Part shown: piece by piece, positions 1 through 64,000 of the stretch
Layout: each line of letters opens with the position of its first letter
How positions within the stretch are numbered: the stretch's first letter is position 1
Source: an uncultured Candidatus Saccharibacteria bacterium
GTDB taxonomy: Bacteria > Patescibacteriota > Minisyncoccia > UBA6257 > CAYRSR01
DNA length: 64,000 nt
Reading direction: 5' to 3'
NCBI GenBank assembly: GCA_964427275.1
Contig: CAYRSR010000004.1
Location: 2,769-66,768, forward strand
Made by a program: the position numbers and the translations under genes
The notes under the pieces: model-generated
Told to the model about the DNA's origin: nothing
The model's input: the letters and a program-made list of their open reading frames with translations, nothing else
Database searches by the model: none

Positions 1-485
1 CTGCTATTGGCACCTCTATTGGTGATGTATTTAATCTTAAAGGACTACGGTATCATAAAATAATTATCATGACTGATGCTGATGTGGATGGGGCTCATAT
101 TCGAACTTTGCTTTTAACTCTATTTTATCGCTACTTTAAGCCGGTAATTGATAATGGACATCTTTACATTGCCCAGCCGCCACTTTATAAAATTCAATCT
201 GGAAAACATATTGAATATGTTTATACTGAATCAGATAAGCAAAGAGTTATAAAAAGTTTTAATCATGAATTTTCAATACAAAGATACAAAGGATTGGGTG
301 AGATGAATCCAGAGCAGTTATGGGAAACTACAATGAATCCAGAAACTCGAATTTTAAAGCAAGTTACTATTGAAGATGCTAAAGAGGCTGATAGATTGTT
401 TGATATTTTAATGGGGGAAGCTGTAGCTCCCAGAAAAAGGTTCATCTTAACTTACGCTACTGCAGTGAAAAATCTAGATATATAA
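1..485 (+). CDS. gyrB: DNA gyrase subunit B, C-terminal fragment (the 5' end lies upstream of the window)
   Basis: Reading frame 3 runs in from position 1: [43 protein letters not shown] is the GyrB Toprim/C-terminal region. Ends at 485. Confidence 0.85.
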
Positions 486-486
486 T

Positions 487-672
487 ATGTTAAATAAGAT
501 AACCAGGTTTTTGAGAGAAAGTCGAGTAGAATTTAAAAGGGTAAACTGGCCTACCTTTAATCGTACCATGCATTATACTCTGGTAGTAGTTGGACTTAGT
601 TTAACTTTGGCTGTTTTTCTAGGAATATTGGATTTTGTTTTTGTTTATATTTTAAGAAAATTTTTTGTTTAA
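487..672 (+). CDS. secE: preprotein translocase subunit SecE
   Basis: 61 aa with a single C-terminal TM helix, immediately upstream of nusG (the conserved secE-nusG pair). Confidence 0.65.
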   Translation: MLNKITRFLRESRVEFKRVNWPTFNRTMHYTLVVVGLSLTLAVFLGILDFVFVYILRKFFV

Positions 673-1222
673 TATGGTTAAGTTTCCGGAAGAAACTAAA
701 GCAAAATGGTATGCAGTTTATACTTACCCTGGTCATGAGGATGCGGTGGTAAGGTATATAAAACAAAGAGTTGAATCATTAGAAATGGAAGATAAAATTT
801 TTGATGCAATTGTTCCCAGAGAAAAGAAGATAAAAATTGTTAGAGGAAAAAGGCAAGTGGTTGACGAAAAAATTTATCCAGGATATGTTTTAGTAAAGAT
901 GATTATGGATGAAGATTCCTGGTATGTGGTTAGAAATACGCCTAGAGTCTCGGGCTTTGTTGGATCTGATCCAAGCCATCCGACTCCATTATCTGCTCAG
1001 GAAGTAGAGAGCTTGATGGAGAGAATGGGAAAAAAAGAAGTTGAATTTGAGATTAATTTAAAACCTGGTGATACGGTAAAAATCCTTCAAGGTCCGCTAA
1101 GAGATAAGGAGGGCACTGTAGCAGAAATTGACCAAAAACAGAATAAAGTAAAAGTAAAAATTCCAATTTTTGGTAGAGAAACTACCGTAGAATTAGATGT
1201 ATTGCAAGTTAAAAGGGTCTAA
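665..1222 (+). CDS. nusG: transcription termination/antitermination factor NusG
   Basis: KWYAVYTYPGHEDAV NGN domain plus a C-terminal KOW (GDTVKILQGPLRDKEGTV). Start overlaps secE. Confidence 0.9.
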   Translation: MFNMVKFPEETKAKWYAVYTYPGHEDAVVRYIKQRVESLEMEDKIFDAIVPREKKIKIVRGKRQVVDEKIYPGYVLVKMIMDEDSWYVVRNTPRVSGFVGSDPSHPTPLSAQEVESLMERMGKKEVEFEINLKPGDTVKILQGPLRDKEGTVAEIDQKQNKVKVKIPIFGRETTVELDVLQVKRV

Positions 1223-1272
1223 AATTGTATAGCACGTTTTATAGCACGTTGCATAAAACGTGGCATAATATC

Positions 1273-1698
1273 ATGAAAGAAATTAAAACAATTCTAAAAT
1301 TACAAATAAAAGCTGGGCAGGCCAATCCAGCTCCCCCGCTGGGACCAGCTTTAGCCTCGCATGGGATAAATATAGCTGATTTCTGTAATAAATTTAATCA
1401 ACAAACTAAAGATTTAGGAGGTGATTTGGTTTCAGTAGAATTAAAGATTTATAAAGATCGTTCTTTTGATTTCAAAATTAAAACCCCACCAACCTCTTAT
1501 TTACTAAAAAAGGCAGCTGGAATTGAAAAGGGTTCTGGAGAACCTCATAAAACTAAGGTAGGAAAAGTTACCAGAGCAGACTTAATTAAAATAGCTGAAA
1601 GAAAGTTGCCAGATTTAAACACTGATAGCATTGAACAAGCTATAAAGATTGTTGAAGGTACTGCTAAACAGATGGGAATAGAAATAATAGAAGAATAA
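1273..1698 (+). CDS. rplK: 50S ribosomal protein L11
   Basis: MKEIKTILKLQIKAGQANPAPPLGPALASHGINI is the L11 signature. Start refined to the internal ATG of ORF 1225..1698. Confidence 0.9.
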   Translation: MKEIKTILKLQIKAGQANPAPPLGPALASHGINIADFCNKFNQQTKDLGGDLVSVELKIYKDRSFDFKIKTPPTSYLLKKAAGIEKGSGEPHKTKVGKVTRADLIKIAERKLPDLNTDSIEQAIKIVEGTAKQMGIEIIEE

Positions 1699-1720
1699 TA
1701 AATAGCAATTTCTTAAACAT

Positions 1721-2362
1721 ATGTTTATTGTTTTTGAAGGAGGAGAAGGTAGTGGAAAAACTACCCAGGTTAAACTGCTAGCTAGAAAGCTAAAACAAAA
1801 TGGATATAAGGTATTGATTACTCATGAACCAGGTGGAACTGATCTTGGATTAAAAATAAGAAAACTACTTTTATTTTCCAGAAAACCAGTTGTTCCTCGA
1901 GCCGAGTTGTTTCTTTTTTTGGCTGACCGTGCCCAACATGTTGAAGAAGTGATAAGGCCAGCTTTAAAGCAGGGCAAGATTGTTATTTCGGATAGGTTTT
2001 CTGGAAGTACATTTGCTTATCAGTATTATGCTCGTCAGCTGGAAAATTTTGATGAAATTGAATTTTTAGATAAGTATGCTCGCCATGAAATCTGGCCAGA
2101 TTTAACCATTCTTTTAGATGTTCCTTGCGAAGTTGGCTTAGCTAGAATTAAGAAAGACATAGCTAAAAAGAATAGTGTAAGAGATTTAACTGGTAAAAAA
2201 GGAATGAGCAGTTTTGAACTGGAATCTTTGGATTTTCATAAAAGACTAAGAGAGGGATATCTTCGTTTAGCTAAAAGGTATCACTGGAAAGTGATTGATG
2301 CAACTTTGCCAGTAGATAGAATTGCATCTCTTGTCTGGAAAGAAGTAGAAAAAATTTTATGA
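1721..2362 (+). CDS. tmk: thymidylate kinase
   Basis: MFIVFEGGEGSGKTTQ P-loop, an LADR motif and a DRF-like lid. Confidence 0.85.
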   Translation: MFIVFEGGEGSGKTTQVKLLARKLKQNGYKVLITHEPGGTDLGLKIRKLLLFSRKPVVPRAELFLFLADRAQHVEEVIRPALKQGKIVISDRFSGSTFAYQYYARQLENFDEIEFLDKYARHEIWPDLTILLDVPCEVGLARIKKDIAKKNSVRDLTGKKGMSSFELESLDFHKRLREGYLRLAKRYHWKVIDATLPVDRIASLVWKEVEKIL

Positions 2363-3786
2363 AATATATTCCTGTCATTGGATTGGAAATTCATTTTGAA
2401 CTTAATACTAAAACTAAAATGTTTTGTTCTTGCTTGAATACTGAGGCTACTTTGCCCAATTCTAATGTTTGTCCAATTTGTCTGGGTCATCCTGGTACAT
2501 TGCCAACTATTAATCCTGAAGCAGTAGAAAAGGTAATTAAAGTTGGCCTAGCTACAAATTGTCAGATTTCTGACTTTTCATTTTTTGAAAGAAAAAATTA
2601 TTTTTACCCTGATTTGCCTAAAGGGTACCAGATTTCTCAATATACTTATCCATTATGTCAAAATGGTTATCTAGTGTTTAGTTCAAATTCAGATTTAAGT
2701 AAATTGGTAAAAATTAGAATTAATCGGATACATCTGGAAGAAGATACTGCTAAGTCTGTACATTTTGAAAGCTATTCTTTAATTGACTTTAATCGTGCCG
2801 GAATACCTTTAGCTGAACTGGTTACTGAACCAGAGATTAAAACTCCAAGACAAGCTAAATTATTTGCACAGGAGCTGCAGAAAATTTTAAGATACTTAGA
2901 GGTCTCTAATGCAGATATGGAAAAAGGACAAATGAGAGTTGAAGCTAATGTATCTTTGATTTCTCCTAATTCCAAAGAACTAGGAACTAAAGTTGAAATT
3001 AAAAATCTTAATTCATTTAGAGCAGTTGAAGATGGATTAAATTATGAAATTGAAAGACAATCCCAACTTCTCAATCGAGGAGAAAAAGTAATTCAAGAAA
3101 CTAGAGGATGGGATGCTAAGCAACAAAAAACTTTTCCTCAGAGGAGTAAAGAATATGCTCCTGATTACAAATATTTTCCTGAACCGGATTTAATTCCTAT
3201 AAAAGTAAGTCAGGTTTTAGATTTAAAGAGGATTAAAAAAACTATCCCGGAATTGCCTAGACAAAAACTAACAAGGTTTCAAAAACAATATCAGTTAACT
3301 GCAAAACAAGCTAATCAGTTAGTTGGCGATAAACAAGTTGCAGATTTTTTTGAGCAAGCTGCCTCAAAGACCAAAAATTATCAGTTATTATTTAACTACT
3401 TTACTACTGATTTGATGGGATTAATCGAGAAAAAGAAAGTTGATTTATCTGAAATAGATCCTGAATACTTATCTCAATTAATTAACCTGCTGGAAGCAAA
3501 AAAAATTAGAAGTCCCCAGGCCAAAGCAATTCTTAGTTTAATGGTGGAAACTAAAAAAAGTCCTCAACAAATCATTGAGCAGGAAAAAATTGGATTAATT
3601 AGTGATTTAGAAGAGTTAACTCAAATTGTTGAAAAGGTAATTGCCAATAATTCTAAAGCAGTTGAAGATTTTAAAAAAGGAAAGCTAACTGCCTTGCAAT
3701 ACTTAATAGGTCAGACAATGAAAGAAACTAAAGGACAGGTTGATCCTCAGCAAATTAAAAAAATTTTACAAGAAAAATTGACTTAA
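2359..3786 (+). CDS. gatB: Asp/Glu-tRNA amidotransferase subunit B
   Basis: IGLEIHFELNTKTKMFCSC, PGTLP, and a YqeY-like C-terminal tail. Confidence 0.9.
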   Translation: MKYIPVIGLEIHFELNTKTKMFCSCLNTEATLPNSNVCPICLGHPGTLPTINPEAVEKVIKVGLATNCQISDFSFFERKNYFYPDLPKGYQISQYTYPLCQNGYLVFSSNSDLSKLVKIRINRIHLEEDTAKSVHFESYSLIDFNRAGIPLAELVTEPEIKTPRQAKLFAQELQKILRYLEVSNADMEKGQMRVEANVSLISPNSKELGTKVEIKNLNSFRAVEDGLNYEIERQSQLLNRGEKVIQETRGWDAKQQKTFPQRSKEYAPDYKYFPEPDLIPIKVSQVLDLKRIKKTIPELPRQKLTRFQKQYQLTAKQANQLVGDKQVADFFEQAASKTKNYQLLFNYFTTDLMGLIEKKKVDLSEIDPEYLSQLINLLEAKKIRSPQAKAILSLMVETKKSPQQIIEQEKIGLISDLEELTQIVEKVIANNSKAVEDFKKGKLTALQYLIGQTMKETKGQVDPQQIKKILQEKLT

Positions 3787-3822
3787 ATGTTGGTTTAAAT
3801 TAAGATTATAATAAATAATAAA

Positions 3823-4407
3823 ATGAGCAATTCTGAAAAATTGAAACGAGAAAGAACTTTGGTTTTAATTAAGCCAGATGCAATAAAACGAGGGTTGGTC
3901 GGCGAAATTATTAGAAGAATAGAGCAAAGAGGACTTAAGATTGTAGCTTTAAAGATGTTTCAGCCAAACCCGGATGATTTTAAAGAACATTATCCAGAAA
4001 CCGAGGAATATTTAAGGATTTTAGGTCGGAAGACCTTAGAAGATTATCGACAGTCCAATCTCGATGTTAAAAAAGAATTAGGAACTGATGATGAACTTGA
4101 GTTGGGAAAGTTGATTAGAGGTTGGCTGGTGGAGTTTATGTGCTCTGGGCCACTAATAAAAATGGTAGTAGAAGGATTACATGCAGTAAAAATGGTCAGG
4201 AAATTAGTTGGTTCTACTATGCCTGCTGATGCTGAGATGGGAACTATCCGGGGAGATTTCTCTGTGGATTCAGCTATTTTAGCTAATTCTCAAAAGAGAG
4301 CAGTTCATAATTTAGTTCATGCATCTGGAACTTTGGAAGAAGCAAAAAAAGAAATAAATTTGTGGTTTTCTCCGGAAGAAATTCAGGAATATGATTTAAA
4401 AATATGA
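3823..4407 (+). CDS. ndk: nucleoside diphosphate kinase (with a ~45-aa insertion)
   Basis: ERTLVLIKPDAIKRGLVGEII and TIRGDF...NLVHASG (active-site His) frame an insert that standard NDKs lack. Confidence 0.75.
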   Translation: MSNSEKLKRERTLVLIKPDAIKRGLVGEIIRRIEQRGLKIVALKMFQPNPDDFKEHYPETEEYLRILGRKTLEDYRQSNLDVKKELGTDDELELGKLIRGWLVEFMCSGPLIKMVVEGLHAVKMVRKLVGSTMPADAEMGTIRGDFSVDSAILANSQKRAVHNLVHASGTLEEAKKEINLWFSPEEIQEYDLKI

Positions 4408-5036
4408 CTAAAATCGCTATCTTTTTAATTATTTTGGTAGCTGCTTTGGGAATTTGTTATTTCTATTATCGACAGAAATCTGAATTGAAATCTAAACCTT
4501 TGCCAGTTTCTACTACTAAGAAAGTGGTAATGGTTATAGCCTGGAGAGGTTTTAGAAGTGAGGAGTATTTTGAGCCCAAAAGGATTTTGGAACAAGCAGG
4601 TGTAGTAGTAAAAACAGCTTCAGTAGAAAAAGGAATTGCCAAAGGAACTGGAATAGGAAGTACCAAGATAGATTTACTGATAGGAGAAATTAATCCTCTG
4701 GACTTTGATGCAGTAATTTTTGTTGGTGGACCTCAAGCATTGCAATACCTGGATAATCAGAATTCTTATAGAATAATTAGGGAAACTGTTAAGTGTGGAA
4801 AAATTTTAGCTGCAATTTGCATATCACCTACAATTTTGGCTAAATCTGGAGTACTTCAAGGTAAAAAAGCTACAGTCTGGTATTCTGCAGTGAATAGGCA
4901 GCCAATTGAAATACTTAAAGAAAATGGGGCAAATTTTGTAGACCAGGATGTGGTTCAGGACGGAAATATAATTACTGCTAATGGTCCTGGAGCAGCCAAG
5001 AAATTTGGAAAAGCTATACTTGAAGCTCTGCGCTAA
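4404..5036 (+). CDS. DJ-1/PfpI family protein with N-terminal TM anchor
   Basis: N-terminal hydrophobic helix, then a DJ-1/PfpI fold with the nucleophile elbow AICISP and FVGGP. Confidence 0.7.
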   Translation: MTKIAIFLIILVAALGICYFYYRQKSELKSKPLPVSTTKKVVMVIAWRGFRSEEYFEPKRILEQAGVVVKTASVEKGIAKGTGIGSTKIDLLIGEINPLDFDAVIFVGGPQALQYLDNQNSYRIIRETVKCGKILAAICISPTILAKSGVLQGKKATVWYSAVNRQPIEILKENGANFVDQDVVQDGNIITANGPGAAKKFGKAILEALR

Positions 5037-5094
5037 TTGTTTATACTTTTTTTAACTTTAAGTACCAATTCTGAAATTGGGACTAGTTAAAATT

Positions 5095-6849
5095 ATGATT
5101 AAAAACATCAGAAATTTTGTTATTCTTTCTCATGTTGATCATGGAAAGTCAACCTTAGCTGACCGCTTTTTGGAATTGACCAATACTATTCCAAAAGAAA
5201 AAATGATTCCCCAGTTTTTAGATAAGATGGACCTAGAAAGAAGAAGGGGAATTACCATTAAAATGCACCCAGTTCGAATGCTTTATCATAACTACATCTT
5301 AAATTTAATAGATACTCCAGGTCATGTAGATTTTTCTTACGAAGTTGAAAGAAGTTTAAAAGCAGTAGAAGGAGCAATTTTACTGGTTGATGCTACCAAG
5401 GGAATTCAAGCTCAAACTTTGTCAAATTATTATTTGGCTAAGAAAAATAATTTAACAATTATTCCAGTAGTTAATAAAATTGATTTAGTCTGTGCTAGAG
5501 TTGAAGAAACTAAGAAAGAATTAATCCAGCTTACCGGTGAAGATGAGGTGTATCTAGTTTCAGCAAAACTTGGAATCGGAGTGGAGAAATTACTTCGAGC
5601 GGTAATTGACAAAATTCCTTCACCAAAGGCAAATGAAGATACCTTTAAATCTTTAGTTTTTGATTCTTTATATGATGAGCATCGAGGGGTTGTAGTTTTT
5701 ATTAGAGTTTTTAGTGGGAAGATTGGGCTTGGTCAGCAGGTAAAATTCTTGAATTCTAATGAGTTAGCTAAAGTAGTTGAATTAGGAATATTTAGACCAG
5801 AGTTTTTGCCAGTTCCAGAATTATCAGCTGGGGAAATTGGCTATTTAGCTACTGGAATAAAACAAGCCAGGAATTATTTGATTGGAGATACGCTGGTTGA
5901 GTTTAAACCTGAAATTGTAAAGCCTATTGCTGGTTACAAAAAACCTCAACCAAAAGTTTTTGCCAGTTTTTATTGTTTAAATCAGCCCATAGACAAGTTT
6001 AAGAAAGTTCTGGAAAAAATTTGTTTGACTGACCCGGCTTTTGGATTTGAACCAGAGGCATCCGAGCTGGGAAATGGGTTTCGTTGTTCTTTTTTAGGAA
6101 CCCTTCATTTAGACATTATTAAGGAAAGACTAGAAGAACTTGGAATGGATTTAATAGTTTGTTCCCCATCGGTTAGATATCAGTTGATTTTAAAGTCAAG
6201 AGAAGTAATTTTTGCTGATTCTTTGGATAAATTTCCGCCAGCAGAAAAAATAAGTCAGATAAAAGAGCCATGGATAAATCTAGAAATTTTTTCTCCACCT
6301 AAGTACTTGTCAGCAATTATTGATCTAGTCAAAAAGTTTGGAGGAAATTATTTAGGTAGTGATAGTTTAGGAGAGGGAATTAGATTAAAATTTGAGCTTC
6401 CTTTGGTTTCTTTACTAAGAGGCTTTTATGATAGCTTAAAAAGCATATCTTCTGGCTTTGCTTCTCTAAGTTATAAACTAGCAGGTTACCGAGAAAATAA
6501 CTTACAAAGAGTTGACATAAAAGTTGCCGACAAAATAATATCAGCGTTTTCTTTCATTGTTCCTGGTCAATTTGCCTACTTGGAAAGTAGAAAAAAATTG
6601 GTAAGATTAAAAAAAGTTATTCCAAGACAATTATTTGAAGTAAAACTTCAGGCCTGCATTGGTTCAAGAGTTATTGCTAAAGAAGTAATTAAACCCTTAA
6701 GAAAGGATGTGTTAGCTAAGCTTTATGGTGGAGATAGAACTAGAAAGAACAAATTACTGGAAAAACAAAAACTTGGTAAAAAGAAACTCAAAAAAATTGG
6801 TAAAGTAAGAATTCCTCAACAAGCTTTTTATGAAATTCTTAAATTATGA
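5095..6849 (+). CDS. lepA: elongation factor 4 (LepA)
   Basis: MIKNIRNFVILSHVDHGKSTLADR with the DTPGHVDF and NKID G-motifs. An alternative start is 5077. Confidence 0.9.
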   Translation: MIKNIRNFVILSHVDHGKSTLADRFLELTNTIPKEKMIPQFLDKMDLERRRGITIKMHPVRMLYHNYILNLIDTPGHVDFSYEVERSLKAVEGAILLVDATKGIQAQTLSNYYLAKKNNLTIIPVVNKIDLVCARVEETKKELIQLTGEDEVYLVSAKLGIGVEKLLRAVIDKIPSPKANEDTFKSLVFDSLYDEHRGVVVFIRVFSGKIGLGQQVKFLNSNELAKVVELGIFRPEFLPVPELSAGEIGYLATGIKQARNYLIGDTLVEFKPEIVKPIAGYKKPQPKVFASFYCLNQPIDKFKKVLEKICLTDPAFGFEPEASELGNGFRCSFLGTLHLDIIKERLEELGMDLIVCSPSVRYQLILKSREVIFADSLDKFPPAEKISQIKEPWINLEIFSPPKYLSAIIDLVKKFGGNYLGSDSLGEGIRLKFELPLVSLLRGFYDSLKSISSGFASLSYKLAGYRENNLQRVDIKVADKIISAFSFIVPGQFAYLESRKKLVRLKKVIPRQLFEVKLQACIGSRVIAKEVIKPLRKDVLAKLYGGDRTRKNKLLEKQKLGKKKLKKIGKVRIPQQAFYEILKL

Positions 6850-7676
6850 GGAAAGTTTATATTCTTAATGCTAAAGGAGAAAAGGAATTGTTTTCAAAAG
6901 CTAAAGTTTATCGTTCTTTGATAAAAACCGGTGTTAAGGCTAATATTGCTAAAGTTATTTGCAAAGAGATTGAAAAAGTTGTTTATTCTGGAATGAAAAC
7001 TTCCGAAATTTTTAAAAAAGTAAGACAACTACTTAAAAGATATTCTCCTCAAACAGCTTTAAAGTACAATTTAAGGGAAGGTATGAGAAAACTTGGACCA
7101 ACTGGATTTCCTTTTGAGAAATATGTTGGCAGAATTCTGGAGAGCCTTGGTTTTAAAGTGAAGCTTAATCAAAGACTGGATGGAAAATGCTTTAAAGGAT
7201 ATGAGATAGATTTTATAGCTCAAAATAAATATTTTTATATTGGAGAATGCAAGTACCATCAGTTTATTGGAAAAAGAGTTCATTTACCTACAATTTTAGC
7301 TTTTAAGGCAAAATTTACGGATTTAAAAAAGAAGGATTTGAAAAACAAAAGAGCAATTCCAATCTTGGTTACCAATACTAAGTTCAGTAATAACAGTATC
7401 AAATTTTCAAAATGTGCTGGGATTAAGCTACTTGGCTGGAAGTATCCTGAAAAACAAGGATTAGAAGATTTAATTGCTCAAAAAAATCTATATCCAGTTA
7501 CAGTTTTGTCGATTAAAAAAGACTTACTGGATATTTTAGTGTCCGAAAAATTAATGCTGGCTCAGGATTTGTTAAAAATTGACTCTTTTAAATTCTGTAA
7601 GAAATACAAGATAAAAATAGAAAGGTTTAACCGAATTATAAAGCAAGCTAGAATGTTACTCTATGGCAAAACTTAA
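6846..7676 (+). CDS. ATP-cone domain fused to Mrr-like restriction endonuclease domain protein
   Basis: N-terminal ATP-cone-like ~90 aa (KVYILNAKGEKELFSKAKV...), then FEKYVGRILESLGFKV...GYEIDFIA...GECKYH, a PD-(D/E)xK Mrr_cat-like core. ATGA overlap with lepA. Confidence 0.5.
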   Translation: MRKVYILNAKGEKELFSKAKVYRSLIKTGVKANIAKVICKEIEKVVYSGMKTSEIFKKVRQLLKRYSPQTALKYNLREGMRKLGPTGFPFEKYVGRILESLGFKVKLNQRLDGKCFKGYEIDFIAQNKYFYIGECKYHQFIGKRVHLPTILAFKAKFTDLKKKDLKNKRAIPILVTNTKFSNNSIKFSKCAGIKLLGWKYPEKQGLEDLIAQKNLYPVTVLSIKKDLLDILVSEKLMLAQDLLKIDSFKFCKKYKIKIERFNRIIKQARMLLYGKT

Positions 7677-7678
7677 AA

Positions 7679-8974
7679 ATGAATAATCTAACCGGCTTAT
7701 TTTTTAAAACTTTAAATAGTGTTAAAAAGGATAAATTTTTAGTTAGTAGTGCTATTTTTTTTGGAGGCAGCCTTTTAGCAAGTGCTGGCAATTATCTTTT
7801 TCATTTTTTAATGGCTAGAATGTTAGCTATTGAAACTTATGGCGAGCTTCAATCTTTAATAGCAGTTTTTGTTATTATTGGTATTCCAGTTTCTGCTTTG
7901 TCTACTGTTTTAGTAAAATATACAGCTGACTTTAAGGCGAAGCAGCAGTTAGGTAAAGTTTTTAGCCTACTTTCTTTTTTTACTAAAAAAGCATTGTTTA
8001 TTGGAATAATATTTCTAGTAGTTTTTTTAATTTTTAATGGTTATATTGCAAATTTTTTAAAGTTAACTTCTGGCTTACCAGTAATGATTTTAGCTATTAG
8101 CTTCTTGGTAGTATTTCCACGTTCCATTAACTATGGCATTATAAGAGGATTAGAAAAATTTAAATTTGCTTCAATTGTTCTTGTTGCTGAAGTTTTTTTG
8201 AAGATAGTGTTGGCAGTATTGCTGGTAAAAATAGGACTTACTTTAAATGGAGTTGTTGGCGCTGTTGTTTTGGCTGGTGTGATTAGTTATTTTATTAGTT
8301 TTTTTCCTTTGAGGTATCTATTTAAAGAGAAAAAGGAAAAAATTGAAACTAGAAAAATTTTAAAATATTTTTTCCCAACTTTTTTTATTTTGTTGTTTAT
8401 AACCTTGCTTTATAATATGGATGTTGTTTTAGTTAAACACTTTTTTTCAGCTAAGACTGCTGGAGAATATGGAGCTCTGGCTGTAATTGGTCGAATTATT
8501 TTTTTTATTGGAGGGCCAATAGTATCGGTAATGTTTCCAATGACTGCTTCTGCCTATACCAGCAGAAGTAGCTCTACCAAAATTTTTAAAAAGAGTATTT
8601 TTTTGGTTAGCTTAGTTGGACTGATTGTTTTAGTTTTTTATTTTATTTTTCCAAATTTTGTTATTAAAATGTTGGTTGGCAGCAAGTTTTTAGCTATCGG
8701 CAAGTTTTTGGGTTGGTTTGGAATAGCAATGTTTTTATGTTCTTTGGTTAATCTGTTTTTGCAATATTTTCTTTCTATTGGTAAAACAAAGTGCGTTTAC
8801 TTGGTAGTAACAGGAGTATTGTTGCAGGTAGTGTTGATTTCAGCTTTTCATAATAGTTTATGGCAAGTTATCTTTATAATGAATTCGGTAATGTTTTTGA
8901 CATTAATGCTGTTGGTGGGGTATTATTTAAGGGTTAGTCGGCAAAAGGCTACGGTTATGAAGCCGGTATTGTGA
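7679..8974 (+). CDS. oligosaccharide flippase (Wzx/MOP-superfamily polysaccharide biosynthesis protein)
   Basis: 431 aa with ~12–14 TM helices, at the head of a glycosyltransferase cluster. Confidence 0.6.
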   Translation: MNNLTGLFFKTLNSVKKDKFLVSSAIFFGGSLLASAGNYLFHFLMARMLAIETYGELQSLIAVFVIIGIPVSALSTVLVKYTADFKAKQQLGKVFSLLSFFTKKALFIGIIFLVVFLIFNGYIANFLKLTSGLPVMILAISFLVVFPRSINYGIIRGLEKFKFASIVLVAEVFLKIVLAVLLVKIGLTLNGVVGAVVLAGVISYFISFFPLRYLFKEKKEKIETRKILKYFFPTFFILLFITLLYNMDVVLVKHFFSAKTAGEYGALAVIGRIIFFIGGPIVSVMFPMTASAYTSRSSSTKIFKKSIFLVSLVGLIVLVFYFIFPNFVIKMLVGSKFLAIGKFLGWFGIAMFLCSLVNLFLQYFLSIGKTKCVYLVVTGVLLQVVLISAFHNSLWQVIFIMNSVMFLTLMLLVGYYLRVSRQKATVMKPVL

Positions 8975-8996
8975 GGTGTAAAGAGTAAGGCGTAAT

Positions 8997-9416
8997 ATGG
9001 AAAATAATCAAAATAGAAAACCAATAACAAGCTTTAGAGATTTAGAAGTTTATCAAAATACTTACAAAGCAATGCTAATAGTGATGAAAGAAATTATATC
9101 AAAATTGCCTGATTCTGAGAAGTACGATCTAAAAGACCAATTAAGTAGATCTTGTAAGGCCATCCCGCGATTAATTGCAGAAGGATATGCAAAACGGCAC
9201 CAGAGAGCAGGATTTCAGAAATATTTAGATGATGCAATGGGCGAATGTAATGAAACTATTGTTAGTTTGGAACAATGTCGCGATATTTATGAGGTGGATA
9301 AAAGTTTGATTGATAGGTTAGTAGATGTTTATGACAAATCTGGAAGACAACTCTATAGATTGAGTATTGCCTGGGCTAATTTTAAAAGACGTCAAGCACG
9401 ACCATTGAAGAACTAA
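8997..9416 (+). CDS. four-helix-bundle protein (the so-called 23S rRNA intervening-sequence protein family)
   Basis: DLEVYQNTYKAMLIVMKEIISKLPDSEKYDLKDQLSRSCKAIPRLIAEGYAKR matches the TIGR02436-type four-helix-bundle family. Flanked by unusually GC-rich non-coding DNA. Confidence 0.6.
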   Translation: MENNQNRKPITSFRDLEVYQNTYKAMLIVMKEIISKLPDSEKYDLKDQLSRSCKAIPRLIAEGYAKRHQRAGFQKYLDDAMGECNETIVSLEQCRDIYEVDKSLIDRLVDVYDKSGRQLYRLSIAWANFKRRQARPLKN

Positions 9417-9538
9417 CAGTAACGAAATGTGTGTTTTGAAATCGTCAAATATTTAAAGGTTATGCTTACGAAGCCGCCAAACTTTACCGCTGAACGAAAC
9501 GGGCATCGTAACCCATAAACGTTAAACAATTTGCAGTT

Positions 9539-10519
9539 ATGAAAAAATTAATTTCAATTATAATTCCTGTTTACAACGAGGAGAAGAACATTCCTTTGGT
9601 CTATCAAGAGATATTAAAAATCTGGAGTGAATTAGAAAGTAAATATGATTATGAAATTATTTTTGTTGATGATGGAAGTCAGGATAAAAGTAGCGAAATA
9701 ATAGAAAATTTGGCTGAAGTTGATAAAAAAGTTAAGTATATTCAATTTTCTCGCAATTTTGGCAAAGAAATTGCTACTTCTGCTGGAATCTATTATTCCA
9801 AAGGTGATGCAGCAATTATACTTGATGCTGATTTACAACATCCTGTAGAGTTAATTCCAAAATTTATTGAAAAATGGGAAAATGGAGTTGATATTGTTGT
9901 AGGAATCAGACAGAAGAACAAAAAAGAAGGACTAATTAAAAGAGTTGGTTCATACTGGTTTTATAAGATAATGAACCTTATTGGAGAAACTAAAATTGTT
10001 CCGCGGGCAACTGATTATCGGTTAATTGATAAAAAAGTTATTCAAGAGTTTAATCGTTTTACTGAAAGAAATAGAATCACTCGAGGATTAATTGACTGGC
10101 TGGGATTTAAAAGAGATTACATTTATTTTAAAGCTAACCAGAGAAAGTTTGGTAAAGCTAGTTATAGTTTTTTAAAATTAGTTAAACTAGCTTTGTCTAG
10201 TTTTGTGTCTTTAAGTTTATTTCCCTTGAAATTTGCCGGGTATTTAGGAATCACTATCACTTTCTTTTCTGGTATTTTTGGGGTTTTTATTTTGGTTGAG
10301 AAATATATTTTGGACGACCCTTTAAATTTAAATATTACTGGCACTGCTTCTTTAGCAGTACTGATTTTATTTCTAATTGGCATAGTTTTAAGTAGTCTGG
10401 GTTTGATAACCTTGTATATTGCTAATATTTATAGCGAAGTTCTTAATAGGCCAATTTATGTGATTAAAAAAAAGAAAAATTTTAATTTAAAAGAAGATAA
10501 TAGGAAAACTAAAAATTGA
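9539..10519 (+). CDS. GT2 polyprenyl-phosphate sugar synthase (Dpm1/GtrB/ArnC-like) with C-terminal TM helices
   Basis: IIIPVYNEEKNI...VDDGSQD...DADLQHP GT-A core, two C-terminal TM helices, 326 aa. Confidence 0.75.
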   Translation: MKKLISIIIPVYNEEKNIPLVYQEILKIWSELESKYDYEIIFVDDGSQDKSSEIIENLAEVDKKVKYIQFSRNFGKEIATSAGIYYSKGDAAIILDADLQHPVELIPKFIEKWENGVDIVVGIRQKNKKEGLIKRVGSYWFYKIMNLIGETKIVPRATDYRLIDKKVIQEFNRFTERNRITRGLIDWLGFKRDYIYFKANQRKFGKASYSFLKLVKLALSSFVSLSLFPLKFAGYLGITITFFSGIFGVFILVEKYILDDPLNLNITGTASLAVLILFLIGIVLSSLGLITLYIANIYSEVLNRPIYVIKKKKNFNLKEDNRKTKN

Positions 10520-10571
10520 ATTTCTTTTTCTAGTAAAGTGCGGGTTTAAAAGAGTTTGAAGTTAAAATAAT

Positions 10572-11690
10572 ATGAAAATATTGTGGTTAACCTGGAAGGA
10601 TAGAAAGCATCCACTAGCTGGGGGTGCAGAAATAGTTAATGAAGAATTGGCTAAGAGATTAACTAAAAATGGTTATGAGATTATCTTTATTGTTAGTGGA
10701 TTTCCTGGTGCAGCTAAAAAAGAAATGATTAATGGTTATAAAGTAGTTCGCTTGGGAAATCGGTGGACAGTTTATTGGAGGGCATACCAATATTACAAAA
10801 AACACTTGTCTAATTGGCTAGATTTAGTAATTGATGAAATAAATACAGTTCCTTTCTTTGCAAAGTTTTACGTTAAAACGAAGAATATTTTATTCATTCA
10901 TCAACTTTGTCGGGAGATTTGGTTTTATGAAATGTTCTTTCCATTGAATTTAATTGGGTATTTATTAGAGCCTGTTTATTTATGGCTTCTGCGGGATAGA
11001 AAAGTAATCACTGTTTCCGAGAGCACCAAAAAAGATTTAATAAGGTACGGTTTTAAAAAAGAAAATGTTTATGTTATTTCAGAAGGAATAGAGATTGAGC
11101 CACTAAAAAATTTACCGTCGGTTAAAGAAGTTAAAGAGAAGAATCCAACAATTTTATTTTTAGGTACACTAAGAAGAATGAAAAGACCAGAACAGGTAAT
11201 TAAGGCTTTTGAACTTGTTAAAAAGAAGATAAAAAATTTAAAACTATGGATAGCTGGAGGAGGAAAAGGAAGATATTTTAAAAAGATAATGCGATTGATT
11301 AGAAACTCTAGGTATAAAAAAGATATTGTTTATTTTGGGAAAGTAAATAAAAAAAAGAAATATGAACTATTACTAAAGGCTCATTTACTTTGTGTTACTT
11401 CAGTTAAAGAAGGCTGGGGATTGGTTGTAGCTGAGGCTAATAGCCAAGGAACTCCAGCAATTGTTTACAACGTTGATGGCTTGCGGGATGCAGTGAAAGA
11501 TAATAAAACTGGTATTGTTTGCCAGCAAAATACTCCTGAAAATTTAGCTCAAAACATTATTGAATTATTGAGAAATAAAGAAAAATATGATTTTTTGAGA
11601 AAAAATGCTTGGGAACTATCAAAGGAAATAACTTTTGAAAAGAGCCTAGGACAGTTTAAAAAAATTGTTGAAGAAATAAAAAATGAATAA
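10572..11690 (+). CDS. glycosyltransferase family 4 (GT-B)
   Basis: C-terminal GT1/GT4 domain with an EGWGLVVAEANSQGTPAIV motif. Confidence 0.7.
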   Translation: MKILWLTWKDRKHPLAGGAEIVNEELAKRLTKNGYEIIFIVSGFPGAAKKEMINGYKVVRLGNRWTVYWRAYQYYKKHLSNWLDLVIDEINTVPFFAKFYVKTKNILFIHQLCREIWFYEMFFPLNLIGYLLEPVYLWLLRDRKVITVSESTKKDLIRYGFKKENVYVISEGIEIEPLKNLPSVKEVKEKNPTILFLGTLRRMKRPEQVIKAFELVKKKIKNLKLWIAGGGKGRYFKKIMRLIRNSRYKKDIVYFGKVNKKKKYELLLKAHLLCVTSVKEGWGLVVAEANSQGTPAIVYNVDGLRDAVKDNKTGIVCQQNTPENLAQNIIELLRNKEKYDFLRKNAWELSKEITFEKSLGQFKKIVEEIKNE

Positions 11691-12525
11691 TCAACCATTA
11701 GTTTCAATAGTAATACCAACAAAAAACTCAGGAAGATTTTTAGAAAGGTGTTTAGATTCAATAAAGAAACAGACTTATAGAAACATTGAAATAATAGTTG
11801 TTGATAATAAGAGTGATGATAATACAAGAAAAGTTGCTAGAAGATATACTGATAAAGTTTTTGTAGTAGATGCAGGGGAAAGAAGTGAGCAAATAAATTT
11901 CGGCATTAAAAAAAGTAAAGGGAAGTATGTTTATAGAGTAGACTCAGATTTTATTTTAGATTCTAATGTGGTTAAAGAGGCAGTTGAAAAGTGTGAAAAA
12001 GAAGGATATGATGCAATTTGCATTCATAATACTTCAGATCCTACCGTTAGCTTTTGGGCAAGAGTAAGAAAGTTAGAAAGAGATTGTTACAAGGGTGATG
12101 AGTTAAATGTAGGGGCAAGATTTTTTAGAAAGGATATTGTTAAAGAAATTGGAGGTTTTGATGAAAGGTTAGTAGCGGCGGAAGATTATGATTTTCATAA
12201 CCGGCTTTTAAAAGCAGGTTATAAAATTGGTAGAATTAAAGCGGAAGAAATTCACTTAGGGGAGCCAAAATCTTTGTGGGAAGTTGCTAAGAAACACTAT
12301 TATTATGGAAAGACAATAGTCAGATTCATTGAAAAAAATAGAGGGAGGGGAATAAAGCAACTAAATCCTATAAGACCTGCTTTTATCAGACATTGGAAAG
12401 AATTCGCAAGACATCCACTTTTAACTTTCGGCTTTATAGTTTATCAGTTGGTTAAATATTTTTCAGGAGGACTAGGATATTTAAAAGCAAAATTAGGTTG
12501 TAAGGTTTATAATAAGCCAAAATAG
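11683..12525 (+). CDS. glycosyltransferase family 2
   Basis: VSIVIPTKNSGRFLERCLDSIKKQTY...VVDNKSDD GT-A signature. Confidence 0.7.
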   Translation: MNNQPLVSIVIPTKNSGRFLERCLDSIKKQTYRNIEIIVVDNKSDDNTRKVARRYTDKVFVVDAGERSEQINFGIKKSKGKYVYRVDSDFILDSNVVKEAVEKCEKEGYDAICIHNTSDPTVSFWARVRKLERDCYKGDELNVGARFFRKDIVKEIGGFDERLVAAEDYDFHNRLLKAGYKIGRIKAEEIHLGEPKSLWEVAKKHYYYGKTIVRFIEKNRGRGIKQLNPIRPAFIRHWKEFARHPLLTFGFIVYQLVKYFSGGLGYLKAKLGCKVYNKPK

Positions 12526-12561
12526 GGCTTAGGTATAAATTTTTGAAGATAAATTAAACAA

Positions 12562-13479
12562 ATGACCAACCAACCATTAGTTTCTGTAGTTATTCCTACA
12601 TGTAATAGAGAGAGGAAGCTGACCAGACTGGTGAGTTCAATTTTAAACTCTAACTATCCTAAGAATAGATTAGAAATAATTGTAATTGATGATAATTCTA
12701 CAGATGCAACATATAGGGATATCGAAAAATATCCAAATATTACAATCGTAAGGAATAACAAAAAACTTTTTCCATCAAAGTTAAGAAATATTGGGATAAG
12801 AAAGGCAACCGGAAAGTATATTCTTTTTATTGATGATGACAATGTGGTTGAAAAAGACATGATTTTGAATCTGGTTTGTTTTATGGAAAATCATAAATCT
12901 GTGGGAATAGTAGCACCCTTAATGCTATACTATGGAAGTAATCTTATTTGGTGTGCTGGAATTAAAAGGAATATGCTTACCAGCCTTACCAGTTTTTTGC
13001 TTAATGGCAAGGACTATACAAAAGTAAAGCTACCAAAGATAATAGAGTCTGATGATTTTCCAAATTGTTTTATGACCAGAAGAGATATAATTCTGAAGTA
13101 TGGTATTTATTTTGATGAGATACTTTTTCCTATTCATTACGAAGAATCGGACTTTTGTCGAAAGGTTCATTCAAAAGGTTATAAAATAGTTATGTTCTCT
13201 AACGCTAAGGTTTGGCATGATGTTGGACTACCAGGAAAGCCTCATAATATATTTGATAACCAAAGCCCTCAGCGTTTATTTTACACTGCCCGTAACAGAA
13301 TACTATTTCACAAAAAATATACTCCCTGGTATAAATATATCTTGTTTCTTTTCTTATTTTTACCACTTCTAACTTTCTATTATCTTTATAAAGGTATTGT
13401 ATCTAATACAGAGAATAAAATCTTAAAGATAACTTCGTTCCTTAATGGTGTCTGGAAGGGCATTTTTATGTCAGTATGA
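12562..13479 (+). CDS. glycosyltransferase family 2 with C-terminal TM segment
   Basis: VSVVIPTCNRERKL...VIDDNSTD...DDDN, with a hydrophobic C-terminus. Confidence 0.7.
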   Translation: MTNQPLVSVVIPTCNRERKLTRLVSSILNSNYPKNRLEIIVIDDNSTDATYRDIEKYPNITIVRNNKKLFPSKLRNIGIRKATGKYILFIDDDNVVEKDMILNLVCFMENHKSVGIVAPLMLYYGSNLIWCAGIKRNMLTSLTSFLLNGKDYTKVKLPKIIESDDFPNCFMTRRDIILKYGIYFDEILFPIHYEESDFCRKVHSKGYKIVMFSNAKVWHDVGLPGKPHNIFDNQSPQRLFYTARNRILFHKKYTPWYKYILFLFLFLPLLTFYYLYKGIVSNTENKILKITSFLNGVWKGIFMSV

Positions 13480-14615
13480 AGATAGCTATAGTTTCAAAGT
13501 ATGCTCCTGCTGATACTGGCGGTTTAGAATCTGTGGTAAATGGAATAATAAGTGTTATTAGAAGGTCAGGTTTTAATTTTGATATAACTGTCTTTTATCA
13601 GAGAAAAAGAAGAGGTGATAAATTTACTTCTGAAGAATATAAGTCCAAAGAGGTAATGGTGCCGGACATACCAGTTGTTTCGGAGGTTATTTATAATTTT
13701 ATCTGTGGAATAAAATGTGCTTCGGGGAACTACGATATTGTACATACTCATGGTGTTACAGGTGCTGGATATGCTCTTATAAGAAGATTTATTAGAGATA
13801 AAGCCAAATTTATTCATACTTTCCATGGAATTTCTTACAAGTCTTTAGAGTGCTATGTTAAAAGATTTGGATTTCCAGGAAATGTATTGGTTCAAATCTA
13901 TAGAACTATCATGTCTTACCTTGAAAAATTAGCCGGAAGGAAATGTGATGTTGCTGTTGCGGTATCTGAGGGAGTTAAAAGGGACCTGGTAAAGTATTAT
14001 GGAATACCTGAAAGTAAAATAACTGTTATACATAATGCTGTTGATACAGAAGTTTTTTACCCGATGTCGAAAGATAAAGCCAAAGAGCTATTGAAGCTGG
14101 ATAAGAGCAAAAAGTATATTCTTTTTGTGGGTAAAGAAGCTTTTAGAAAAGGGATGGACATAGCTATTAATGCTATGAGGTATTTAAAATTTGACAATAT
14201 TGTGCTATTAATAGTAGGTCCAGCTAAGATTGACTTTAAAGAAGATAACATTATAAGCTTAGGAGAGCTTTCAAGAAAGAAAATGGTTTTTGTTTATAAT
14301 ACTGCAGAGGTTTTAATATTACCTTCAAGATACGAAGGGCATCCTATTACAGCCCTGGAGGCACTATCTTGCGGTCTTCCGTTGATTGTATCTAGAGAGT
14401 CAAATGTAGAGATTATTAATAAGAATCAAGGAATTGTAATTAATGAAAATAAGCCAGAATTATTTGCTACTGAAATAAAAAAGCTTTTGAAAAGTGAAGA
14501 ATTAAAAGAAATGTCAAACTCGTGTCGAAAGCTAGCAGAAAAATATTCGGTTAATAATCAATACAAGAAATACTTAGAATTATATTTGAGTTTTTATGAA
14601 TCAAGAAACTATTAG
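13476..14615 (+). CDS. glycosyltransferase family 4 (GT-B)
   Basis: The EGHPITALEALSCGLPLIVS motif is characteristic of GT4 retaining glycosyltransferases. Confidence 0.75.
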   Translation: MKIAIVSKYAPADTGGLESVVNGIISVIRRSGFNFDITVFYQRKRRGDKFTSEEYKSKEVMVPDIPVVSEVIYNFICGIKCASGNYDIVHTHGVTGAGYALIRRFIRDKAKFIHTFHGISYKSLECYVKRFGFPGNVLVQIYRTIMSYLEKLAGRKCDVAVAVSEGVKRDLVKYYGIPESKITVIHNAVDTEVFYPMSKDKAKELLKLDKSKKYILFVGKEAFRKGMDIAINAMRYLKFDNIVLLIVGPAKIDFKEDNIISLGELSRKKMVFVYNTAEVLILPSRYEGHPITALEALSCGLPLIVSRESNVEIINKNQGIVINENKPELFATEIKKLLKSEELKEMSNSCRKLAEKYSVNNQYKKYLELYLSFYESRNY

Positions 14616-15321
14616 CTCCTGGTACAATAATTTTTATACCCGCAAAGAAGTAAATAAGAAATTGTCCCCATGGAGGCGTACAACATTTCAGCTTATCTGT
14701 GAACTAGGCTTGAAAGGTAAAATACTGGATGTTGGTTGTGGTGATGGAGGGTTGCTATTTGAACTAATTAAATCTTCAATGTTTGGTAAGGAAGATATTT
14801 ATGGTATTGATATATCTAAATCTGCGATTAATATTTCACGAGCCCGATTGGGAATACCAGAGGAGCATCTTAAAACTTATGATATTGAATCTAGTGAATT
14901 ACCGTTTCGGCAGGAATTTTTTGATATAGTGGTAATGAATGATGTTATAGAACATCTTCAACATCCTTTTAAGAGCTTACCTAAGACACTAAAAATGCTT
15001 AAAGTAAAAGGCCACTTAGTTATTTCTTTCCCTAATTATACAAATTTACCTTGGCTTGCACTTAGAATATTGGCAGAGAAATTAAAAAGACCGGGGTGGA
15101 TAGTCCTTCAACCTGTTGACCATATATTTTTTTATAGAGGACTTAAGGATTTACTAGTTAAAAGGTTTGGTTTAAAGTTTATTACTAGCAGGGGCAGTGT
15201 CTTTTTCCCGCCGCTATTATATAAATTTGAACCTCGGATTTTCAGTTTAGTTTTGAATAAACTTGGATTAGCTTTTCTTTCATTTCACCCTGTTTTAGTT
15301 TTTAAGAAAAATGAGAAATAA
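14596..15321 (+). CDS. class I SAM-dependent methyltransferase
   Basis: ILDVGCGDGGLLFEL motif I and a VVMNDVIEHL motif. Confidence 0.75.
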   Translation: MNQETISSWYNNFYTRKEVNKKLSPWRRTTFQLICELGLKGKILDVGCGDGGLLFELIKSSMFGKEDIYGIDISKSAINISRARLGIPEEHLKTYDIESSELPFRQEFFDIVVMNDVIEHLQHPFKSLPKTLKMLKVKGHLVISFPNYTNLPWLALRILAEKLKRPGWIVLQPVDHIFFYRGLKDLLVKRFGLKFITSRGSVFFPPLLYKFEPRIFSLVLNKLGLAFLSFHPVLVFKKNEK

Positions 15322-16903
15322 TACTATTATCGTAATTTCTGGTTCTTCAGGTTCGGGTAAGACAACTATATCCAGAAAACTATACTTTACCTTGTCTACT
15401 TGCGGCTTGGATGCTGTATATAGAGAGTGGGAAAATAATCCTGATGATTATTTCTTACTTAAAATACCGCTGAAGTTATTAATAAAGTTTTTTCCTAGAA
15501 TACATAAATCCAATCTGGAGCGTTTGGTTCAGGGACCTAAAAACAATAAGTTTCCATTAAGGTTTAAGATATGGCCATTTTTTATCTGGTTAGATCGATT
15601 GGCCGAGATATTTTACTTGAGATTTTTTAAGCCGCATAATGTAACAGTAATTCATAGATACATTCATGGAGTATTGATTGCTCTCCTTGGATATTATGGA
15701 TGGGGAAAAAATGAACTCATAGACAAGCTTTATTTTCCAAAACCAGATATTTTCATTATGTTGGATACTACACCAGAAGAGGTTATGAAGCGTGGCGCAG
15801 ATTATCCGACCCTTAAAGATGCTGAATATTGGAGAAAAAATTTCCTAAATATTGCAGATAAAAATGGTTATCCAATAGTTGACTCTTCGTATGATGTAGA
15901 AACTACATTTAGAAATTGCTTAAGAGTAATTGTTTCAAGAATGATGAAAAATCAGGAAGATATGGTTCTGCACCTACTTAGTGATCCATATAACTACTAC
16001 GATAGGGAATTATTAGAGAGAATAGATTTTAGAAAGCTGGATTATAATTATTTGTACTCCTATGTATTAGAACTTGGAATTGGCTTTCAGGCACTTGGCT
16101 CATTGCTTGAGTATGATATACCAGAAATATGGAGGAATAAGTTCAGTAATAAATTACTTGAACTTGAAAATTATTCCAGAAAAGTATCGAGTGCAATCAA
16201 AGAAATTCACAATCTTTTTAAGCAAAACAATATTAAATATGTAATGTTTAAGACCAATAGGCCATATAAGCATGTTTCTAGGGATATTGATATTTTGGTA
16301 GATGATTATAAGAAGGCATTTTCTGTACTTAAAAAAGATGGATGGGTTACAGACCTGGAGCAAATTCTACTTAGTGAAGTTCATTTAAAAAAAGGCAATA
16401 TAGTATTGGACTTGCATGATAAAATAGAAAGGTTACCTAAGAAACTTCTTCTTGAAAATGTTATTAAAAATAAAGAAGAAATTAATATTCCAAAGCCAGA
16501 ATTAGAGGTACTATCAATATTACTTGAATGTATAGAGGATTTGCAAATGGATTTAGAAGATATTCACTATATCAGGGGATTGGTTAAAGAGAATGATATA
16601 AACTGGAAGGAAGTATACAATCTTTCCAAAGTTTTAGGTGTTTATAAAAAAATAAATCAACTTCTTTCAATTGTTAGACTTAAAGACATTTTTTATTATT
16701 CTGGAAAATTAAGTAGAAAATTACCCGAGATTAAAGACTCTGGAATTGACTTTCAAAAGAGTTTAATATCTTTAGTTTATCAATTTAGATTAGCAAAAGT
16801 TAAAAAGAGATTATTATTTTTAAAATTAGCAATTAGACGCTTAATAAGCAGTCCTTTTAAGACAATTAGGGCGGGCTTTAAGAGATATATTTTTAGAAGG
16901 TAA
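15311..16903 (+). CDS. P-loop kinase domain fused to NTP_transf_5-like nucleotidyltransferase domain protein
   Basis: N-terminus IIVISGSSGSGKTTISRKL (Walker A; dNK/thymidylate-kinase-like). C-terminal half carries the YKHVSRDIDILVDDY nucleotidyltransferase signature. Confidence 0.45.
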   Translation: MRNNTIIVISGSSGSGKTTISRKLYFTLSTCGLDAVYREWENNPDDYFLLKIPLKLLIKFFPRIHKSNLERLVQGPKNNKFPLRFKIWPFFIWLDRLAEIFYLRFFKPHNVTVIHRYIHGVLIALLGYYGWGKNELIDKLYFPKPDIFIMLDTTPEEVMKRGADYPTLKDAEYWRKNFLNIADKNGYPIVDSSYDVETTFRNCLRVIVSRMMKNQEDMVLHLLSDPYNYYDRELLERIDFRKLDYNYLYSYVLELGIGFQALGSLLEYDIPEIWRNKFSNKLLELENYSRKVSSAIKEIHNLFKQNNIKYVMFKTNRPYKHVSRDIDILVDDYKKAFSVLKKDGWVTDLEQILLSEVHLKKGNIVLDLHDKIERLPKKLLLENVIKNKEEINIPKPELEVLSILLECIEDLQMDLEDIHYIRGLVKENDINWKEVYNLSKVLGVYKKINQLLSIVRLKDIFYYSGKLSRKLPEIKDSGIDFQKSLISLVYQFRLAKVKKRLLFLKLAIRRLISSPFKTIRAGFKRYIFRR

Positions 16904-16925
16904 AATTTATACATAAAACAATTAA

Positions 16926-19900
16926 ATGATACCAATACTATCAAAATTACTGAATTGGATTAATTCTAAAGACAGGCGAGATTATTTTTTAGCTGGGATA
17001 ATTATATTAGCTCTTGTTTTTTTAGAATACCGGCTACTTATCTTTGAAAGTATTAACTACATAGGAAAAGGATATTTTAAATTCTCAAAAATCCCGTTTA
17101 CTTTAAAAGAATCATTTCAGTTTTTGCCCTTAATTTTAATAGATTGGGCTTCGCTTCCAGGAGGATGTGCTGTAACATTGCTAGCCGGACTTTATCATCT
17201 TTTGGGAGGATTAGCTATCTTTGCATTTATAAGAATCTACTTAAAAGACCTTTTTAAGGAAAATAATCTCTTTTTACCTGCTTTTCTTGGAACTTTATTG
17301 TTTATGTTTTATCCCTGGAACACCACAGGTGATAACTTTCCCACGTTGGTTATGGTTAGATTTTTATTTCCATTGGCCCTTCTTTGTGCATTTAAGGGTA
17401 TAAAACATAATTCTACCTGTGCATTACTGCTTTCCGGAATAATAATTTCACTTGCAACTTTAGCTGACCCACGTGCTATTGTGTTTTTTATTCCAATTAT
17501 TTTTTTTGTAATTTTACTGCCACATTTATTGATAAGGGAAACAGGAAATCTCAAGTTATACCTTTTTCGATTTATAGGTCTTTTAGTTATTTCTACAATT
17601 TTTTCTTCTCTTGAGATTGCATATAGAGTTTTAAAATCATTCTCAGCTGGAAAAGCAAGTATTCCTACAACAGTGGCATCTGCATTTAATCCAGATTCAT
17701 TTATTCCAAATTTTAAATATGCAGATTTAATATCAACTTTTCAGGGTATTTCTTTCCTTGCAACAGGAGAACAATTTTTAAAAATTCTAAAAGAAATTCC
17801 GTTTCTTTATAACTTGTTTTTAATAGCTCCATTATTAGCAGTTGCTGTTATTTTTATGATTCTTCTCAAATATCATCGAACTCAGAAGTTGAGGGCTCAT
17901 ATTTTATCATTGGTTCTTTTTATATTAATAGTTATTGGACTATTTTCTAGATTGGTTCCGAATAAGTTGCCACTATTTCCAAGAATAGCTTGTAGTTTTG
18001 TAGGGTCTAAAATACCAGGTATCATAACTTCTCTATTTTTATTGTTCCGAACCGAAAGATTTTTGAATCTTTCAATGATGATTTTTTTGGGATTATCAGC
18101 TGGAATAAGCATAAAACTATTGCGGAATAGTCGAAATTCTTTCTTTAAAATACTTTTTGTTAGCGGTGTTTTAGTTTCTGTGGTAGTTGTGTGGGGTATT
18201 CCAGTTATCATGGATGGACACGGACTGGTTAATAGAGGAGGAATAATTTTTGAGATTGACGAAGAATCTTTAGCGTTGTCAAAGGTAATTAGTGATATAA
18301 AACCATACTCAGTGATAGATAAATCAATTCCTTTACAAAAAGGATCTGGCGGATTACCAAATGCACATTTCTTATCTAATGTTGAAGCTGGTGTAAAGCA
18401 ATTTCTGGTAAGGTATAGCACAGAAACATCTAAAGGATTTAGAAGTCCAATTCTAATTGATAAGGATTATGATTTTTTGGCGCACTTGTTAAATCAGATG
18501 GGAGTTAAATACTTAATTTTGAATGGATATAGGGCTGAGCCAAATGACCCAGCAATGTTTAAAAAAGAACTTAACCAATCTCCCTATTTTAGATTTAGAA
18601 GTAAGTCAGGTAGTGTATATGGCTATGAAATCCAGAAAGAAATAAAACCCAAAATTGCTGATGGCCTGTTTGTTCTAGGCGGGCTGGAGGATTATCGAAA
18701 AGCATATCCGTTTTTTGAAAAACAAAACTTAGATGTTGCCCCAATATTTCTTGATGCTCCAGTAGATTTTACTGTTTTAAAAAGATTTCACTTTCCATTG
18801 CTAGTAAGTACTCATAAAACCAAAACTGACTTAATAGCAAGCTTTTGTATTTCACATAAAGACGCAGAAATACTAACTCCTGCAAAGTGGAAAACTGGAA
18901 CTTGGAATAGATTTGTTCGCTGGTCTCCGGGGTACATTATGGATACAATAAGCGGAATGTGGTCTCACATACTGCCAGACCTTATAAACTATGAATGGAG
19001 TTACACCTATAGACCGGACTATGGCAATGTCTTTGTAATAAATGCTGAAAGTTCAATTTCAACCGAAGTAAATTTAAATCCCGGTAAATATAGAGTTTTG
19101 ATACGTGTCTTAATGAATCCTAGAGGAGGTGTTATAAATTTAAAATTAGGAGGTTTCTCTAAGGATATTGTTACAAAATGGGATTATGATAGCAGTGAGT
19201 TTATCTGGAAAGACCTTGGAGTATATGATTTTACTGGTTCTAAACTTAAGGTCATTCTGAGAAGTTTTGAAGGGGTAAATGCAGTTAATTTAATAGTTGC
19301 TATTCCACAAAAGGATTGGGAAGAAATAACAAAGAAGGTAAAACAATTTATAAAGGAGCGTGAAATTATATATATTGTGGATCCAGAGCGACAGAGAACT
19401 AATCCTACAGATGGTTCTGTTGCAACAGAAATGAAATTACTAAAATCAGGTAGTTATAAAGCTTCATCCCTTTCTAATGTAAAGTTTGAAATAATTCAGG
19501 ATTCAATACTACAGTCAAATAACCAAATTACATACTTTCAGGGTAAATATATAACCATTTCTTTTCCTAAATATAGAGATATATTGTTTTCTTCTTTTTT
19601 TGAAAAAGAAGAAGGTTTGTGGACTGATCTAGATTCTAGATTTTCAGTCTCCTATGTTAATGATGGATATGTAGGCAAATCAATTCTTGTTTCAACTACC
19701 ACTCAACAACCTGGTAGCTGGAGCTGGATTAAGGGACCATTAATTGAGGTTAAACCTAATCATAAATATCAGTTTAAATCTGCTATGAAGTGGGAAAATG
19801 TTGTTCAATCTCACATATCTATTGATGGTATTAAAAAAGATGGTTCAGTTGTTAGATTGGGTCTTTTGCCTTCAGGAAAAGATGGTGAATCAGATTGGGT

Positions 19901-20450
19901 TGAGTATTCAACCATTAAAGAAATTCCTTCGGATATAGTAAAGGTTAGGTTTGTGCTTAATGCTGGCTGGGCTGAAAAAAGTGATAAGCCGGCTAAAACA
20001 TGGTTTGATAACATATTGATAAAAAGACTGAAGACCTCAAAAAAAGGTAATCAGGCCATATTGCTTCATACTTCTGAATTAGGTCAAATTTATAATAACT
20101 CAGATTTCAAAATAGTTTCCTATAAGATTAATGAATACAACAAGACTCATAAAGGATATGATATCAGTTTGAAAGGAAGTGGTGAAAAAGTCTTGTCAAT
20201 TCCAGAAATTTATGATGGCATGTGGAAATTAGAAAATTCAACATTTCAATCTATAGCTGTTCCTGTGTATTATATCCTTAATGGTTTTGCGATAAACTCC
20301 TTTGACAATCAAATTCATCATTTTACTCTTTATAACACTAAAGAAAGATTGGATAGAATATTAGAAAGTTTTTACTTTACTAGTTTAATTTTCATATTGT
20401 TTGGAATGATTGTTTTTTATTGGATTAAAAGAAGTCAATTTTTTAAATGA
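16926..20450 (+). CDS. large polytopic membrane protein with ~700-aa extracytoplasmic domain and C-terminal TM anchor (putative GT-C-type glycosyltransferase/polymerase)
   Basis: 1174 aa. ~12 TM helices within residues 1–430, a long soluble region with a CBM-like C-terminal module (GSWSWIKGP...VRFVLNAGWA...WFDNI), and a final TM helix. Confidence 0.4.
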   Translation: MIPILSKLLNWINSKDRRDYFLAGIIILALVFLEYRLLIFESINYIGKGYFKFSKIPFTLKESFQFLPLILIDWASLPGGCAVTLLAGLYHLLGGLAIFAFIRIYLKDLFKENNLFLPAFLGTLLFMFYPWNTTGDNFPTLVMVRFLFPLALLCAFKGIKHNSTCALLLSGIIISLATLADPRAIVFFIPIIFFVILLPHLLIRETGNLKLYLFRFIGLLVISTIFSSLEIAYRVLKSFSAGKASIPTTVASAFNPDSFIPNFKYADLISTFQGISFLATGEQFLKILKEIPFLYNLFLIAPLLAVAVIFMILLKYHRTQKLRAHILSLVLFILIVIGLFSRLVPNKLPLFPRIACSFVGSKIPGIITSLFLLFRTERFLNLSMMIFLGLSAGISIKLLRNSRNSFFKILFVSGVLVSVVVVWGIPVIMDGHGLVNRGGIIFEIDEESLALSKVISDIKPYSVIDKSIPLQKGSGGLPNAHFLSNVEAGVKQFLVRYSTETSKGFRSPILIDKDYDFLAHLLNQMGVKYLILNGYRAEPNDPAMFKKELNQSPYFRFRSKSGSVYGYEIQKEIKPKIADGLFVLGGLEDYRKAYPFFEKQNLDVAPIFLDAPVDFTVLKRFHFPLLVSTHKTKTDLIASFCISHKDAEILTPAKWKTGTWNRFVRWSPGYIMDTISGMWSHILPDLINYEWSYTYRPDYGNVFVINAESSISTEVNLNPGKYRVLIRVLMNPRGGVINLKLGGFSKDIVTKWDYDSSEFIWKDLGVYDFTGSKLKVILRSFEGVNAVNLIVAIPQKDWEEITKKVKQFIKEREIIYIVDPERQRTNPTDGSVATEMKLLKSGSYKASSLSNVKFEIIQDSILQSNNQITYFQGKYITISFPKYRDILFSSFFEKEEGLWTDLDSRFSVSYVNDGYVGKSILVSTTTQQPGSWSWIKGPLIEVKPNHKYQFKSAMKWENVVQSHISIDGIKKDGSVVRLGLLPSGKDGESDWVEYSTIKEIPSDIVKVRFVLNAGWAEKSDKPAKTWFDNILIKRLKTSKKGNQAILLHTSELGQIYNNSDFKIVSYKINEYNKTHKGYDISLKGSGEKVLSIPEIYDGMWKLENSTFQSIAVPVYYILNGFAINSFDNQIHHFTLYNTKERLDRILESFYFTSLIFILFGMIVFYWIKRSQFFK

Positions 20451-20454
20451 TTCT

Positions 20455-20865
20455 ATGAGAGAGATAAAATTAACTATCAGGATACCAGAATTACTCGAAA
20501 TAAAGAAGTTTATAAAACTTCAAGTTATCAAGATTTTTAAAAGAACCAAAGAAGACATAATTAACAAGAAGGTATATACAGTTTTATTGATAGTCATTTT
20601 TGGCTTATTGTTTTGGAAATTTGCTTTTAAAGTAGCTATTTTATGGACAATCTTTTGGCTTTTTTTGTTCTATAACTGGGAAGATAGGGTTTTAGCTGGA
20701 ATTGCTTTGGTTCTTTTAGTTGGTTGCCCGATATTTTTGATTACTGGAAGAAAAGTTATTGCTGAACAAATAGCAATTTATGCTTATTACTTTATAGTGA
20801 TGACTGTAGCTTTGCAGATTGCAAAATTATGTGGCTTAGACAGAAGAATAAGATTGCATATTTAG
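20455..20865 (+). CDS. small membrane protein (3–4 TM)
   Basis: Hydrophobic 136-aa product between two large membrane proteins. The ORF-track start (20410) overlaps the upstream gene, so the start is taken at the ATG at 20455. Confidence 0.4.
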   Translation: MREIKLTIRIPELLEIKKFIKLQVIKIFKRTKEDIINKKVYTVLLIVIFGLLFWKFAFKVAILWTIFWLFLFYNWEDRVLAGIALVLLVGCPIFLITGRKVIAEQIAIYAYYFIVMTVALQIAKLCGLDRRIRLHI

Positions 20866-22487
20866 TTTATACTTTTTTAGCAATTTCTATTTTATTACCC
20901 CTGTTGAAACCAGGATATATTTTCGCTATGGATATGGTTTTTACTCCTCGTTTAAGATGGCCATCAGAATTTAATTTTCCCGGTGCTGTTTTATATTTGT
21001 TAAACTTTATTTTACCCAGTCAGATTATTCAAAAAATTCTTTTGTTTTTAGTCTTGTTTTTGGGTGGTGTCGGGATGCACAAATTAGTTCCAGTAAGGAA
21101 TGAGTTTGCTAAATACTTTGCCGGCATTTTTTATATTTTTAATCCATGGATTTATTCCAGGTTTTTGTATGGGCATTTATACTTATTAATTGCTTATGCT
21201 CTGATGCCATTTGTAGTTAAAACAATTTTTAAATTTTTGGACCAGATAAATTTCAAAATTGCCCTGAAGTTAAGTTTATGGCTGATTTTAATTGGTTTTA
21301 TCAGTCATCATTTTATTTTTATGGCAGTTTTATTTTTTGTGATTTCTGTTCTGGTTTATATTTTAAAGAACTTAAAAGATTTGCCTAAAATTTTAGAAAT
21401 TTTAAAATTTACAACTTTAATTGGATTAATTTTTTTAATTTTATCAAGCTGGTGGATTGCTCCTTATTTCAATAAAAGTTCTCCTCAAGGGCAATTTATT
21501 CAGCGGTCCATTGGTTTAAGTGACCTAAAGGCTTTTCAAACTGAACCGGATGCAAAGTATGGGGTATTACTAAATGTTTTGGCAATGTATGGCTTTTGGG
21601 GGGATAGGACCGAACAATATGTGGTTCAGAAGGATGTAGTTCGAGGCTGGTTTTGGTTATTTTTGATTATCCTAGGGCTGGTAATATTTGGCGCAATAAG
21701 TAAGTTAAAGGAATATAAGGCAATTGTTTTAATTCTAATTGGAATTATTTCCTTTGTTTTATCAGTTGGATTTGCTTATCCACCATTTAGGTTATTGATA
21801 AATTTTTTAAATCAGAATCTTTTTATTTTTAAGGGTTTTAGGGAGTCCCAGAAGTTCAGTGCTTTGTTAGTTTTAGTTTATGCTTATTTTGGAGCTTTGG
21901 GAATTAACAGCATAGTTGAAGGTTTAAAAGTTAGAAAGTTAGAAGGTTTAAAAGTTAGAAAGTTAGAAAGTTTAAAAATGTTTTTGTTAGCTTTTTTGAT
22001 TATTTTGCCAATTCTTTATTCTCCAATGATGTTTTGGGGCTTTAGAGGACAGCTTTCTGTTTCTGATTATCCATCAGATTGGTTTAGGGCAAATGAAATT
22101 TTAAATCAAGACCAAGATAATTTTAAGGTTTTGTTTTTCCCCTGGCATCAATATATGTTATTTAGTTTCACTAATGGTAAAGTAATTGCCAATCCGGCAC
22201 CAAATTTTTTTGATAAACCGGTTATTGCTGGTGATAATATGGAATTAGCAGAAATTTACACTCAGAGTAGAAGACCTATATCTAAATTTATTGAAAATGA
22301 AATTCTGGCTAAAAGAGAAATCATTAATAATTTAGGTCAGATACTTAAACCTCTGAGTATCAAGTATGTTATATTAGTTAAACAAGAAGATTGGCAAACC
22401 TATGGTTTTTTGGATTGGCAAACTGATTTAAAACAAATTTATGATTCTAAGCATTTAAAAATTTATCAAAATCAAAGCTGGAGATAA
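20829..22487 (+). CDS. polytopic membrane protein, GT-C-like glycosyltransferase candidate
   Basis: 552 aa with >10 TM helices and an in-frame tandem repeat EGLKVRKLEGLKVRKLESLK. Lies at the downstream end of the glycan cluster. Confidence 0.4.
   Translation: MWLRQKNKIAYLVYTFLAISILLPLLKPGYIFAMDMVFTPRLRWPSEFNFPGAVLYLLNFILPSQIIQKILLFLVLFLGGVGMHKLVPVRNEFAKYFAGIFYIFNPWIYSRFLYGHLYLLIAYALMPFVVKTIFKFLDQINFKIALKLSLWLILIGFISHHFIFMAVLFFVISVLVYILKNLKDLPKILEILKFTTLIGLIFLILSSWWIAPYFNKSSPQGQFIQRSIGLSDLKAFQTEPDAKYGVLLNVLAMYGFWGDRTEQYVVQKDVVRGWFWLFLIILGLVIFGAISKLKEYKAIVLILIGIISFVLSVGFAYPPFRLLINFLNQNLFIFKGFRESQKFSALLVLVYAYFGALGINSIVEGLKVRKLEGLKVRKLESLKMFLLAFLIILPILYSPMMFWGFRGQLSVSDYPSDWFRANEILNQDQDNFKVLFFPWHQYMLFSFTNGKVIANPAPNFFDKPVIAGDNMELAEIYTQSRRPISKFIENEILAKREIINNLGQILKPLSIKYVILVKQEDWQTYGFLDWQTDLKQIYDSKHLKIYQNQSWR
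21918..21977 (+). repeat. 24-bp tandem repeat (x2.5) inside CDS
   Basis: gaaggtttaaaagttagaaagtta repeated perfectly, then a partial copy. Confidence 0.8.
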
Positions 22488-22509
22488 AATAAATGTGGAA
22501 AACTTCCTC

Positions 22510-22538
22510 TTGACATTACTTGAAATTTCCCTTAATTT
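22510..22538 (+). promoter_or_regulatory. sigma70-like promoter TTGACA-17-TAATTT
   Basis: ttgacattacttgaaatttcccttaattt lies ~40 nt upstream of the ATG at 22577. Confidence 0.5.
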
Positions 22539-22576
22539 AGGAGTAAACAAGGTCGAATACATTGGCAAGCAAATTT

Positions 22577-23380
22577 ATGAAGCAATTACTAAAAATTAGT
22601 TGGTTGGTTGTAGTTTTACTGCTATCAAGCAATCTGGTTCTGGGCTATGGTTATGGCGGAGGACACCGGGTTGAAGATATTAGTGCTCCAGAAATTAGTC
22701 AAATAGAGGTAACTGTTTTTGCAAGTAGTGCCGAGATTAGCTGGCAAACTGATGAATCATCTATTACCTGGTTTAGTTATGGTTTAACTTCTGATTATAC
22801 CGAAGAAATAAAGACTACTGACTACAGTACATCTCATTCAGTAAGCTTAACTGGCCTTTCTCCAAATACTACTTATCATTATCGAATAAAGTCAAAAGAC
22901 CGACATGGAAATATGACCTCTACTTCGGATAGAACTTTTACTACCCTGGAAGAAGAAGAGGAAGTTGAAGAAGAAAAACCGCCAGTAGAAAAGCCAATCA
23001 CTGAAATGACTCTACCCGAGCTTAAAGCCAAGCTGGTTGAATTAACTGAATTAGTTAATAAACTAAGGGCAAAATTATTAGCTCTGGTAGCCAAGAGAGT
23101 TGAAGAAATTCCTTCCGATTATAAATTTGTTACCGATCTTTATTATGGTCAGAGAAGTATTGATGTTAGATATCTTCAGATATTCTTGAAAAGCCAGGGT
23201 CCAGATATTTACCCTGAAGGTTTAGTTACCGGTTATTTTGGTCCATTAACTCGAAGAGCAATAATTAGATTTCAGGAGAAGTATAGAGATGAAATTTTGG
23301 CACCCTGGGGCCTGACTTATGGAACCGGTTTTGTAGGCAGAACTACTAGAGCCAAAATTAATCAGATACTGGGAAGATAA
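22577..23380 (+). CDS. secreted protein: signal peptide, Fn3-like domain, acidic linker, peptidoglycan-binding (PG_binding_1-like) domain
   Basis: MKQLLKISWLVVVLLLSSNLVLG signal peptide; an Fn3-like beta region (ISWQTDE...TTYHYRIKSKD); an EEEEEVEEEK linker; C-terminal YLQIFLKSQG...GYFGPLTRRAIIRFQ PG-binding motif. Confidence 0.55.
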   Translation: MKQLLKISWLVVVLLLSSNLVLGYGYGGGHRVEDISAPEISQIEVTVFASSAEISWQTDESSITWFSYGLTSDYTEEIKTTDYSTSHSVSLTGLSPNTTYHYRIKSKDRHGNMTSTSDRTFTTLEEEEEVEEEKPPVEKPITEMTLPELKAKLVELTELVNKLRAKLLALVAKRVEEIPSDYKFVTDLYYGQRSIDVRYLQIFLKSQGPDIYPEGLVTGYFGPLTRRAIIRFQEKYRDEILAPWGLTYGTGFVGRTTRAKINQILGR

Positions 23381-23405
23381 GTGATAATAAGTAATCATTG
23401 AGCTT

Positions 23406-23445
23406 TAAAACGGCTAATTGTTATTAACAGTTAGCCGTTTTAAAT
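23406..23445 (+). terminator. Rho-independent terminator
   Basis: aaaacggctaa...ttagccgtttt is a perfect 10-bp stem followed by a T/A-rich tail. Confidence 0.65.
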
Positions 23446-23498
23446 TAAGCAAACTTATGGTAAAATAATATTGTAAAGGTCGAAAACATAAAAATTAT

Positions 23499-25853
23499 AT
23501 GCTTAGAAAATTATCAGTTTTACTGATTGGAATTTCGCTGATTTTTAGTTTAGTCCCGGAAATTAATGCTCAAACAGCCGGAGAAACAAATGATACAAAT
23601 TTAATGCTGGATGAGGAAGTTGGCGCTGAAGACCTGGAAATATCCGAGCCAAAGATTTTACCGGATAGCAGGTTATATTTGTTTAAAAATTTTACCAGAG
23701 CAATTAGGAGGTTTTTTACTTTCAGTTCGTTGGCTAAGGCTGAGCTGAATTTAAGATATGCTTCAGAAAAATTGATTGAAGCCGAGAAGCTAGCCCGAAA
23801 AGGAAAGAAGGATTTAGCCGAAAAAGTTTTGGAAAGATATAGCGCCAACTTTGATAAAGCAAAAGAATTACTGGAAAAACAGAAAGATAATCCCAGAGCC
23901 AGAAAGATTCTGGAAAAATTAATTGACCGGGGAATCAAGCACCAGAAAGTTTTAAGTTTAATTCAGAAAAATCTTCCCTTAAATAAATCGGGGAAAATAA
24001 TAGGACTTAAAGCAAAAATAGCTAAACGATTGGGAGAATTTGGAGAAAAAGATCCCGAGAAGCTTAAAGAAATTATTGAGAAACAGAAAGGTTCAAAATT
24101 TAGAAACATTAAAAACATTCAGGTTTTACTAAGAGTAAAAGAACAAGTTCCAGAAGAAGCAAAAGATAAAATAGAAAGTGTAATTGAAAATCAATTAGAA
24201 AAACTTAAGTCCGATTTAGAAGAATTAGCTCCAGAAGAAAGAGAAAAAGTTAAATCCTATCTTCAGAATCTTTCTGGAAATGAAACCAGGTTACTTGAGG
24301 TAATTTCAAGAATAGAGAATTTAGATTTACCCGAGAAAATTCAGGAAAAACTTGGTGAAGCTAAAGAGAAAGTAATTGAAAGATTTGAAAATAGATTGAA
24401 AAAACTTGACGAACAAAATTTAGAAGATTTAAAACAAGAGTTATTTAAACCTTTGGAAGAAGCAGAATTATCTAAGCTGAAAGTAACTAAAGAGCTGATT
24501 AAAAAATTACCGGTTCAAAGAATTGAAAGAATTTTACCTGTTGAACAAAAAATTAAGCAAAAGTTTGCTAAAAAAATTGAACAGCTTTCAGCAGAAAAAA
24601 GAGAAGAATTTGTTCAAAGACTTGGTAGATATCAGGACGTTCAAGGACTAGAAATTTTAAAAGAAATTGAAGAATTTGTTCCTGAAGAAGGAAAAGATGT
24701 TTTGAAAAAAGCTAGAGAAAGAATAAAAACAAGAATCAAAAATGAACTGGAAGAAACTTCAGAATCTGACTTAGGTAGAAAAGTGCAACGAATATTTAAG
24801 AATCGTTTAGAAGGACTGGAAATAGTTGAAGAATTACCAATTTCTTCTCCGGTTAAAGAAAAGACAAAAAAGTTGTTAATTAAAGGAATAGAAAGAAAGC
24901 TTCAGAATGTAGAAGACCCCGAAGAGCTAAACCAGATTAAACAGAGATTGAAAGCTCGAAGAGCAGAGATAAAAAGCATCTCTCCCCAGTTTATCGAGAA
25001 ATTGGAAAGAGCCGAGCGTACGGCTGAAGGAAGAATAACCAAAGAATTGGTTGAGAAAAAGATTGAACAGGCTAAAAAAATGTTTTCAGAATTAAAAGGG
25101 AAGGTTGAGAAATTAACTGATGAACAGAAACAACTACTTCCTAGATATCTTTTCTTAAGTTTAGAATTGATTAAAAAAGAAATAAATCAATCAGTTTCAG
25201 CTTTAGAACAAGGAAAGGTGAAGGTTGCCTTTACTACAATTCAGTCAGTTTTAGGTAGGATAAGAAGTTGTTTTGCTATGCTATTAAGGAGTTTAACAGA
25301 AGTACCACTAGTCCCCGAAAAACCACAACAGCCAGGTAAAAAAATAGTATGTCCAGCTTTATATGACCCAGTTTGTGGGATAGATGGAATAACCTATCCA
25401 AATCGATGTGTAGCAGAAAGAATTCATCGAGTGAAGGTAGCTTATCGAGGAAAATGTAGAGAACAAAAGCTAACCTGCGAGCAAAAGTGTAAGATTTTAG
25501 GTTATCTTAAAGGAACTTGTAGAAGTTATCCTATTTATCCAAGAGCAAGAAAATGTTTGGAAAATGAGATTTATGTTGGTTCTGCTGTTGATTGTCAAGC
25601 GGATACTTCTAAGTTGGGAATTGGTTATGGATGCTGTTGTTTAATTAGAAAGCCTCAAAAGAAGGTTATTGAAGTTCCTAAGCCTGGTTTTATTTCACCC
25701 GAACCAGTTCCAGTAAAGGAATTAATACCATTTTTTGAAAGACCAGTTTCTGAACCAGTTGAAGGGGAAGTAAAATCAATTAAAAAGCCAACAATAAAAG
25801 CTGAACCGATTGAAAAGAAATTGGAACTAGAACCTGAATCTTTATTAGAGTAA
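23499..25853 (+). CDS. secreted coiled-coil protein with C-terminal Kazal-like domain and second Cys-rich module
   Basis: Signal peptide, ~560 aa of K/E-rich heptad coiled coil, then CPALYDPVCGIDGITYPNRC...GKC (Kazal signature PVCGxDGxTYxNxC), then an 8-Cys module and a Pro/Glu-rich tail. Confidence 0.6.
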   Translation: MLRKLSVLLIGISLIFSLVPEINAQTAGETNDTNLMLDEEVGAEDLEISEPKILPDSRLYLFKNFTRAIRRFFTFSSLAKAELNLRYASEKLIEAEKLARKGKKDLAEKVLERYSANFDKAKELLEKQKDNPRARKILEKLIDRGIKHQKVLSLIQKNLPLNKSGKIIGLKAKIAKRLGEFGEKDPEKLKEIIEKQKGSKFRNIKNIQVLLRVKEQVPEEAKDKIESVIENQLEKLKSDLEELAPEEREKVKSYLQNLSGNETRLLEVISRIENLDLPEKIQEKLGEAKEKVIERFENRLKKLDEQNLEDLKQELFKPLEEAELSKLKVTKELIKKLPVQRIERILPVEQKIKQKFAKKIEQLSAEKREEFVQRLGRYQDVQGLEILKEIEEFVPEEGKDVLKKARERIKTRIKNELEETSESDLGRKVQRIFKNRLEGLEIVEELPISSPVKEKTKKLLIKGIERKLQNVEDPEELNQIKQRLKARRAEIKSISPQFIEKLERAERTAEGRITKELVEKKIEQAKKMFSELKGKVEKLTDEQKQLLPRYLFLSLELIKKEINQSVSALEQGKVKVAFTTIQSVLGRIRSCFAMLLRSLTEVPLVPEKPQQPGKKIVCPALYDPVCGIDGITYPNRCVAERIHRVKVAYRGKCREQKLTCEQKCKILGYLKGTCRSYPIYPRARKCLENEIYVGSAVDCQADTSKLGIGYGCCCLIRKPQKKVIEVPKPGFISPEPVPVKELIPFFERPVSEPVEGEVKSIKKPTIKAEPIEKKLELEPESLLE

Positions 25854-25946
25854 TTTTTAGTAATTGGAAGAATCTAGCAATATGTGGTTCACCTTGAGGT
25901 GAGTTTAAGTCTTGAATTGTATTTTTAGTAAAAATATTTTAGAATA

Positions 25947-26561
25947 ATGTCAATGATAAAATCGTTAATATTTGACTTTGGAAACGTAATTTATCCTGAA
26001 AGATGGGACTTAGTTCTGGAAAATTTTCGGGAAGAAATAGATAGAAAAATAACTTCTGAACAGTTTAAATCGGGCTTTAAAAAATTCTGGGACGAATACA
26101 AATGTGGAAGATTAAATACCCAAACTTTTTGGGCTCAGGTCTTAAGTTTTTTAAATTTAAATAATTCATTTCAGAATGTTTGCAAAGCAACTCTTTCATT
26201 TAAGCAAATTTGGAAAAGCCCAGATGAAAAAATAATTAGAATTCTTAGTAAACTAAACTGGGATCATCAGGTGTTTGGATTAACTAATTCATGCTTTGAG
26301 CTGGAAGAAAAGATAGAGCAGGTAAATAAATTATTTAAGAAGGTTTATATGTCTCACCGGGAAGGAATAGCTAAACCAAAGAAAGAATTTTACTTGAAGG
26401 TGATTGAGCAAAATCAATTAAAACCAGAGCAATGTATATTTATCGATGATAAAGAGGGAAATATTAAAGCTGCTAGGAATTTAGGAATAATTGGTATTAG
26501 GTATCAGAATCCGGAGCAACTGCAAACTGAACTTACCAGGTTTAAAATCAAAATAGTATGA
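25947..26561 (+). CDS. HAD-superfamily hydrolase (subfamily IA-like)
   Basis: LIFDFGNVIY motif I with a C-terminal IFIDDKEGNIKAA motif. Confidence 0.65.
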   Translation: MSMIKSLIFDFGNVIYPERWDLVLENFREEIDRKITSEQFKSGFKKFWDEYKCGRLNTQTFWAQVLSFLNLNNSFQNVCKATLSFKQIWKSPDEKIIRILSKLNWDHQVFGLTNSCFELEEKIEQVNKLFKKVYMSHREGIAKPKKEFYLKVIEQNQLKPEQCIFIDDKEGNIKAARNLGIIGIRYQNPEQLQTELTRFKIKIV

Positions 26562-27829
26562 ATAGATTTTTTCAAATTTTTAGAATAAAGGATTTGAGAA
26601 TAAAAGTTTTTAAAATTGCTTTTTTACTTTTAGTGTTTAGATTGATGGCTAATATTCCTATCCCTGGAGTTGACCCGGTTAAGCTTCAGGAATTTTTTTC
26701 AGCAAATCAATTGTTCGGGTTATTTAATGTCTTTGCTGGAGGAACTTTGAGTCAATTATCCATTATTATGCTTGGTTTGGCTCCTTATATTACTGCGGTA
26801 ATCATTTTACAACTACTGACCATAATTTTTCCCAAGTTAAAAGAGATTTATTATGAACAGGGGGCTCAAGGAAGAGCTAAATTTAACAGGTATTCCAGGT
26901 ATTTAACTGTTCCACTGGCTTTTATGCAAGCTTATGGTTTTTTGAACCTATTAGTAGCTCAGGGAGTGATTGATAAACCCAGCTTTCTTCCCTTAATAGT
27001 AAACATTTTAGTAATTACTGCTGGTAGCATGATACTGGTCTGGATTGGTGAGCTGATTACTGAATATAGATTGGGAAATGGAGTATCGTTACTGATTTGT
27101 GCTGGAATTGTAGCCAGGTTTCCGGCAGCAGTTAGGCAGAGCATCCTGAATTATGATCCTTCTATGATACCTACTTACTTTATATTTTTGTTAATGGCTT
27201 TAGTGGTAACTGCCGGTGTGGTTTTTGTTACTGAAGGAGAAAGAAGAATACCGGTATCTTTTGCAAAAAGAGTAAGGGGAACCAGGCTTTATGGAGGAGT
27301 TCAGACCTTTTTACCAATAAGAGTAAATCAAGCTGGAGTAATTCCAATAATTTTTGCTATTTCAGTTTTACTTTTTCCCCAGTTTATAGCTCAAGTTTCT
27401 GCTCTTTTCTCCAAAGATTTCTCAGTTAAATTAAATCAGCTGGTTAATAATTTTTATAGTAATTTATGGATTTACAGTCTAATTTATTTTGCACTGGTAG
27501 TAGTTTTTACTTACTTTTATACTGCAGTAACTTTCGATCCTGAAGAAGTTTCTAAAAATCTTCAGAAAAGTGGTGGATTTATTTTGGGGATTAGGCCAGG
27601 AGCAAGTACTACTGAATTCATTAAAAAAATTGTCAATAGAATCACTTTATTTGGGGCTATATTTTTAGGAATAGTTGCAATTCTTCCTCACTTAGTTAGA
27701 GTATTTACCGGAATAACTGGACTTACTATTGGAGGAACTGCTTTACTGATTGTAGTAGCGGTGAGTCTGGAAATTATGAAACAGGTTGACTCTCAGTTGA
27801 TGATCAGGGAATATGAAGGGATACTTTAA
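26558..27829 (+). CDS. secY: preprotein translocase subunit SecY
   Basis: ANIPIPGVD...GLAPYITAVIILQLL, 10 TM helices, 423 aa. Confidence 0.9.
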   Translation: MNRFFQIFRIKDLRIKVFKIAFLLLVFRLMANIPIPGVDPVKLQEFFSANQLFGLFNVFAGGTLSQLSIIMLGLAPYITAVIILQLLTIIFPKLKEIYYEQGAQGRAKFNRYSRYLTVPLAFMQAYGFLNLLVAQGVIDKPSFLPLIVNILVITAGSMILVWIGELITEYRLGNGVSLLICAGIVARFPAAVRQSILNYDPSMIPTYFIFLLMALVVTAGVVFVTEGERRIPVSFAKRVRGTRLYGGVQTFLPIRVNQAGVIPIIFAISVLLFPQFIAQVSALFSKDFSVKLNQLVNNFYSNLWIYSLIYFALVVVFTYFYTAVTFDPEEVSKNLQKSGGFILGIRPGASTTEFIKKIVNRITLFGAIFLGIVAILPHLVRVFTGITGLTIGGTALLIVVAVSLEIMKQVDSQLMIREYEGIL

Positions 27830-28517
27830 AGCAATAGTTTTATATGGTCCTCCTGGAGCCGGAAAGGGAACTCTGGCTAATCTGTTAGCTCAAAACTATG
27901 ATTTAATTCACTTTGATACTGGTAAATACCTGGAAAATTTATTGTTTTATACTGATTGGTCTAAGTTTTCAAAAAGAGAACAACTGGAGTTTAAAAAGGA
28001 AAAAGAATTATTTGAGAAAGGAATTTTATTAAGTCCGCCATTTGTGTTAAAGGTAGTTAAAAGAAGAGCCGAAAGAATTGCTAAAGCTGGATGGGGAGTT
28101 ATTTTTTCTGGCTCACCACGGACTTTATTTGAGGCATTTGGCGATAAAAGAACCCTGGGACTAATCCCGGTTTTAGAAAGATTATATCAAAAGAAAAATG
28201 TTCTTGTTTTTCAATTAAAAGTAAAGCCACAAACTTCTATAAACAGGAATTTAAATAGACTAATCTGTCCAGTTTGCGGGCAAGTTCCTTTGGGCTTTTA
28301 CAATAAGATTTTGGATAAATGTCCGATTTGTGGAAAGAAGATGGTAAAAAGAAGTGTAGATAGAAGCACTGAGGTAATAAAGGTGAGATTAAAAGAATAT
28401 CAAAATAGAACAAAACCAATTTTAAGAGAACTTAAAAAGAAAGGTTATTCAATTAATAAAATTAATGGTGAACCTTTACCTTATCTGGTTTATCAGCAGG
28501 TCTTGAAGTTTTTATGA
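27813..28517 (+). CDS. adk: adenylate kinase (Zn-lid type)
   Basis: LYGPPGAGKGT P-loop and a CPVCG...CPICG zinc-ribbon lid; sits in the secY-adk-map order. Confidence 0.85.
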   Translation: MKGYFKAIVLYGPPGAGKGTLANLLAQNYDLIHFDTGKYLENLLFYTDWSKFSKREQLEFKKEKELFEKGILLSPPFVLKVVKRRAERIAKAGWGVIFSGSPRTLFEAFGDKRTLGLIPVLERLYQKKNVLVFQLKVKPQTSINRNLNRLICPVCGQVPLGFYNKILDKCPICGKKMVKRSVDRSTEVIKVRLKEYQNRTKPILRELKKKGYSINKINGEPLPYLVYQQVLKFL

Positions 28518-29281
28518 TTAGATTAAAAACTACGCAGGATATTAAAAGGATTGCTGAATCCGGAAGAATTTTATCTGAGATTTTGTTTGAACTTTTAAGG
28601 AATTCTAAACCAGGAGTTTCACTAATTTATTTGGAGAAACTAGCCAGAAAGTTATTTAAAAAATACAAAGCCAAACCAGCATTTTTAGGATTTAAACCAG
28701 ATGGGGGTCCAGCTTATCCAGCAACTATTTGTACTTCGGTAAATGAACAAGTAGTCCACGGAATACCTTCAAGATACGTCTTAAAATCTGGAGATATTTT
28801 AACCATTGATTCCGGCATAAATTATAAAAATTACTTTGCTGATGCTGCTTATACTATTGGAATTGGGAAGATATCTCCGATAGCTGAAAAATTGATAGCA
28901 GCTACTAGAAAATCTTTAGAAAATGCAATTAAACAAGCTAAACCATCTAATCGTCTTGGAGATATTGGTTTCACTATTCAGGAAACTATCGAAAATGAAG
29001 GATTTTCAGTAGTTAAAGAACTATGCGGACATGGAGTTGGGTATCAATTACATGAACAACCCCAGGTACTTAATTTTGGGCAGAAAAATAGCGGAGGGAA
29101 GCTTCTTTGTGGAATGGTTTTAGCCATTGAACCGATGGCTTGTACGGGGTGTGGTAGAGTTAAACAATTAAAAGATGGAACATTTGTAACTATCGATAAT
29201 AGCTTATCGGCTCATTTTGAACAAACCATTGCAGTTACAAGGGATGGACCTATAGTCTTAACTCCTTATTTAAAGCTTTAA
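28514..29281 (+). CDS. map: methionine aminopeptidase type I
   Basis: VHGIPS...DSGINYKNYFADAAYT...HGVG pita-bread motifs. Confidence 0.85.
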   Translation: MIRLKTTQDIKRIAESGRILSEILFELLRNSKPGVSLIYLEKLARKLFKKYKAKPAFLGFKPDGGPAYPATICTSVNEQVVHGIPSRYVLKSGDILTIDSGINYKNYFADAAYTIGIGKISPIAEKLIAATRKSLENAIKQAKPSNRLGDIGFTIQETIENEGFSVVKELCGHGVGYQLHEQPQVLNFGQKNSGGKLLCGMVLAIEPMACTGCGRVKQLKDGTFVTIDNSLSAHFEQTIAVTRDGPIVLTPYLKL

Positions 29282-29321
29282 AATTGAACTTAGTTTTAAA
29301 AAGTTTTATAATAGTTAAAAA

Positions 29322-29645
29322 GTGATTAAACTTAAGGACTTTCAAAAAATAGAATTAAGAGTAGCCAGAGTTTTAGAAGCTCAAAATATTGAAAATACTC
29401 AGAAATTAATCAGATTGAAAGTTGACTTAGGAGATGAACAAAGGCAGTTGATAGCCGGATTAAGACCAGCTTATCAGGATAAAGATTTGATTGGGAAACA
29501 GGTTATAGTGTTAGTTAATTTAGAACCCAGGCCTATTTTAGGAAATTTAAGTCAGGGTATGCTTTTGGCTGCTATTGATAAAAATGGGAATCCAGTATTA
29601 ATTAGTCCGGAAAGGTCAGTGGATTCAGGTGCGCAGGTGAAATAG
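29322..29645 (+). CDS. tRNA-binding domain protein (CsaA/Myf/EMAP-like)
   Basis: LRVARVLEAQNIENTQKLIRLKVDLGDEQRQLIAGL is an OB-fold tRNA-binding domain as in the MetRS C-terminus. Confidence 0.7.
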   Translation: MIKLKDFQKIELRVARVLEAQNIENTQKLIRLKVDLGDEQRQLIAGLRPAYQDKDLIGKQVIVLVNLEPRPILGNLSQGMLLAAIDKNGNPVLISPERSVDSGAQVK

Positions 29646-29648
29646 ATT

Positions 29649-29879
29649 ATGGAGAAATTAAATAAAACTTTAGTTCATGGTTTTAAGACTTATTATTCTA
29701 GTGATGTTAAAACTGGAATAGATTATCTAAGATATGACCTGGACTATTCTGAAGCCAAGGTATTTTTTAACCAGGCTAGAATTTATGGAAGAGCAAATTT
29801 TGAAGATGATGATGATAGACAGTATGTTCTTATTCATAACTCGGATGGAAGTTACACTTTAAAGAAAAGAGGATATTAA
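29649..29879 (+). CDS. hypothetical protein (76 aa)
   Basis: ORF with no recognisable motif; tightly packed between neighbours. Confidence 0.35.
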   Translation: MEKLNKTLVHGFKTYYSSDVKTGIDYLRYDLDYSEAKVFFNQARIYGRANFEDDDDRQYVLIHNSDGSYTLKKRGY

Positions 29880-29882
29880 ATT

Positions 29883-31085
29883 ATGGTTCCAAGTTACCTG
29901 GATAAAATAGCTAAAATTTTAAGAGTAAGAAGGGATTTTATGGTTGAGTTTGAACAAAAGCTTAATCAAGCATCTGGAAAATCTGGCATGCTTTATTCTT
30001 TAATGGAGGAAAATCAACGATTGATGAGAAATAGACTGGATGAACTTGGAATTGGAATGAAGTCTCCAGCAATCAAAATATACGATAGTTTAGTTTCTAA
30101 GTTAGAAGAAACTGCACTTAGAATTATGGAAACCAATAAATCAGTGATTGAGTTAGCTAAACAAATTCATAAGTTTAACAGAAGTTTTTATTTGAAACCT
30201 GATTCAGCTAAAAAGCTTTTAATTCAAAATCCTCCTCCCAGAGTATTATCAGCTTTGAAATACTCTTCGGTAGAACAAATGTTAAAAAAAGAAAGCTGGA
30301 AAGAAGTTTTTTGTGCAGTCAGGTTTTTGGAGACCAGAAAATGGATGAATCAAGTTTTTTTAAGAGACTATCGAAATTTAACTTTAAATGATTTTGAAAT
30401 AAGGGATACTGAATTAATCCAGCTTTCTCAAAAATGGGTTGAGATTTTAAAGAAATCAATCTCTAAGTCATACCATAATATTTCACATCTTAAAGAATTA
30501 GGCTTAATATATTTGCTTCCTTTAAAGCTGAGAATTTCAGCAGAGACTTTAAGAAACTTAGCTTTAATTATTCACTATGCCTACGAAGTTGAATTTTATA
30601 GTAAGATATTTGAGAAAATTTCAAGAGAAGAAAGCTTTGGGGAAAATTTAGCTAAATTGTTAATTGCCAGAGCAAGACCAACATTACCGAAACCTAAATA
30701 TGGACATCTTTCATTTTTGATTGTACAAAAGTATCTGTCCAGAATTAATGAGAATGATAGGCGATTGTTTTTACCTCATGTTAGTACAGAAGCTTTATTC
30801 TGGGATCAAGCTGAAAGTGATTTAGCTAAAATTAAAGGATTAGGATTCTGGAAAGATTTAAACTGGGTTGGTGATTTCTTTCCAACTGATACCAGCAAAG
30901 AAACTTTGGTTAGTTTTAACTTAGTAGATAACCTAATGAGTATGACTAAAGGTGAACAAATGAGCAGGTATTTATTCCATCATCAGGAAGCTTTATGGAA
31001 TAAGATATTTATTTCATATTTTGGAGAAGAAAAGGCTGAAAACTTAATTGAACAGAACATAGTTAAAGGGTGGTTTGAAGTATAA
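29883..31085 (+). CDS. hypothetical protein (400 aa)
   Basis: Long ORF with no recognisable motif; its stop is 2 nt from the RF1-like gene start. Confidence 0.4.
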   Translation: MVPSYLDKIAKILRVRRDFMVEFEQKLNQASGKSGMLYSLMEENQRLMRNRLDELGIGMKSPAIKIYDSLVSKLEETALRIMETNKSVIELAKQIHKFNRSFYLKPDSAKKLLIQNPPPRVLSALKYSSVEQMLKKESWKEVFCAVRFLETRKWMNQVFLRDYRNLTLNDFEIRDTELIQLSQKWVEILKKSISKSYHNISHLKELGLIYLLPLKLRISAETLRNLALIIHYAYEVEFYSKIFEKISREESFGENLAKLLIARARPTLPKPKYGHLSFLIVQKYLSRINENDRRLFLPHVSTEALFWDQAESDLAKIKGLGFWKDLNWVGDFFPTDTSKETLVSFNLVDNLMSMTKGEQMSRYLFHHQEALWNKIFISYFGEEKAENLIEQNIVKGWFEV

Positions 31086-31087
31086 TT

Positions 31088-31822
31088 ATGTCTAAGGTAA
31101 TTTTAGAGATAAGAGCTGGAGCAGGTGGCGAGGAGGCAGCCTTATTTGCTGCTGATTTATATCGAATGTATCAGAAGTATGGAGAAAAAAAAGGCTGGAA
31201 ATTTTTAGTTTTGGATTTGAATCAAAGTTCACTTGGTGGATATAAGAGTTTAATTGCTCAGGTAAGCGGGGAAGGAGTAGAACAGGATTTAAAATATGAG
31301 TCAGGAGTTCATCGGGTTCAAAGAGTTCCTCTAACTGAAAAGTCTGGAAGAATTCATACTTCCACTGCTTCAGTGGCGGTTTTACCCTTTGTTTCTCCAG
31401 AAAAGATAAAGATTAATCCCCAGGATTTGGAAATTTCTTTTTTTCGTTCTTCCGGTCCGGGAGGACAGAGAGTGAATAAAGTAGAGACTGCAGTAAGAAT
31501 AGTTCACAAGCCATCTGGAATTGTAGTTTCTTCTCAAGCTGGAAGATCTCAATTGCAAAATAGGGAACAAGCTCTGGAGATTTTAAGAGCAAAACTTTAT
31601 CAAAGACAAAAACAGGAAATTGAACAGAAAACTTCAGAAATCAGAAGAAAGCAGATTGGTTCAATGCAAAGAGCTGAGAAAATTAGAACTTATAATTTTC
31701 CTCAGAATCGAATAACTGACCATCGAATTGGTAAAAAATGGCATAATCTGGAAAGTATTCTAGATGGAGATTTAGAGCCAGTTATAGAAGCATTAAAAAA
31801 ATATTTCAAAGATACTGAATAA
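31088..31822 (+). CDS. prfA: peptide chain release factor 1-like, lacking N-terminal domain 1
   Basis: Begins at the domain-1/2 boundary (VILEIRAGAGGEEAALFA). Has the RF1-type PxT tripeptide (RVPLTEKSGRIHTS) and the GGQ motif (SSGPGGQRVNK). Only 244 aa. Confidence 0.7.
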   Translation: MSKVILEIRAGAGGEEAALFAADLYRMYQKYGEKKGWKFLVLDLNQSSLGGYKSLIAQVSGEGVEQDLKYESGVHRVQRVPLTEKSGRIHTSTASVAVLPFVSPEKIKINPQDLEISFFRSSGPGGQRVNKVETAVRIVHKPSGIVVSSQAGRSQLQNREQALEILRAKLYQRQKQEIEQKTSEIRRKQIGSMQRAEKIRTYNFPQNRITDHRIGKKWHNLESILDGDLEPVIEALKKYFKDTE

Positions 31823-31825
31823 ACC

Positions 31826-33862
31826 GTGCCTGTACTAACTAAATTAGAACTTGTTGGGTTTAAATCTTTTGCTAGTAAGACTGTTCTGGAATTTCCTAAA
31901 AATATTACAGCTATTGTAGGTCCGAATGGTTCTGGGAAGTCAAATATTACCGATGCAATCTGTTGGGTTTTAGGTGAGAGAGAAGCAAAGCATCTACGTG
32001 GAGAAAGGCTGGAAAATTTAATATTTGCTGGCACTAGACAAAGACCAGCCAGTTCTCTAGCAAAGGTTTCAATTCATTTTGAAAATAGCTCTGGCTTTTT
32101 ACCTTTAGATTTTAAAGAGGTTAATCTGGTTAGAAAGGTTGATCGTTCCAATACTTCTGAATTTTTCATTAATCATGAAAAAGTAACTTTAAATCAACTT
32201 TTAGAAATTTTAGCTAAAGCTAGACTAGGTCCTCGTGGGTTAACTGTGGTTAGACAGGGACAGACAGATGTGTTTATTGCCAGTTTACCAGAACAAAGGA
32301 GAGAAATAATTGAAGAATTTTTAGGACTTAAACAATTCAGGATTAAAAAAAATAAAGCTGAACTACGACTTAAAAGTACTCAGAATAACATAGAAAGGGC
32401 CAAGGCTGTTTTTGAAGAGCTAAAATCTAGATTAAGAGTGCTTCGGCATCAGGCTAATTTATGGGAAAGAAGAAAAAAATTAGAACAACAACTAAAAGAA
32501 TATCAAGATGTTTATTTTGCTTATGAACTAAAAAAACTTAAAGATAAATTTAGGCAAATTGAACCAGAATATCAGGATATTCAGCAAAAAATTAGTTACT
32601 ATAAGCAGGAAATTAAAAAACTGGAAGAGAAAGCCAGACAATTAAATCAACCAAAATTTATCAGTGAAAAGTTGAACAGTTTAGAAAAGCAAGAAAAATT
32701 ATTACTGGACGAACAATCTAAACTTCAAAAAAGACTGTGGCAGCTGGAAGCTGAATTAAAGAGAGAAATTGATCCTAAAGTCTTAGCAAGTTTAATTTCT
32801 CGTGTTAAACAAACTATCAAAGATTGTCTGAAACTAGATGACTTAAAAAGATTAAAGAAGAATTTACTTATATTACTTCAAGAAATCGAACACCAAACTA
32901 AATCAACTCAATATAAAAGTCAACTTAAACAATTGAGTAATCAGACCATTGAACAAATTAATCAGCTTAAACAGGAGTTTTTAAAATTGAAACAAGATAA
33001 GAAAAAGCTAATTTTAGCTCAACAGGAGTATAGTAATAAGATTAGAGATATTTATGAAGCTATGAATCAACAAAGAGAGAAGTTAAATATCTTACTGACT
33101 GAGGAAAATAGACCAATGCTGGAAAAAGAAAGGTTGAATGTGGAGCTGGAAAATTTAAGAAATAGAATTATCCAGGCTGGAAGAAATCTACAGCAAGTTG
33201 AGAATCTTAGTGTTCCTGTAAATCTAGATATCGATCATTTGGAAAGAAAGATTTCCAGATTAACTCAGAAAATTTTGAGTATTGGAGAAGTGGACCAGCT
33301 TATTTTAAAGGAAAAACAGCAGGCTGAAGAGAAATTTAATTTTTTGAATGAACAGTTAAATGATTTAGAAAAGACCTCTGCTGATTTGAAAATTTTGATA
33401 AAACAGCTAGAGCAGAAAATTCAGTTAGATTTCGAGAATAACTTAAATTCAATAAATGAACAGTTAAAAGATTATTTTAGGTTACTTTTTGGAGGGGGGA
33501 AAATTAAACTCTTTTTAGATGAACAGGGTGGAATTGATATTAGCTTGAGATTACCCAGGAAAAAATTCGGTGGCTTAAAAAGTTTATCTGGTGGAGAAAA
33601 AAGCTTGGTATCTCTGGCTATTTTGTTTTCTTTAATTTCTATTTCCCCTCCACCATTTTTAGTTTTGGATGAAGTTGACGCAGCGCTGGATGAGCAAAAT
33701 GTTTTACGTTTTACTCGGCTAGTAAAGCAGGCTTCATTAAATACTCAGTTTATTATTATTACTCATAATCGAGCTACTATGGAAATAGCTGACCTGCTAT
33801 ACGGTGTTTCTATGGGAAAAGACGGAGCGTCTAAAGTATTGAGCTTGAAACTTGAATCATAA
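31826..33862 (+). CDS. SMC-like ATPase, short form without recognisable hinge
   Basis: SMC-type N-terminus (KLELVGFKSFA...IVGPNGSGKSNI Walker A). C-terminal LSGGEKSLVSLAILF signature and LVLDEVDAALD Walker B. ~340 aa of coiled coil in between. 678 aa. Confidence 0.55.
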   Translation: MPVLTKLELVGFKSFASKTVLEFPKNITAIVGPNGSGKSNITDAICWVLGEREAKHLRGERLENLIFAGTRQRPASSLAKVSIHFENSSGFLPLDFKEVNLVRKVDRSNTSEFFINHEKVTLNQLLEILAKARLGPRGLTVVRQGQTDVFIASLPEQRREIIEEFLGLKQFRIKKNKAELRLKSTQNNIERAKAVFEELKSRLRVLRHQANLWERRKKLEQQLKEYQDVYFAYELKKLKDKFRQIEPEYQDIQQKISYYKQEIKKLEEKARQLNQPKFISEKLNSLEKQEKLLLDEQSKLQKRLWQLEAELKREIDPKVLASLISRVKQTIKDCLKLDDLKRLKKNLLILLQEIEHQTKSTQYKSQLKQLSNQTIEQINQLKQEFLKLKQDKKKLILAQQEYSNKIRDIYEAMNQQREKLNILLTEENRPMLEKERLNVELENLRNRIIQAGRNLQQVENLSVPVNLDIDHLERKISRLTQKILSIGEVDQLILKEKQQAEEKFNFLNEQLNDLEKTSADLKILIKQLEQKIQLDFENNLNSINEQLKDYFRLLFGGGKIKLFLDEQGGIDISLRLPRKKFGGLKSLSGGEKSLVSLAILFSLISISPPPFLVLDEVDAALDEQNVLRFTRLVKQASLNTQFIIITHNRATMEIADLLYGVSMGKDGASKVLSLKLES

Positions 33863-33881
33863 ATTTATTATAATAAGCTAG

Positions 33882-34259
33882 ATGTTATCAATTAGATTTT
33901 ATCCAGTAGGGAGAAAACATCAGCGGAGTTATAGGATAGTAGTGGACGAAAAAAGGTCCAAGCTTAAAGGGAAATTTATAGAGGACTTAGGTTGGTATAA
34001 TCCATTTACCAAGCAGTATTCCTTAAAACAGGATAGGTTGAAATTTTTTTTGGGTCACGGTGCTCAGCCAAGTGATACAGTATATAATCTTTTAGTTAGA
34101 GCTGGAGTAATTAAAGGAAAAAAGAGACCAGTGCACAAAAAGAAGAAAGTCAAAGAAGAGACTTCAAAGAAAGAAGTTAAAGCTGAGTCAGAAAAGATTA
34201 CAGAATCTAGCCAGCCTACTCAGGAAACTAAGTCAGAGGAAGTTAAAGAGGCTACTTAA
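33882..34259 (+). CDS. rpsP: 30S ribosomal protein S16 with Lys-rich C-terminal extension
   Basis: MLSIRFYPVGRKHQRSYRIVV...GWYNP. Confidence 0.85.
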   Translation: MLSIRFYPVGRKHQRSYRIVVDEKRSKLKGKFIEDLGWYNPFTKQYSLKQDRLKFFLGHGAQPSDTVYNLLVRAGVIKGKKRPVHKKKKVKEETSKKEVKAESEKITESSQPTQETKSEEVKEAT

Positions 34260-34274
34260 TTTCAATTGAATGGG

Positions 34275-34303
34275 TTGACATTAGGTAACTAGATAGTTAT
34301 TAT
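34275..34303 (+). promoter_or_regulatory. sigma70-like promoter TTGACA-17-TATTAT
   Basis: ttgacattaggtaactagatagttattat lies upstream of the KH-domain gene. Confidence 0.55.
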
Positions 34304-34362
34304 TAAGAATGCAGATATTTTAGAATTAAAAGGTCGAAGAGAATAATATTCCTAAATACTGC

Positions 34363-34662
34363 ATGGGACAGAAAAAGCCAGACCAAGAATTTCTGGAATT
34401 TGTAGTTAAGTCTATTGTTCAACATCCTGAGGATGTAAAAGTGGAAAGGAAGGTTGACGAAATGGGAGTATTGCTTTCGCTGAAAGTTAATCCTCAAGAT
34501 ATGGGCACTGTAATTGGTCGACAGGGAGCTACTGCTATAGCTATTCGATCTTTGTTGCGGGTGGTTGGTCAGAAGAACCATGCTCGAATAAATTTGAAGA
34601 TTGAAGAGCCAGCTAAAGTTGCTAAAAAGGAGGAGTCGGAAAAAGAATCTTCCTCAGAATAA
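34363..34662 (+). CDS. KH-domain RNA-binding protein (YlqC-like)
   Basis: VIGRQGATAIAIRSLL is the KH GXXG loop; conserved position between rpsP and trmD. Confidence 0.75.
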   Translation: MGQKKPDQEFLEFVVKSIVQHPEDVKVERKVDEMGVLLSLKVNPQDMGTVIGRQGATAIAIRSLLRVVGQKNHARINLKIEEPAKVAKKEESEKESSSE

Positions 34663-34737
34663 AGTTAATAGGCTTAAATATCTTCTATTATACTTCCCGT
34701 TAGTTTACCAGTGGTAGGCTAGCGGGATTTAATTTTT

Positions 34738-35430
34738 ATGATTTACTTTGAAATTGTTAGTTTATTTCCTCAAGTTTTTAAAGATTATTTCAATCAGTCT
34801 ATAATTAAGAGAGCCCAGGGAAATAAACTAATTAAAATAACAGTTTACAACTTAAGAGATTACACTAAAGATAAACATAAAAAAGTTGATGATTGTCCTT
34901 ACGGGGGAGGTCCGGGCATGGTTATTAAGGTTGAACCTCTAGCTCGGGCAATTACTACTATTCTAGCAACCAAGCCTAAAATTAAAAAAAATAAAACCAA
35001 AATAGTTTTATTTTCTCCAGCCGGAAGACAGTTTGATAATGAAATTGCTCGAAATTTGGCCACAAATTATCAGCGGATTATTTTAATTTGTGGTCGTTAT
35101 GAGGGTATAGATCAGAGAATTGAAAAAGTAATTAGAGATTTAGGTTATAAAATTCAGGAAATTTCAATTGGACCATATGTATTATCTGGAGGGGAAATTC
35201 CGGCTATGGTTTTAGTTGATTGTGTTTGCAGGCATATTAAAGGAGTGCTGGGAAAGTTCCAATCTTTAGAAGAAGAAAGATTAGGGGTAGGAGTTCCGGT
35301 TTATACTCATCCAGAGGTTTTTATTTGGAAAGGAAAGAAATATAGAGTACCTAAAGTCTTACTTTCTGGTCATCATCAAAAGATAGAAGAATGGAGAAAA
35401 AAACATCGGAGAGTAGTTGTTAAGTCCTGA
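34738..35430 (+). CDS. trmD: tRNA (guanine37-N1)-methyltransferase
   Basis: MIYFEIVSLFPQVF...PYGGGPGMV and the C-terminal SPOUT knot GYEGIDQR. Confidence 0.9.
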   Translation: MIYFEIVSLFPQVFKDYFNQSIIKRAQGNKLIKITVYNLRDYTKDKHKKVDDCPYGGGPGMVIKVEPLARAITTILATKPKIKKNKTKIVLFSPAGRQFDNEIARNLATNYQRIILICGRYEGIDQRIEKVIRDLGYKIQEISIGPYVLSGGEIPAMVLVDCVCRHIKGVLGKFQSLEEERLGVGVPVYTHPEVFIWKGKKYRVPKVLLSGHHQKIEEWRKKHRRVVVKS

Positions 35431-35473
35431 TTTGTTTACAATTTTGCATTTTTGGTGAAGTATTTTTACTCTC

Positions 35474-35501
35474 TTGACAAAATTAACTGTGATTGTATGA
35501 T
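35474..35501 (+). promoter_or_regulatory. strong sigma70-like promoter TTGACA-16-TATGAT
   Basis: ttgacaaaattaactgtgattgtatgat, followed by the AAGGAGGTGA Shine-Dalgarno 7 nt before the ATG at 35578. Confidence 0.6.
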
Positions 35502-35577
35502 TTAGGCAGAACTTTAAAAAAAGAAGAGGTGAATTTTTGAAATAAGTCTGTGATCAAGTAAAACAAAGGAGGTGAGA

Positions 35578-36108
35578 ATGCTTCAAGGTATCATTAAAAG
35601 GATTTTTAAGAAAACCAAAGAAAAAACTAAAGTAGTTGATGCTTTGATAAGGACTTACATAGACAAAGGATGGCTTGATGAAGCTGAAGAAGCGATCGAG
35701 TTGGGGGCTTCTCGTGATGCAATTGATCTTTTGATACGAGCCTACATTCAAAAAGGAGGATGGTGGCTTTACAGAGCTAGAGGATTAATTAAAAGATTGA
35801 AAGCTTCCAAGGGGGTAATTGATTTTCTAGTGAAGACTTATCTGGACAATGATAGACTTTCTGAAGCTATTGAAGCTGTTAAAGAATTTGGGGCTTCTCA
35901 AGAAATAATCAATTCTCTGACAGGAGCCCATATTAGCATAGGTAGACTTTATGAAGCTATTGAAGCTGCCAAACTAGGAGCTTCTAAAAAGGTAGTTGAA
36001 TTTTTAGTAAAAATCTGCATTCAGAGAAAGCAGGTTTTTTTAGCTAAGAAAGCTGCCAGACTGATAGGAAGAAGTCTTACAATTCAGGAAATCAGAGAGC
36101 TTCTGTAA
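35578..36108 (+). CDS. hypothetical helical-repeat protein (4 x ~36-aa repeats)
   Basis: Internal repeats of the form (V/I)DxL(I/V)(R/K)(T/A)YI...L(D/S)EA(I/E)EA(V/A)(E/K)LGAS. Has its own promoter and SD. Confidence 0.5.
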   Translation: MLQGIIKRIFKKTKEKTKVVDALIRTYIDKGWLDEAEEAIELGASRDAIDLLIRAYIQKGGWWLYRARGLIKRLKASKGVIDFLVKTYLDNDRLSEAIEAVKEFGASQEIINSLTGAHISIGRLYEAIEAAKLGASKKVVEFLVKICIQRKQVFLAKKAARLIGRSLTIQEIRELL

Positions 36109-36126
36109 TAAAACAATATTGAGGGT

Positions 36127-36155
36127 AGTTTTAAAGCTACCCTCTTTTTAGAAGT
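36127..36155 (+). terminator. Rho-independent terminator
   Basis: gagggtag-ttttaaag-ctaccctc followed by TTTTT. Confidence 0.7.
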
Positions 36156-36213
36156 TTATTTTGCTCGGTTAAAAATTTTTTAGTTGTCTTTAAATCAAAT
36201 AGGTTTTATTGCT

Positions 36214-36242
36214 TTGCATTTTTAGCTGATTTAATTTATAAT
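36214..36242 (+). promoter_or_regulatory. sigma70-like promoter TTGCAT-17-TATAAT, close to rpsB start
   Basis: The -10 ends 8 nt before the rpsB ATG, so the transcript could be leaderless or have a very short leader. Confidence 0.4.
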
Positions 36243-36250
36243 TTTTAGGT

Positions 36251-36988
36251 ATGATTCAAAAGAAACCTAGTCCAGAGATTTTTGCTGAAATGTGCAAAGC
36301 TGGCTTACTTTATGGATGTCTTAAGAGTCAAACTCATTCTGGTACCAAGCCATTTATTGTTGGCAACTTTAATAACATTGAGATAATTGATTTAGAAATT
36401 ACTCTGAATCACTTAAATGATTTAGTCAGTTTCTTAAAGGATAAGATTTACCCCTCAAAGAGTGAACCAGCCTTAATCCTTCTAGTTGGGACTACTCCAC
36501 CAGCTATCAAAGAAGTGAAAGAATTTGCCCAGCAGTACAAATTTCCCTATATTACTAACAAATGGATAGCTGGTACTCTTACCAATTTCAATCAGATTAG
36601 GAAAAGAATTGATTATTATTTGGAATACAAACAAAAAATAGAAAAAGGGGAACTAAAAAAGTATACTAAAAAAGAGAGATTAAAGATGGAAAGGGAATTT
36701 TTAAAGCTAAAACAGAACTTTGAAAGTTTGGTTGCCTTGAGTAGATTACCGGATATTTTATTTGTGGTTAATCCATTTCAGCATAAGATAGCGGTTTGTG
36801 AAGCAAATAAGATGAATATACCTGTAGTCGGAATAGTTGGAACTAATTTTAATCTTAAAAGATTTGCCTATCCAGTGTTGGCCAACGATTGTTCAAGGGA
36901 GAGTATAAGCTGGATTTTTAGTTATATTAGAAAAAACCTTAAAGAAGGCAGAAAAAAACGGTCTAAAAAGAAAACTGAATCAAAATAA
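36251..36988 (+). CDS. rpsB: 30S ribosomal protein S2
   Basis: LLYGCLKSQTHSGTKPFIVGNFNNIEIIDLE resembles the S2 N-terminus; followed by tsf (the conserved rpsB-tsf pair). Confidence 0.8.
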   Translation: MIQKKPSPEIFAEMCKAGLLYGCLKSQTHSGTKPFIVGNFNNIEIIDLEITLNHLNDLVSFLKDKIYPSKSEPALILLVGTTPPAIKEVKEFAQQYKFPYITNKWIAGTLTNFNQIRKRIDYYLEYKQKIEKGELKKYTKKERLKMEREFLKLKQNFESLVALSRLPDILFVVNPFQHKIAVCEANKMNIPVVGIVGTNFNLKRFAYPVLANDCSRESISWIFSYIRKNLKEGRKKRSKKKTESK

Positions 36989-36991
36989 AAA

Positions 36992-37441
36992 ATGGCTGAA
37001 ATTAATCAAATTAAAAAACTAAGAGAGGAAACTGGAGCTGGAGTAATGTCCTGCAAGAAAGCAATTGACCAGGCTAAAGGCGACTATCAAAAAGCTAAAC
37101 AACTAATCAAAAAATGGGGACTTCTGAAGGCCAAGGAAAAATCTGAGGGTTCAGCTAATGTTGGATATATTACCAGTTATGTTCACCAAGATAGTAGAAT
37201 TGGGGTGTTAGTGGAGCTATGGTGTCAGACTGATTTTGTGGCTCGTAATTCTATGTTTCAAAAGTTGGCTCATGAAATAGCATTGCAAATTGCAGCAATG
37301 AATCCCAAGGATCTAGATGAACTACTAGAACAACAATACATTAGGGACCCAAGTAAGACCATCGAAGAACTAATTAATGAAAACATTGCAGTGCTGAAGG
37401 AAAAAATCCGAATAGGAAGATTCTGTAGGTATGAAGTTTAA
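36992..37441 (+). CDS. tsf: elongation factor Ts (short form)
   Basis: MAEINQIKKLREETGAGVMSCKKAI is the EF-Ts UBA-like N-terminus; 149 aa. Confidence 0.8.
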   Translation: MAEINQIKKLREETGAGVMSCKKAIDQAKGDYQKAKQLIKKWGLLKAKEKSEGSANVGYITSYVHQDSRIGVLVELWCQTDFVARNSMFQKLAHEIALQIAAMNPKDLDELLEQQYIRDPSKTIEELINENIAVLKEKIRIGRFCRYEV

Positions 37442-37455
37442 CTTAAAGTGAATTT

Positions 37456-37740
37456 ATGCATGGCTATCCTTATCCGTTTATCTTAAGAATGATTGCTTAT
37501 TTTTCTCTAATAGTACTGATTTACATTTTTGTTAGAGCAGCAGTACGGAAGAAAGAAGAAATTAACTTACCAAAGAAAGAAATTAAATCCCTCGGTAGCT
37601 TTGAGATATTAGAAAAAATGGATAAGGTAGCGGATTTCTGGATTGAAAAAATACTTAGAAGAGCCAGATTGATTTTGATGAAGATAAATAATAAAATAAC
37701 TCTGAAGCTTCAAGAATTTAAAACAAAAGACAGACATTGA
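37456..37740 (+). CDS. hypothetical small membrane protein
   Basis: 94 aa with one N-terminal TM helix. Confidence 0.35.
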   Translation: MHGYPYPFILRMIAYFSLIVLIYIFVRAAVRKKEEINLPKKEIKSLGSFEILEKMDKVADFWIEKILRRARLILMKINNKITLKLQEFKTKDRH

Positions 37741-37749
37741 AGTTAATCC

Positions 37750-37834
37750 GGGCAGGTGGCAGAGTGGACAAATGCATTGGTCTGTAAAACCAACGCCTTT
37801 AATGGCTTCGTAGGTTCGAATCCTACCCTGCCCA
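37750..37834 (+). tRNA. tRNA-Tyr (GTA), type II with long variable arm
   Basis: Acceptor GGGCAGG/CCTGCCC, anticodon loop CTGTAAA, long variable arm, T-loop GGTTCGAATCC. Confidence 0.85.
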
Positions 37835-37884
37835 CAAAAGAACTTTAAAGTTGTAAAGGGCGATTATTGTTATTAAATTTTAAA

Positions 37885-38073
37885 ATGTACAAAGTAAATA
37901 AAGAAAAGTGCGTTGGATGTCAGTCTTGTGTTCAGGCTTGTCCTGGAGCAATTAAGATAGGAGAAGATGGTAAAGCGGAAATAATTGACCAGGAGAAGTT
38001 GGAGAAGTGTGGTGGAGAAAGTGTTTGTCCACTAGGAGCAATTGAGAAAACTGAATCTCAAGAAAATGATTAG
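37885..38073 (+). CDS. 4Fe-4S ferredoxin
   Basis: CVGCQSCVQACP plus a second ...C...CPLGAI cluster motif; ~62 aa. Confidence 0.75.
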   Translation: MYKVNKEKCVGCQSCVQACPGAIKIGEDGKAEIIDQEKLEKCGGESVCPLGAIEKTESQEND

Positions 38074-38422
38074 ATTGACTGATTTGAACTTTGAAAAGGA
38101 AATTCAAAGTACAAATAAGCCAGTTTTAGTTGATTTTTGGGCAACTTGGTGCTATCCTTGTAGTGTTCTTAGCCCAATTTTAGAGAAATTAGCTAAGGAG
38201 TATCAGGATGAATTGATATTGGCTAAAGTGAATATTGCTGAAGCTCCAATGATTTCTGAAAAGCTTGGAATTGACCAGATTCCAACTGTAATTTTGTTTA
38301 AGAATGGAAAACCGATTAGTGGGTTTATTGGAGTAAGGCCTGAGCCAGTAATAAGAGAGTGGTTAAGAAAGATGTTGAGAGAATCTAAAAATAATTATGC
38401 CGAGAGTAAAAACTCAAACTAA
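38066..38422 (+). CDS. trxA: thioredoxin
   Basis: VDFWATWCYPC active site (WCxPC), ~118 aa. Start refined to the ATG at 38066. Confidence 0.85.
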   Translation: MIRLTDLNFEKEIQSTNKPVLVDFWATWCYPCSVLSPILEKLAKEYQDELILAKVNIAEAPMISEKLGIDQIPTVILFKNGKPISGFIGVRPEPVIREWLRKMLRESKNNYAESKNSN

Positions 38423-38687
38423 AAAGAATGAGTTGAAAGAAATTATTGAATGGCTTGAGAACTATGCGAAGAAGAATGGCTTTAGATTAAATCCTAATAG
38501 AGCAATAGTAGAAAAATTAGCAAGAGGCCTTTTAATCAATCAGAAAAAATATGGAGCTAGATATTGTCCTTGTAGGAGAATTACCGGAAATTTAAAGGAA
38601 GATCGATTTAAAATTTGTCCCTGTAAATGGCATCGAGAAGAAATTAAGAAATATGGTCATTGTTTTTGTGGATTGTTTTTTAAATAG
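38397..38687 (+). CDS. ferredoxin-thioredoxin reductase catalytic subunit-like protein
   Basis: Three Cys pairs in FTR-type spacing: YCPCR...ICPCKWH...GHCFCGLF (CPC / CPC / CxC). Confidence 0.65.
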   Translation: MPRVKTQTKKNELKEIIEWLENYAKKNGFRLNPNRAIVEKLARGLLINQKKYGARYCPCRRITGNLKEDRFKICPCKWHREEIKKYGHCFCGLFFK

Positions 38688-38701
38688 TTCTTTGAAATTT
38701 T

Positions 38702-38777
38702 GCCGGTATAGCTCAGTGGCTAGAGCAACGCTCTTGTAAAGCGTAGGTCGGGGGTTCAAATCCCTCTACCGGCTCCA
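38702..38777 (+). tRNA. tRNA-Thr (TGT)
   Basis: Acceptor GCCGGTA/TACCGGC, anticodon loop CTTGTAA, CCA encoded. Confidence 0.85.
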
Positions 38778-38800
38778 GAACAGCAATTCAGTAAATTATT

Positions 38801-38874
38801 GCCTGAGTAGCTCAGTTGGTTAGAGCACGTCTCTGGTAATGACGAGGTCGTGAGTTCGAATCTCACCTCAGGCT
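38801..38874 (+). tRNA. tRNA-Thr (GGT)
   Basis: Acceptor GCCTGAG/CTCAGGC, anticodon loop CTGGTAA, T-loop GTTCGAATC. Confidence 0.8.
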
Positions 38875-38885
38875 CATAGTGTGGA

Positions 38886-39030
38886 ATAAATACAAAAATG
38901 AAAAACATTACAATTTACAATTTTCAATTTCTAATTTTCAATCAATTATCAATGAATTAATTTTCAAATTAATTAAACTAATTGAAAATTCAATGAAAAT
39001 TGAAAATTGATAATTGAAAATTGATTATTT
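38886..39030. repeat. AT-only palindromic repeat element (caattttcaatttt family), copy A
   Basis: Two imperfectly inverted ~45-bp arms: cacaatttacaattttcaatttctaattttcaatcaattatcaatga, and aattgaaaattcaatgaaaattgaaaattgataattgaaaattgatta. Near-identical copy at 42020–42175. Confidence 0.7.
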
Positions 39031-39033
39031 ATT

Positions 39034-39198
39034 ATGGCTCAATACAAAACAAAACAAACTATGGTTAAGTTGAGATGTTCAGAATGCAAGCGAATTAATT
39101 ATTATACTAGAAGGAATAAGAAAACTACCGAAAAGTTACAATTGAGAAAGTATTGTAAATGGTGTAGAAAGCACACTTTACATAAAGAAACCAAGTGA
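39034..39198 (+). CDS. rpmG: 50S ribosomal protein L33
   Basis: 54-aa ORF absent from the ORF track: [54 protein letters not shown] (L33 Zn-ribbon, CxxC...CxxC). Confidence 0.8.
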
Positions 39199-39214
39199 TA
39201 TAAGTATATATTGA

Positions 39215-39288
39215 GATTAGGGGCGTGGTGAAGTGGCATCGCGGAAGTCTCCAAAACTTCAGTCGGGGGTTCGATTCCTCCCGCCCCT
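39215..39288 (+). tRNA. tRNA-Trp (CCA)
   Basis: Acceptor AGGGGCG/CGCCCCT, anticodon loop CTCCAAA, T-loop GGTTCGATTCC, CCA encoded. Confidence 0.8.
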
Positions 39289-39325
39289 GCCAGGTAGAAA
39301 TCTCCTCTAAAGTTTATTAGAATTT

Positions 39326-40312
39326 TTATAACTTTAAGCCGATTTTAGCTTTTATTTGGTTTAGTCTTTTAGTGGCTATTTTTCTGGCTTGAATAGAACC
39401 AGTTTTGAATATTTTTAATACTTTTTGATTGGTAATTTTTTTTCGATTTTGTCGATAAGGTTTAAACGAATTGTTAATTAGTTTAGATAACTCTAACTTG
39501 AATTCAGCATATCCTTTTCCTTTAAATTCCTCTTCCAGACTGCTAATCGGTTTTCCAGATAATGCTGAGTATATGGTTAATAAGTTACTGATACCTGGCT
39601 TGGTTTTAGAATCGTATTTAATTTCTCTTCCTGAATCGGTAACTGCTGATTTAATTTTTCGATAAATTTCTGATTTAGAGTCCTTTAAAAATAAGCATCC
39701 TTCCGCTTGAGATTTAGACATCTTTGAACTTGGATCAGTTAAGCTCAAAATTTTTGGAGCAGTAGTTAAGACTGGTTCTGGTAGATTAAATGTTTTTCCA
39801 AATTCGGAATTGAATTTTTGGGCAATATCTCTAACAAATTCCAGGTGTTGTAATTGATCTTTTCCTACTGGAACATATTTGGCATTATATAGTAAAATGT
39901 CGGCGGCCATTAAGCTGGGATAAGCAAACAGGCCAGCATTTACCTGAACTGACTCTTTAGCCTTTTGCTTAAATTGAGTCATTCTGGTTAATTGTCCAAA
40001 TGGGGACAAACATTGAATGATCCAACCAAGTTCTAGATGTTCGGGGACTAATGATTGAATGAATAAAATAGATTTTTTCGGATTAAGTCCAACAGCCAAA
40101 TAATCTTTTCCTAATTCAATAATTCGGTTAGTTAGTTTTTTAGTTTCAGTTCCCTTAAAATTAGTGGTAATTGCATGGTAATCAGCAATGAAGAATAGAC
40201 AGTTGTATTTTTCTGAATTTTGAAGTTCCACAAAGTTTTTTAAAGCCCCCAGGTAATTTCCCAGGTGTAGAGCTTCGGTTGGTCTTATTCCTGAAATTAG
40301 AATAGGCTTCAT
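39326..40312 (-). CDS. trpS: tryptophanyl-tRNA synthetase
   Basis: Class I HIGH motif (TEALHLGNYLG) and KMSKS; 328 aa. Confidence 0.9.
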   Translation of the reverse strand: MKPILISGIRPTEALHLGNYLGALKNFVELQNSEKYNCLFFIADYHAITTNFKGTETKKLTNRIIELGKDYLAVGLNPKKSILFIQSLVPEHLELGWIIQCLSPFGQLTRMTQFKQKAKESVQVNAGLFAYPSLMAADILLYNAKYVPVGKDQLQHLEFVRDIAQKFNSEFGKTFNLPEPVLTTAPKILSLTDPSSKMSKSQAEGCLFLKDSKSEIYRKIKSAVTDSGREIKYDSKTKPGISNLLTIYSALSGKPISSLEEEFKGKGYAEFKLELSKLINNSFKPYRQNRKKITNQKVLKIFKTGSIQARKIATKRLNQIKAKIGLKL

Positions 40313-42027
40313 ACTTCTACTACTGTTGCAACAACCATTGGTCTTTTTCTAGTTTTTTTGTAGAGGAAATTCTCAATTTGTTGCCTAACCAGAGTTTTAA
40401 AATAATCTAAATCTAGTGGCTTATAGGTTGGCAATCGTTTTAAAATCTGTCTAACTCGTTGTTTAATTTCATCTACAAGTTCTTTGTTAGCTCTCAAATA
40501 AATAAATCCTCTGGAAATTACATCCGGATTTTTAACTAAATTAGTAGTTCCTCGTTTAATTGTAGAAACAATTACCACTATTCCTCCTTGAGCAAGTAAC
40601 TTCCTGTCTCTAAGTACTATATCTTTCATTTTTTCTACAGTTAAGCCATCTACAATTGAGTAACTTGATGGAATTGTTTCCATAGTAAACTTAATACTTT
40701 CAGGGAATAAATTCAAAACTTCGCCATTTGCTGGAAGGAATATATTTGATTCGGGAATATCGCATTCAATACCTATTTGCCGATTTAATGCTCTCATATA
40801 ATACGAGCCATGAATTGGAACAAAAAATCTTGGCTTGGTATTTTTGATTATTAATCTAAGTTCCTCTCTAGGAGCATGGCCCCCGGAATGAATGTCTAAA
40901 ACCTTTACACAGTATATTTTAACCTTTTGTTTAGCTAGTTTATCCTTTAAATATTCAATATTTCTTTCATTTCCCGGAATAATTGAGGAAGAAAAAACTA
41001 CCGTATCCTGCTTGGGTTTAATTTTTATCCATCGGTGTTCGCTATTAGCAATTCGCATTAAATTAGCAGTTGGTTCTCCCTGAGCGCCGGTAACTAAAAG
41101 AACTAACTTATTATCAGGATATCTATTAACCAGGCTTTTTGGAATAATTAATTCTTCGGGAATTTTTAAGTAACCCAGGCGTTGAGCAATCTTTACATTA
41201 TCTTCCATAGTTCTTCCGCTGATAGATACTTTTCGATGATGTTTTATTGCCAGTTTCAGGATAGTATCAATTCTTGAAATCAATGAAGCAAAAGTAGCTA
41301 CAATTATTCGTCCTGGTGACTTTTTAAATATCTCATCTAGATTTTTAACTACTTCTTCTTCTGGCACGGAATATCCTTCAACTTCAGCATTTGTGCTTTC
41401 TAAGAATAATGTATGAATATCTTGATTAAAAACATGCTGGTATTTTTTAAGGCTATTTTTCAAGTCTGATTCTAAATATTTTTTCCGATGTGGTAGCTTG
41501 AATTCAGCAAAATGAACCAGCTTTCCTATCGGGGTGTTCAATATAAATCCAAAGGTATCTGGAATACTGTGAATCACTTCGAAAAATTCAATTTGGAAAT
41601 ACTTAGATAATTTTATTTTTTGTTTATCCTGAACTATTACAAATTTTAATTCTGACTTACTGTCAAATTCTTCTTGTCTCTTTAGAATTATCTCTTTAGT
41701 TAACCTACCACAATAAATCGGTGGATTTCCAATTTTATCCATCAAATAAGGTATTGCTCCAATATGGTCGTAATGACCATGAGTTATAACCAGTGCCCGA
41801 ATATCTTCTTTTTTTTCTTCTAGGTAAGAAACATTTGGCAGAATATAGTCAACTCCAGGTGTTTCTTCGTCTGGAAATTGCAGACCTAAATCAACCACGA
41901 TTATTTCATTTTTATATTCAAAAAACATACAATTCCTACCGACTTCTTCCAGTCCACCTAATCCAGCCCAACGTAGAGGTAATTTATTTTTTGGTTCAAC
42001 CATAGTAAATTTAAAATGTGAATACAA
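40309..42027 (-). CDS. rnj: ribonuclease J (RNA-metabolising metallo-beta-lactamase)
   Basis: ITHGHYDHIGAIPYL beta-lactamase motif II, beta-CASP and C-terminal domains; 572 aa. Confidence 0.85.
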   Translation of the reverse strand: MYSHFKFTMVEPKNKLPLRWAGLGGLEEVGRNCMFFEYKNEIIVVDLGLQFPDEETPGVDYILPNVSYLEEKKEDIRALVITHGHYDHIGAIPYLMDKIGNPPIYCGRLTKEIILKRQEEFDSKSELKFVIVQDKQKIKLSKYFQIEFFEVIHSIPDTFGFILNTPIGKLVHFAEFKLPHRKKYLESDLKNSLKKYQHVFNQDIHTLFLESTNAEVEGYSVPEEEVVKNLDEIFKKSPGRIIVATFASLISRIDTILKLAIKHHRKVSISGRTMEDNVKIAQRLGYLKIPEELIIPKSLVNRYPDNKLVLLVTGAQGEPTANLMRIANSEHRWIKIKPKQDTVVFSSSIIPGNERNIEYLKDKLAKQKVKIYCVKVLDIHSGGHAPREELRLIIKNTKPRFFVPIHGSYYMRALNRQIGIECDIPESNIFLPANGEVLNLFPESIKFTMETIPSSYSIVDGLTVEKMKDIVLRDRKLLAQGGIVVIVSTIKRGTTNLVKNPDVISRGFIYLRANKELVDEIKQRVRQILKRLPTYKPLDLDYFKTLVRQQIENFLYKKTRKRPMVVATVVEV

Positions 42028-42175
42028 AAGTGGAAAATATCACAATTTACAATTTTCAATTTCTAATTTTCAATCAATTATCAATGAGTCAATTTTCAAA
42101 CAAATTAAAAACAAATTAAAAATTGAAAATTCAATGAAAATTGAAAATTGATAATTGAAAATTGATTAATATCAA
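42020..42175. repeat. AT-only palindromic repeat element, copy B
   Basis: Shares both ~45-bp arms, and the 30 bp of left flank (aatacaaaag...), with copy A; the central loop differs. Confidence 0.7.
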
Positions 42176-42224
42176 TTTTGATTTGTAATTTTGATTTTTG
42201 ATTTTTTAGTTTTAAATTTACTAT

Positions 42225-42310
42225 GTGCCGGAGGAGAGATTTGAACTCTCACGCTTTTTTAAAGCACAGAGCCCTGAACTCTGCGTGTCTACCAGTTCCA
42301 CCACTCCGGC
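42225..42310 (-). tRNA. tRNA-Leu (CAG), type II
   Basis: Reverse complement reads GCCGGAG...anticodon loop TTCAGGG...long variable arm...GAGAGTTCAAATCTCTC...CTCCGGCA. Confidence 0.8.
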
Positions 42311-42320
42311 ATCTAATTTG

Positions 42321-43226
42321 TTAATAAATTTCTTTTTTCATTTCATCAATAATTTTAGTTTCCCATGGATTTATTTTTTGAAGTTCAGCTAACTTTAAAC
42401 TTAATTTTTCAGCCAGGTTACAACTAAATAGAATTCTATTCAATCCTCGTCCTCTAATTGGTAAGGTGATGTATTTAATTTTTTGGCGATTGAACAATTT
42501 TTTTACAAACTTAATTTGTTTTTTTACTATTTGATGGTCGGATTTATCTTCGATTAATAAAACTATAAATTCTCTAAAATTATCTTGATTTAAAGCCACA
42601 ATTTCATTGTGGGTTAGTTCAGGAAAGAAATTACAAAATGCTGCTTTTTTTGAAGTTTCATTGAGATGAATTTTGAATAAATAAACCAGTGCTGAATTTT
42701 TAAAACTACTATAGATTAGTACTTTTTTGGTGTCAATTTTTTGAGCAATTTTTCTTATTACTGACTCGGATGGTGAACTTGATTTTGCCGATATTTTAAC
42801 TGATTTAAGATATTTTTTCAACTGTTTGTTTAGCTTTAATGTTTGGATTAGAGTTTTGAGCATTAATGGAACTGCCTGGCGAGGAACCAGATTATCTTTT
42901 GGGATAATAACTAATGGAGTTTTTTGTTTTAAGGCAATTTTTTTGAGTTTTCCTCCAGTGGTAATAACTACTGCTAGTGATTTGGCTTTTAGAAAACTAG
43001 TTATAGTTTCTCTTGTATTACCAGAAAAGGAAATGAAAATGTTTAAGGGACTTGAAAAAGTAGCTTTATAAATCGGGTATTTTTGCACCTCAACTGGTAA
43101 AGGGAAGTTTATTTCATCTAATAATAGCTTGGCTAAGTTGCCTACTATCCCTGAGCCACCCATTCCAACAATTATCAAACTATCAGGATTAAAAGATTTA
43201 AGTTTGACTTGATTTAAGATTTCCAT
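42321..43226 (-). CDS. SIS-domain bifunctional phosphoglucose/phosphomannose isomerase-like protein
   Basis: LIIVGMGGSGIVGNL and FISFSGNTRET SIS motifs. ~300 aa, as in archaeal-type PGI/PMI. Confidence 0.55.
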   Translation of the reverse strand: MEILNQVKLKSFNPDSLIIVGMGGSGIVGNLAKLLLDEINFPLPVEVQKYPIYKATFSSPLNIFISFSGNTRETITSFLKAKSLAVVITTGGKLKKIALKQKTPLVIIPKDNLVPRQAVPLMLKTLIQTLKLNKQLKKYLKSVKISAKSSSPSESVIRKIAQKIDTKKVLIYSSFKNSALVYLFKIHLNETSKKAAFCNFFPELTHNEIVALNQDNFREFIVLLIEDKSDHQIVKKQIKFVKKLFNRQKIKYITLPIRGRGLNRILFSCNLAEKLSLKLAELQKINPWETKIIDEMKKEIY

Positions 43227-43236
43227 AAATTTTTAG

Positions 43237-44814
43237 CTAACTTAAGAAAACTCTAGTGGTATTAATATACCAATTCTGAATTTTTTTAAATCGGTTAGAT
43301 GGCTCAACTAACTTAGTCTGATTGAACCCTTTTAGTTTTTGAGTGGTTACATAAATATATTTTGGAGAAAAGAGGAATATTGCTGGCTTATCTTCAGAAA
43401 TAATGGAAATTAGAGATTTAAATTTTTCCTTTCTTTCTTGGGATTGCAAGTCCTTACGGATTTCTTCTATTAACTCATCTACTTCAGGGTTACTGTATAA
43501 AGAGAGGTTTAGTCCCGGACTAAATTTTTCAGAGGAATGCCAGAATGGAAACAGGTCCATGTTGGGAACTGGCCGAATTCCAAATAATAGCATTTGGTAA
43601 TCCCTTGTCTCTATTGCCAGTTTAATTTGCTGAAGATTTACGACATTTAAGTTTAGCTTTATTCCAATTTTTTCCCATTGACTTTTAATCTGCTTGGCAG
43701 TTTCTAATAAGAAATCAATTTCAGGAACTAGTAAACTAAATTCCAGGCTTTGATCCAAATTGTCAAACGATTCTTTTTTATCTTCATTTTGAATTGAAAC
43801 ATAATTTGAAAAGCCTGGAACTGTAGGATTGTTTATTTCCAATGCTTGATTGAATAGTACTTTATCGATAATAACTTTTTTATTTAAGTTATTGGCCAGA
43901 TATTTTCTAAGTTTCTTTTGATTTAAGGAAGGCTGAGTATGAAAGTTAAAGAAAACTGCATAGTAATCTGGAAGAATAATTGAGTGAACCGACTTTTTAG
44001 TTTTTAGTTCAGTTAGGTTAATTGGAGCGATTGTTCCAAATCCATCAATTTCTCGCTGGTTAAAAGCCTGAATTAATTCAGATTTAGCTTGATAGAATTT
44101 AAAGATAAGTTTATTGAGATATGGTTGCCGCTGGTTGTAAAATGGATTTCGAATTAAGTGATATTCCTCAATAAAACCAAATTTATTCTTTTTAAGATGG
44201 TCAAATTTAAACGGACCATTTCCAATCGGAGCTAGATTATATTCTGATAGAGAAATATTTTGAGGAGGGATTTTGCCAAAAATATGCTTGGGAAGAATAT
44301 ATAACCTGGAAAGATTATCTAAAAAGAATGAATAGGGTTCAGGAAGTGTAAACTCAACTTTAAGCTGACTTATTCTTTTCACTTTTACATATTGCCAGCT
44401 TGAAAACAACGGAGAGTTGGTTTTGGGATTTTGAATGAGATTAACAGTAAAAATTACATCATCAGCAGTTAAAGGCATTGAATCACTCCATTTTAAGTTT
44501 TGTTGTAATTGAATAGTGTATTGCTTATCCTGTTTGACCTGGTAGTTTTCAGCTAAATCTAACAGATTAAGATAGATTAGTGAGGAAATATCTTTATCTG
44601 GAGAGTCTAAGGATATTATTGGATTAATTATCTTGGGTTGTCCGATTATTCCTTCTCTAAATTCTCCTCCTTCTTTTGCAATAGGCTTAGTGTTTCTTTC
44701 CCAGAATAAAAGTAGGGATGTAGCTGAACTGGTTAGAAATATTATTAGCATTCCCCAGAAAATTAAGCGTTCTGGCTTTTTAAAATTGTTAAAAATTTTT
44801 AAAAGGTTTTTCAT
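43237..44814 (-). CDS. ABC transporter substrate-binding protein, family 5 (peptide/nickel type), N-terminal TM anchor
   Basis: SBP_bac_5-like region (LKWSDSMPLTADDVIFT); 525 aa; no adjacent permease or ATPase genes. Confidence 0.6.
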   Translation of the reverse strand: MKNLLKIFNNFKKPERLIFWGMLIIFLTSSATSLLLFWERNTKPIAKEGGEFREGIIGQPKIINPIISLDSPDKDISSLIYLNLLDLAENYQVKQDKQYTIQLQQNLKWSDSMPLTADDVIFTVNLIQNPKTNSPLFSSWQYVKVKRISQLKVEFTLPEPYSFFLDNLSRLYILPKHIFGKIPPQNISLSEYNLAPIGNGPFKFDHLKKNKFGFIEEYHLIRNPFYNQRQPYLNKLIFKFYQAKSELIQAFNQREIDGFGTIAPINLTELKTKKSVHSIILPDYYAVFFNFHTQPSLNQKKLRKYLANNLNKKVIIDKVLFNQALEINNPTVPGFSNYVSIQNEDKKESFDNLDQSLEFSLLVPEIDFLLETAKQIKSQWEKIGIKLNLNVVNLQQIKLAIETRDYQMLLFGIRPVPNMDLFPFWHSSEKFSPGLNLSLYSNPEVDELIEEIRKDLQSQERKEKFKSLISIISEDKPAIFLFSPKYIYVTTQKLKGFNQTKLVEPSNRFKKIQNWYINTTRVFLS

Positions 44815-44841
44815 TTAAATTTCAAAAACTTTAAAGTTTGC

Positions 44842-45060
44842 TTATTTAATTAGTAGATTGAGTAAGGCTAGAATGATAAAGATAGAAATCAAACCGGCAG
44901 TTAAATAAAAAACAAGTTTTTCTAATCCTCTTTTGGCTGAGTAAGCAACTTCTGATGTTCCACCAAATATTCCGGATAATCCTGAGGAACGTTCCTGTAG
45001 AAGTATTAGTACTATTATAACTATTGCTACCAATGCTTGTAAAATATTTAGGAAATTCAT
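44842..45060 (-). CDS. secG: preprotein translocase subunit SecG
   Basis: MNFLNILQALVAIVIIVLILLQERSSGLSGIFGG is the SecG signature. Confidence 0.8.
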   Translation of the reverse strand: MNFLNILQALVAIVIIVLILLQERSSGLSGIFGGTSEVAYSAKRGLEKLVFYLTAGLISIFIILALLNLLIK

Positions 45061-45065
45061 TTTGA

Positions 45066-45419
45066 TTAGAGTTTACTCAATAGACTAATTAACACATTAG
45101 TTAAGCTTACTAGTAGAGTAGTAATGACTAGCGGTGCTATTCCTTCAATGCTGATAGTAGTAGAAAAGATATCTAAAATATATAACAACAAAGTATTTAA
45201 AATCAAGGAAAAAGTTCCTGCCGAAAATATCATCAAAGGAAAGAATACGATTTTCAATAAAGGCTTGACCAGTACATTTAGTAGTGCAAAAATCAGGCTT
45301 ATTTTGGCCAGGTCAACGAAATTTCCGGAAATAGTAAACCCGGTAATAAGGTGGTTTGCAATCAAAAATGCTAAAAAGTTAGCCAGGCTAAGAAATATAA
45401 ATTTTGAGATAATCTTCAT
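45066..45419 (-). CDS. hypothetical membrane protein (4 TM)
   Basis: Hydrophobic 117-aa ORF. Confidence 0.35.
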   Translation of the reverse strand: MKIISKFIFLSLANFLAFLIANHLITGFTISGNFVDLAKISLIFALLNVLVKPLLKIVFFPLMIFSAGTFSLILNTLLLYILDIFSTTISIEGIAPLVITTLLVSLTNVLISLLSKL

Positions 45420-45420
45420 T

Positions 45421-46962
45421 TTAAATTAAAGTTGATAAAAGACTGGTTCCATCCATATCTTCAGGAACAGGAATGTGCATTAACTCTAAGATAGTTGGGA
45501 CAACATCTGAAATAATTCCTGAAATTCTAGTTTCACCTGCAGCAGTTTCAGTCTTAAATCTTTTTCCAATTAGGTAAAATGGAACTGGATTAGTAGTGTG
45601 ATCAGTTAAAGGGACTCCAGTGAATGGATCTCGCATTTTTTCCATGTTTCCATGATCCGAAGTAATTAGCATTATAGTATTTTCTTTTTCAATTACTTCC
45701 TGGTATATTTTAGATAGTTGCTGGTCTATAATCTTTGCTACTTCTATTCCGGCTTTAAAATCTCCGCTATGACCAATTATATCTGGATTGGCATAATTTG
45801 CAACTATAAAATCGTAAATTCTTTCTTTAATTGAAGAAATAACCCTATTTGTAATTTCATTAGCTCTGAGTTGTGGGAATTCTTGAGGCCTGGGAACATC
45901 TAAAGATGGAATAGTGATACGATATTCATTAGCAAATGGCTTTCTGATATATCCATTGAAGAATACAGCTAGATTATCATATTTTTGGCTTTCGGTGATT
46001 TTCAGTTGAATTTTATTATGGTCAGCTAAAATTTTAGACAAGGGATTTTTGATTTGTTGGGGTGGGAAGACAACAGGCAGGTTAAATCTTTTGTCGTACT
46101 CTGTGAAAGTTACAACTTTTAAACTGTCAATCTTTTTAGTTTTGATAGGGCAATAATCTGGGAGTGCAAATGGGAAGGTAATCTGCCTGGAAACATCTTC
46201 TCTGAAATTAAAGAAAATTATAGCATCGTTTTCTTTAACTGGCTGTTTGAGTAAGGTAGGAGGAACAAATTGGTCGGATAAATTTCGACTGTAGATGTTA
46301 TCGATAAGTTGTTCGGGAGTTAAATCACTTTTTTTAGTTTCGCCAATTAGGATTTTATAAACTCTTTCAGTTCTTTCCCAATTTTCTGATTGGTCCAGTG
46401 CATAATATCTACCTGATAAACTAGCTATTTCTCCAGGTAGCTTTTCCTGCTCAAGAATCCTTTTTAGTTTGATTAGTAACTGTTTAGCCGACTTTGGTGG
46501 AGAATCAATACCATCAGTAAATAGATGCAGGTATACTGAATTAACCTGCTGCTGTTTAGCTAGATGAAGTAGGGCGGTTAAATGGTCCATATGAGAGCAG
46601 GAATAACCAGCAGTTAACAATCCTACCAGATGAACTGCTGATGAATACTTTTTAGAGTGATTAAAAGCATTAATTAAAACCTGATTTTCAAAGAAGGTTT
46701 TATTTTTTATAGCTAATGAGATTCTGGGGTAATGCTGGTAGATTATTTTTCCGGTTCCCAGGCATAGGTATCCAACTTCGCTGTTACCTTTTTCTTCCCA
46801 GGGAAGACCAACTGCAATTCCAGAAGCCTTTAGCGCGGTATGGGGAAATTCTTTTTCAATCTTTTTAAAAAAAGGAAGATTAGCTATATAAATTGGATTA
46901 CTCCTATTCTTTTCTCCAACTCCCCACCCTTCCAGAATTAATAGAACTATAGTTTGCTTCAT
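45421..46962 (-). CDS. gpmI: 2,3-bisphosphoglycerate-independent phosphoglycerate mutase
   Basis: LLILEGWGVG N-terminus and a SDHGNME metal-site motif; 513 aa. Confidence 0.9.
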   Translation of the reverse strand: MKQTIVLLILEGWGVGEKNRSNPIYIANLPFFKKIEKEFPHTALKASGIAVGLPWEEKGNSEVGYLCLGTGKIIYQHYPRISLAIKNKTFFENQVLINAFNHSKKYSSAVHLVGLLTAGYSCSHMDHLTALLHLAKQQQVNSVYLHLFTDGIDSPPKSAKQLLIKLKRILEQEKLPGEIASLSGRYYALDQSENWERTERVYKILIGETKKSDLTPEQLIDNIYSRNLSDQFVPPTLLKQPVKENDAIIFFNFREDVSRQITFPFALPDYCPIKTKKIDSLKVVTFTEYDKRFNLPVVFPPQQIKNPLSKILADHNKIQLKITESQKYDNLAVFFNGYIRKPFANEYRITIPSLDVPRPQEFPQLRANEITNRVISSIKERIYDFIVANYANPDIIGHSGDFKAGIEVAKIIDQQLSKIYQEVIEKENTIMLITSDHGNMEKMRDPFTGVPLTDHTTNPVPFYLIGKRFKTETAAGETRISGIISDVVPTILELMHIPVPEDMDGTSLLSTLI

Positions 46963-48335
46963 TGAGAGGTTTGAGAGGTAATTATATCTATATCTCTTTG
47001 AATTGACCTGGCTCTTTCAATTACTCTATCGCCATATCCCCATAGATGTCTTTGCCATCTTGAACCAGCGTAATATTTAGCAGCAGCAATTCTTTCGTTT
47101 CTAATTCCTCCTTTGTCCGCTCCGGCATCCTTTAAATATAAAGCTGTAGCTAGAAAAGCATCAGCGTTATTCCAGGGAGAAGGAGGATATCGCTTAGTGA
47201 TTTTAGCTATTCTATCTTTATAGTGTATCCAGGTAGATGGTAAGAACTGAGCTGGTCCCATTGCTCCACCATAGTATCCATCTTGATTTGGGCAGGATAC
47301 TTTTACTATATTTGGGTTTAAGTTTAATTCCCTAACAATTTTTAAGAAATGGGGAATGTCTCTTTTAGGATGCATAGCAGTTTTATAATTACACTTTCCG
47401 ACGTTTTTTCCTAAAGCCGATTCCTGATCCAGTACTGCTAGAATTAAGGCAGCTCTTACTCCGGTAGCCTTTTCAGCCATAGAGGCCAATTTATAAGCAG
47501 TTTCAAAGTCTAACTCTTCTCCACCAAGTAATTTAAATATTTGACTTCTAATTTCAGCTGCGGTTTTCTTGGTTTGGGTTAGTATTTTTTGATAAACTTT
47601 TTCTTTTCCTTGTGTAACCTTTAATAATCTATTTTTTTCTAATTGCTTATTGATTAGTTTTGTTTTTTGGTATTCTCGATACTTTTTTAATTCTCTAATA
47701 TCTCCTGACTCCTTTGCAAGTTCCTGTTGCTGGAAAATTAACTCTTGTTTAGATTGATTTATTTTTTTTAAGTTAATTTTTAAGCTTTGCTGAATTGCTA
47801 ATATATTATTGATACTGCTGAAAAAATCTGAAATATTAGAGTTAGTTAGAAGTATTTCTACTAAACCGCGGTGGTCATTTTCGTGAAGAATCTGTAAGGC
47901 AGTAGATAAAGCCTGGTGATTAAGCTGGATAATTGCTTCTAAATCTGAAATTTTTGACTGAATATCTTCAATTTCCTTATTGATGCTAGCCAGATTAAGA
48001 TTAATTGCCTGTATTTTCAGATTAAGTTGTTTTTCCTGAATTTCTAATTGTTCAATTTGATTTTTGAGAGTTCGTTTTTGATGTCTGAATTGCTTTATTT
48101 TTTGTTCATAGTTTTCAATTTCCTTTTCAAGCTGTTGTAACTGATTTTCTAGTTCAAGCCGGGTTAAATTTTTTGTGGAAGTCTGGGAAGTTGCCAGAAT
48201 TAACGAAGAAATCATTTTATTTCCAGGCTTTATTGGAGCTATAATCAGTATAAGTATTAAAATAGCAATAGAAAAACTTTTTAGAATGTAACTTATTTTT
48301 AAAAGAAGAATACTATTGGCTTTTTTTAGCATCAT
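46959..48335 (-). CDS. membrane-anchored coiled-coil protein with C-terminal lytic transglycosylase (SLT/MltB-like) domain
   Basis: N-terminal TM helix, ~230 aa of coiled coil, then VLDQESALG (catalytic Glu motif) and GAMGPAQFLPSTW. Confidence 0.6.
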   Translation of the reverse strand: MMLKKANSILLLKISYILKSFSIAILILILIIAPIKPGNKMISSLILATSQTSTKNLTRLELENQLQQLEKEIENYEQKIKQFRHQKRTLKNQIEQLEIQEKQLNLKIQAINLNLASINKEIEDIQSKISDLEAIIQLNHQALSTALQILHENDHRGLVEILLTNSNISDFFSSINNILAIQQSLKINLKKINQSKQELIFQQQELAKESGDIRELKKYREYQKTKLINKQLEKNRLLKVTQGKEKVYQKILTQTKKTAAEIRSQIFKLLGGEELDFETAYKLASMAEKATGVRAALILAVLDQESALGKNVGKCNYKTAMHPKRDIPHFLKIVRELNLNPNIVKVSCPNQDGYYGGAMGPAQFLPSTWIHYKDRIAKITKRYPPSPWNNADAFLATALYLKDAGADKGGIRNERIAAAKYYAGSRWQRHLWGYGDRVIERARSIQRDIDIITSQTSQ

Positions 48336-48990
48336 TTGTAATCTCAGATTCTTTTTTTTCTTTAGCTTCTTCTATTTTTTTCTCTTTTTTGACTTCAGTT
48401 TCTTCTGCTACCTCAGCTGGTTTCTCTTCTTCTATCTTTTCTTCTTCAATTGGCTTTAAAATGACCACCAGAGTATCCGGCTCTTGATTAACCTGGCAGC
48501 CCGGAGGAATCTTCAGATCCTTTATGCTGATACTGCCTCCTACTTTCTTTAATTTGGATAAGTCTACTTCAATTTTTGAAGGAATATTTTCTAATTTTCC
48601 TTTTAGTTCAATTTCTTTAAGTAGTTTAATTAAATTACCTTGTTTAATTAAACTTTCTACCTTTGATTCGTTAATAAATTCCAAAGGAATGGTTAATTCT
48701 ACTTCTTCTCCTTTTTTAATGTGATAAAAATCTACACATAAAAATTCGCCACTAATTGGGTGAACTTGGTAATCATAAATTAAAACCGGATATTTCTTAT
48801 CGTTTACAACCAGATTGATTACTGTGCTGGTTGAAGCCTGAGTTAATATTTTTTTAAAATCTTTACTGTTTATACTCAGGTGAATGTTTTTAATGTCAGG
48901 ACCGTAAAGTTCAGCTGGAATAAGCTCTTGCTCTCGCAACTTTTTTACTTTTTTACCAAGAATATTTCTGACCTGAGCTTTGAGTTCCAT
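48313..48990 (-). CDS. rplY: 50S ribosomal protein L25/general stress protein Ctc
   Basis: MELKAQVRNILGKKVKKLREQELIPAELYG; two beta-barrel domains plus an acidic/Lys tail. Confidence 0.8.
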   Translation of the reverse strand: MELKAQVRNILGKKVKKLREQELIPAELYGPDIKNIHLSINSKDFKKILTQASTSTVINLVVNDKKYPVLIYDYQVHPISGEFLCVDFYHIKKGEEVELTIPLEFINESKVESLIKQGNLIKLLKEIELKGKLENIPSKIEVDLSKLKKVGGSISIKDLKIPPGCQVNQEPDTLVVILKPIEEEKIEEEKPAEVAEETEVKKEKKIEEAKEKKESEITNDAKKSQ

Positions 48991-48999
48991 AGTAAATGT

Positions 49000-49076
49000 A
49001 AAATTAAAAAATCAAAATTCAAAATGATTTAATGTTAAAATTTATAAATTGAAAATTGAAAATTGATTTTTGTATT
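49000..49076. repeat. partial copy of the caattttcaatttt repeat family
   Basis: aaattgaaaattgaaaattgat with aatcaaaattcaaaatga; intergenic between rplY and rpmE. Confidence 0.5.
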
Positions 49077-49286
49077 TTATTGTCTGGCGCGTTTTCTTCT
49101 CTGTTCGAATTTTTCTACTCTTTTAGCAGTATCTACAATCTTTTTTTCTCCGGTGTAAAATGGATGGCAGTTACTGCAAATTTCTATTTTCATTTCTGGC
49201 TTGGTAGATCCAACTACAAAAACCTTTCCACAACTGCATTTTACCTTAGCTTCAGGATAATATTTTGGATGGATGTTTTTTTTCAT
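49077..49286 (-). CDS. rpmE: 50S ribosomal protein L31
   Basis: [20 protein letters not shown]...[10 protein letters not shown]. Start refined from the ORF-track start at 49304. Confidence 0.85.
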
Positions 49287-49336
49287 AAACTTCATTATAA
49301 GCATATTTTAATGATTGACAAGATTACTTGCAAAAA

Positions 49337-49365
49337 TTAAAGACCTTGACAAGAATATAGAAAAA
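49337..49365 (+). promoter_or_regulatory. sigma70-like promoter TTGACA-17-TATTTA
   Basis: ttgacaagaatatagaaaaatgatattta lies upstream of the HAD gene, whose SD is GAAGGAGG. Confidence 0.45.
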
Positions 49366-49470
49366 TGATATTTAGTTTGTTAACGGATATGGAGATAATG
49401 TAAAATCTGGGGTGTCTTAAAGTTTATTAGTAACTTGAAAATTTAATAAGGTTAGAAGGAGGTTTTAGTA

Positions 49471-50175
49471 ATGAGAAAATGCTTGGTTTTTGATGGTGAT
49501 GATACTTTATGGTTCAATGCTTATAAGTATCACCTGCCAATGATTAAGTGTCTGGAAATTATCTGTAAGGAATTAAAAGAAAAAAGTGTTCATCCATTGG
49601 AACTACTTAAGCTTCACAACCATATTGACAAAGAAATGGTAGCTAAGGCTGGATTTAAGAAAGACAGGTTTCCTTTAAGTTTTGTAAAAACTTATAGGAG
49701 AATATGCAAGGAAAGGAATTTAATTCCTGAAAGAAGAGTTGAACAAAAGCTACTTAGCAAAGCTTATAAGTTTGCAATTCCTCCTTTTCCTTTAGTAAAA
49801 GGAGCAAGGAAAGTTTTAAGGAAGTTAAAGAAGCGAGGGTATTATCTGGTACTTCTTACAGCAGGAGATAGAAAGTTACAGAAAGAAAAAATAAGATATA
49901 ATAGCTTGGAAAGATATTTTGACCAAATTATTATTACTCCACTGAATAAGAAAGAAAAATTGAAAAAGCTGGCTAAAAAATTTGGCAAGGAAAATGTCTG
50001 GATGATTGGAAATTCTAAAAAGTCAGATATAAAAGCAGCGTTACAAATTCCAGTTAAAGCAATCTATATTCCCTGTTTTACCTGGGACTATGAGGATGTT
50101 GAACTGGATAAAAAGCTTTATAGAAAGTATGTGATAGAATGTCGGAATTTGGTTCAACTCCTGGAAATTTTTTAA
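49471..50175 (+). CDS. HAD-superfamily phosphatase-like protein
   Basis: LVFDGDDTLW motif I and LLTAGDRK motif. Confidence 0.6.
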   Translation: MRKCLVFDGDDTLWFNAYKYHLPMIKCLEIICKELKEKSVHPLELLKLHNHIDKEMVAKAGFKKDRFPLSFVKTYRRICKERNLIPERRVEQKLLSKAYKFAIPPFPLVKGARKVLRKLKKRGYYLVLLTAGDRKLQKEKIRYNSLERYFDQIIITPLNKKEKLKKLAKKFGKENVWMIGNSKKSDIKAALQIPVKAIYIPCFTWDYEDVELDKKLYRKYVIECRNLVQLLEIF

Positions 50176-50207
50176 TCAAGTATTGAAGGTAAAAGGAGGA
50201 GGTTTAA

Positions 50208-50509
50208 TGAAACTAAATAAAATGGTAGTGTTGTTTGATCCATTTTTGAATGCCGGTAAGCCACTTGTTTGTATACCTTTTAATGTTGAAAGAAAATTAA
50301 TTGAACTGAATGGTAAAAGGATGCTTTTAAAGGATGCAGTTAGAGAAATTAAAAAGGAAGTAAAGAAAATGGGTGAAGCTTGTGATGCTAAAATAGTAGT
50401 TCAGTCTGATAGGATTATTCTGAGAGTTATTGAATGGAAATTAACCGGTAGTACATGGCGAATAGGCCGAATTTATAAGTGCGTACTACTTAGATATCAT
50501 CAGGATTAA
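50208..50509 (+). CDS. hypothetical protein (100 aa)
   Basis: AAAGGAGGAGG Shine-Dalgarno 6 nt upstream of the ATG at 50208. Confidence 0.4.
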
Positions 50510-50523
50510 ATATTTCTTTTTAT

Positions 50524-50551
50524 CAGCCCGGTTAAAGCCGGGCTTTTTTAC
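50524..50551. terminator. bidirectional Rho-independent terminator between convergent genes
   Basis: agcccgg-ttaa-agccgggct followed by TTTTTT. Confidence 0.7.
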
Positions 50552-51626
50552 AGTTTGTTCTATCTAGGGACTCTGTAGCTGTAGCTGGAATAAATTTTAT
50601 TATGTTTTTAACTTCGCTTATTTTAAACTTTCCTTGGATAAACTTTTCAATTACCCAGAGATTAGTCTTGCAGTGTTTAGTAATCCTTGAAACTGAAATT
50701 GTGCTACTTTCAGAAGCTAAACTTATATATGGTAAAATCTGATCAGCTAAATATCTATCCAGTGTAGCATTAGATTCAAATTCTTCCAAAAATTGCATTG
50801 CTACCTCTTTTCCTACTTGTTCAGCTGGTTTTCCTATCTTTCCCAGATTATCTGAACCAATCACTGTATTTTCAAACCAGCCAACAATATTTATCTGACT
50901 TCCGGTACTCAGGCTGGGATAATATTCGACTTGAGTTTCAATGTTAGAAGTTATTTTTTCGATTATTGATTTTGCTGAATTTAGTTGTCTCTCGGCTACT
51001 TGATTGTGTTTTAATTTAATTGATGCTCCAGAAATTATTTGAATTTTTTTTAACTTTCCACGCTCAATTAAGTTAAGAGGAAGGATTTTAGAAACAGGAC
51101 TGATTTTAACTCTTACTTTTGCTCCTCCTTCAGGATAGAATCCCCGGTTTAAAATCTTAATGTCAATATCTTTGATGCCCAACTTAGACAGAATTTCAAG
51201 CAACACTAACCTAGTATAATCAATAGTTGGAGCAAAGAATGTATCAGTTGCTCCACCATCAAAAGTTACAATTACCGGAGTTTGCTTTTTTGATGAATTA
51301 GCAAACAGTGCCGGTAGCATTAAGGTTTGAAGAATTAAGGTAATACTTCCGGCAGTAGGGATTTTTATGGTTAGTTCCCTGGCTTTGGTCTCTCCGGGGT
51401 AAAAAAATATTTCTTCAGAATTAAGCTTATCTCCAATTAGTCTTGTATTACATAGCTTAGCTAAAGACCTTATTCCAAGGAGATGTTGAGTTTTAAGCCC
51501 AGGTTTTGGTCTATTTTTTCTAATATTTTTTATGTGACAAGGAATTTTTAAAACTGCTGAAAGTGAGCAAGCAGTTCTTAATATTTGTCCTCCCCCTTCC
51601 AAATATGAGCCATCAATCTCTATCAT
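50532..51626 (-). CDS. rtcA: RNA 3'-terminal phosphate cyclase
   Basis: MIEIDGSYLEGGGQILRTACSLSA is the RtcA N-terminal signature; 364 aa. Confidence 0.8.
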   Translation of the reverse strand: MIEIDGSYLEGGGQILRTACSLSAVLKIPCHIKNIRKNRPKPGLKTQHLLGIRSLAKLCNTRLIGDKLNSEEIFFYPGETKARELTIKIPTAGSITLILQTLMLPALFANSSKKQTPVIVTFDGGATDTFFAPTIDYTRLVLLEILSKLGIKDIDIKILNRGFYPEGGAKVRVKISPVSKILPLNLIERGKLKKIQIISGASIKLKHNQVAERQLNSAKSIIEKITSNIETQVEYYPSLSTGSQINIVGWFENTVIGSDNLGKIGKPAEQVGKEVAMQFLEEFESNATLDRYLADQILPYISLASESSTISVSRITKHCKTNLWVIEKFIQGKFKISEVKNIIKFIPATATESLDRTNCKKARL

Positions 51627-51649
51627 GGTGATAACTTTAAAAAGAGTAG

Positions 51650-52270
51650 TTAGGAGTGACTTAGTAAGTCTTTTCTGGTTAGAAATCCTGGACCAACAGT
51701 AGTATTTGGCATAACCAAACTTCTTTTTCCTAATAAAGTTCCTGGCATAGTGACTGCATTACAACCAAGCTTTGAATAATCACCTATTGCTGCTCCAAAT
51801 TTTTTGAGTCCGGTAGCAATTCCTTCAACATAAATCTCTTTATAGTTTAATTTTAAGTTGGCTAATTTAACTCCAGCTCCTAAATTTACATTGTTTCCGA
51901 TTATACTATCACCAACGTAATTAAAATGTGCCATTCTGGAGTTATCAAGCACAATTGACTTTTTAAGTTCACAGCAATGTCCAATTAAGCAATTTCGACC
52001 AATAATTGCTGGGCCTCTAATTTTGCTAAAGGCTAAAATTTTACTATTTTCACCAATAATTACCTTTCCAGAAATTTTAACCGGTTGTTCAATTTTTACT
52101 CCTTTTTCAGAATAAATATTAGATTGAAGCTGATTGACTTTAAAAAATTGCTCTATAAACTCTTCTAGCTTAATTAAAACCTGCCAGGGATACTTGCACG
52201 ATTCAAAAACCTGTTTCAAGAAAAAGTCATCCAGTGTAAAAAAATTTTCTGGCTTTAAAATTTTCTTCAT
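51650..52270 (-). CDS. hexapeptide-repeat (left-handed beta-helix) transferase family protein
   Basis: Repeated [LIV]-G-x-x-x-x hexads: IIGENSKI, IIGRNCLIGHCCEL, IIGNNVNLGAGVKL. Confidence 0.5.
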   Translation of the reverse strand: MKKILKPENFFTLDDFFLKQVFESCKYPWQVLIKLEEFIEQFFKVNQLQSNIYSEKGVKIEQPVKISGKVIIGENSKILAFSKIRGPAIIGRNCLIGHCCELKKSIVLDNSRMAHFNYVGDSIIGNNVNLGAGVKLANLKLNYKEIYVEGIATGLKKFGAAIGDYSKLGCNAVTMPGTLLGKRSLVMPNTTVGPGFLTRKDLLSHS

Positions 52271-52317
52271 TACCTAATAGTTTATTTTAATTAACTTTGA
52301 ATGTAAAGTTAGGGATT

Positions 52318-52346
52318 GACAGGATTTTAAAATTGTGATATAAGCT
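52318..52346 (+). promoter_or_regulatory. sigma70-like promoter TTGACA-17-TATAAG with TGn extended -10
   Basis: ttgacaggattttaaaattgtgatataag, with the AAAGGAGGTGA SD before the GTG at 52404. Confidence 0.55.
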
Positions 52347-52403
52347 CTTGGGTAACTTAAAAATCATATATGGCTAATAATTGACTAAAAGGAGGTGATT
52401 TAA

Positions 52404-53237
52404 GTGAAGATTGATGGCTGGAGAATTGGAAAGGTATTTGGAATTGAGCTGAGATTACACTGGAGCGTGTTTCTACTAGCTGGCTTGATTGCCTGGAGTT
52501 TAGCTACAAGAATTCCCGCTGTAGTTCCCGGGATTCCAGTAATTTATCGCTGGCTGAGTGGAGTTATTGCTGGCCTGGGTTTAATTTTTTCAATTGTCTG
52601 GCATGAGCTAGCTCATTCAAGAATGGCTATTCACTATGGGTTAAGGCCCAGGAAAATAACCTTATTTCTATTTGGGGGAGCAGCTGAATTTGAAAAGGAG
52701 GAGTTTAAATCTCCAAAAGAGGAATTTTTCATCTCAGTTGTAGGACCGATTTCAAGTTTGGTTTTTGCTGGAATATGTTATGGTCTGGCTTTAATTTTAG
52801 AGGCAATTAATTTTCCGACAGGTCTGGTATATTTTAAGTTAGCTACCATCCTGAGTTTATCCTGGCTGACTGTAATTAATTTTGTTTTGGCAGTATTTAA
52901 TCTCTTTCCAGTTTTCCCAATGGATGGGGGAAGAGTACTTAGAGCAGTAATCTGGAAATTTAATCATGACATTGTAAAAGCTACTAAAATATCAGTAAAA
53001 TTAGCTAAAATCTTTGGAGTAATTCTGGTGTTGATTGGCTATTTAATAGGAGGGATAGGAAATCTTCTCTGGATTGGATTGATTGTCTGGTTTTTTATTA
53101 TACCAGCTGCAGAACAAGAGTATTTGGCAACTAGAATAAAATACGATCCAGATTTTAGAGAGAAAGTTAGGGAAATGATAAAAGAGAGATATCAAAAAGA
53201 GCTAGAAGAACTTGAAAAGTTAATCAAAGATAATTAA
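52404..53237 (+). CDS. site-2 protease family (M50) zinc metalloprotease
   Basis: HELAHS (HExxH) within a TM helix and an LFPVFPMDGGRVL motif; 277 aa. Confidence 0.75.
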   Translation: MKIDGWRIGKVFGIELRLHWSVFLLAGLIAWSLATRIPAVVPGIPVIYRWLSGVIAGLGLIFSIVWHELAHSRMAIHYGLRPRKITLFLFGGAAEFEKEEFKSPKEEFFISVVGPISSLVFAGICYGLALILEAINFPTGLVYFKLATILSLSWLTVINFVLAVFNLFPVFPMDGGRVLRAVIWKFNHDIVKATKISVKLAKIFGVILVLIGYLIGGIGNLLWIGLIVWFFIIPAAEQEYLATRIKYDPDFREKVREMIKERYQKELEELEKLIKDN

Positions 53238-53244
53238 AAATTTA

Positions 53245-53284
53245 CCCCGCTAGGTTAACGACAATCTGGCGGGGTTTAATTTTT
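53245..53284 (+). terminator. putative terminator hairpin
   Basis: ccccgc...gcgggg stem with a long loop containing a gttaac palindrome, then a T-rich tail. Confidence 0.35.
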
Positions 53285-53312
53285 ATTGAAATTTATTATC
53301 ATTAAACTAAAA

Positions 53313-53879
53313 ATGGAAAAATATATTTTATCTATTAAAAGCTATATATTGGTTTCTTCTATAGTATTTTTAGCTGGGATAATATTGGGTTATTTACTCA
53401 GTTACTTTTTCCCCAATGATGTTCAAGTAGTTGTTGACCACTTAAAAAAGGCTTTTGAACCATTAGCCCAATGGCATCCAATTCACAAGTTCATATTTGT
53501 ATTTTTAAATAATGTTTCTACCTGTTTTTTAGTGATTTTATTGGGAATTGTATTTGGAATAGTTCCAATATTCAGTTGCTTGCTTAATGGAGAAATTTTA
53601 GGAGTTTTAGCTTACCTGTATCCTCAAAATTTTTTGATCAAAGTTCTGCCCCATGGAATTATTGAAATTCCGGCATTTATTTTGGCTGTTGCCTGTGGTA
53701 TAAAAATAGGGAAGTTGGCCTTAGTTAAAATTTTAAAAAGGAAAAAATCAATTAATTTTAGATTAGAATTTACTCTAACTATTAGAGTATTGATGAAAAT
53801 TATTGTTCCAGCCTTAATAATTGCAGCAGCTATAGAAATATTTATCACTCCCTACTTAGTAGATATAATAAGCTTATGA
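53313..53879 (+). CDS. SpoIIM/DUF95-family membrane protein
   Basis: 4–5 TM helices and HGIIEIPAFILAVACGIKIG, typical of stage II sporulation M-like proteins. ATG at 53313 is preferred over the upstream TTG. Confidence 0.5.
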   Translation: MEKYILSIKSYILVSSIVFLAGIILGYLLSYFFPNDVQVVVDHLKKAFEPLAQWHPIHKFIFVFLNNVSTCFLVILLGIVFGIVPIFSCLLNGEILGVLAYLYPQNFLIKVLPHGIIEIPAFILAVACGIKIGKLALVKILKRKKSINFRLEFTLTIRVLMKIIVPALIIAAAIEIFITPYLVDIISL

Positions 53880-54565
53880 AACTAGTTGGATTCAAAAAGT
53901 TGCTACAGGATTCCTTAAATCTGTACCGGAAGAACTTTAAAGATTTACTAATAATATCGACTTTGTTTTTTGGTATTCCGGCTATGCTGGGAGGTTTGGT
54001 TGGCGTAGAGCCAGCTGAACTTTCAAAATTTTATTGGCCAGAATTGAAAGGTCTATTTCAAAATGCAATATTTGTTTTACCTCTAAGGCAGTTTGTAATA
54101 GTTATTTTGCTTGCTTTTTTAATGAATAACTTTGGAACCGCTTTAATTGTGTCTTATCTAAAGCACTATCAGATTAACCAATCCTTTAAAGAAACTTTAT
54201 CCAAGTATGGCTTCTTTTTATGGACGTCTTTACTTTCGGGGATAATTATCAGTCTTGGAGTACTAGTTTTTATAATTCCTGGAGTTTTAGCTTATGTCTT
54301 TTTCATTCTTTCTAACTATTTGGTCATTTACGAAAATAAAGTCGGAATTGATGCTTTAATTGAAAGTGCAAGACTGGTTAAAAAATGCTTTACAGGAATA
54401 GCTTTGAGAATTCTTGGTCTAATTTCTATCTTATTTTTGTTTTCAGCTGGTTTAAGTTTCATTCCCTATCTTGGAAATATAGTTTTTAGCGTTCTTTTAA
54501 TTCCATTCTCAATAATTTACTACTATTTAATCTACAACCAATTAAAGAAAGTAATTATTTCTTAA
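53876..54565 (+). CDS. hypothetical polytopic membrane protein
   Basis: 229 aa with ~6 TM helices. Confidence 0.35.
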   Translation: MKLVGFKKLLQDSLNLYRKNFKDLLIISTLFFGIPAMLGGLVGVEPAELSKFYWPELKGLFQNAIFVLPLRQFVIVILLAFLMNNFGTALIVSYLKHYQINQSFKETLSKYGFFLWTSLLSGIIISLGVLVFIIPGVLAYVFFILSNYLVIYENKVGIDALIESARLVKKCFTGIALRILGLISILFLFSAGLSFIPYLGNIVFSVLLIPFSIIYYYLIYNQLKKVIIS

Positions 54566-55334
54566 TTAGCTTTTTTAATAGTGAACTTTCTCCTATTCTT
54601 ATTTTTTTTGGATCTAAATCAATATCTCCATCAGTTCTTCCCGAGGTTGCTGAAAGCAACTCGGTTAAGTTTTCAGGCCTTACTCCACCAGCTATTTTCA
54701 CTCCCCGGCTAAAATTTTCCCTCATTATTTTTAAATGCTCTGACTTTGCTCCAAATTTACCAAATCCGGTTGAGGTTTTAATGAAATCAACTTTTAATTT
54801 CTCGGCTATCTGGCAGGCAGTTTTTATTTGTTGATTATCCAGCTGACAGTTTTCAAAAATTAGCTTTAATAAACCATTATATCTGTGAACTAAGTCAACT
54901 ATTGCTTCAATCTCTTTTTCTACATATTCTAAGTCTTTTTGTTTTAATCTTTCATAGTTTAATACCATATCAATCTCCTGGGCTCCATCTTCTAGAGCTA
55001 GTCTGGTTTCAGCTAGCTTAAACTTAGTAGAATACCAGCTTCCATCTGGAAAACCAACTACAGAAGCTATAACTACTTTTTTTTGATGTTCATCTAAAAA
55101 TTTTTTAGCCCAGCTCACATCTTCAGGGCGGACGCATATAGCATAAGGTAGATATTTAAAGTTAATTGTCTCGTTTAGAAATGAATAAAACTCTTCCTTT
55201 CTTTTAGATGGAGCATCAATTCCGGAATTTCTATAAGCTTCGGAGCGATTTAGGAAAGTATGGTCACAAATCGAGGCAATGTCCTCTAAAGAGATTTTAC
55301 TAATTTGCTTTAGCTTTGAATCGGATTGATTCAT
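54555..55334 (-). CDS. deoC: deoxyribose-phosphate aldolase
   Basis: DFIKTSTGF (Schiff-base Lys) and ASVVGFPDG motifs; 259 aa. Confidence 0.75.
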   Translation of the reverse strand: MNQSDSKLKQISKISLEDIASICDHTFLNRSEAYRNSGIDAPSKRKEEFYSFLNETINFKYLPYAICVRPEDVSWAKKFLDEHQKKVVIASVVGFPDGSWYSTKFKLAETRLALEDGAQEIDMVLNYERLKQKDLEYVEKEIEAIVDLVHRYNGLLKLIFENCQLDNQQIKTACQIAEKLKVDFIKTSTGFGKFGAKSEHLKIMRENFSRGVKIAGGVRPENLTELLSATSGRTDGDIDLDPKKIRIGESSLLKKLIKK

Positions 55335-55541
55335 CTTCGATGAAGAGGGTAATAGGATTCTTTGAATCCTTTCCTAATTTTCTTGGGTAATTTTACTGGT
55401 TTCCCGTTATGTTCAGCAATCCATCTTTGTTTCCCCTGTAAGGGTTCAAAAATATCTCTGGTAGGTGCTTTTTCTTTTTTGCTTTTTCTTTTTTAGTCAT
55501 TGGTCTAATACTAGTGAATTACTATTAAAAAATCAAGGTAT

Positions 55542-55570
55542 TGACATTTGGATTTAAATGATGTATTTTA
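55542..55570 (+). promoter_or_regulatory. sigma70-like promoter TTGACA-17-TATTTT
   Basis: ttgacatttggatttaaatgatgtatttt, followed by the AAAAGGAGG SD before the ATG at 55610. Confidence 0.45.
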
Positions 55571-55609
55571 ACTAAAAATTTGTTCTTTGATAAAAAGGAG
55601 GTTGGTAGA

Positions 55610-56182
55610 ATGAATTTAAAGCAGTTAAAGAAAGAAATTAGTAAGATTAAAATTAGATGGGAGGATAAGGATAGGGTTAGAGAAAAATTACTAGTTCTGG
55701 GTCGGAAGGTAATCAGGCTTTCCGGCAAGGCAATAAAGTTTATTCATAATGGTAACTTAACTAAAGCTGGAGAGTTAATAGAAGAGGCCAAATCTTTGAA
55801 TTTAGCTGCACGCAAGCTTTCTAGAGAATATTCTGACCTGTATTATAATTATACCAAAAATGCTCAAAAGGAGCTGGTGGAAGCGGTAGCTCTAATTTCA
55901 ATTTTGACTGATAGAAATATTCCTACTCGGGATGAATTAAAAGTGGAATGTACTGCATATGCTAATGGGTTAGGAGAAGTAATTGGAGAGTTAAGGAGAT
56001 ATGTTTTAAATTGTTTAAATGAGGGACAATCTGAAAAAGCTCAACAAATTTTTGATTTGATGCAGGAAATCTTTAATATTCTGACAACATTGAATGTTTT
56101 CCCATCTAAGATTAATGGTGGTTTTCGAAGGACAATAGATGTAGCTAGAAATTTGATTGTAAAGACAAAGGAATATTTTTAA
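55610..56182 (+). CDS. translin-family-like helical protein
   Basis: All-helical ~190 aa. Regions such as EAVALISILTD...TAYANGLGEVIGELRRY resemble archaeal/bacterial translin; tentative. Confidence 0.35.
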   Translation: MNLKQLKKEISKIKIRWEDKDRVREKLLVLGRKVIRLSGKAIKFIHNGNLTKAGELIEEAKSLNLAARKLSREYSDLYYNYTKNAQKELVEAVALISILTDRNIPTRDELKVECTAYANGLGEVIGELRRYVLNCLNEGQSEKAQQIFDLMQEIFNILTTLNVFPSKINGGFRRTIDVARNLIVKTKEYF

Positions 56183-56189
56183 TAACTTA

Positions 56190-56216
56190 AGGCAGCTGAA
56201 AAGCTGCCTTTTTAAT
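56190..56216 (+). terminator. Rho-independent terminator
   Basis: aggcagct-gaaa-agctgcct followed by TTTTT. Confidence 0.7.
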
Positions 56217-56256
56217 TTTAAAAAAATAAAATTTATGCTATACTAGAATAGTGTAC

Positions 56257-58509
56257 ATGAAAAAAAGGAGAGTTAAAAAACCCTTTTCAGATTTTTGGTA
56301 CAAAAAATATTTGTCTTCTAGAGATTTTTTGATTATAGAAAATAGTTTTCAAAGAGAACAACAACAAAAGCAGGAAACCATATTTTCTCTAGGGAATGGA
56401 TTTATCTGTTGTAGGGGAACTTTAGAAGAAACTCCGGTTGGTTGTAATCCAGGAACTTATTGGTCTGGTATATATGATCAGCAAGGAGTGCAAGTTACCG
56501 AGATTGTAAATCTTCCCAATCCATTTAAATTTAAAATTAAAGTTAATGGATTAAAATTAAATGTTTCTGAAGGATATTTAAAACACCAAAGGATTTTAGA
56601 TTTAAAAAAATGCGCATTGTTTCGAAAGACTATATTTGATATAAAAAGTCAGCGATTTGATTTCCAGTCCTTAAGGTTTTTAAGTAAATCAAATCCTCAT
56701 TTAGGTGCATTTCAAATATTGTTTACTCCTTTAACTGGCGATGTAACACTTGAAGTAGAAAACTTTATTGATTCTCAAGTTGTAAATCAAAATTCCAAAG
56801 TTTGTCATTTTGAGGTATTAAAATCAATTTCCAGAAAGAACTATGAGTTGTTGCATATTAAAACTCTAGAAGATAGGTATTCGGTCTGCTATGCAGCAGC
56901 ATTAAAGATTAAAAAACAAAATCAGGAACATTTAAATTCTAACAAGCTTTTAAGGTTTAAACTTAAAAAAGGAGAAACTATTAGTTTTACTAAGTTTTTC
57001 TCGATTTATACAACCAGAGAAACTGCAGCTAAAAATCTGGAAGTTTTTGCCAAAGATGACTTAAAGGAAGCTTTAAATACTGGCTTTGAGGAATTATTTT
57101 CTCGACATATTAAATTCTGGAATAAAATCTGGAAAGAGTCGGATTTAAAAATAACTGGGCCATTAAATATCCAGAGAGCTTTAAGGTTTAATATTTATCA
57201 ACATCTGATAGCTGTAGATGAAAGAAATCCTGATATTGGCATACCAGCCAAGGGGTTGACTGGTGAAGGATACAAAGGGCATATTTTCTGGGATGCTGAA
57301 ATATTTAATTTACCATTTTTTGTATTTAATGCTCCGCAAATAGCTAAGAACTTACTGATTTATAGGTACAGTTGCCTAAAAGAAGCCAAAAAAAGAGCTA
57401 AAGATATGGGGTATCAGGGAGCTTTGTTTGGCTGGGAAACAGCTGATAGCGGAAGTGACTGCACTCCCTCCGGAATTCAGGGTGAAGAGATACTTACAGG
57501 TAAGTATGAACAGCATATTTCTGGCGATGTTGCCTTTGGTGTTTACAATTACTTTCGGGCAACTGGTGATGAGCAGTTTATGCTGGACTATGGTCTGGAA
57601 ATTATTTTTGAAACCGCTCGATTTTGGGCTTCCAGATTAACCAGAGGAAAGGACAATTTTTATCACTTAAGTCAAATAATGGGACCAGATGAATTCCATT
57701 TAATTGTGAATGATAACACTTATACCAATTACCTGGCTAAGTGGAATCTATCTATTGCCAGTAGTTTATATAGACAGTTTCTTTTTCACAATCAGTTTGA
57801 AAAGGTTGTTAAAAAAATTGGATTGACAAAAGCAGAAATTGAAGAATGGAATAAAAAAGCTGGAAATATTTTTATTAGTAAAAGACAGGACAGTTTGATT
57901 TTTGATAGCTTTAAAAATTACTCCCGGAAAAAGTATCTTCCAATTAAAAAGAGAAATGAACTGGGATTACCACTTAAGCCGGAACTGAGCTTGAAACAAC
58001 TTGGCAAAACCCAGTTAATCAAACAGCCAGATGTAGTTATGCTATTTTATCTATTTCCAGAACAGTTTGACTTTAAAACTATAAAATCCAACTTTGAATT
58101 TTATGAGCAAAGAACTGTTCATCATTCTTCTCTTTCTGCACCTATCTCTTCTTTGGTAGCTTTATATAGTAAAGATTATTCCAAAGCTAAGTATTACTTT
58201 TTATTAAGTCTTTTTTGCGATTTAAAAGATTTTTATAAAAATACTGTTTCAGGAGTTCATATGGCTTCTTGTGGAGGAGTTTGGCAGGTTATATTTCGCG
58301 GATTTTTAGGAGCAAGGTTTAAAAATGGAAGTTTGGAATTTTGTTCAAATGTTCCTAATTATTTGAAGTCGATAAAAATGAGGTTTAAGTTTAAAGGTAG
58401 AAATTTTGAAATTAAAGCGACTTCAAAAAAGCTAAAAATAAAGTCTTTAAGTAAACTACCAGTCAAAATTGAATCTAAAAAGAATTTTGCCAGAATTAGC
58501 GTTTCTTGA
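56257..58509 (+). CDS. glycoside hydrolase family 65 protein (kojibiose/maltose/trehalose-type phosphorylase)
   Basis: LGNGFICCRGTLEE N-terminal motif and a central (alpha/alpha)6 region (GHIFWDAEIF...). ~750 aa. Confidence 0.75.
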   Translation: MKKRRVKKPFSDFWYKKYLSSRDFLIIENSFQREQQQKQETIFSLGNGFICCRGTLEETPVGCNPGTYWSGIYDQQGVQVTEIVNLPNPFKFKIKVNGLKLNVSEGYLKHQRILDLKKCALFRKTIFDIKSQRFDFQSLRFLSKSNPHLGAFQILFTPLTGDVTLEVENFIDSQVVNQNSKVCHFEVLKSISRKNYELLHIKTLEDRYSVCYAAALKIKKQNQEHLNSNKLLRFKLKKGETISFTKFFSIYTTRETAAKNLEVFAKDDLKEALNTGFEELFSRHIKFWNKIWKESDLKITGPLNIQRALRFNIYQHLIAVDERNPDIGIPAKGLTGEGYKGHIFWDAEIFNLPFFVFNAPQIAKNLLIYRYSCLKEAKKRAKDMGYQGALFGWETADSGSDCTPSGIQGEEILTGKYEQHISGDVAFGVYNYFRATGDEQFMLDYGLEIIFETARFWASRLTRGKDNFYHLSQIMGPDEFHLIVNDNTYTNYLAKWNLSIASSLYRQFLFHNQFEKVVKKIGLTKAEIEEWNKKAGNIFISKRQDSLIFDSFKNYSRKKYLPIKKRNELGLPLKPELSLKQLGKTQLIKQPDVVMLFYLFPEQFDFKTIKSNFEFYEQRTVHHSSLSAPISSLVALYSKDYSKAKYYFLLSLFCDLKDFYKNTVSGVHMASCGGVWQVIFRGFLGARFKNGSLEFCSNVPNYLKSIKMRFKFKGRNFEIKATSKKLKIKSLSKLPVKIESKKNFARISVS

Positions 58510-58542
58510 CCCATTTTTAAATCAGCTTTATAATTCTAGTAT

Positions 58543-59469
58543 ATGAACATCTACGATTTAATAATTATTGGAGGAGGTCCAGCTGGAATTACTGCTGGCA
58601 TTTATGCTGCTAGGCAAAAGCTCAATACATTGTTGATTACCAAAAGTTTTGGTGGCCAGGTAAACAGAAAAGCAGTAGCCATTGAGAATTATCCTGGTTT
58701 TGAAAAAATCTCCGGGAGTGATTTGATAACAAAGTTTGAACAGCAGTTAAGAAAAACTGGAATAGAAATTAGACGAGACGCAGTGGTAAAGGTTAGTTGG
58801 CTGAAGCAAGAGTTTTTAGTAGAAACCAAGACCAAAAATCAATTTAAATCTAAAGCGGTAATTGTTGCTTCTGGTGCAGATCCCAGACCACTGGAAGTTC
58901 CTGGAGAAAAAGAATTCATTGGAAAAGGGGTAAGCTATTGTACTGCCTGTGATGCTCCTTTATATCGAGATAAAACTGTGGCAGTAATTGGTGGGGGGAA
59001 TTCTGGATTTGAAGCAGCAATTGCATTAGCTAATTGGGCTAAGCACATTTATATCCTAGAATTTCTATCTCAGGTTTCAGCTGATGAAATTAATCAAGAG
59101 TTAGTTCAAAAAACTGGAAAAGTGGATGTAATTACTAATGCCAAAGTGGTTGAAATAAAAGGTGATGAATTTGTAAATTCAATTGTTTACCAAGACCGTG
59201 AAACCGGACAATCTAATAGCCTTTCTTTGGATGGAGTATTTATTGAAATTGGTTCTCAGCCAGCTACTTCATTTGTAAAGGACCTGGTAGATTTTAACTC
59301 TAGGGATGAAATTAAAATCGATCCATTTACTAACCAGGCTAAAACTCCAGGATTGTTTGCTGCTGGAGATGTAACTGAAGTTAAATATAAACAAATTGTA
59401 ATTGCCTGCAGTGAAGGTGCAAAAGCTGCTCTTAGCGCTGATAAATATATAAAAAAGTTACTTAGTTAA
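58543..59469 (+). CDS. trxB: thioredoxin reductase-like flavoprotein lacking canonical NADPH 2'-phosphate motif
   Basis: DLIIIGGGPAGITAG FAD site, CTACDA redox CxxC and a second VIGGGNSG Rossmann. The HRRDxFRA box is replaced by YILEFLSQVSAD. Confidence 0.7.
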   Translation: MNIYDLIIIGGGPAGITAGIYAARQKLNTLLITKSFGGQVNRKAVAIENYPGFEKISGSDLITKFEQQLRKTGIEIRRDAVVKVSWLKQEFLVETKTKNQFKSKAVIVASGADPRPLEVPGEKEFIGKGVSYCTACDAPLYRDKTVAVIGGGNSGFEAAIALANWAKHIYILEFLSQVSADEINQELVQKTGKVDVITNAKVVEIKGDEFVNSIVYQDRETGQSNSLSLDGVFIEIGSQPATSFVKDLVDFNSRDEIKIDPFTNQAKTPGLFAAGDVTEVKYKQIVIACSEGAKAALSADKYIKKLLS

Positions 59470-59499
59470 AGGTCGAAAAAGTTGAATTGTCAAAATATT

Positions 59500-59766
59500 A
59501 TGAAAGTTTTAAAATTTGGAGCTAGCTGGTGTGAAGGTTGCAAGGTGATGAAACCAAGGTGGGAAGAAATTGAAAAAGAATATCCCTGGCTGGAAACTAA
59601 ATTCATTAGTATTGATGAACACCCAGAAGCAATGAAAGAATACAAAATTATGAGTCTACCAACTGCTATATTTTTGGATAAACAAAATCAGGAAATAGCC
59701 AGGTTTTCAGGAGAAGTAGAAAAAGAAGTATTGATAAAAGCAATTTTAGAAAATAAGGACAAATAA
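59500..59766 (+). CDS. thioredoxin-like protein (CxxC = WCEGC)
   Basis: LKFGASWCEGCKVM; ~88 aa; immediately downstream of the trxB-like gene. Confidence 0.6.
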   Translation: MKVLKFGASWCEGCKVMKPRWEEIEKEYPWLETKFISIDEHPEAMKEYKIMSLPTAIFLDKQNQEIARFSGEVEKEVLIKAILENKDK

Positions 59767-59778
59767 AATCAACTTCAG

Positions 59779-60468
59779 ATGAACAATTCTAAAAATGATT
59801 ATATTAGATTGTCTCCTTCTACTTTAAACCTGTTTTTAGAATGCAAAAGGTGTTTCTGGCTTCAGGTAAATAAAGGAATTCATCGACCCACAAGCCCTTT
59901 TTCATCTTTACCTGGTGGAATGGATGGGGTAATTAAGAAATATTTTGATAAATACCGATTATTAAATACTTTACCTCCTGAAATCAAAGGAAAAGTTGTT
60001 GGTAGCTTGATGACTGAACTAGAATTACTTAATCAGTGGAGAAACTGGTATACTGGACTAAAGTATATTGATTCAACTAGAAAAGGAATTCTAATTGGAG
60101 CTTTAGATGATTGTCTCAAAGATGGCAAATACTATATTCCAGTTGATTATAAAACCAGAGGTTACCCGCCTTCTCAAAATAGTTCAGAAGAATATTATCA
60201 ACATCAATTAAATTGTTATACTTTCTTATTGAAGCAAAATGGTTATCCGGTAAAGAATTTTGCTTATCTAATTTATTATTATCCCAGGCAAGTTAAAGAG
60301 AATGGAATAGTTGAATTTAATGTGGAGCCAATAAGAATCAAGACCTACCCCGAGCAGGCTAAAAAAGTTTTTGAACAAGCTCTTGATTTATTGAAAGGTG
60401 ACTTGCCAGAAAAACACTCCAAATGCTCTTATTGCAATTGGGCTGGAGATGTTTCTGGATTTGAATAA
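59779..60468 (+). CDS. PD-(D/E)xK nuclease-like protein (Cas4/RecB-like) with 2+2 Cys
   Basis: N-terminal CKRC and C-terminal CSYC; central ILIGALDD...IPVDYKT (D...D-x-K core). Confidence 0.4.
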   Translation: MNNSKNDYIRLSPSTLNLFLECKRCFWLQVNKGIHRPTSPFSSLPGGMDGVIKKYFDKYRLLNTLPPEIKGKVVGSLMTELELLNQWRNWYTGLKYIDSTRKGILIGALDDCLKDGKYYIPVDYKTRGYPPSQNSSEEYYQHQLNCYTFLLKQNGYPVKNFAYLIYYYPRQVKENGIVEFNVEPIRIKTYPEQAKKVFEQALDLLKGDLPEKHSKCSYCNWAGDVSGFE

Positions 60469-60493
60469 AAGGTCGGCTAAAATACAATAATTA

Positions 60494-60934
60494 ATGAAAC
60501 TTACCAGTCCAGCATTTAAAAATAACCAAAATATTCCTGAAAAGTATACCTGCGATGGAGAAAATTTAAGCCCGCCTTTGTTTATATCTGATATTCCGGT
60601 AGGTACTGAAAGCCTGGTTTTAATTGTAGATGATCCCGATGCTCCATCAGGATGCTTTGTTCATTGGACGTTATGGAATATTTCACCCCAAACTACAGAA
60701 ATTCCAGAAGGCAAGATACCTGAGAATGCGATTGAGGGAATAACTGATTTTGGAAAACCTGGTTATGGTGGTCCTTGTCCTCCTTCTGGGATCCATCGAT
60801 ATTTTTTTAAGATTTATGCTTTAGATACCAGACTAGAGCTTGATTCCTCAGCAACTAAAGAGGATATTGAAGAAGTAATGGAAGGACATATTCTGGAGAA
60901 AGCCGAGTTAATTGGTTTATACCAGCGTAAGTAG
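60494..60934 (+). CDS. YbhB/YbcL-family PEBP (Raf kinase inhibitor-like) protein
   Basis: LIVDDPDAP...HWTLWNI...GYGGPCPPSGIHRYFFKIYALD PEBP signature. Confidence 0.8.
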   Translation: MKLTSPAFKNNQNIPEKYTCDGENLSPPLFISDIPVGTESLVLIVDDPDAPSGCFVHWTLWNISPQTTEIPEGKIPENAIEGITDFGKPGYGGPCPPSGIHRYFFKIYALDTRLELDSSATKEDIEEVMEGHILEKAELIGLYQRK

Positions 60935-60964
60935 ATTAAATATTTTTTTTGTGGTAAAATTAAA

Positions 60965-61300
60965 TTGATGATTAATATTGAAATTAAAGTTCGGCAATTA
61001 TCTAAAACTAATACCACTACAACTTTTGAGGTAAATATCATTACTGGAGAAACTCAAACTAAACACCTGGTTTACTTAGATAATGCTGATTATCAGGAGT
61101 TAACTGCTGGTAAGATAACTCCCGAGGAATTGGTTAGAAAAACAATGGAATTCTTACTTCAAAAGAAACCTAAAGAGTCAATTTTAAGAGAGCTTGATAT
61201 TGGTCAGATATCTGGCTACCTTCCTGAGTATCCAGAGCAAGTTAAAGAGTGGCTGAAAGATTTACCTGCGACCGAAGATGATTTGTCTTCAACCAGATAG
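60965..61300 (+). CDS. hypothetical protein (111 aa)
   Basis: ORF with no recognisable motif. Confidence 0.3.
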   Translation: MMINIEIKVRQLSKTNTTTTFEVNIITGETQTKHLVYLDNADYQELTAGKITPEELVRKTMEFLLQKKPKESILRELDIGQISGYLPEYPEQVKEWLKDLPATEDDLSSTR

Positions 61301-61331
61301 TTCGGAAAGGTCGGAATAATTTATCTGCTAA

Positions 61332-61544
61332 ATGGATCGAGAAGAAAAAATTAAACTGGCTATTTTTTTAACCGGGCTTCTAGCTGCTGGCAGTTTAGCT
61401 TCTCAAAAAGGAGTTAAACCAGTTGGACTTTCTGATTATGCCTGGGGGTACTTGTTTAAGAATTGCTACCAGGGAGTAAATGAAATGATTAAAATGGCTG
61501 ATGAAATGGACTCTAGCTCGAAACCTAAATCTAAAAAAACTTAA
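61332..61544 (+). CDS. hypothetical small protein with N-terminal hydrophobic segment (70 aa)
   Basis: ORF preceded by the AAAGGTCGGAA motif. Confidence 0.3.
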   Translation: MDREEKIKLAIFLTGLLAAGSLASQKGVKPVGLSDYAWGYLFKNCYQGVNEMIKMADEMDSSSKPKSKKT

Positions 61545-61562
61545 TTGTCTACGTAGTTTAAA

Positions 61563-63161
61563 ATGAGTCAGGTTTTACTTATCTTCACAGGGTTAGGATT
61601 GTTTGTGTTTGGTTTGATACGGCTGAGCCAGGAAATGCAGATGATAATTAATGTTAGAATCAGGAAGTACATTAAACAGGTAATTAAGCGGCCTTTTCAA
61701 GGGGTAATTTTGGGCAGTATTGTTACTGCTCTTTTTCAAAGCAGTGGCGCTACTACGGTTTTAACGGTGGGTATGGTTAGTGCTGGCTTGTTTAGTTTCT
61801 TTAATTCACTGGGGGTGATTTTGGGAGCTGACATAGGAACTACTATTACTGCTCAATTAGTGGCATTTAGAATTACTACCATTTCTCCAGTTTTTGTAAT
61901 ATTAGGAATTATAATCTGGCTTTTAGCCAGAAATATCAAATGGAAAAGAACTGGTGAAGTAGTATTTTATTTTGGCTTGCTGTTTTTCGGGTTATTAATA
62001 ATGAGTCAAAATTTAACTCCTTTAAAAAACAATCAATTGTTTATAAATTTTATTCAACAGGCTAAAAATCCACTATTAGGAATATTTGGTGGACTAATTT
62101 TTACTGGAATAACTCAAAGCAGTTCAGTTACTACTAGTATTTTAGTTCTTCTAGGACAAAAGGGATTAATAACTATTAGAAGTGCTTTTCCAGTAGTTTT
62201 GGGAGCTAATATTGGCAGCACCTTTATTACATTACTAGCTAGTTTAAAAGCAAATATTAGTGGCAAGAAAGTTGCCCTGGCTCATTTTTTGTTTAAGTTT
62301 TTGGCAGTAATCATGTTTTTTCCATTTATTTCAATGTTTGCTAACTTTCTGGAAAACTTGTGGTCATCAAATGTAGCTCAACAGGTTGCCGGTGGACATT
62401 TTCTGTTTAATTTAATATTAGCTGGCGTGTTTTTAGGTTTACTTAAGCCATTTGCTAACCTGATAAACAGGTTAGTTCCTGGCGGTGAAGAAACTTTACC
62501 ATTGTGGCCAGAGTACCTGGATAGAAGCTATCTAACCAGACCAGATTTGGCTGTTCCAGCGGTAAGAAAGGAACTTGCCAGAGGTCTAAAATTGACCAAG
62601 CAGATGTTTTTAGATAGTAGTAGTATAATTTTTGAGTTCAGAAATTCACTAGCCCAGAAGGTTTTTTATATGGAATCAGTGATAGACAATCTGCAGGCTG
62701 AAATTATGCAGTTTTTAAATTCTATCTCAGCAAAGTCGCTTACTCCAAAAGACTCCATTACCATAATTTATTATGCAGCAATAACTGACAAGGTTGAAAG
62801 GATTGGAGATCACTCAACTAATTTAGCTAATCTGGCTTTGCATAAGGACCAAAGTAAAATTGAATTTGGCTTAGAAACAAAATCAGCTATCAGTCATCTT
62901 AAAGATTTGGTATTAGAGAATCTAAATGATACAATTCTTCTTCTGGAAGAAAAGAATTTAAATTTAATTCAAAGGATTATTTCCAGAGAAGATAAGATTA
63001 ATAAAGAGATTGAACAGGTTAAACAAAAGCAGTTGAAGAAGTTTTATCTACAGGCTGAATTGGTAGTAGCCGGTTTTATTTTTAATGATATATTGATTAA
63101 TCTGGAAAGAATATCTGACCATTGCGAATACATAGCCAGGCATTTAAAGGAAATAATCTAA
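61563..63161 (+). CDS. Na/Pi cotransporter family protein with C-terminal PhoU-like domain
   Basis: Duplicated QSSGATTVL / TQSSSVTTSILV NptA motifs and a helical PhoU-like tail; 532 aa. Confidence 0.75.
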   Translation: MSQVLLIFTGLGLFVFGLIRLSQEMQMIINVRIRKYIKQVIKRPFQGVILGSIVTALFQSSGATTVLTVGMVSAGLFSFFNSLGVILGADIGTTITAQLVAFRITTISPVFVILGIIIWLLARNIKWKRTGEVVFYFGLLFFGLLIMSQNLTPLKNNQLFINFIQQAKNPLLGIFGGLIFTGITQSSSVTTSILVLLGQKGLITIRSAFPVVLGANIGSTFITLLASLKANISGKKVALAHFLFKFLAVIMFFPFISMFANFLENLWSSNVAQQVAGGHFLFNLILAGVFLGLLKPFANLINRLVPGGEETLPLWPEYLDRSYLTRPDLAVPAVRKELARGLKLTKQMFLDSSSIIFEFRNSLAQKVFYMESVIDNLQAEIMQFLNSISAKSLTPKDSITIIYYAAITDKVERIGDHSTNLANLALHKDQSKIEFGLETKSAISHLKDLVLENLNDTILLLEEKNLNLIQRIISREDKINKEIEQVKQKQLKKFYLQAELVVAGFIFNDILINLERISDHCEYIARHLKEII

Positions 63162-63169
63162 AATTTTTA

Positions 63170-63865
63170 ATGTTGAAGTCAAAACATAATTTCATTGTTA
63201 TTGGATTAGGCGGCTCAATAATAGTTCCTGGAAAAATACAGATAGATTTTCTTAAAAAGTTTAGGAAACTTATTTTGACACTTATAAAACAAGGACACCG
63301 GTTTGTGATAGTAACCGGAGGAGGAAATATTGCCAGAAATTACGTTCAGTCTGCGGTTAAAATTTGTAAAGTATCTACTCAAGATAAGGACTGGTTGGGA
63401 ATACAGGCTACCAGAATCAATGCTTATCTTCTGAAAGCTATGTTTACAAATAAGTGTTGTCCGATAGTTTTGGATTGCCCGGATAAAAGGGTTAATCTGA
63501 AAAAATATTCAATATATATTGGTTCTGGTTGGAAACCGGGTTTTTCTACTGACTATGATACAATTCTTTTAGCTAAAAAGTTTAGAGCAGAAAAAATTAT
63601 TTTTGCTACTGATGTTTCCCATGTTTATGAGAAAGATATTCGAAAGTATCCTCAAGCTAAGCCAATGAAAAGAATTACCTGGAAAGATTATCGAAAATTA
63701 ATCAGTTCAAAATGGAGACCAGGAATGAAAGTTCCGGTTGATCCGGTAGCTGCAAAGTTAGCTCAAAAATTGAAATACAAAGTAATTATAACCAAAGGAA
63801 ACAATTTAGGTAATTTAAAAAATATAATTGAGAATAAAAAATTTAAAGGAACAATAATCGAATAA
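63170..63865 (+). CDS. pyrH: amino-acid-kinase-fold UMP kinase-like protein (archaeal-type PyrH)
   Basis: FIVIGLGGSII...VIVTGGGNIAR motif; ~230 aa. Confidence 0.55.
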   Translation: MLKSKHNFIVIGLGGSIIVPGKIQIDFLKKFRKLILTLIKQGHRFVIVTGGGNIARNYVQSAVKICKVSTQDKDWLGIQATRINAYLLKAMFTNKCCPIVLDCPDKRVNLKKYSIYIGSGWKPGFSTDYDTILLAKKFRAEKIIFATDVSHVYEKDIRKYPQAKPMKRITWKDYRKLISSKWRPGMKVPVDPVAAKLAQKLKYKVIITKGNNLGNLKNIIENKKFKGTIIE

Positions 63866-64000
63866 TTAGCAACCATCTTTCAATTTTCAATTTTCAACCT
63901 TCATTGGATCTGTTGACTTTGTAAGTCAATAGATTAGATAGAACTACTTTCATAATAAGGTAGTTGTGTACTTATTAACATTTTTCACGATCGCGAAATT

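Follow-up and report, generated by a model that had tools for sequence, protein, structure and literature searches.

Organization of the twelve-gene operon

The window, a stretch of 64,000 nucleotides from a low-GC, Patescibacteria-like bacterium of the candidate phyla, carries between positions 7679 and 22487 twelve co-directional, near-contiguous ORFs on the + strand (ORF listing). These are the same tightly packed genes, at the same coordinates, as those described in a first-pass annotation, and all the domain calls made there held in Pfam, NCBIfam and PDB-sequence searches. The intergenic gaps are 122 nt or less, and neighboring ORFs overlap at six junctions. The operon is flanked by lepA and an Mrr-like gene on one side and by HAD-secY-adk-map on the other. 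Its GC content (29-34%) and GC skew are the same as those of the remaining window, indicating that the operon is native rather than a compositionally foreign island. The genes and features are listed below, including homologs in collinear order on a distant metagenome contig (L089).

7679..8974, + strand: Wzx-like flippase of the MOP superfamily, 431 aa, about 12 TM helices (PF01943, E=1.9e-15; PF13440, E=5e-12; hydropathy)
8997..9416, + strand: four-helix-bundle protein, 23S rRNA IVS protein family (PF05635, E=5e-19; TIGR02436, E=4e-15)
9539..10519, + strand: GtrB/Dpm1-type polyprenyl-phosphate hexose synthase, GT2 domain and two C-terminal TM helices (PDB 5EKP, NCBIfam, hydropathy)
10572..11690, + strand: cytoplasmic GT4 (GT-B) glycosyltransferase (PF00534, E=2e-40; PF13439, E=5e-15; L089 homolog, 266 bits)
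11683..12525, + strand: cytoplasmic GT2 (GT-A) glycosyltransferase (PF00535, E=4.5e-28; L089 homolog)
12562..13479, + strand: cytoplasmic GT2 (GT-A) glycosyltransferase (PF00535, E=1.1e-32; L089 homolog, 297 bits)
13476..14615, + strand: cytoplasmic GT4 (GT-B) glycosyltransferase (PF00534, E=1.8e-26; PF13439, E=1.1e-22; L089 homolog)
14596..15321, + strand: class I SAM-dependent methyltransferase (PF13847, PF13489 and PF08241, E=1e-15 to 1e-17; L089 homolog, 217 bits)
15311..16903, + strand: fusion of a P-loop kinase-like domain (residues about 1-220) and an NTP_transf_5 nucleotidyltransferase domain (about 270-455; PF14907, E=7.9e-11)
16926..20450, + strand: AftD-like large GT-C glycosyltransferase, 1174 aa (GT-C module, beta-sandwiches, C-terminal TM helix)
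19596..20021, + strand: CBM4/16/22-like beta-sandwich within the 1174-aa protein (aa about 891-1032)
20410..20865, + strand: small membrane protein, 151 aa from TTG (136 aa from an alternative ATG at 20455), 3-4 TM helices (hydropathy)
20829..22487, + strand: MmpA-like GT-C glycosyltransferase, 552 aa, about 11 TM helices and a C-terminal alpha/beta domain (aa 416-552, ~140 aa)
22562..23380, + strand: secreted or anchored protein with fn3 (Pur_ac_phosph_N-like) and PG_binding_1 domains (PF16656, E=9e-9; PF01471, E=9e-8; PF00041, E=3e-6)
23499-25853: DUF5667 and Kazal protein

The product of the third gene had been taken for a Dpm1/GtrB-like polyprenyl-phosphate sugar synthase, in agreement with its match over residues 5-310 to Synechocystis GtrB sll0501 (PDB 5EKP; E=1.2e-67) and with the two C-terminal TM helices at residues 235-253 and 272-290 (hydropathy). 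The PDB-sequence search also gave ArnC (E=2e-35) and DPMS (E=6e-18), while the best NCBIfam match was streptococcal PgfS at 231 bits, below its cutoff of 500, with ArnC at 151 bits. No match to GtrA (PF04138) was detected in any scanned ORF, the 151-aa protein being searched to E<=5. The methyltransferase is a probable sugar O-methylase. The kinase-like part of the fusion protein is dTMP-kinase-like by a weak PF02223 match, and residues 105-207 match thymidylate kinase (PDB 5XBH; E=1e-4). The four-helix-bundle gene is probably a passenger inside the operon; the protein was not found in the 80 genome loci compared, and two copies are present in a related Parcubacteria locus (L087).

Two paralogous GT-C proteins and their small partner

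Structural comparison with solved members gave a GT-C fold for both of the large polytopic proteins, as had been proposed from their membrane topology and the neighboring synthase gene. The two are paralogs (hhalign 99.8%, E=2e-29), and each consists of about 11 TM helices followed by a soluble domain (hydropathy, AF2 secondary structure). Since the N-termini are positively charged, loop 1 and the soluble domains of both should lie outside the membrane.

The 1174-aa protein begins with a membrane GT-C module (aa 1-430), followed by a soluble alpha/beta domain of the GT-C type (about 446-660), CBM-like beta-sandwiches (about 700-1137) and a final TM helix (1138-1173). Its topology thus comprises about 11 N-terminal TM helices, ~720 soluble residues and a single C-terminal TM helix (hydropathy, AF2 secondary structure). 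This is the architecture of AftD, the mycobacterial arabinofuranosyltransferase D (PDB 6W98/6WBX; PF11847), with its GT-C module, CBM-like beta-sandwiches and C-terminal membrane re-entry. The profile of the 1174-aa family reaches AftD itself (E=3.6e-5); in Pfam, the window protein gave no PF11847 match, the only hit being PMT_2 at 20.9 against a cutoff of 26.1. The two proteins differ in that their identity is only about 11%, AftD has five C-terminal TM helices in place of one, the acyl-carrier-protein partner of AftD has no evident counterpart at this locus, and the essential Asp in the first loop of AftD is not clearly matched in the window protein. The first-loop acidic motif G-x-G-[D/E]-F of the closest homologs is GKGYF in the window protein. 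Other conserved acidic residues of this family, E33, E62, D73, D136 and D181, are candidates for a catalytic or metal-ligand role. No DPA-pathway gene (UbiA-type PRPP transferase, DprE1/E2) was detected among the window ORFs scanned. Because the genes for decaprenyl-phospho-arabinose are absent from the locus, the GT-C donor is likely to be the polyprenyl-P-hexose made by the GtrB homolog, rather than arabinose.

The 552-aa protein matched the MmpA model of NCBIfam (NF053599) in full length (residues 11-548, 161.9 bits, E=2.2e-47), a score that falls below the curated cutoff of 210 bits for this equivalog model. Nine other members of the 552 family were scored, and all except an Actinomycetota member (L053; 219 bits) were also below the cutoff. 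Against PF11847 (GT-C_AftD), the whole-sequence score was 30.7 bits (gathering 26), but no single stretch passed alone. Within the family, all of the 43 sequences have D35 in the first extracytoplasmic loop, and basic residues are likewise invariant across bacteria and archaea.

Like the 552-aa protein, MmpA (Rv0226c / NCgl2761 / Cgp_3165) is a polytopic protein of ~500 aa whose homology to AftD covers TM helices 1 to 11 of the latter, and the genes of both lie close to those for a large AftD-type paralog, a methyltransferase and a putative glycosyltransferase (2026 preprint for MmpA; window genes for the 552-aa protein). MmpA is studied in the context of trehalose mycolate acetylation and transport, together with TmaT, MtrP and CmpL/MmpL3 in a mycolic-acid-producing host (PMC8698533; 2026 preprint). 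In contrast, the host of the 552-aa protein is without mycolic acids or trehalose mycolates, and no TmaT-like (acyltransferase_3) or MmpL-like gene was detected in the locus or among the window ORFs scanned.

As proposed for Corynebacterium MmpA, the 552-aa protein might be a non-enzymatic scaffold or facilitator for glycolipid transport across or out of the membrane. Its nearest named family is the 'MmpA family trehalose lipid delivery protein', deletion of mmpA in C. glutamicum changes trehalose-mycolate acetylation and transport (PMC8698533), and glycosyltransferase activity has not been demonstrated for MmpA (PMC8698533; PMC11175481). We consider this role highly improbable, because the invariant first-loop Asp and basic residues in bacteria and archaea are typical of catalytic GT-Cs, because carriers of the family lack mycolic acids, and because the Foldseek comparison in the 2026 preprint itself suggests that MmpA and Cgp_3166 may be glycosyltransferases. 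The context of the MmpA family, which includes a GtrB synthase, a flippase, Leloir glycosyltransferases and an AftD-like paralog, also points to glycosyltransferase activity.

The 151-aa protein matched no Pfam or NCBIfam family. In a jackhmmer search of about 4000 ORFs, 48 of its 62 matches directly abutted a 552-type gene on the same strand, corresponding to 48 of the 80 genome loci, and in one locus (L052) the 151-type and 552-type proteins are apparently fused. What is conserved at its core is a two-TM hairpin that carries the motif A-x-Y-A-Y-Y...I-G-V. By this linkage the 151-aa protein counts as a conserved partner of 552-type GT-Cs, and it may be an accessory subunit. Such a partner was previously unnoticed, and structural or biochemical work on AftD/MmpA-like GT-Cs should include it.

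Conservation of the cassette and comparison with known systems

Comparison of genomes indicated that the island is conserved as a unit in its core: the cassette of Wzx, GtrB, GT4 (following GtrB), GT2, large GT-C and small GT-C recurs in Saccharibacteria, Chloroflexota, Actinomycetota and archaea, and the block from the first GT4 through GT2, GT2, GT4, methyltransferase and kinase/nucleotidyltransferase to the 1174-type gene is collinear in L089. Homologs of the flippase were found in 33 and those of GtrB in 29 of the 80 loci. In about 25 loci of the Saccharibacteria type, the flippase gene immediately precedes the GtrB gene, both being on one strand, and this adjacency is strict in Saccharibacteria; in about 25 loci the GT-C pair has a GtrB homolog of 50-57% identity upstream. 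A methyltransferase gene precedes the large GT-C gene in 13 of the 80 loci, and the kinase-like domain recurs upstream in 4 of them; homologs of the fusion protein are encoded directly upstream of the 1174-type gene in L088 and L089 (414 bits).

The core cassette is thus present in many uncultured bacteria and archaea, where it is uncharacterised. The earlier remark that no characterised homolog is obvious agrees with our searches, in which no close one was found, and no publication on the AftD/MmpA-like GT-C family outside Mycobacteriales was found either. Envelopes of Patescibacteria (CPR) are almost uncharacterised, although such ultrasmall organisms rely on touching the surface of their hosts. 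In those Saccharibacteria that are now genetically tractable, this conserved cassette for glycan assembly, native to the chromosome, offers a concrete target.

The large AftD-like GT-C, the small MmpA-like GT-C and the two-TM partner are carried by Patescibacteria, Chloroflexota, non-mycolate Actinomycetota and archaea (Methanoperedens, DPANN and Bathyarchaeota). We tentatively raise the possibility, short of an even chance, that this trio, usually fed by Wzx and GtrB, is an ancient and widespread machine for an unrecognised class of envelope glycopolymer, and that the essential aftD-mmpA-GT-mtrP locus of Mycobacteriales derives from it. If so, MmpA would be a polyprenyl-phosphate-sugar-dependent glycosyltransferase, and its effect on trehalose-mycolate transport would be indirect. 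The placement of the essential, poorly understood mycobacterial MmpA within a large family provides a testable hypothesis for MmpA and for its connection with AftD.

The same logic, a GT2 polyprenyl-phosphate sugar synthase, a flippase and a GT-C outside the membrane, is followed by the three-component extracytoplasmic systems, GtrA/GtrB/GtrC, CsbB/GtcA/YfhO, GacI/GacJ/GacL, ArnC/ArnT and polyprenyl-phosphoribose synthase/MATE flippase/GT136. Those systems use a GtrA/SMR-type flippase, or a MATE-family flippase has been proposed, whereas the only candidate here is the Wzx-like MOP protein. They are add-on modules with one GT-C, whereas the present locus has two paralogous GT-Cs and a small partner whose family is undescribed, all set among four Leloir glycosyltransferases. 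The GtrC, YfhO, GacL and ArnT families also differ from the AftD/MmpA-like GT-Cs.

Proposed assembly of an envelope glycoconjugate

The surface-glycan reading of the first-pass annotation is supported. The twelve-gene operon probably builds a cell-surface sugar polymer, centered on the two related membrane glycosyltransferases. On the cytoplasmic face, the two GT4 and two GT2 Leloir transferases would lengthen a lipid-linked primer, the priming enzyme being encoded elsewhere; the methyltransferase would modify one sugar, and the kinase/nucleotidyltransferase fusion may add or activate a substituent, the weakest step of the model. The GtrB-type synthase would transfer hexose from a nucleotide sugar to polyprenyl phosphate. 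The Wzx-like flippase would then move the lipid-linked intermediate(s), oligosaccharide or polyprenyl-P-hexose, across the membrane, as related three-component systems flip their donor with a MATE/MOP-family protein. Outside the membrane, the CBM-like beta-sandwiches of the 1174-aa enzyme may hold the glycan acceptor during sugar transfer from the lipid-linked donor, and the 552-aa enzyme with its 151-aa partner would carry out a second, distinct transfer. The finished product, a wall-linked polymer or lipoglycan, would remain part of the envelope.

It is improbable that the operon is a routine locus of the Wzx/Wzy type for capsule, O-antigen or teichoic acid, with the two large membrane proteins as polymerase and ligase. 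Repeat-unit loci do typically include a Wzx-like flippase, four Leloir glycosyltransferases and a methyltransferase, and Wzy_C/TPR proteins and TagF-like genes are located near related Parcubacteria loci. However, only Wzx was found here; Wzy_C/O-antigen ligase, polyprenyl-phosphate phosphoglycosyl transferase (Bac_transf/Glycos_transf_4), chain-length regulator (Wzz) and ABC exporter were absent among the window ORFs scanned, which included all but about a dozen small ORFs. Furthermore, the two membrane proteins are AftD/MmpA-family GT-Cs, not Wzy, WaaL or SEDS, and the locus has no close characterised homolog among those searched.

We favor, with somewhat better than even confidence, a glycoconjugate assembled partly outside the cytoplasmic membrane around the trio of large GT-C, small GT-C and membrane partner. 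Possible acceptors are wall polymers, lipoglycans and proteins. In the streptococcal Pgf system (PgfS, PgfM1 and PgfM2), a synthase is paired with two GT-C membrane proteins, of another family than those here, and surface proteins are the targets (PMC12041528). Protein glycosylation at the present locus is a rather unlikely alternative: the 552-aa GT-C and its small partner would act like an oligosaccharyltransferase or PMT on secreted proteins, for instance the neighboring fn3/PG-binding protein, transferring a sugar or a pre-assembled, Wzx-flipped oligosaccharide, with the variable Leloir glycosyltransferase genes setting the glycan. Between the GT-Cs and STT3, PglB or AglB, no sequence-level relationship was detectable; the WWDYG motif is absent, with only an invariant P-W-H-x-Y in a comparable position, and the first loop has no evident DXD pair.

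Directly after the operon, two secreted proteins had been predicted, and each indeed carries an N-terminal hydrophobic signal or anchor (hydropathy); Ser/Thr-rich acceptor regions were not detected in these neighboring proteins. The fn3/PG-binding protein is a clade-specific neighbor of the 552-type GT-C and a candidate partner or substrate. In L001, L003, L086 and L087, the gene for the 552 homolog is directly followed by that for a homolog of this protein, at 45-48% identity, and fn3 proteins occupy the immediately downstream position in L005, L008, L018 and L071.

The glycan operon and its borders

Twelve ORFs on the + strand are aligned at 7679-22487, separated by gaps of no more than 122 nt and overlapping at six junctions in the ORF listing. 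The domain assignments made for these genes in the first-pass annotation were all confirmed by Pfam, NCBIfam and PDB-sequence searches.

Genes of the operon and its upstream neighbor
6846-7676, Mrr-like protein of 276 aa: weak ATP-cone, core of the Mrr restriction-endonuclease type and an AF1548-like domain at the C-terminus
7679-8974, + strand, Wzx-like MOP flippase
8997-9416, + strand, four-helix-bundle '23S rRNA IVS' protein (PF05635/TIGR02436)
9539-10519, + strand, GtrB-type GT2, putative polyprenyl-phosphate hexose synthase
next four genes, + strand, GT4, GT2, GT2 and GT4, in that order
next gene, + strand, SAM methyltransferase
next gene, + strand, fusion of a P-loop kinase-like domain and NTP_transf_5
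16926-20450, + strand, 1174-aa membrane protein
20410-20865, + strand, 151-aa membrane protein
20829-22487, + strand, 552-aa membrane protein

The GT2 at 9539-10519 is homologous over its full length to Synechocystis GtrB (5EKP, E=1.2e-67), and also to ArnC and DPMS, and carries two C-terminal TM helices. The operon is flanked on the upstream side by lepA and the Mrr-like gene, and on the downstream side by the genes for an fn3/PG-binding protein (22562-23380), a DUF5667/Kazal protein and a HAD protein, followed by secY, adk and map. GC content is about 32% across the entire window, and because the composition of the operon is the same as that of its flanks, the operon is native, and a horizontally transferred foreign 'island' was rejected. 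The Mrr-like gene may belong to the same transcript as the glycan operon, because it shares 4 nt with the end of lepA and stops 2 nt short of the Wzx gene. The scan for promoters and terminators detected fewer sites than in shuffled controls and was uninformative for the operon boundaries. Antisense ORFs within the locus (e.g. 17897-18421, - strand) were rejected as genes, being wholly inside well-supported + strand genes.

Genes of the four-helix-bundle family were observed inside glycan operons in the window (8997-9416) and twice in the Parcubacteria locus L087 (7531-7884 and 9618-9986), and the 80 genome loci contained none. Apparently they are passengers that recur in such operons. A routine Wzx/Wzy locus is an unlikely explanation of this gene set, because neither Wzy nor a priming phosphoglycosyl transferase nor a chain-length regulator was found in the window ORFs scanned, and because the membrane proteins are unlike Wzy or WaaL.

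Two GT-C proteins related to AftD and MmpA

The 1174-aa and 552-aa proteins, originally proposed to be extracytoplasmic glycosyl transferases or polymerases, were identified as GT-C proteins by profile comparison and by matches to the AftD and MmpA families. In the profile-profile comparison the two families were aligned over 504 columns with 99.8% probability (E=2e-29), the 552-aa protein being equivalent to residues 21-575 of the 1174-aa protein. As judged from sequence, the two are paralogous GT-C enzymes. The profile of the broad 1174-family alignment, A2, matched M. abscessus AftD (6W98/6WBX, E=3.6e-5), which was reached by this profile only: the PDB search with the A1 profile returned nothing meaningful, and that with single sequences gave no match for either protein. 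The 1174-family profile also matched a CBM4 (1GUI, E=0.019). The 552-aa protein matched Pfam GT-C_AftD at 30.7 bits and, over its whole length, scored 161.9 bits with the NCBIfam model NF053599 ('MmpA family trehalose lipid delivery protein'), for which the cutoff is 210. MmpA (Rv0226c/NCgl2761) is a membrane protein of Mycobacteriales, essential or important, the biochemistry of which is unknown (PMC8698533, PMC11175481). In a 2026 preprint, MmpA was likened to the part of AftD that comprises its first 11 TM helices, and mmpA is described as sharing its locus with aftD, the gene of the methyltransferase MtrP and that of a putative glycosyltransferase. The family matches therefore indicate that an AftD-like and MmpA-like pair is encoded in an organism without mycolic acids, and both window proteins belong to one GT-C lineage with MmpA and AftD. 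Neither was filed as an MmpA member, as the score stays below the curated cutoff and the context is not that of MmpA, nor as AftD proper, as no genes of its donor pathway were found in the window ORFs scanned and identity is about 11%. The MmpA model gave 130-219 bits on nine 552-family members from all taxon groups, and the curated cutoff was passed by one protein, from an Actinomycetota MAG (locus L053). The homolog search seeded with this protein retrieved environmental relatives only, and no MmpA of Mycobacteriales.

Residue conservation was taken over 43 diverse members of the 552 family. D35, within an L-D-M-V-F-T-P motif right behind TM1, is invariant, as are K69, R338, K342 and a P-W-H-x-Y motif; R111, H161, D/E259, E339 and E472 are almost invariant. 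The positive charge of the N-termini would place loop 1 outside the membrane. In the 1174-aa protein, the loop-1 G-x-G-[D/E]-F of the nearest homologs reads GKGYF, and the candidate acidic residues conserved elsewhere are E33, E62, D73, D136 and D181. The residues of AftD essential by experiment are K39, D41, E251, K361 and D474, to which the conserved positions of the 552 family are close in numbering; the one correspondence visible in the HMMER alignment is that of the AftD segment K-L-E-P-L-I-R with the F-R-T/E-P motif of the family.

Distribution, gene order and the small membrane partner

The word-indexed search for the 552 family gave 133 matches, and 281 loci were confirmed in GTDB contigs with one genome per species, these counts not being independent events because many loci come from related MAGs. 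The taxon split, read from record titles, covers 80 of the 281 loci: Patescibacteria (32; Parcubacteria, Saccharibacteria, Gottesmanbacteria and Falkowbacteria), archaea (22; Methanoperedens, Methanosarcinales, DPANN, Bathyarchaeota and Hadarchaeota), Chloroflexota (10), Actinomycetota (5) and others (11, some probably mis-binned). For the 1174 family, exhaustive HMMER search detected 399 representatives with E-values up to 1e-3, of which 41 stay at or below 1e-30, superseding a word-indexed search with 3 matches. The window was assigned to Patescibacteria because its closest homologs come from Parcubacteria or Patescibacteria MAGs, because it encodes the DUF5667 protein and because of its GC content of about 32%. 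An identical 26,356-bp contig is present in two MAGs of different phyla (L020 and L022; Cloacimonadota and Melioribacteraceae), and several Saccharibacteria-type cassettes carry the labels Nevskiaceae, Bacillota or Gammaproteobacteria, which suggests that the public records contain binning errors.

Homologs of the window proteins were mapped on the 80 loci with tblastn, phmmer and two family HMMs. Among the 61 loci having at least 4 kb upstream, a GT-C paralog of at least 750 aa was located upstream on the same strand in 42, directly adjacent in 28 of these, and a shorter or truncated paralog was found in a further 11. Same-strand neighbors in the 80 loci include GT4 (34), Wzx (33), GtrB (29; 50-57% identity in about 25 Saccharibacteria), GT2 (23) and methyltransferase (13). 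The canonical order in Saccharibacteria is wzx, gtrB, GT4, GT2, (GT4), large GT-C and small GT-C; the complete genome CP025011 (L025) carries Wzx, GtrB, GT4, a pyruvyl transferase and proteins of 953, 553 and 165 aa. A recognizable cassette exists also in Actinomycetota (L052), Methanoperedens (L068 and L081), another archaeon (L033) and Dehalococcoidales (L055).

The 151-aa protein matched 62 among about 4000 ORFs in an iterative search, and 48 of the 62 lie right next to a 552-type gene of the same orientation. The gene for the small protein comes first in Parcubacteria-type, archaeal and Chloroflexota loci; in Saccharibacteria it follows the 552-type gene. Such specific positions argue against drift to generic hydrophobic proteins. 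The conserved core consists of two TM helices in a hairpin and bears an A-x-Y-A-Y-Y...I-G-V motif; no Pfam family was matched at E<=5, leaving a GtrA-type flippase unsupported. One 781-aa ORF of the Actinomycetota MAG locus L052 (9608-11953) apparently combines an MmpA-type GT-C, matched by the MmpA model from residue 141, with the small-partner domain; this may be a Rosetta-stone fusion or may reflect a misassigned start codon. The order in L053 is rSAM, MT, GT4, MT, AftD-like (923 aa), small partner fused to LytR_C, MmpA, PGM and Wzx, and this locus links the environmental cassette with the family named MmpA. Its fusion gene (8791-9879), next to the MmpA-type GT-C on the upstream side, codes for 362 aa, with an N-terminal part like the small partner and a C-terminal LytR_C cell-envelope domain; its position relative to mmpA is that of LmcA (Rv0227c/NCgl2760) in Mycobacteriales.

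Scanning metagenomes with A3, a narrow alignment, gave three loci. The metagenome contig L089 encodes a 1174-aa homolog about 37% identical and is collinear with the window over GT4, GT2, GT2, GT4, MT, kinase/NTase and 1174; in L088, kinase/NTase is still located beside the 1174-type gene. The closest 552 relatives (57-63% identity; L001, L003, L086 and L087) retain the small protein, the 552 homolog and the fn3/PG-binding protein (45-48% identical). Their sugar genes are quite unlike those of the window, including TagF-like proteins, CDP-alcohol transferases, several methyltransferases and a pyruvyl transferase, and no GtrB was found within 10 kb. Upstream of the small-partner/552 pair they share a conserved protein of about 396-401 aa, for which neither a Pfam family at E<=5 nor a window counterpart was found.

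The 396-401-aa protein in the Parcubacteria relatives
L001, 8240-9439
L003, 7014-8219
L086, 6535-7734
L087, 8090-9280

Based on gene-order conservation, two conserved modules are thus joined in the window, one of GTs, MT, kinase/NTase and the AftD-like protein, the other of the small partner, the MmpA-like protein and the fn3/PG-binding protein. Both are preceded by a Wzx-GtrB head that many lineages share. In the 80 loci an fn3 protein lies immediately downstream of the GT-C in four, two of them archaeal. The main rival explanation, participation of the 552-aa enzyme in OST- or PMT-like protein glycosylation, draws on the constancy of the trio while glycan genes vary, the specific position of the fn3 neighbor, the top structural matches to OSTs and a C-terminal domain like that of AglB; we regard it as possible, though rather doubtful.

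Proposed function and other features of the window

The best-supported interpretation is a multi-component system by which a glycoconjugate is put together across the cytoplasmic membrane and on its outer side. Folds, homologies and synteny were observed; from sequence, predicted structure and synteny we infer the donors, acceptors, order of steps and roles of the methyltransferase, kinase/NTase, Wzx and small protein. The logic is akin to mycobacterial LM/LAM and arabinan assembly and to Gram-positive three-component glycosylation. Cytoplasmic Leloir transferases would make a lipid-linked glycan, to be modified by the methyltransferase, and GtrB would produce polyprenyl-P-hexose. The MOP flippase would export the lipid-linked intermediates, in agreement with the precedent of a MATE/MOP-family flippase for a monophosphate donor (PMC11127046). 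After export both GT-Cs would work outside the membrane, the small one jointly with its two-TM partner, and the large one gripping the glycan acceptor with CBM-like domains, as proposed for AftD.

The general kind of system, a GtrB-type synthase plus GT-C, is well known, as is the AftD architecture. In the literature, we found no description of the AftD/MmpA-type family outside Mycobacteriales, of its conserved tandem pairing together with a small partner, or of its combination with Wzx-GtrB in a cassette that is spread over CPR bacteria, Chloroflexota and archaea. The cassette provides a concrete target for envelope biogenesis in Patescibacteria and leads to a hypothesis open to experiment, namely that MmpA acts as a glycosyltransferase.

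Other features of the window
23499-25853, 784-aa secreted protein with N-terminal DUF5667, a long helical region rich in Lys and Glu, a serine-protease-inhibitor domain of the Kazal type (E=1e-8) and a segment rich in Cys
29883-31085, 400-aa ORF without Pfam family, between the map/infA-like region and prfB
31088-31822, prfB (RF-2-like), 244-aa release-factor ORF
49471-50175, HAD hydrolase, possibly beta-phosphoglucomutase-like
56251-58509, GH65 glycoside phosphorylase of the maltose/trehalose/kojibiose phosphorylase type (PF03632, E=1e-106)

Kazal domains are uncommon in bacteria. The DUF5667/Kazal protein shows no association with the GT-C family, DUF5667 being a neighbor in one of the 80 loci (L016, opposite strand). 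The GH65 phosphorylase is carried by a small-genome CPR-like organism. The prfB ORF appears N-terminally short, because its match begins at position 101 of the PCRF profile, which could mean that the gene is split or that its reading involves a programmed frameshift. Gene orientation flips from + to - at about 39.3 kb, just past a tRNA cluster for Tyr, Thr, Thr and Trp (37750-39292), the region of the switch being about 39300-49000, and GC skew falls from about +0.2 to about 0 across 40-56 kb.

Follow-up and report, generated by a model that had tools for sequence, protein, structure and literature searches.

Bifunctional enzymes in which a kinase is joined to a nucleotidyltransferase (NTase) activate donors for glycan or sulfate transfer, as in HldE, FKP and PAPS synthase, whilst the O-antigen terminator WbdD combines a kinase of protein-kinase fold with a methyltransferase and serves an ABC-transporter pathway. 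The NTP_transf_5 family (PF14907) is sizeable but has no assigned biochemical activity, and functional clues have come only from peptide natural products. Our literature search found no biochemical characterisation of any PF14907 member and no publication on the kinase–NTase architecture described here. In the pseudomycoidin lasso-peptide cluster, which has been studied genetically, the 'uncharacterised NTP transferase' PsmN acts after the kinase PsmK and puts a hexose on the phosphoserine installed by the kinase; a D134A/D136A double mutant is inactive (PMC6993621). In the FzmF/FzmK/FzmU system of fosfazinomycin, kinases build a triphosphate surrogate, which FzmU, a member of the NTase superfamily (IPR043519), ligates (PMC13622209, preprint). 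In addition, a thymidylate kinase (TMK) and a PF14907 protein flank Ppm in the phosphonate family GCF 540 (PMC8942020).

We analysed a 64,000-nucleotide stretch of DNA (hereafter the window) and confirmed that the ORF at 15311–16903 is a genuine two-domain gene, encoding a TMK-fold kinase joined to an NTP_transf_5 domain, in a surface-sugar cluster (Table 1). The pairing of a P-loop kinase with an NTP transferase is shared with PsmK/PsmN, and PsmN, compared here by its description, modifies a kinase-installed phosphate and needs its DxD. However, PsmK is HprK-like rather than TMK-like, the two Psm proteins are separate, their substrate is a peptide serine and their cluster is a RiPP cluster; neither an HprK-like kinase nor RiPP precursor, RRE or cyclase genes were found at the window locus. 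The likeness to FzmF/FzmK/FzmU lies in kinases that extend a phosph(on)ate to a di- or triphosphate, which an NTase-superfamily enzyme then ligates as an NTP surrogate, a type of chemistry to which a TMK-derived kinase and an NTase would, by analogy, be suited. This system differs in the ATP-grasp fold of FzmF and in its acceptor, a peptide hydrazide and not a glycan, and FzmU is described at superfamily level only. No phosphonate genes were found in the window. HldE, FKP and PAPS synthase have the same covalent kinase–NTase design, but neither of their domains is related in fold to those here, and these enzymes make soluble activated donors. WbdD likewise pairs a kinase with an S-adenosylmethionine (SAM)-dependent methyltransferase acting on a glycan, the methyltransferase here being translationally coupled to the kinase gene, but it differs in its fold and export pathway and has no NTase domain.

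Table 1 Positions in the window of the kinase–NTase fusion gene, its domains and motifs, and the genes of the surrounding cluster.
Feature	Position	Strand	Remarks
Wzx/Polysacc_synt-type flippase	7679..8974	+	Head of the island
Five cytoplasmic glycosyltransferases	9539..14615	+	Order GT2, GT4, GT2, GT2, GT4; upstream of the fusion
SAM-dependent methyltransferase	14596..15321	+	Stop overlaps fusion start by 11 nt
Kinase–NTase fusion, 530 aa, complete ORF	15311..16903	+	No transmembrane (TM) segments predicted
Kinase domain, N-terminal, residues 1–213	15311..15949	+	Thymidylate-kinase fold; Foldseek against PDB and subfamily HMM
Walker A/P-loop GSSGSGKTT (G11–T19)	15341..15367	+	
Acceptor-binding region, rebuilt, residues 36–105	15416..15625	+	Without alignment to true TMK
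H115-R116-Y117	15653..15661	+	Counterpart of the TMK 'DRY' motif
R161, LID-type arginine	15791..15793	+	Invariant in 59 relatives
NTP_transf_5 (PF14907) domain	15950..16756	+	Helical N-part, then Pol-beta-type alpha/beta core
Pfam PF14907 match, residues 270–455	16118–16675	+	
F313-K314-T315	16247..16255	+	Strand-loop in place of the NTase hG[GS] motif
D325-I326-D327, DxD of the NTase fold	16283..16291	+	Predicted catalytic
D367-L368-H369	16409..16417	+	Third carboxylate strand
C-terminal tail, residues 483–530	16757..16900	+	Basic, helical; net +5 to +7 per 18 residues; low pLDDT
1174-aa membrane protein, downstream partner	16926..20450	+	~11 N-terminal TM segments, ~700-aa soluble part, C-terminal TM segment
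151-aa small protein	20410..20865	+	~4 TM segments; no Pfam family
552-aa polytopic GT-C protein	20829..22487	+	AftD-like N-terminal domain, 30.7 bits

On inspection, the ORF ran from ATG to stop and filled its interval exactly, and stop codons were abundant on the reverse strand. An identical protein was called on four independent metagenome contigs, and a homologue at 41% identity aligned with it collinearly from end to end. The identical copies on four contigs, together with 44 fused relatives, ruled out an assembly or frameshift artefact as the origin of the fusion. The AlphaFold model was confident, with a pLDDT of 88.6 and a pTM of 0.86. Outside the two domains, the basic tail may act as a peripheral membrane anchor.

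The initial annotation placed a Walker A motif within a small nucleotide- or nucleoside-kinase-like domain of ~200 aa. The quoted string, VISGSSGSGKTTISRKL, corresponded to residues 8–24 of the translation, and the domain was indeed a P-loop kinase of TMK fold, as thymidylate kinases made up 50/50 of the top PDB matches to the AlphaFold model (Foldseek, target TM 0.60–0.73). A PDB sequence search with phmmer found the Aquifex TMK (E 1e-4), and the scores of this half were below the thresholds of both PF02223 (25.5 vs 27 bits) and TIGR00041 (24.9 vs 83.25 bits). Amongst relatives of the kinase subfamily, 54/59 were above the PF02223 threshold. A subfamily HMM from which the window clade (the window protein, P0001 and P0002) had been left out aligned with the window kinase domain end to end at 147.5 bits, compared to 54 bits, in two pieces and with the acceptor region unaligned, for the window's own TMK. 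The latter, encoded at 1721–2362, is a bona fide TMK (PF02223, 163.5 bits), and the window also encodes an NDK and an adenylate kinase.

The fusion's kinase domain shares with TMK the fold, the P-loop, the xRY strand, the PKPD strand and the LID arginine. It differs in its sub-threshold scores, the loss of dTMP motifs and a rebuilt acceptor region and, unlike TMK, its subfamily is fused to glycan enzymes. The dTMP-binding elements (the REPGGT loop and the S/T..AYQ segment) were missing when the domain was aligned with the TMK encoded in the window and with an Aquifex TMK sequence, the latter an approximate reference based in part on the phmmer alignment. Residues 36–105 were subfamily-specific and contained many aromatic and hydrophobic positions (W88-P89, D95-R96), with TMK-like Y37-R38-E39 and D95-R96 kept in the window clade. 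Judged from its sequence, the kinase domain is not a thymidylate kinase. A second housekeeping TMK was rejected on the basis of these scores, the lost motifs and the presence of a real TMK in the window. The suggestion that the domain phosphorylates a sugar or glycan thus held for the P-loop kinase, but 'sugar kinase' is an assumption, because the TMK-derived type normally phosphorylates a phosphate and not a sugar hydroxyl, and the dTMP-specific residues are lost.

The C-terminal half had been assigned to NTP_transf_5 on the strength of RDIDILVDDY, found at residues 324–333 of the translation, and the profile search upheld this. Residues 270–455 matched PF14907 at 42.4 bits (E 7.9e-11; gathering cut-off 31.2), the isolated C-terminal half scored 44.2 bits, and all sampled relatives of the C-domain matched the family (25/25). 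In the AlphaFold model, D325/D327 lay at the start of strand 326–330 and D367 on strand 364–369, the positions expected of a Pol-beta fold; D325/D327 are equivalent to PsmN D134/D136. Standalone PF14907 proteins likewise pass the family threshold, have the DxD and third Asp and occur in glycosyltransferase clusters of similar type, whereas the window domain is covalently joined to a kinase and has an acidic helix in place of the archaeal His-rich motif. This motif (AHSIFQHHY) was replaced by acidic residues in the window clade. The C-domain profile found no relative amongst PDB sequences even at E ≤ 10, and a PDB fold search aimed at NTase-fold neighbours with a poor model returned almost only TMKs; no solved structure close enough to the NTase domain to suggest a ligand was found in these PDB searches.

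Conservation of the catalytic positions extended across 22–59 relatives and included G11/G14/G16/K17/T19, R116, R161, D325/D327 and D367/H369. The five P-loop residues and the DxD were invariant in 22 fusions, whilst D367, H369 and K314 were nearly invariant. The window clade displayed departures from this pattern. S13 stands where the family and TMK consensus (GxDGxGKTT) has an Asp, retained in most relatives, and in the 'DRY' counterpart R116 is kept and the Asp is replaced by H115 in this clade only. Given S13, H115 and the lost His motif, activity or specificity in the window clade may differ or be reduced. Their conservation amongst clade members is not random, which suggests altered specificity rather than decay.

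The placement of the gene in a 'glycan island' was corroborated by its neighbours, all on the + strand, which included a Wzx-type flippase, five GT2/GT4 glycosyltransferases, a SAM methyltransferase and GT-C-like membrane proteins. Relatives of the 1174-aa protein pass Pfam GT-C_AftD, and the position of the 151-aa protein after the big GT-C protein was kept in related loci. Nearly all informative loci were glycosyltransferase clusters with a recurrent layout of GT2-GT4-GT2, methyltransferase and AftD-like GT-C. GT2/GT4 genes flanked the module in the window, L001, L008 and L010–L023, a GT-C_AftD-type protein occurred ≤2 genes downstream in most loci, and a methyltransferase accompanied the kinase in most related clusters. 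No phosphoglycosyl transferase was visible in the window. A role as a RiPP tailoring enzyme was rejected, the neighbours being glycosyltransferases, a methyltransferase and GT-C proteins, with RiPP genes absent.

Relatives were collected by exhaustive HMMER search, since word-indexed homology searches gave just 1, 1 and 8 proteins; we suspect that P-loop words and low-complexity sequence swamped the candidate list. A pattern scan of genome contigs with window-clade-specific patterns gave no match. The collected relatives included 44 kinase–NTase fusions and 36 short NTase-only proteins. Fusion is therefore the commonest architecture amongst the relatives collected and not, within this subfamily, as initially supposed, a departure from a usual standalone form. 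Five reverse-order fusions formed one clade. The proposed synteny check was also run: where the halves were split, kinase and NTase genes were adjacent (L018 and L019) or one gene apart (L023), in the same type of glycosyltransferase cluster. Within one large branch of PF14907, a rebuilt TMK-type kinase is the commonest partner, fused in either order or adjacent. Fusions of the kinase to GT4 (L019, P0144) or GT2 (P0033) were also observed. Within the sequence available, some clusters were kinase-only (L014, L020) or NTase-only (L021/L022), and each domain can therefore probably work without the other.

The initial annotation proposed a two-step phosphorylation and nucleotidylation of a sugar or glycan. 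The covalent fusion and its glycan cluster stood, whilst the chemistry is only one of several options compatible with the data, PsmN (hexose on a phosphate) and FzmU (transfer of a triphosphate surrogate) being examples of others. Our own reading, which we hold tentatively and at somewhat less than even confidence, is a two-step module for the phospho-modification of a glycan intermediate, with putative substrates and products. In this model, a soluble bifunctional enzyme of the island's surface-glycan pathway would act through both domains successively on one intermediate. The N-terminal kinase, derived from thymidylate kinase, would have kept its ATP-binding and phosphoryl-transfer apparatus, and we propose that dTMP is no longer its substrate, since the acceptor pocket is rebuilt. 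Its acceptor would be a sugar, a sugar-phosphate or a lipid-linked glycan, on which it would use ATP to place a phosphate or to extend one already present. At that phosphate, the NTase-fold domain, with an apparently intact two-metal DxD...D site, would then carry out NMP-transfer-type chemistry, giving a phosphodiester- or pyrophosphate-linked substituent. The data show the domain identities, the conserved catalytic motifs, the genetic link between the two domains and the glycan-cluster setting; we infer that both domains are active and work in this order, as we also infer the acceptor and the added group. The same moiety is probably a substrate of the translationally coupled methyltransferase, and the finished lipid-linked glycan would be flipped and then handled by the downstream GT-C enzymes.

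Donor activation, in which the kinase would phosphorylate a free sugar or small alcohol and the NTase would make an NDP-linked donor for the island glycosyltransferases, is the literal form of the initial proposal and follows the logic of HldE, FKP or LicA/LicC. Fusions making activated donors are a well-known design (HldE, Bacteroides FKP, PAPS synthase), no NDP-sugar pyrophosphorylase was recognisable among the island genes, and both predicted catalytic sites look intact at the sequence level. Nevertheless, both folds are unlike every known sugar kinase/pyrophosphorylase pair: we know of no TMK-fold enzyme that is a sugar kinase and of no Pol-beta-fold NTase that is a sugar-1-phosphate nucleotidyltransferase, and Pfam and NCBIfam scans detected neither ribokinase/GHMP-type kinase nor cytidylyltransferase/GlmU-type NTase domains. 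The kinase–GT4/GT2 fusions and the basic tail are also easier to reconcile with action on a glycan being extended at the membrane than with a pathway for soluble precursors, leaving donor activation unlikely. Quite unlikely is a LicD/fukutin-like transfer of X-phosphate from CDP-X or UDP-X, with the TMK-like domain re-phosphorylating the NMP released. LicD-family phosphotransferases have the NTase fold and, in a cell whose nucleotide metabolism is minimal, such recycling would relieve product inhibition. The fold of the kinase is that of an NMP kinase, the phosphate-clamping R116 and the LID R161 are kept, and the TMK-like residues retained in the window clade are also consistent with it. However, the residues with which TMK recognises base and sugar are lost, the window already has genes for TMK, NDK and adenylate kinase, and the Pfam scan of the 530-aa protein gave no LicD (PF04991) match at E ≤ 1. 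Furthermore, GT2/GT4 enzymes release NDP and not NMP, so the kinase–GT2/GT4 fusions would be unexplained.

The loss in the window clade of two otherwise conserved acidic residues of the kinase, together with the NTase His motif, could also be read as degeneration of one or both domains into a largely non-catalytic, nucleotide-sensing scaffold or a chain-length regulator for the GT/GT-C machinery. This is very unlikely, as the Walker A Lys/Thr, R116, R161, the DxD and the third Asp are conserved in the window protein and its family, and the clade has conserved the substitutions themselves. Defence and toxin–antitoxin systems are known to include Pol-beta NTases and P-loop kinases, and the gene could in principle be a nucleotide-metabolism, toxin–antitoxin or anti-phage NTase merely sitting in the island. 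We consider this extremely improbable: PADLOC gave three weak P-loop-only matches (E ≥ 8.7e-4), which are generic noise, and no relatives were found in annotated phage and plasmid collections. The glycan-cluster context was also conserved over distant lineages and in both fusion orders, and the gene start overlaps the upstream methyltransferase.

A bolder form of chemistry, which we regard as distinctly unlikely, would make the fusion a 'pseudo-NTP' ligase, nucleotide-independent and serving cell-surface glycans. The kinase would treat a sugar- or alkyl-phosphate as TMK treats dTMP, converting X-P to X-PP, perhaps X-PPP, and the PF14907 domain would handle this surrogate like an NTP and transfer X-P to a glycan hydroxyl or polyprenyl phosphate. 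If true, neither a conventional NDP-donor nor a phosphoglycosyl transferase would be needed for phosphodiester decorations or even for starting a lipid-linked glycan, and kinase-built NTP surrogates would be a novel way of forming phosphodiester linkages in glycans. It would also extend fosfazinomycin chemistry to archaeal and bacterial envelope glycans and provide a function for PF14907.

For the two-step phospho-modification module, the fusion offers a compact, single-polypeptide target for learning PF14907 enzyme function, and phosphate-linked decoration of little-known envelopes could come to light from it. Related loci were mostly archaeal, whereas the window looks bacterial. The conserved cluster was common to Thermoproteota, ammonia-oxidising archaea, Bathyarchaeia, Nanohalarchaeota and a candidate-phyla-radiation-like bacterium. 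This recurrence of the pairing in many archaea and some bacteria suggests a phosphate-based step in glycan building that has not been studied before.

The fusion is a PF14907 (NTP_transf_5) member. Its residues 270-455 match the Pfam profile at 42.4 bits (gathering score 31.2), which bears out the initial annotation of the C-terminal half as a nucleotidyltransferase (NTase). Both motif strings quoted there are also present in the ORF: VISGSSGSGKTTISRKL spans residues 8-24 and RDIDILVDDY residues 324-333. In that frame, the opposite strand is closed. An AlphaFold model, for which 22 family members served as input, was confident (pLDDT 88.6, pTM 0.86) and gave the C-domain the order helix-strand-(DxD strand)-helix-three-strand expected of a Pol-beta-type nucleotidyltransferase core. 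Alignment and model placed D325/D327 and D367 on the appropriate strands. A simple hydropathy scan revealed no hydrophobic segments in the fusion, and its C-terminus is a strongly basic tail. In the window protein and its relatives P0001 and P0002 (the window clade), an acidic helix occupies the position of AHSIFQHHY in archaeal NTase domains.

The N-terminal half has the fold of a thymidylate kinase (TMK). All 50 of the best 50 PDB fold matches of the model were TMKs, aligned on the N-domain (target TM 0.60-0.73), and a PDB sequence search matched Aquifex TMK in two pieces (E 1e-4). Profile scores fell below their cut-offs (PF02223, 25.5 bits versus 27; TIGR00041, 24.9 bits versus 83.25), while the window's own TMK at 1721-2362 scored 163.5 bits against PF02223. 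We aligned the kinase domain with this housekeeping TMK and with an approximate Aquifex TMK sequence, reconstructed in part from the PDB-search alignment and thus not a database-verified reference. The DRY and PKPD strands are kept throughout the subfamily, as are a LID arginine and the P-loop, whose consensus, GxDGSGKTT, is as in TMKs; in the alignment including the approximate Aquifex sequence, the subfamily has neither the REPGGT loop nor the S/T..AYQ segment, which bind dTMP in TMKs. A subfamily HMM built without the window clade scored 147.5 bits end to end on the window N-domain and only 54 bits, in two pieces, on the housekeeping TMK, where HMM positions 36-95 (the acceptor-binding region) were unaligned. 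As the dTMP motifs are lost and the HMM discriminates the two proteins, the domain is TMK-derived but not a thymidylate kinase proper, and its acceptor is predicted to be something other than dTMP. The TMK arginine equivalent to R116 clamps the acceptor phosphate; its retention hints, by analogy with TMKs, at a phosphate-bearing acceptor. In the window clade, Ser replaces the P-loop Asp and His the DRY Asp, and together with the acidic helix these replacements suggest that its specificity may differ from that of the rest of the family.

The covalent fusion is real and recurrent. Four independent metagenome contigs carry an identical protein, and the closest homologue, P0001, is 41% identical and collinear across 99% of the length. 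When 1.84 billion cluster representatives were searched exhaustively with HMMER, 450 matched (E <= 1e-3); among the best 150, 59 were long proteins, with Thymidylate_kin in 54 (best E 8e-26) and NTP_transf_5 in 39. Reclassification of these matches and of ORFs from GTDB loci, using domain HMMs from 22 fusions, distinguished 44 kinase-then-NTase fusions, 5 fusions in the reverse order, which grouped as a single clade in a rough neighbour-joining tree, 8 tandem kinases, 3 kinase-glycosyltransferase fusions, and 57 short kinase-only and 36 short NTase-only proteins. Pfam confirmed a GT4 domain N-terminal to the TMK-like kinase in P0144 and at locus L019 (9129-10937), a GT2 domain fused C-terminal to it in P0033, the tandem kinase P0077 and the NTase-kinase order of P0121. 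Relatives that encode the two halves as separate genes keep them close to each other: the NTase gene begins 2 nt past the kinase gene end at L018 and adjoins the GT4-kinase gene at L019, and a single GT4 gene lies between the two at L023. Domains that fuse, split and change order in this way are classical evidence of two predicted activities serving one process.

The glycan setting described initially was also recovered, with a flippase, GT2/GT4 genes and a GT-C protein around the fusion (Table). All ORFs taken as genes from 7679 to 22487 lie on the + strand. The island is bordered upstream by an AF1548-like/Mrr-type restriction-endonuclease-fold protein (6846-7676), which separates lepA from the flippase. 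A simple hydropathy screen of the window (1-64000) gave no polytopic candidate matching in size an initiating phosphoglycosyl transferase of the WecA/MraY or WbaP type; despite the Wzx flippase of the island, this enzyme may be encoded elsewhere in the genome.

Table. Features of the glycan island, in genomic order
Feature	Position	Strand	Remarks
Wzx-type flippase	from 7679	+	First gene of island
23S-rRNA-IVP-family (23S-rRNA-intervening-sequence) protein	8997-9416	+	PF05635, 68.9 bits; between flippase and first glycosyltransferase
GT2, GT4, GT2, GT2, GT4 in order	from 9539	+	After IVP-family protein
SAM methyltransferase	upstream of fusion	+	Stop overlaps fusion start by 11 nt
Fusion ORF, ATG to stop, 530 codons	15311-16903	+	ORF analysis
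1174-aa protein, ~11 N-terminal TM helices, ~700-aa soluble part, C-terminal TM	16926-20450	+	Weak PMT_2 match only
151-aa protein, ~4 TM segments	20410-20865	+	After 1174-aa protein
552-aa AftD-like GT-C	ends 22487	+	Last of island

The same cluster occurred in Nitrososphaera, Nitrosomirales, three Thermoproteota, Bathyarchaeia and Nanohalarchaeota loci, in an archaeal NCBI MAG (L010, with Pelota and RpoN) and in one MAG labelled Gammaproteobacteria. By our own tallies, GT genes flanked the module in 15/17 informative loci and a large polytopic protein lay at most two genes downstream in ~11/14. No other neighbour accompanied the fusion as constantly as the 1174-aa protein; two of its relatives (L019 and L013) passed Pfam GT-C_AftD (45.5 and 44.1 bits, cut-off 26) and others gave weak lectin/CBM-like matches. 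A methyltransferase adjoined or was near the kinase in most loci, and L014 has a standalone kinase followed by a methyltransferase and a GT-C. Directly after the big GT-C, a small protein (112-151 aa, ~4 TM) is conserved in the window, at L010 (14612-14950) and at L019 (14264-14632); it matched no Pfam family and could be a GtrA-like lipid-sugar flippase. B12-binding radical-SAM enzymes were present at L018 (5986-7545), L021 (3053-4480 and 8128-9396) and L022 (1866-3293), in clusters carrying an NTase or a split kinase/NTase pair, which hints at unusual methylation chemistry in their glycans. The translation genes of the window (LepA, RF-1/PCRF, TrmD) are bacterial, whereas the island (9539-22487) is syntenic with archaeal clusters (L012-L019, L010), and its GT2b and GT4a are 56% and 40% identical to Nitrosomirales and Thermoproteota proteins, respectively. 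This suggests that the entire cluster was transferred between domains of life.

Kinases paired with a PF14907-type transferase are already known; new here is the covalent fusion of a TMK-derived kinase to such a transferase, dedicated to glycan clusters. The DxD of PsmN, an 'uncharacterised NTP transferase', is required for placing a hexose on the phosphate installed by the kinase PsmK (PMC6993621). FzmU, assigned at the level of the NTase superfamily, ligates a phosphonate after its conversion by two kinases to a triphosphate-like NTP surrogate (PMC13622209), and a phosphonate gene-cluster family carries PEP mutase between a thymidylate kinase and PF14907 (PMC8942020). Their common theme is a phosphoryl group that a partner kinase makes and an NTase-fold enzyme then acts on. 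The fusion would share this kinase-NTase logic with the PsmK/PsmN and Fzm systems but is not a member of either, differing in kinase family, substrates and context; its likeness to HldE, FKP and PAPS synthase is one of design logic only. We found no papers on the kinase-PF14907 fusion architecture, no source annotation naming it, no solved structure of it in the PDB, no plasmid or phage relatives and no defence-system model.

We infer a mechanism from anatomy and precedent. Given the common theme of the precedents, we tentatively favour a module that modifies an intermediate of the glycan pathway in two phospho-transfer steps. The kinase domain would install or extend a phosphate, the PF14907 domain would convert this phosphate to a substituent linked through a phosphodiester or pyrophosphate, and the coupled methyltransferase would probably modify the same moiety. 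The P-loop kinase, PF14907 domain and glycan cluster of the initial annotation all stand; its literal reading, phosphorylation and nucleotidylation by a soluble donor-activation enzyme, seems rather unlikely and is retained as a rival only. A LicD-like phosphotransferase that itself recycles NMP is improbable, a largely regulatory or degenerate protein more doubtful still, and a function unrelated to the glycan highly improbable. As a well-defined, conserved and predicted bifunctional enzyme, the fusion could reveal the role of PF14907.

Elsewhere in the window, a 784-aa protein (23499-25853) carries DUF5667 together with a Kazal-type serine-protease-inhibitor domain, the latter unusual for a bacterium. 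The Pfam match of the 194-aa nucleoside diphosphate kinase (3823-4407) is split in two stretches, suggesting an insertion relative to typical members of its family.

What the first reader, a model, noticed from the sequence alone, without database searches (positions are those of the whole stretch)
16926..20450. 1174-aa membrane protein with huge extracytoplasmic domain and carbohydrate-binding-like module
About 12 N-terminal TM helices are followed by ~700 aa of soluble sequence, and the protein ends with a single C-terminal TM anchor. Near the C-terminus a beta-rich segment (SWSWIKGPLIEVKPNHKYQFKSAMKWENV...VRFVLNAGWAEKSDKPAKTWFDNILI) resembles CBM4/9-type carbohydrate-binding modules. This is an unusual architecture and a candidate glycan polymerase or transferase with substrate-binding module.
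Basis: partly seen in the sequence, partly recalled or inferred. Interest (0 to 1): 0.55.

Follow-up and report, generated by a model that had tools for sequence, protein, structure and literature searches.

The report
AftD-like membrane glycosyltransferase with sugar-binding modules
This gene encodes a large membrane enzyme of a well-known type (a GT-C glycosyltransferase built like mycobacterial AftD) that most likely adds sugars to a cell-surface polysaccharide outside the membrane; it is a real but fairly ordinary gene that no database has annotated.

Summary
The ORF at 16926-20450 (+, 1174 aa) is real and the described layout holds, with corrections. It has 11 N-terminal TM helices rather than about 12, then 707 extracytoplasmic residues, then one C-terminal TM helix. 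A confident AlphaFold model (pLDDT 89.5, pTM 0.88) has mycobacterial arabinofuranosyltransferase AftD (6W98) as its best PDB match (E 3.5e-13). For residues 1-660 modelled alone, the top 20 PDB matches are all GT-C enzymes. A sequence profile of the family hits AftD directly (E 1.3e-6). It also aligns to the family of the 552-aa GT-C gene just downstream (hhalign probability 99.8%). The outer part contains an alpha/beta domain and four beta-sandwich modules. One of these, aa 894-1036, is CBM4/9-like. The gene lies in a same-strand glycan operon with a Wzx-like flippase, a membrane-anchored GT2 resembling polyprenyl-phosphate-sugar synthases, two GT4, two further GT2 and a methyltransferase. 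Bacterial and archaeal relatives share this context. The most likely function is an extracytoplasmic, lipid-phosphate-sugar-dependent glycosyltransferase whose CBM array holds a polymeric glycan acceptor. The architecture is not unusual, because it is the AftD/Emb/GT136 plan. What is new is an unannotated family shared by Patescibacteria and archaea. Catalytic residues, donor and acceptor remain unproven.

The parts
16926..20450 (+). Whole ORF, 1174 aa: AftD-like GT-C glycosyltransferase
   Evidence: ORF list and translation. 399 relatives in the exhaustive search. AF2 pLDDT 89.5. Best PDB match is AftD 6W98, E 3.5e-13.
16926..18215 (+). GT-C membrane core, aa 1-430. TM1 15-45; juxtamembrane helices about 60-75; TM2 79-110; TM3 116-134, kinked at P130; TM4 139-160; TM5 164-180; TM6 183-202; TM7 209-240; outer loop EL4 241-299; TM8 300-315; TM9 320-340; outer loop EL5 341-377 with FRTERF at 374-379; TM10 378-400; TM11 405-430
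   Evidence: Secondary structure of the AF2 models. Hydropathy. The top 20 Foldseek PDB matches of the aa 1-660 model are all GT-C. Weak PMT_2 match over aa 84-224, 23.5 bits against a cutoff of 26.1. Conserved residues R36, P130, G135, D136, P149, D181, R183, F374, R375, T376, R378.
18216..18905 (+). Extracytoplasmic alpha/beta domain, aa 431-660, the soluble half of the GT-C super-domain
   Evidence: Mixed helix/strand pattern in the AF2 models. Up to aa 571 it aligns with the C-terminal soluble part of the downstream 552-aa GT-C family (hhalign), and up to profile position 515 with the AftD soluble domain. Invariant G585, G586, D635 and near-invariant D610.
18906..19310 (+). Beta-sandwich module 1, aa about 661-795, Golvesin_C-like / CBM-like
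   Evidence: Strands at 701-794 in the model. Relatives match Pfam Golvesin_C at the equivalent positions; P0011 scores 34.4 bits, above the 31.6 cutoff. Invariant D673, Y722, R727, F759, G783.
19311..19604 (+). Helix 795-810 plus beta module 2, aa 796-893
   Evidence: AF2 secondary structure. This is the least confident part of the ectodomain, with pLDDT 71-80 over about aa 851-900. No Pfam match.
19605..20033 (+).
   Evidence: Pfam CBM_4_9 on this segment: E 0.0044, 17.8 bits, below the 25.9 cutoff. Nine of 23 relatives match CBM_4_9, best E 2.1e-11. The family profile hits the CBM4 of laminarinase 16A (1GUI), E 0.0022, at profile positions 894-1036. Foldseek matches CBM22, CBM4 and CBM16 with TMt 0.6-0.72. 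Conserved WSW, SHI, LNAGW and TWFD motifs.
20034..20336 (+). Beta-sandwich module 4, aa 1037-1137, membrane-proximal
   Evidence: Strands at 1045-1137, pLDDT mostly above 85. Conserved E1094, Y1096, P1113, G1120. It corresponds in order to the structural beta-sandwich that precedes TM12 in AftD.
20337..20450 (+). C-terminal TM anchor, aa 1138-1174, with a short basic cytoplasmic tail (KRSQFFK) and the stop codon
   Evidence: Hydropathy peak at 1149-1168. Helix 1138-1173 in the model. The tail is rich in K/R.
9539..10519 (+). GT2 with two C-terminal TM helices; candidate polyprenyl-phosphate-sugar synthase (GtrB/ArnC/PgfS-like) that would make the lipid-linked donor
   Evidence: Pfam Glycos_transf_2, E 4.9e-35. 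NCBIfam PgfS E 1.3e-68 and ArnC E 4.6e-44, both below their equivalog cutoffs. Two C-terminal hydrophobic helices.
7679..8974 (+). Wzx-type polysaccharide flippase at the head of the cluster
   Evidence: Pfam Polysacc_synt E 1.9e-15 and Polysacc_synt_3 E 5e-12.
10572..16903 (+). Cytoplasmic glycan-building genes of the same operon: GT4 (10572-11690), GT2 (11683-12525), GT2 (12562-13479), GT4 (13476-14615), methyltransferase (14596-15321), P-loop kinase plus NTP_transf_5 protein (15311-16903)
   Evidence: Pfam and NCBIfam matches. The genes are tightly packed or overlapping on one strand. The order is collinear in metagenome locus L005, and several genes have best matches next to the archaeal homologue in L001.
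20455..20865 (+). Small membrane ORF (136 aa from the ATG) directly after the target; possible conserved partner
   Evidence: Translation. No Pfam family. 34% identity over 53 aa (pairwise E 3.7e-7) to the small ORF that directly follows the distant homologue P0002 in L008.
20829..22487 (+). Second GT-C, 552 aa: a 'core-only' remote paralogue of the target (MmpA/AftD-N-terminal-like)
   Evidence: Pfam GT-C_AftD E 1e-7. NCBIfam MmpA E 2.2e-47, 161.9 bits against a cutoff of 210. hhalign of the two families: probability 99.8%, E 1.1e-28, target aa 22-571 against 9-550. Relatives are named Parcubacteria/Patescibacteria.

Best explanation
The protein is a GT-C-fold integral-membrane glycosyltransferase built on the AftD plan. 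Eleven TM helices and an outer alpha/beta domain form the catalytic super-domain at the outer face of the cytoplasmic membrane. Four beta-sandwich modules extend outward from it; one is CBM4/9-like and one is Golvesin_C-like. A final TM helix ties the C-terminus back into the membrane. Proposed mechanism, inferred rather than shown: the cytoplasmic GT2 and GT4 enzymes and the methyltransferase of the operon build a lipid-linked glycan, and the Wzx-type flippase exports it. The membrane-anchored GT2 at 9539-10519 makes a polyprenyl-phosphate monosaccharide. The GT-C then transfers that sugar, outside the membrane, onto the polymeric surface glycan. The CBM array holds the long acceptor chain, as in AftD, EmbC and GT136. 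Shown here: the fold, the homology to AftD, the CBM-type modules, the topology signal and the conserved glycan-operon context. Inferred: catalytic activity, the donor, the acceptor, and the roles of R375/R378 (phosphate binding) and E34/D73/D136/D181 (catalysis or metal binding).
For: Fold. The full-length AF2 model (pLDDT 89.5, pTM 0.88) matches AftD 6W98 best (E 3.5e-13, about 1445 aligned columns), followed by EmbA/EmbB (about 1e-4). The top 20 PDB matches of the aa 1-660 model are exclusively GT-C enzymes, and the next matches are MFS transporters at probability below 0.35.

Sequence. A 38-sequence family profile hits AftD at E 1.3e-6 over about 400 residues, and aligns the family FRTxRF motif with AftD LIRLPL and the family LRGxSF motif with AftD LRGTDSW. 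hhalign to the family of the neighbouring Pfam-GT-C_AftD-positive gene gives probability 99.8%.

GT-C hallmarks listed for AftD are all present in the model: two juxtamembrane helices between TM1 and TM2, TM3 broken at the near-invariant P130, a long TM7 followed by a 59-residue loop with short helices, and an alpha/beta outer domain.

CBM.

Topology. K/R bias of 21/106 inside against 1/29 outside. The conserved acidic and basic residues D136, D181, R183, R375 and R378 fall on the outer turns.

Context. The gene sits in a same-strand operon with a flippase, a GtrB/ArnC/PgfS-like GT2 with two C-terminal TM helices, GT2/GT4 genes and a methyltransferase. Locus L005 is collinear. Distant relatives (24-32% identity) in L001, L007 and L008 also sit among GT2, GT4 and methyltransferase genes.

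Precedent. CBMs of AftD, EmbC and GT136 ORF12 bind the acceptor polysaccharide.
Against: No acidic residue in the first outer loop is conserved across the whole family. E34 and D/E73 are kept only in the closer clade, so the canonical GT-C catalytic base cannot be pinned down. The residue that aligns with the essential AftD E251 (D257) is not conserved.

The target itself passes no curated Pfam or NCBIfam threshold.

A GtrB-like synthase was seen only in the window and in L001, and not in the limited flanks of L005, L007 or L008. No GtrA- or MATE-type flippase for the monosaccharide donor was identified.

A core-only AftD relative, MmpA, has no known catalytic role, so a GT-C fold does not guarantee enzyme activity.
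Confidence: 0.6

Rival explanations
1. The protein is an en-bloc transferase, acting as an oligosaccharyltransferase, ligase or polymerase. It would take the completed polyprenyl-diphosphate-linked glycan flipped by the Wzx-like protein and either transfer it to a protein, peptidoglycan or lipid acceptor, or polymerise repeat units. This would fill the role of the Wzy or ligase enzyme that is missing from the cluster.
For: A Wzx-type flippase is present, but no Wzy, WaaL, LCP or initiating phosphoglycosyltransferase was detected among the scanned genes of the window. STT3, AglB and PglB, which are en-bloc GT-C transferases, are among the best matches of the core. GtrB-like synthases are not consistently present next to relatives.
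Against: The protein contains no WW dipeptide, so the WWDxG motif of STT3/PglB/AglB is absent. The best overall match and the only sequence-level PDB match is AftD, a monosaccharide transferase. No Wzy-, WaaL- or SEDS-like fold is among the matches. In the characterised CBM-bearing GT-Cs, the CBM binds the acceptor polymer.
Confidence: 0.17
2. The protein is a protein O-glycosyltransferase of the PMT/Pgf type. It would use the polyprenyl-phosphate sugar made by the PgfS-like GT2 to glycosylate secreted or cell-wall proteins, for example the FN3/PG-binding or DUF5667 proteins encoded downstream.
For: The only Pfam signal on the target is PMT_2 (E 7e-5 on the core). The best NCBIfam match of the synthase is PgfS of the streptococcal protein-glycosylation system. 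Two membrane GT-C-like genes plus a synthase resemble the reported pgfS-pgfM1-pgfM2 arrangement, which is from my own knowledge and was not tested here. Secreted-protein genes follow the cluster.
Against: The PMT_2 score is below the cutoff and covers only the generic TM3-TM7 region. Four cytoplasmic GT2/GT4 genes and a Wzx flippase indicate a polysaccharide rather than single-sugar decoration. An array of CBM-like modules fits a glycan acceptor better than a protein one. No MIR domains are present.
Confidence: 0.1
3. The protein is a non-catalytic scaffold or glycan-handling factor. It would be a GT-C-derived membrane platform whose CBM array tethers or guides the nascent surface glycan (MmpA-like or partner role), while the downstream 552-aa GT-C, which has an invariant Asp in its first outer loop, carries out the chemistry.
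For: There is no family-wide conserved acidic residue in EL1 of the target family, whereas the downstream family has an invariant D35 there. MmpA, a core-only AftD relative, has no recognised catalytic function. The Emb proteins act as hetero-oligomers (entries 7BVF and 7BVC).
Against: Residues on the outer-face turns are strongly conserved: D136, D181, R183 and the FRTxRF motif. R375 is shared with the invariant R338 of the paralogue family and aligns with an Arg in AftD. Relatives in L001, L004, L005 and L007 occur without the short paralogue, so the large protein does not depend on it.
Confidence: 0.08
4. The protein is a membrane-anchored glycan-degrading or remodelling enzyme. The conserved Asp residues of the outer domain (D610, D635, D673) would form a hydrolase or lyase site, and the TM block would serve only as an anchor.
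For: Invariant acidic residues lie in the soluble part. Several Foldseek matches of the beta-sandwich region come from glycoside hydrolases: GH101 and the CBMs of GH10 xylanases.
Against: Those matches are to the CBM or beta-sandwich accessory parts and not to catalytic domains. No glycoside-hydrolase Pfam family matches any segment, even at E<=10. An 11-helix conserved GT-C core is far more than an anchor requires. In AftD, acidic residues of the soluble GT-C domain (D474/E475) line the transferase site.
Confidence: 0.03

Closest known systems
AftD, arabinofuranosyltransferase D of mycobacteria (PDB 6W98; Pfam GT-C_AftD PF11847)
   Same: AftD is the best structural match (E 3.5e-13) and the only sequence-level PDB match (E 1.3e-6). 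The order of parts is the same: an 11-TM GT-C core, an outer alpha/beta domain, several CBM-type beta-sandwiches, a structural beta-sandwich, and a TM helix returning to the membrane. The EL4 (LRGxS-aromatic) and EL5 (Arg) motifs are shared.
   Different: Identity is about 10%. The target does not reach Pfam PF11847. It has one C-terminal TM helix instead of TM12 plus the TM13-16 bundle that binds acyl carrier protein. The AftD candidate catalytic residues (E251, D474/E475) are not conserved at the aligned positions. The host is a Patescibacteria bacterium, and no decaprenyl-phospho-arabinose genes were seen in the window.
EmbA/EmbB/EmbC arabinosyltransferases (PDB 7BVF, 7BVC)
   Same: A GT-C core with C-terminal CBM-type domains that bind the acceptor arabinan. 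They match at E about 1e-4 for the full model and 0.009-0.03 for the core.
   Different: The match is weaker than for AftD, the TM count and domain order differ, and the Emb proteins work as dimers with AcpM.
GT136 (Citrobacter youngae ORF12) and Gtr-type three-component glycan-modification systems
   Same: The logic is the same: a polyprenyl-phosphate-sugar synthase plus a GT-C with 11 TM helices and a C-terminal CBM that binds the polysaccharide acceptor, acting after export. The window has a synthase-like GT2 and two GT-C genes in one operon.
   Different: No MATE or GtrA flippase was identified. The target carries about 700 outer residues with four beta-sandwich modules rather than one CBM, and ends with a TM helix. 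No sequence relationship to GT136 was tested.
MmpA (Rv0226c / NCgl2761)
   Same: In mycobacteria, MmpA is a core-only relative of the AftD N-terminal 668 residues and is encoded near aftD. The window shows the same pairing: the large AftD-like target and, directly downstream, a 552-aa core-only paralogue with an NCBIfam MmpA match of 2.2e-47.
   Different: The MmpA match belongs to the neighbour and not to the target, and is below the NCBIfam cutoff (161.9 bits against 210). Patescibacteria have no mycolate or trehalose-lipid pathway (own knowledge).
CBM4/CBM9/CBM22 carbohydrate-binding modules (Pfam CBM_4_9, PF02018)
   Same: Residues 894-1036 form a beta-jelly-roll that superposes on CBM22, CBM4 and CBM16 (TMt 0.6-0.72). 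It aligns with the CBM4 of laminarinase 16A and ends in the typical W-F-D-x-[IV] strand.
   Different: The target segment scores below the Pfam cutoff (17.8 bits against 25.9). The ligand is unknown. The module is embedded in a membrane enzyme rather than a glycoside hydrolase.

Membership tests
GT-C fold glycosyltransferases (structural superfamily) | Polytopic membrane core whose helix arrangement superposes on solved GT-C enzymes | tested here: met
   The top 20 Foldseek PDB matches of the aa 1-660 model are all GT-C enzymes (STT3, AftA, DPY19, AglB, ArnT, Emb, PglB), at probability 0.98-1.00 and E 1.5e-4 to 1.6e-2. The full model matches AftD at E 3.5e-13. TM-scores are modest (0.29-0.40).
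GT-C fold glycosyltransferases (structural superfamily) | Two juxtamembrane helices in the first outer loop; proline-kinked TM3; long TM7 followed by a long loop with a short helix; a soluble outer domain after the core (list taken from the AftD paper) | tested here: met
   AF2 secondary structure shows helices at 60-65 and 66-75 between TM1 and TM2, TM3 split at 127/130 with P130 near-invariant, TM7 at 209-240, a loop at 241-299 with helix 278-290, and an alpha/beta domain at 431-660. This was tested on a predicted model and not on an experimental structure.
GT-C fold glycosyltransferases (structural superfamily) | Conserved catalytic Asp/Glu at the end of TM1 or in the first outer loop | tested here: inconclusive
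   E34 and D/E73 are conserved only in the closer clade. More distant members carry other acidic motifs (L[DE]N[FY]) in the loop. R36 is widely conserved.
GT-C fold glycosyltransferases (structural superfamily) | Uses a polyprenyl-phosphate-linked sugar donor at the outer face of the membrane | not testable with these tools
   Only context is available. A GtrB/ArnC/PgfS-like GT2 with two C-terminal TM helices lies in the same operon, and a comparable membrane-anchored GT2 lies near the archaeal homologue in L001.
AftD family (Pfam GT-C_AftD, PF11847) | Match to PF11847 at or above its gathering score | tested here: not met
   There is no PF11847 match for the whole protein or for aa 1-430, even at E<=10.
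AftD family (Pfam GT-C_AftD, PF11847) | Detectable sequence homology to the AftD GT-C super-domain | tested here: met
   The family profile A4 hits 6W98_A at E 1.3e-6, profile positions 115-515 against AftD 127-544. hhalign gives probability 99.8% to the family of the neighbouring gene, whose members carry PF11847.
AftD family (Pfam GT-C_AftD, PF11847) | Domain order: 11-TM core, soluble GT-C domain, CBM modules, beta-sandwich, then a TM helix returning to the membrane | tested here: met
   The AF2 model layout was compared with the published AftD description. The full-length alignment to 6W98 spans about 1445 columns.
AftD family (Pfam GT-C_AftD, PF11847) | C-terminal TM13-16 bundle that binds acyl carrier protein | tested here: not met
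   Only one C-terminal hydrophobic helix is present (1138-1173), followed by 1-6 residues.
AftD family (Pfam GT-C_AftD, PF11847) | Transfers arabinofuranose from decaprenyl-phospho-arabinose to arabinan | not testable with these tools
   No gene resembling the DPA pathway was noticed among the Pfam-scanned genes of the window. The donor is unknown.
CBM4/9 (Pfam CBM_4_9, PF02018) | Match to PF02018 at or above its gathering score | tested here: not met
   The target segment aa 890-1040 scores E 0.0044 and 17.8 bits against a cutoff of 25.9. Nine of 23 relatives match at E<=0.01, the best at 2.1e-11.
CBM4/9 (Pfam CBM_4_9, PF02018) | Beta-jelly-roll fold superposable on solved CBM4, CBM9 or CBM22 modules | tested here: met
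   Foldseek matches: 1H6Y and 1DYO (CBM22, TMt 0.63-0.65), 3P6B, 4BJ0 and 2Y64 (CBM4, TMt 0.54-0.60), 2ZEX (CBM16, TMt 0.72). The family profile hits the CBM4 1GUI at E 0.0022.
CBM4/9 (Pfam CBM_4_9, PF02018) | Binds a carbohydrate | not testable with these tools
   Conserved Trp residues (W932, W991, W1026) are suggestive only.
Oligosaccharyltransferases STT3/PglB/AglB | WWDxG motif in the outer domain | tested here: not met
   No WW dipeptide occurs anywhere in the 1174 residues.
PMT/ArnT-type GT-C (Pfam PMT_2, PF13231) | Match at or above the gathering score (26.1 bits) | tested here: not met
   20.9 bits for the whole protein and 23.5 bits for aa 1-430.
Gtr/GT136-type three-component glycan modification system | Polyprenyl-phosphate-sugar synthase, a dedicated small or MATE flippase, and a GT-C, all encoded together | tested here: inconclusive
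   A synthase-like GT2 is present and two GT-C genes are present. No GtrA or MATE family was detected. The only candidates are a Wzx-type protein and an unassigned small membrane ORF.
Glycan polymerases and ligases (Wzy, WaaL, SEDS) | Fold similarity of the TM core to these families | tested here: not met
   None appears among the PDB matches of the core. After the GT-C enzymes come MFS transporters at probability below 0.35.

The most novel reading that the evidence does not exclude
The family would be a previously unrecognised glycosyltransferase family, with no curated Pfam or NCBIfam model, whose operon module (GT4, GT2, GT4, methyltransferase, large GT-C) has moved between archaea (Methanomassiliicoccaceae, Thermococcus) and Patescibacteria. 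In these wall-poor, episymbiotic bacteria it would act as the missing polymerase or ligase that assembles or attaches the main surface glycopolymer. Its CBM array would read a modified (for example methylated) chain end, rather than merely adding side-chain sugars.
Probability: 0.15. Interest if true: 0.6.

Novelty: new member of a known kind. Interest (0 to 1): 0.38.

Why it matters
Patescibacteria (CPR) are ultrasmall and mostly episymbiotic, and their surface glycans are essentially uncharacterised. This analysis gives a specific, testable annotation for a 1174-aa 'hypothetical protein' and its operon: an AftD-like extracytoplasmic glycosyltransferase with acceptor-binding modules, paired with a core-only paralogue in the same way that AftD and MmpA are paired in mycobacteria. 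It also shows that the AftD body plan, best known from the mycobacterial cell wall, exists in a divergent family of about 400 sequence clusters. That family is shared by archaea and CPR bacteria and is missed by the curated domain libraries. This is useful for annotation and for choosing targets to study CPR and archaeal cell-surface biogenesis, but it does not change what is known about how GT-C enzymes work.

Tried and rejected
- Single-sequence phmmer against the PDB found nothing. Only family profiles reached 1GUI and AftD.
- The word-indexed protein search found only 3 relatives. The exhaustive search was needed.
- The search for related loci with the 23-sequence alignment failed because the alignment is too diverse. 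With 5 close sequences it returned only 2 genome loci and 3 metagenome loci, so the taxonomic distribution is under-sampled.
- Direct BLASTP of the target against the downstream GT-C was not significant (E 0.93 for the collinear segment). Only the profile-profile comparison showed the relationship.
- The second 1163-aa ORF in archaeal locus L001 is not detectably similar to the target.
- Mapping of AftD catalytic residues was attempted. E251 aligns with the non-conserved D257, and D474/E475 fall in a low-confidence loop, so no catalytic assignment was made.
- OST identity was rejected because there is no WWDxG motif. A polymerase or ligase fold was rejected. A hydrolase reading was rejected because no GH family matched.
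- The small downstream ORF was tested for GtrA-like identity and gave no family match.
- Literature searches for this family in CPR or archaea, and for DUF3367/PF11847, found nothing relevant.

Full report
**1. Observation**

An ORF of 1174 codons runs from the ATG at 16926 to the stop at 20450 on the + strand.

The window has about 32% G+C. It is bacterial: it has a class-II tRNA-Tyr and the genes nusG, L11, lepA, gatB, secY, adk, map, trmD and S2. It also encodes a DUF5667 protein. Close relatives of the neighbouring gene are named Parcubacteria or Patescibacteria, so the host is a Patescibacteria (CPR) bacterium. The identical protein is recorded on an ENA metagenome contig (ERZ27248139).

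Hydropathy shows a hydrophobic block over aa 20-430 and one further hydrophobic segment at about 1149-1168. The gene is clearly real. An exhaustive HMMER search of 1.84 billion representatives finds 399 relatives at E<=1e-3, including full-length proteins of 1100-1250 aa at 35-40% identity.

**2. Structure**

An AlphaFold2 model built on a 74-sequence alignment is confident, with mean pLDDT 89.5 and pTM 0.88. It shows, in order:
- 11 TM helices (aa 15-430);
- an alpha/beta domain (431-660);
- a beta-sandwich (about 661-795);
- a helix plus a second beta module (796-893);
- a beta-jelly-roll (894-1036);
- a fourth beta-sandwich (1037-1137);
- a terminal TM helix (1138-1173).

The count is therefore 11 TM helices, not about 12. 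Two hydrophobic stretches in the first outer loop are juxtamembrane helices.

K/R residues are concentrated in the predicted cytoplasmic turns (21 of 106 residues) rather than in the short outer turns (1 of 29). This places the N-terminus inside the cell and the 707-residue domain outside.

**3. What the membrane core is**

Foldseek against the PDB ranks the three entries for mycobacterial AftD first (6W98, E 3.5e-13, about 1445 aligned columns), with EmbA/EmbB further down (about 1e-4).

The core was modelled separately (aa 1-660; pLDDT 84.5, pTM 0.87) so that the beta-sandwiches could not drive the result. Its 20 best PDB matches are all GT-C glycosyltransferases: STT3, AftA, DPY19, AglB, ArnT, EmbA/B and PglB. 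After these come MFS transporters at low probability. TM-scores are modest (0.29-0.40), so the superposition is not rigid-body.

The relationship is also visible in sequence. A 38-sequence family profile hits AftD at E 1.3e-6 over about 400 residues. A profile-profile comparison with the family of the 552-aa gene immediately downstream gives probability 99.8% and E 1.1e-28 over 507 columns. That downstream gene matches Pfam GT-C_AftD at 1e-7 and NCBIfam MmpA at 2e-47.

The five GT-C hallmarks listed in the AftD structure paper are all visible in the model:
- two juxtamembrane helices after TM1;
- TM3 broken at a proline, which is the near-invariant P130;
- an extended TM7;
- a long loop after TM7 containing a short helix;
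- an alpha/beta outer domain.

The target itself reaches no curated threshold. Its only match is PMT_2, at 20.9-23.5 bits against a cutoff of 26.1, and it has no NCBIfam match.

**4. What the outer modules are**

Residues 894-1036 are CBM4/9-like.
- The segment scores E 0.0044 against Pfam CBM_4_9, which is below the cutoff.
- Nine of 23 relatives match CBM_4_9, the best at 2.1e-11.
- The family profile aligns with the CBM4 of Thermotoga laminarinase 16A (1GUI, E 0.0022).
- Foldseek gives target-normalised TM-scores of 0.54-0.72 to CBM22, CBM4 and CBM16 modules.

The module at about 661-795 corresponds to Pfam Golvesin_C in relatives, one of which scores above the cutoff.

Matches to the tandem CBM22 pair, to Cry protoxin beta-rolls and to tandem malectin-like ectodomains fit an array of several carbohydrate-binding-type sandwiches.

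AftD likewise has three CBMs and a structural beta-sandwich, followed by TM12. The target therefore has the AftD body plan, minus the TM13-16 bundle that binds acyl carrier protein.

**5. Context**

The genes from 7679 to about 25853 are all on the + strand and are tightly packed or overlapping. In order they are:
- a Wzx-type flippase;
- a GT2 with two C-terminal TM helices whose best NCBIfam matches are PgfS and ArnC, which are polyprenyl-phosphate glycosyltransferases;
- GT4, GT2, GT2, GT4, a methyltransferase, and a P-loop kinase/NTP_transf_5 protein;
- the target;
- a small membrane ORF;
- the core-only GT-C paralogue;
- an FN3/PG-binding protein and a DUF5667/Kazal protein.

Metagenome locus L005 is collinear with the window from the first GT4 to the target. 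In the archaeal locus L001 (Methanomassiliicoccaceae, 32% identity), orthologous GT4, GT2 and GT4 genes flank the homologue. More distant relatives (24-28% identity) also sit among GT2, GT4, methyltransferase and sugar-nucleotide genes. One relative is a 'predicted membrane protein' of Thermococcus chitonophagus. The association with glycan-assembly operons is therefore conserved across both domains of life.

**6. Mechanism**

The best-supported reading is an extracytoplasmic GT-C glycosyltransferase. It would transfer a sugar from a polyprenyl-phosphate donor, plausibly the product of the GT2 at 9539-10519, onto an exported surface polysaccharide. The CBM array would hold the long acceptor chain, as shown experimentally for AftD, EmbC and GT136 ORF12.

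Candidate functional residues are the conserved outer-face residues D136, D181 and R183, and the FRTxRF motif (R375, R378). R375 aligns with the invariant R338 of the paralogue family and with an Arg in AftD EL5.

These functional assignments are inferences. The canonical catalytic acid of the first outer loop is not conserved family-wide. AftD E251 aligns with the non-conserved D257. No dedicated flippase for a monosaccharide donor was found.

The rival readings are:
- an en-bloc transferase, ligase or polymerase, since there is no Wzy in the window, although WWDxG is absent and no polymerase fold matched;
- a PMT/Pgf-type protein O-glycosyltransferase;
- a non-catalytic scaffold analogous to MmpA;
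- a hydrolase, which has no support.

**7. Comparison and novelty**

The protein works like AftD, Emb and GT136. It is a remote homologue of AftD but not a member of the curated AftD family: PF11847 is not matched, TM13-16 are absent, and the host and pathway are different.

The pairing of a large AftD-like protein with a core-only paralogue mirrors AftD and MmpA in mycobacteria.

The description 'unusual architecture' is not. The new elements are an unannotated, divergent family shared by archaea and CPR bacteria, and a concrete annotation for a CPR surface-glycan operon. I classify it as a new member of a known kind, of moderate interest.

Noticed in passing
window 20455-20865 (+); L008 10651-11193: A small membrane protein (136 aa, 3-4 hydrophobic segments, no Pfam family) is encoded directly after the target. 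A similar small ORF (34% identity over 53 aa, pairwise E 3.7e-7) directly follows the distant homologue P0002 in L008. It may be a conserved partner, such as a flippase or stabiliser.
   Followed up: partly
window 20829-22487 (+): A 552-aa 'core-only' GT-C (Pfam GT-C_AftD 1e-7; NCBIfam MmpA 2e-47, below its cutoff) is a remote paralogue of the target's first 570 residues (hhalign probability 99.8%). It has an invariant Asp35 in its first outer loop. Its family is widespread in Parcubacteria/Patescibacteria. The pairing mirrors AftD/MmpA in mycobacteria.
   Followed up: partly
window 15311-16903 (+); L004 11-1054; L005 8335-9975: A 530-aa protein with an N-terminal P-loop kinase-like region and an 'uncharacterised nucleotidyltransferase' domain (NTP_transf_5) sits immediately upstream of the large GT-C in the window. 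It is also there in both close metagenome relatives (33-39% identity), next to a methyltransferase in the window and in L005. This could be a glycan-modifying or chain-capping pair, but its function is unknown.
   Followed up: partly
L001 and L002 (Methanomassiliicoccaceae MAGs); P0023 (Thermococcus chitonophagus): The only matches in the species-representative genome collection are archaeal (32-34% identity), and their flanking GT4, GT2 and GT4 genes are best matches of the window's genes. This suggests that the whole module is shared, or was transferred, between archaea and Patescibacteria. The pattern-based search has limited sensitivity, so the distribution is under-sampled.
   Followed up: partly
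L001 1713-5204 (+): A second 1163-aa ORF lies in the same archaeal glycan cluster. It has no Pfam match and no significant BLASTP similarity to the target. It could be another large membrane glycan enzyme.
   Followed up: partly
window 31088-31822 (+) and 29883-31085 (+): The peptide-chain release factor ORF is only 244 aa, and its PCRF match starts at profile position 101. It therefore appears to lack the N-terminal third. It is preceded, 2 nt away and in another frame, by a 400-aa ORF with no Pfam match. This could be a frameshift, a programmed or assembly artefact, or an unusual split gene.
   Followed up: no
window 23499-25853 (+) and 22562-23380 (+): Directly after the glycan genes come a 784-aa DUF5667 protein with a Kazal-type protease-inhibitor domain and a 272-aa FN3 plus peptidoglycan-binding protein. 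These are likely surface or secreted proteins and possible glycosylation targets.
   Followed up: no
L008 12019-14868 (+): A 949-aa YfhO-family protein, which is another GT-C-type membrane glycosyltransferase family, is encoded about 1.4 kb downstream of the distant homologue P0002. Several GT-C enzymes co-occur in these clusters.
   Followed up: no
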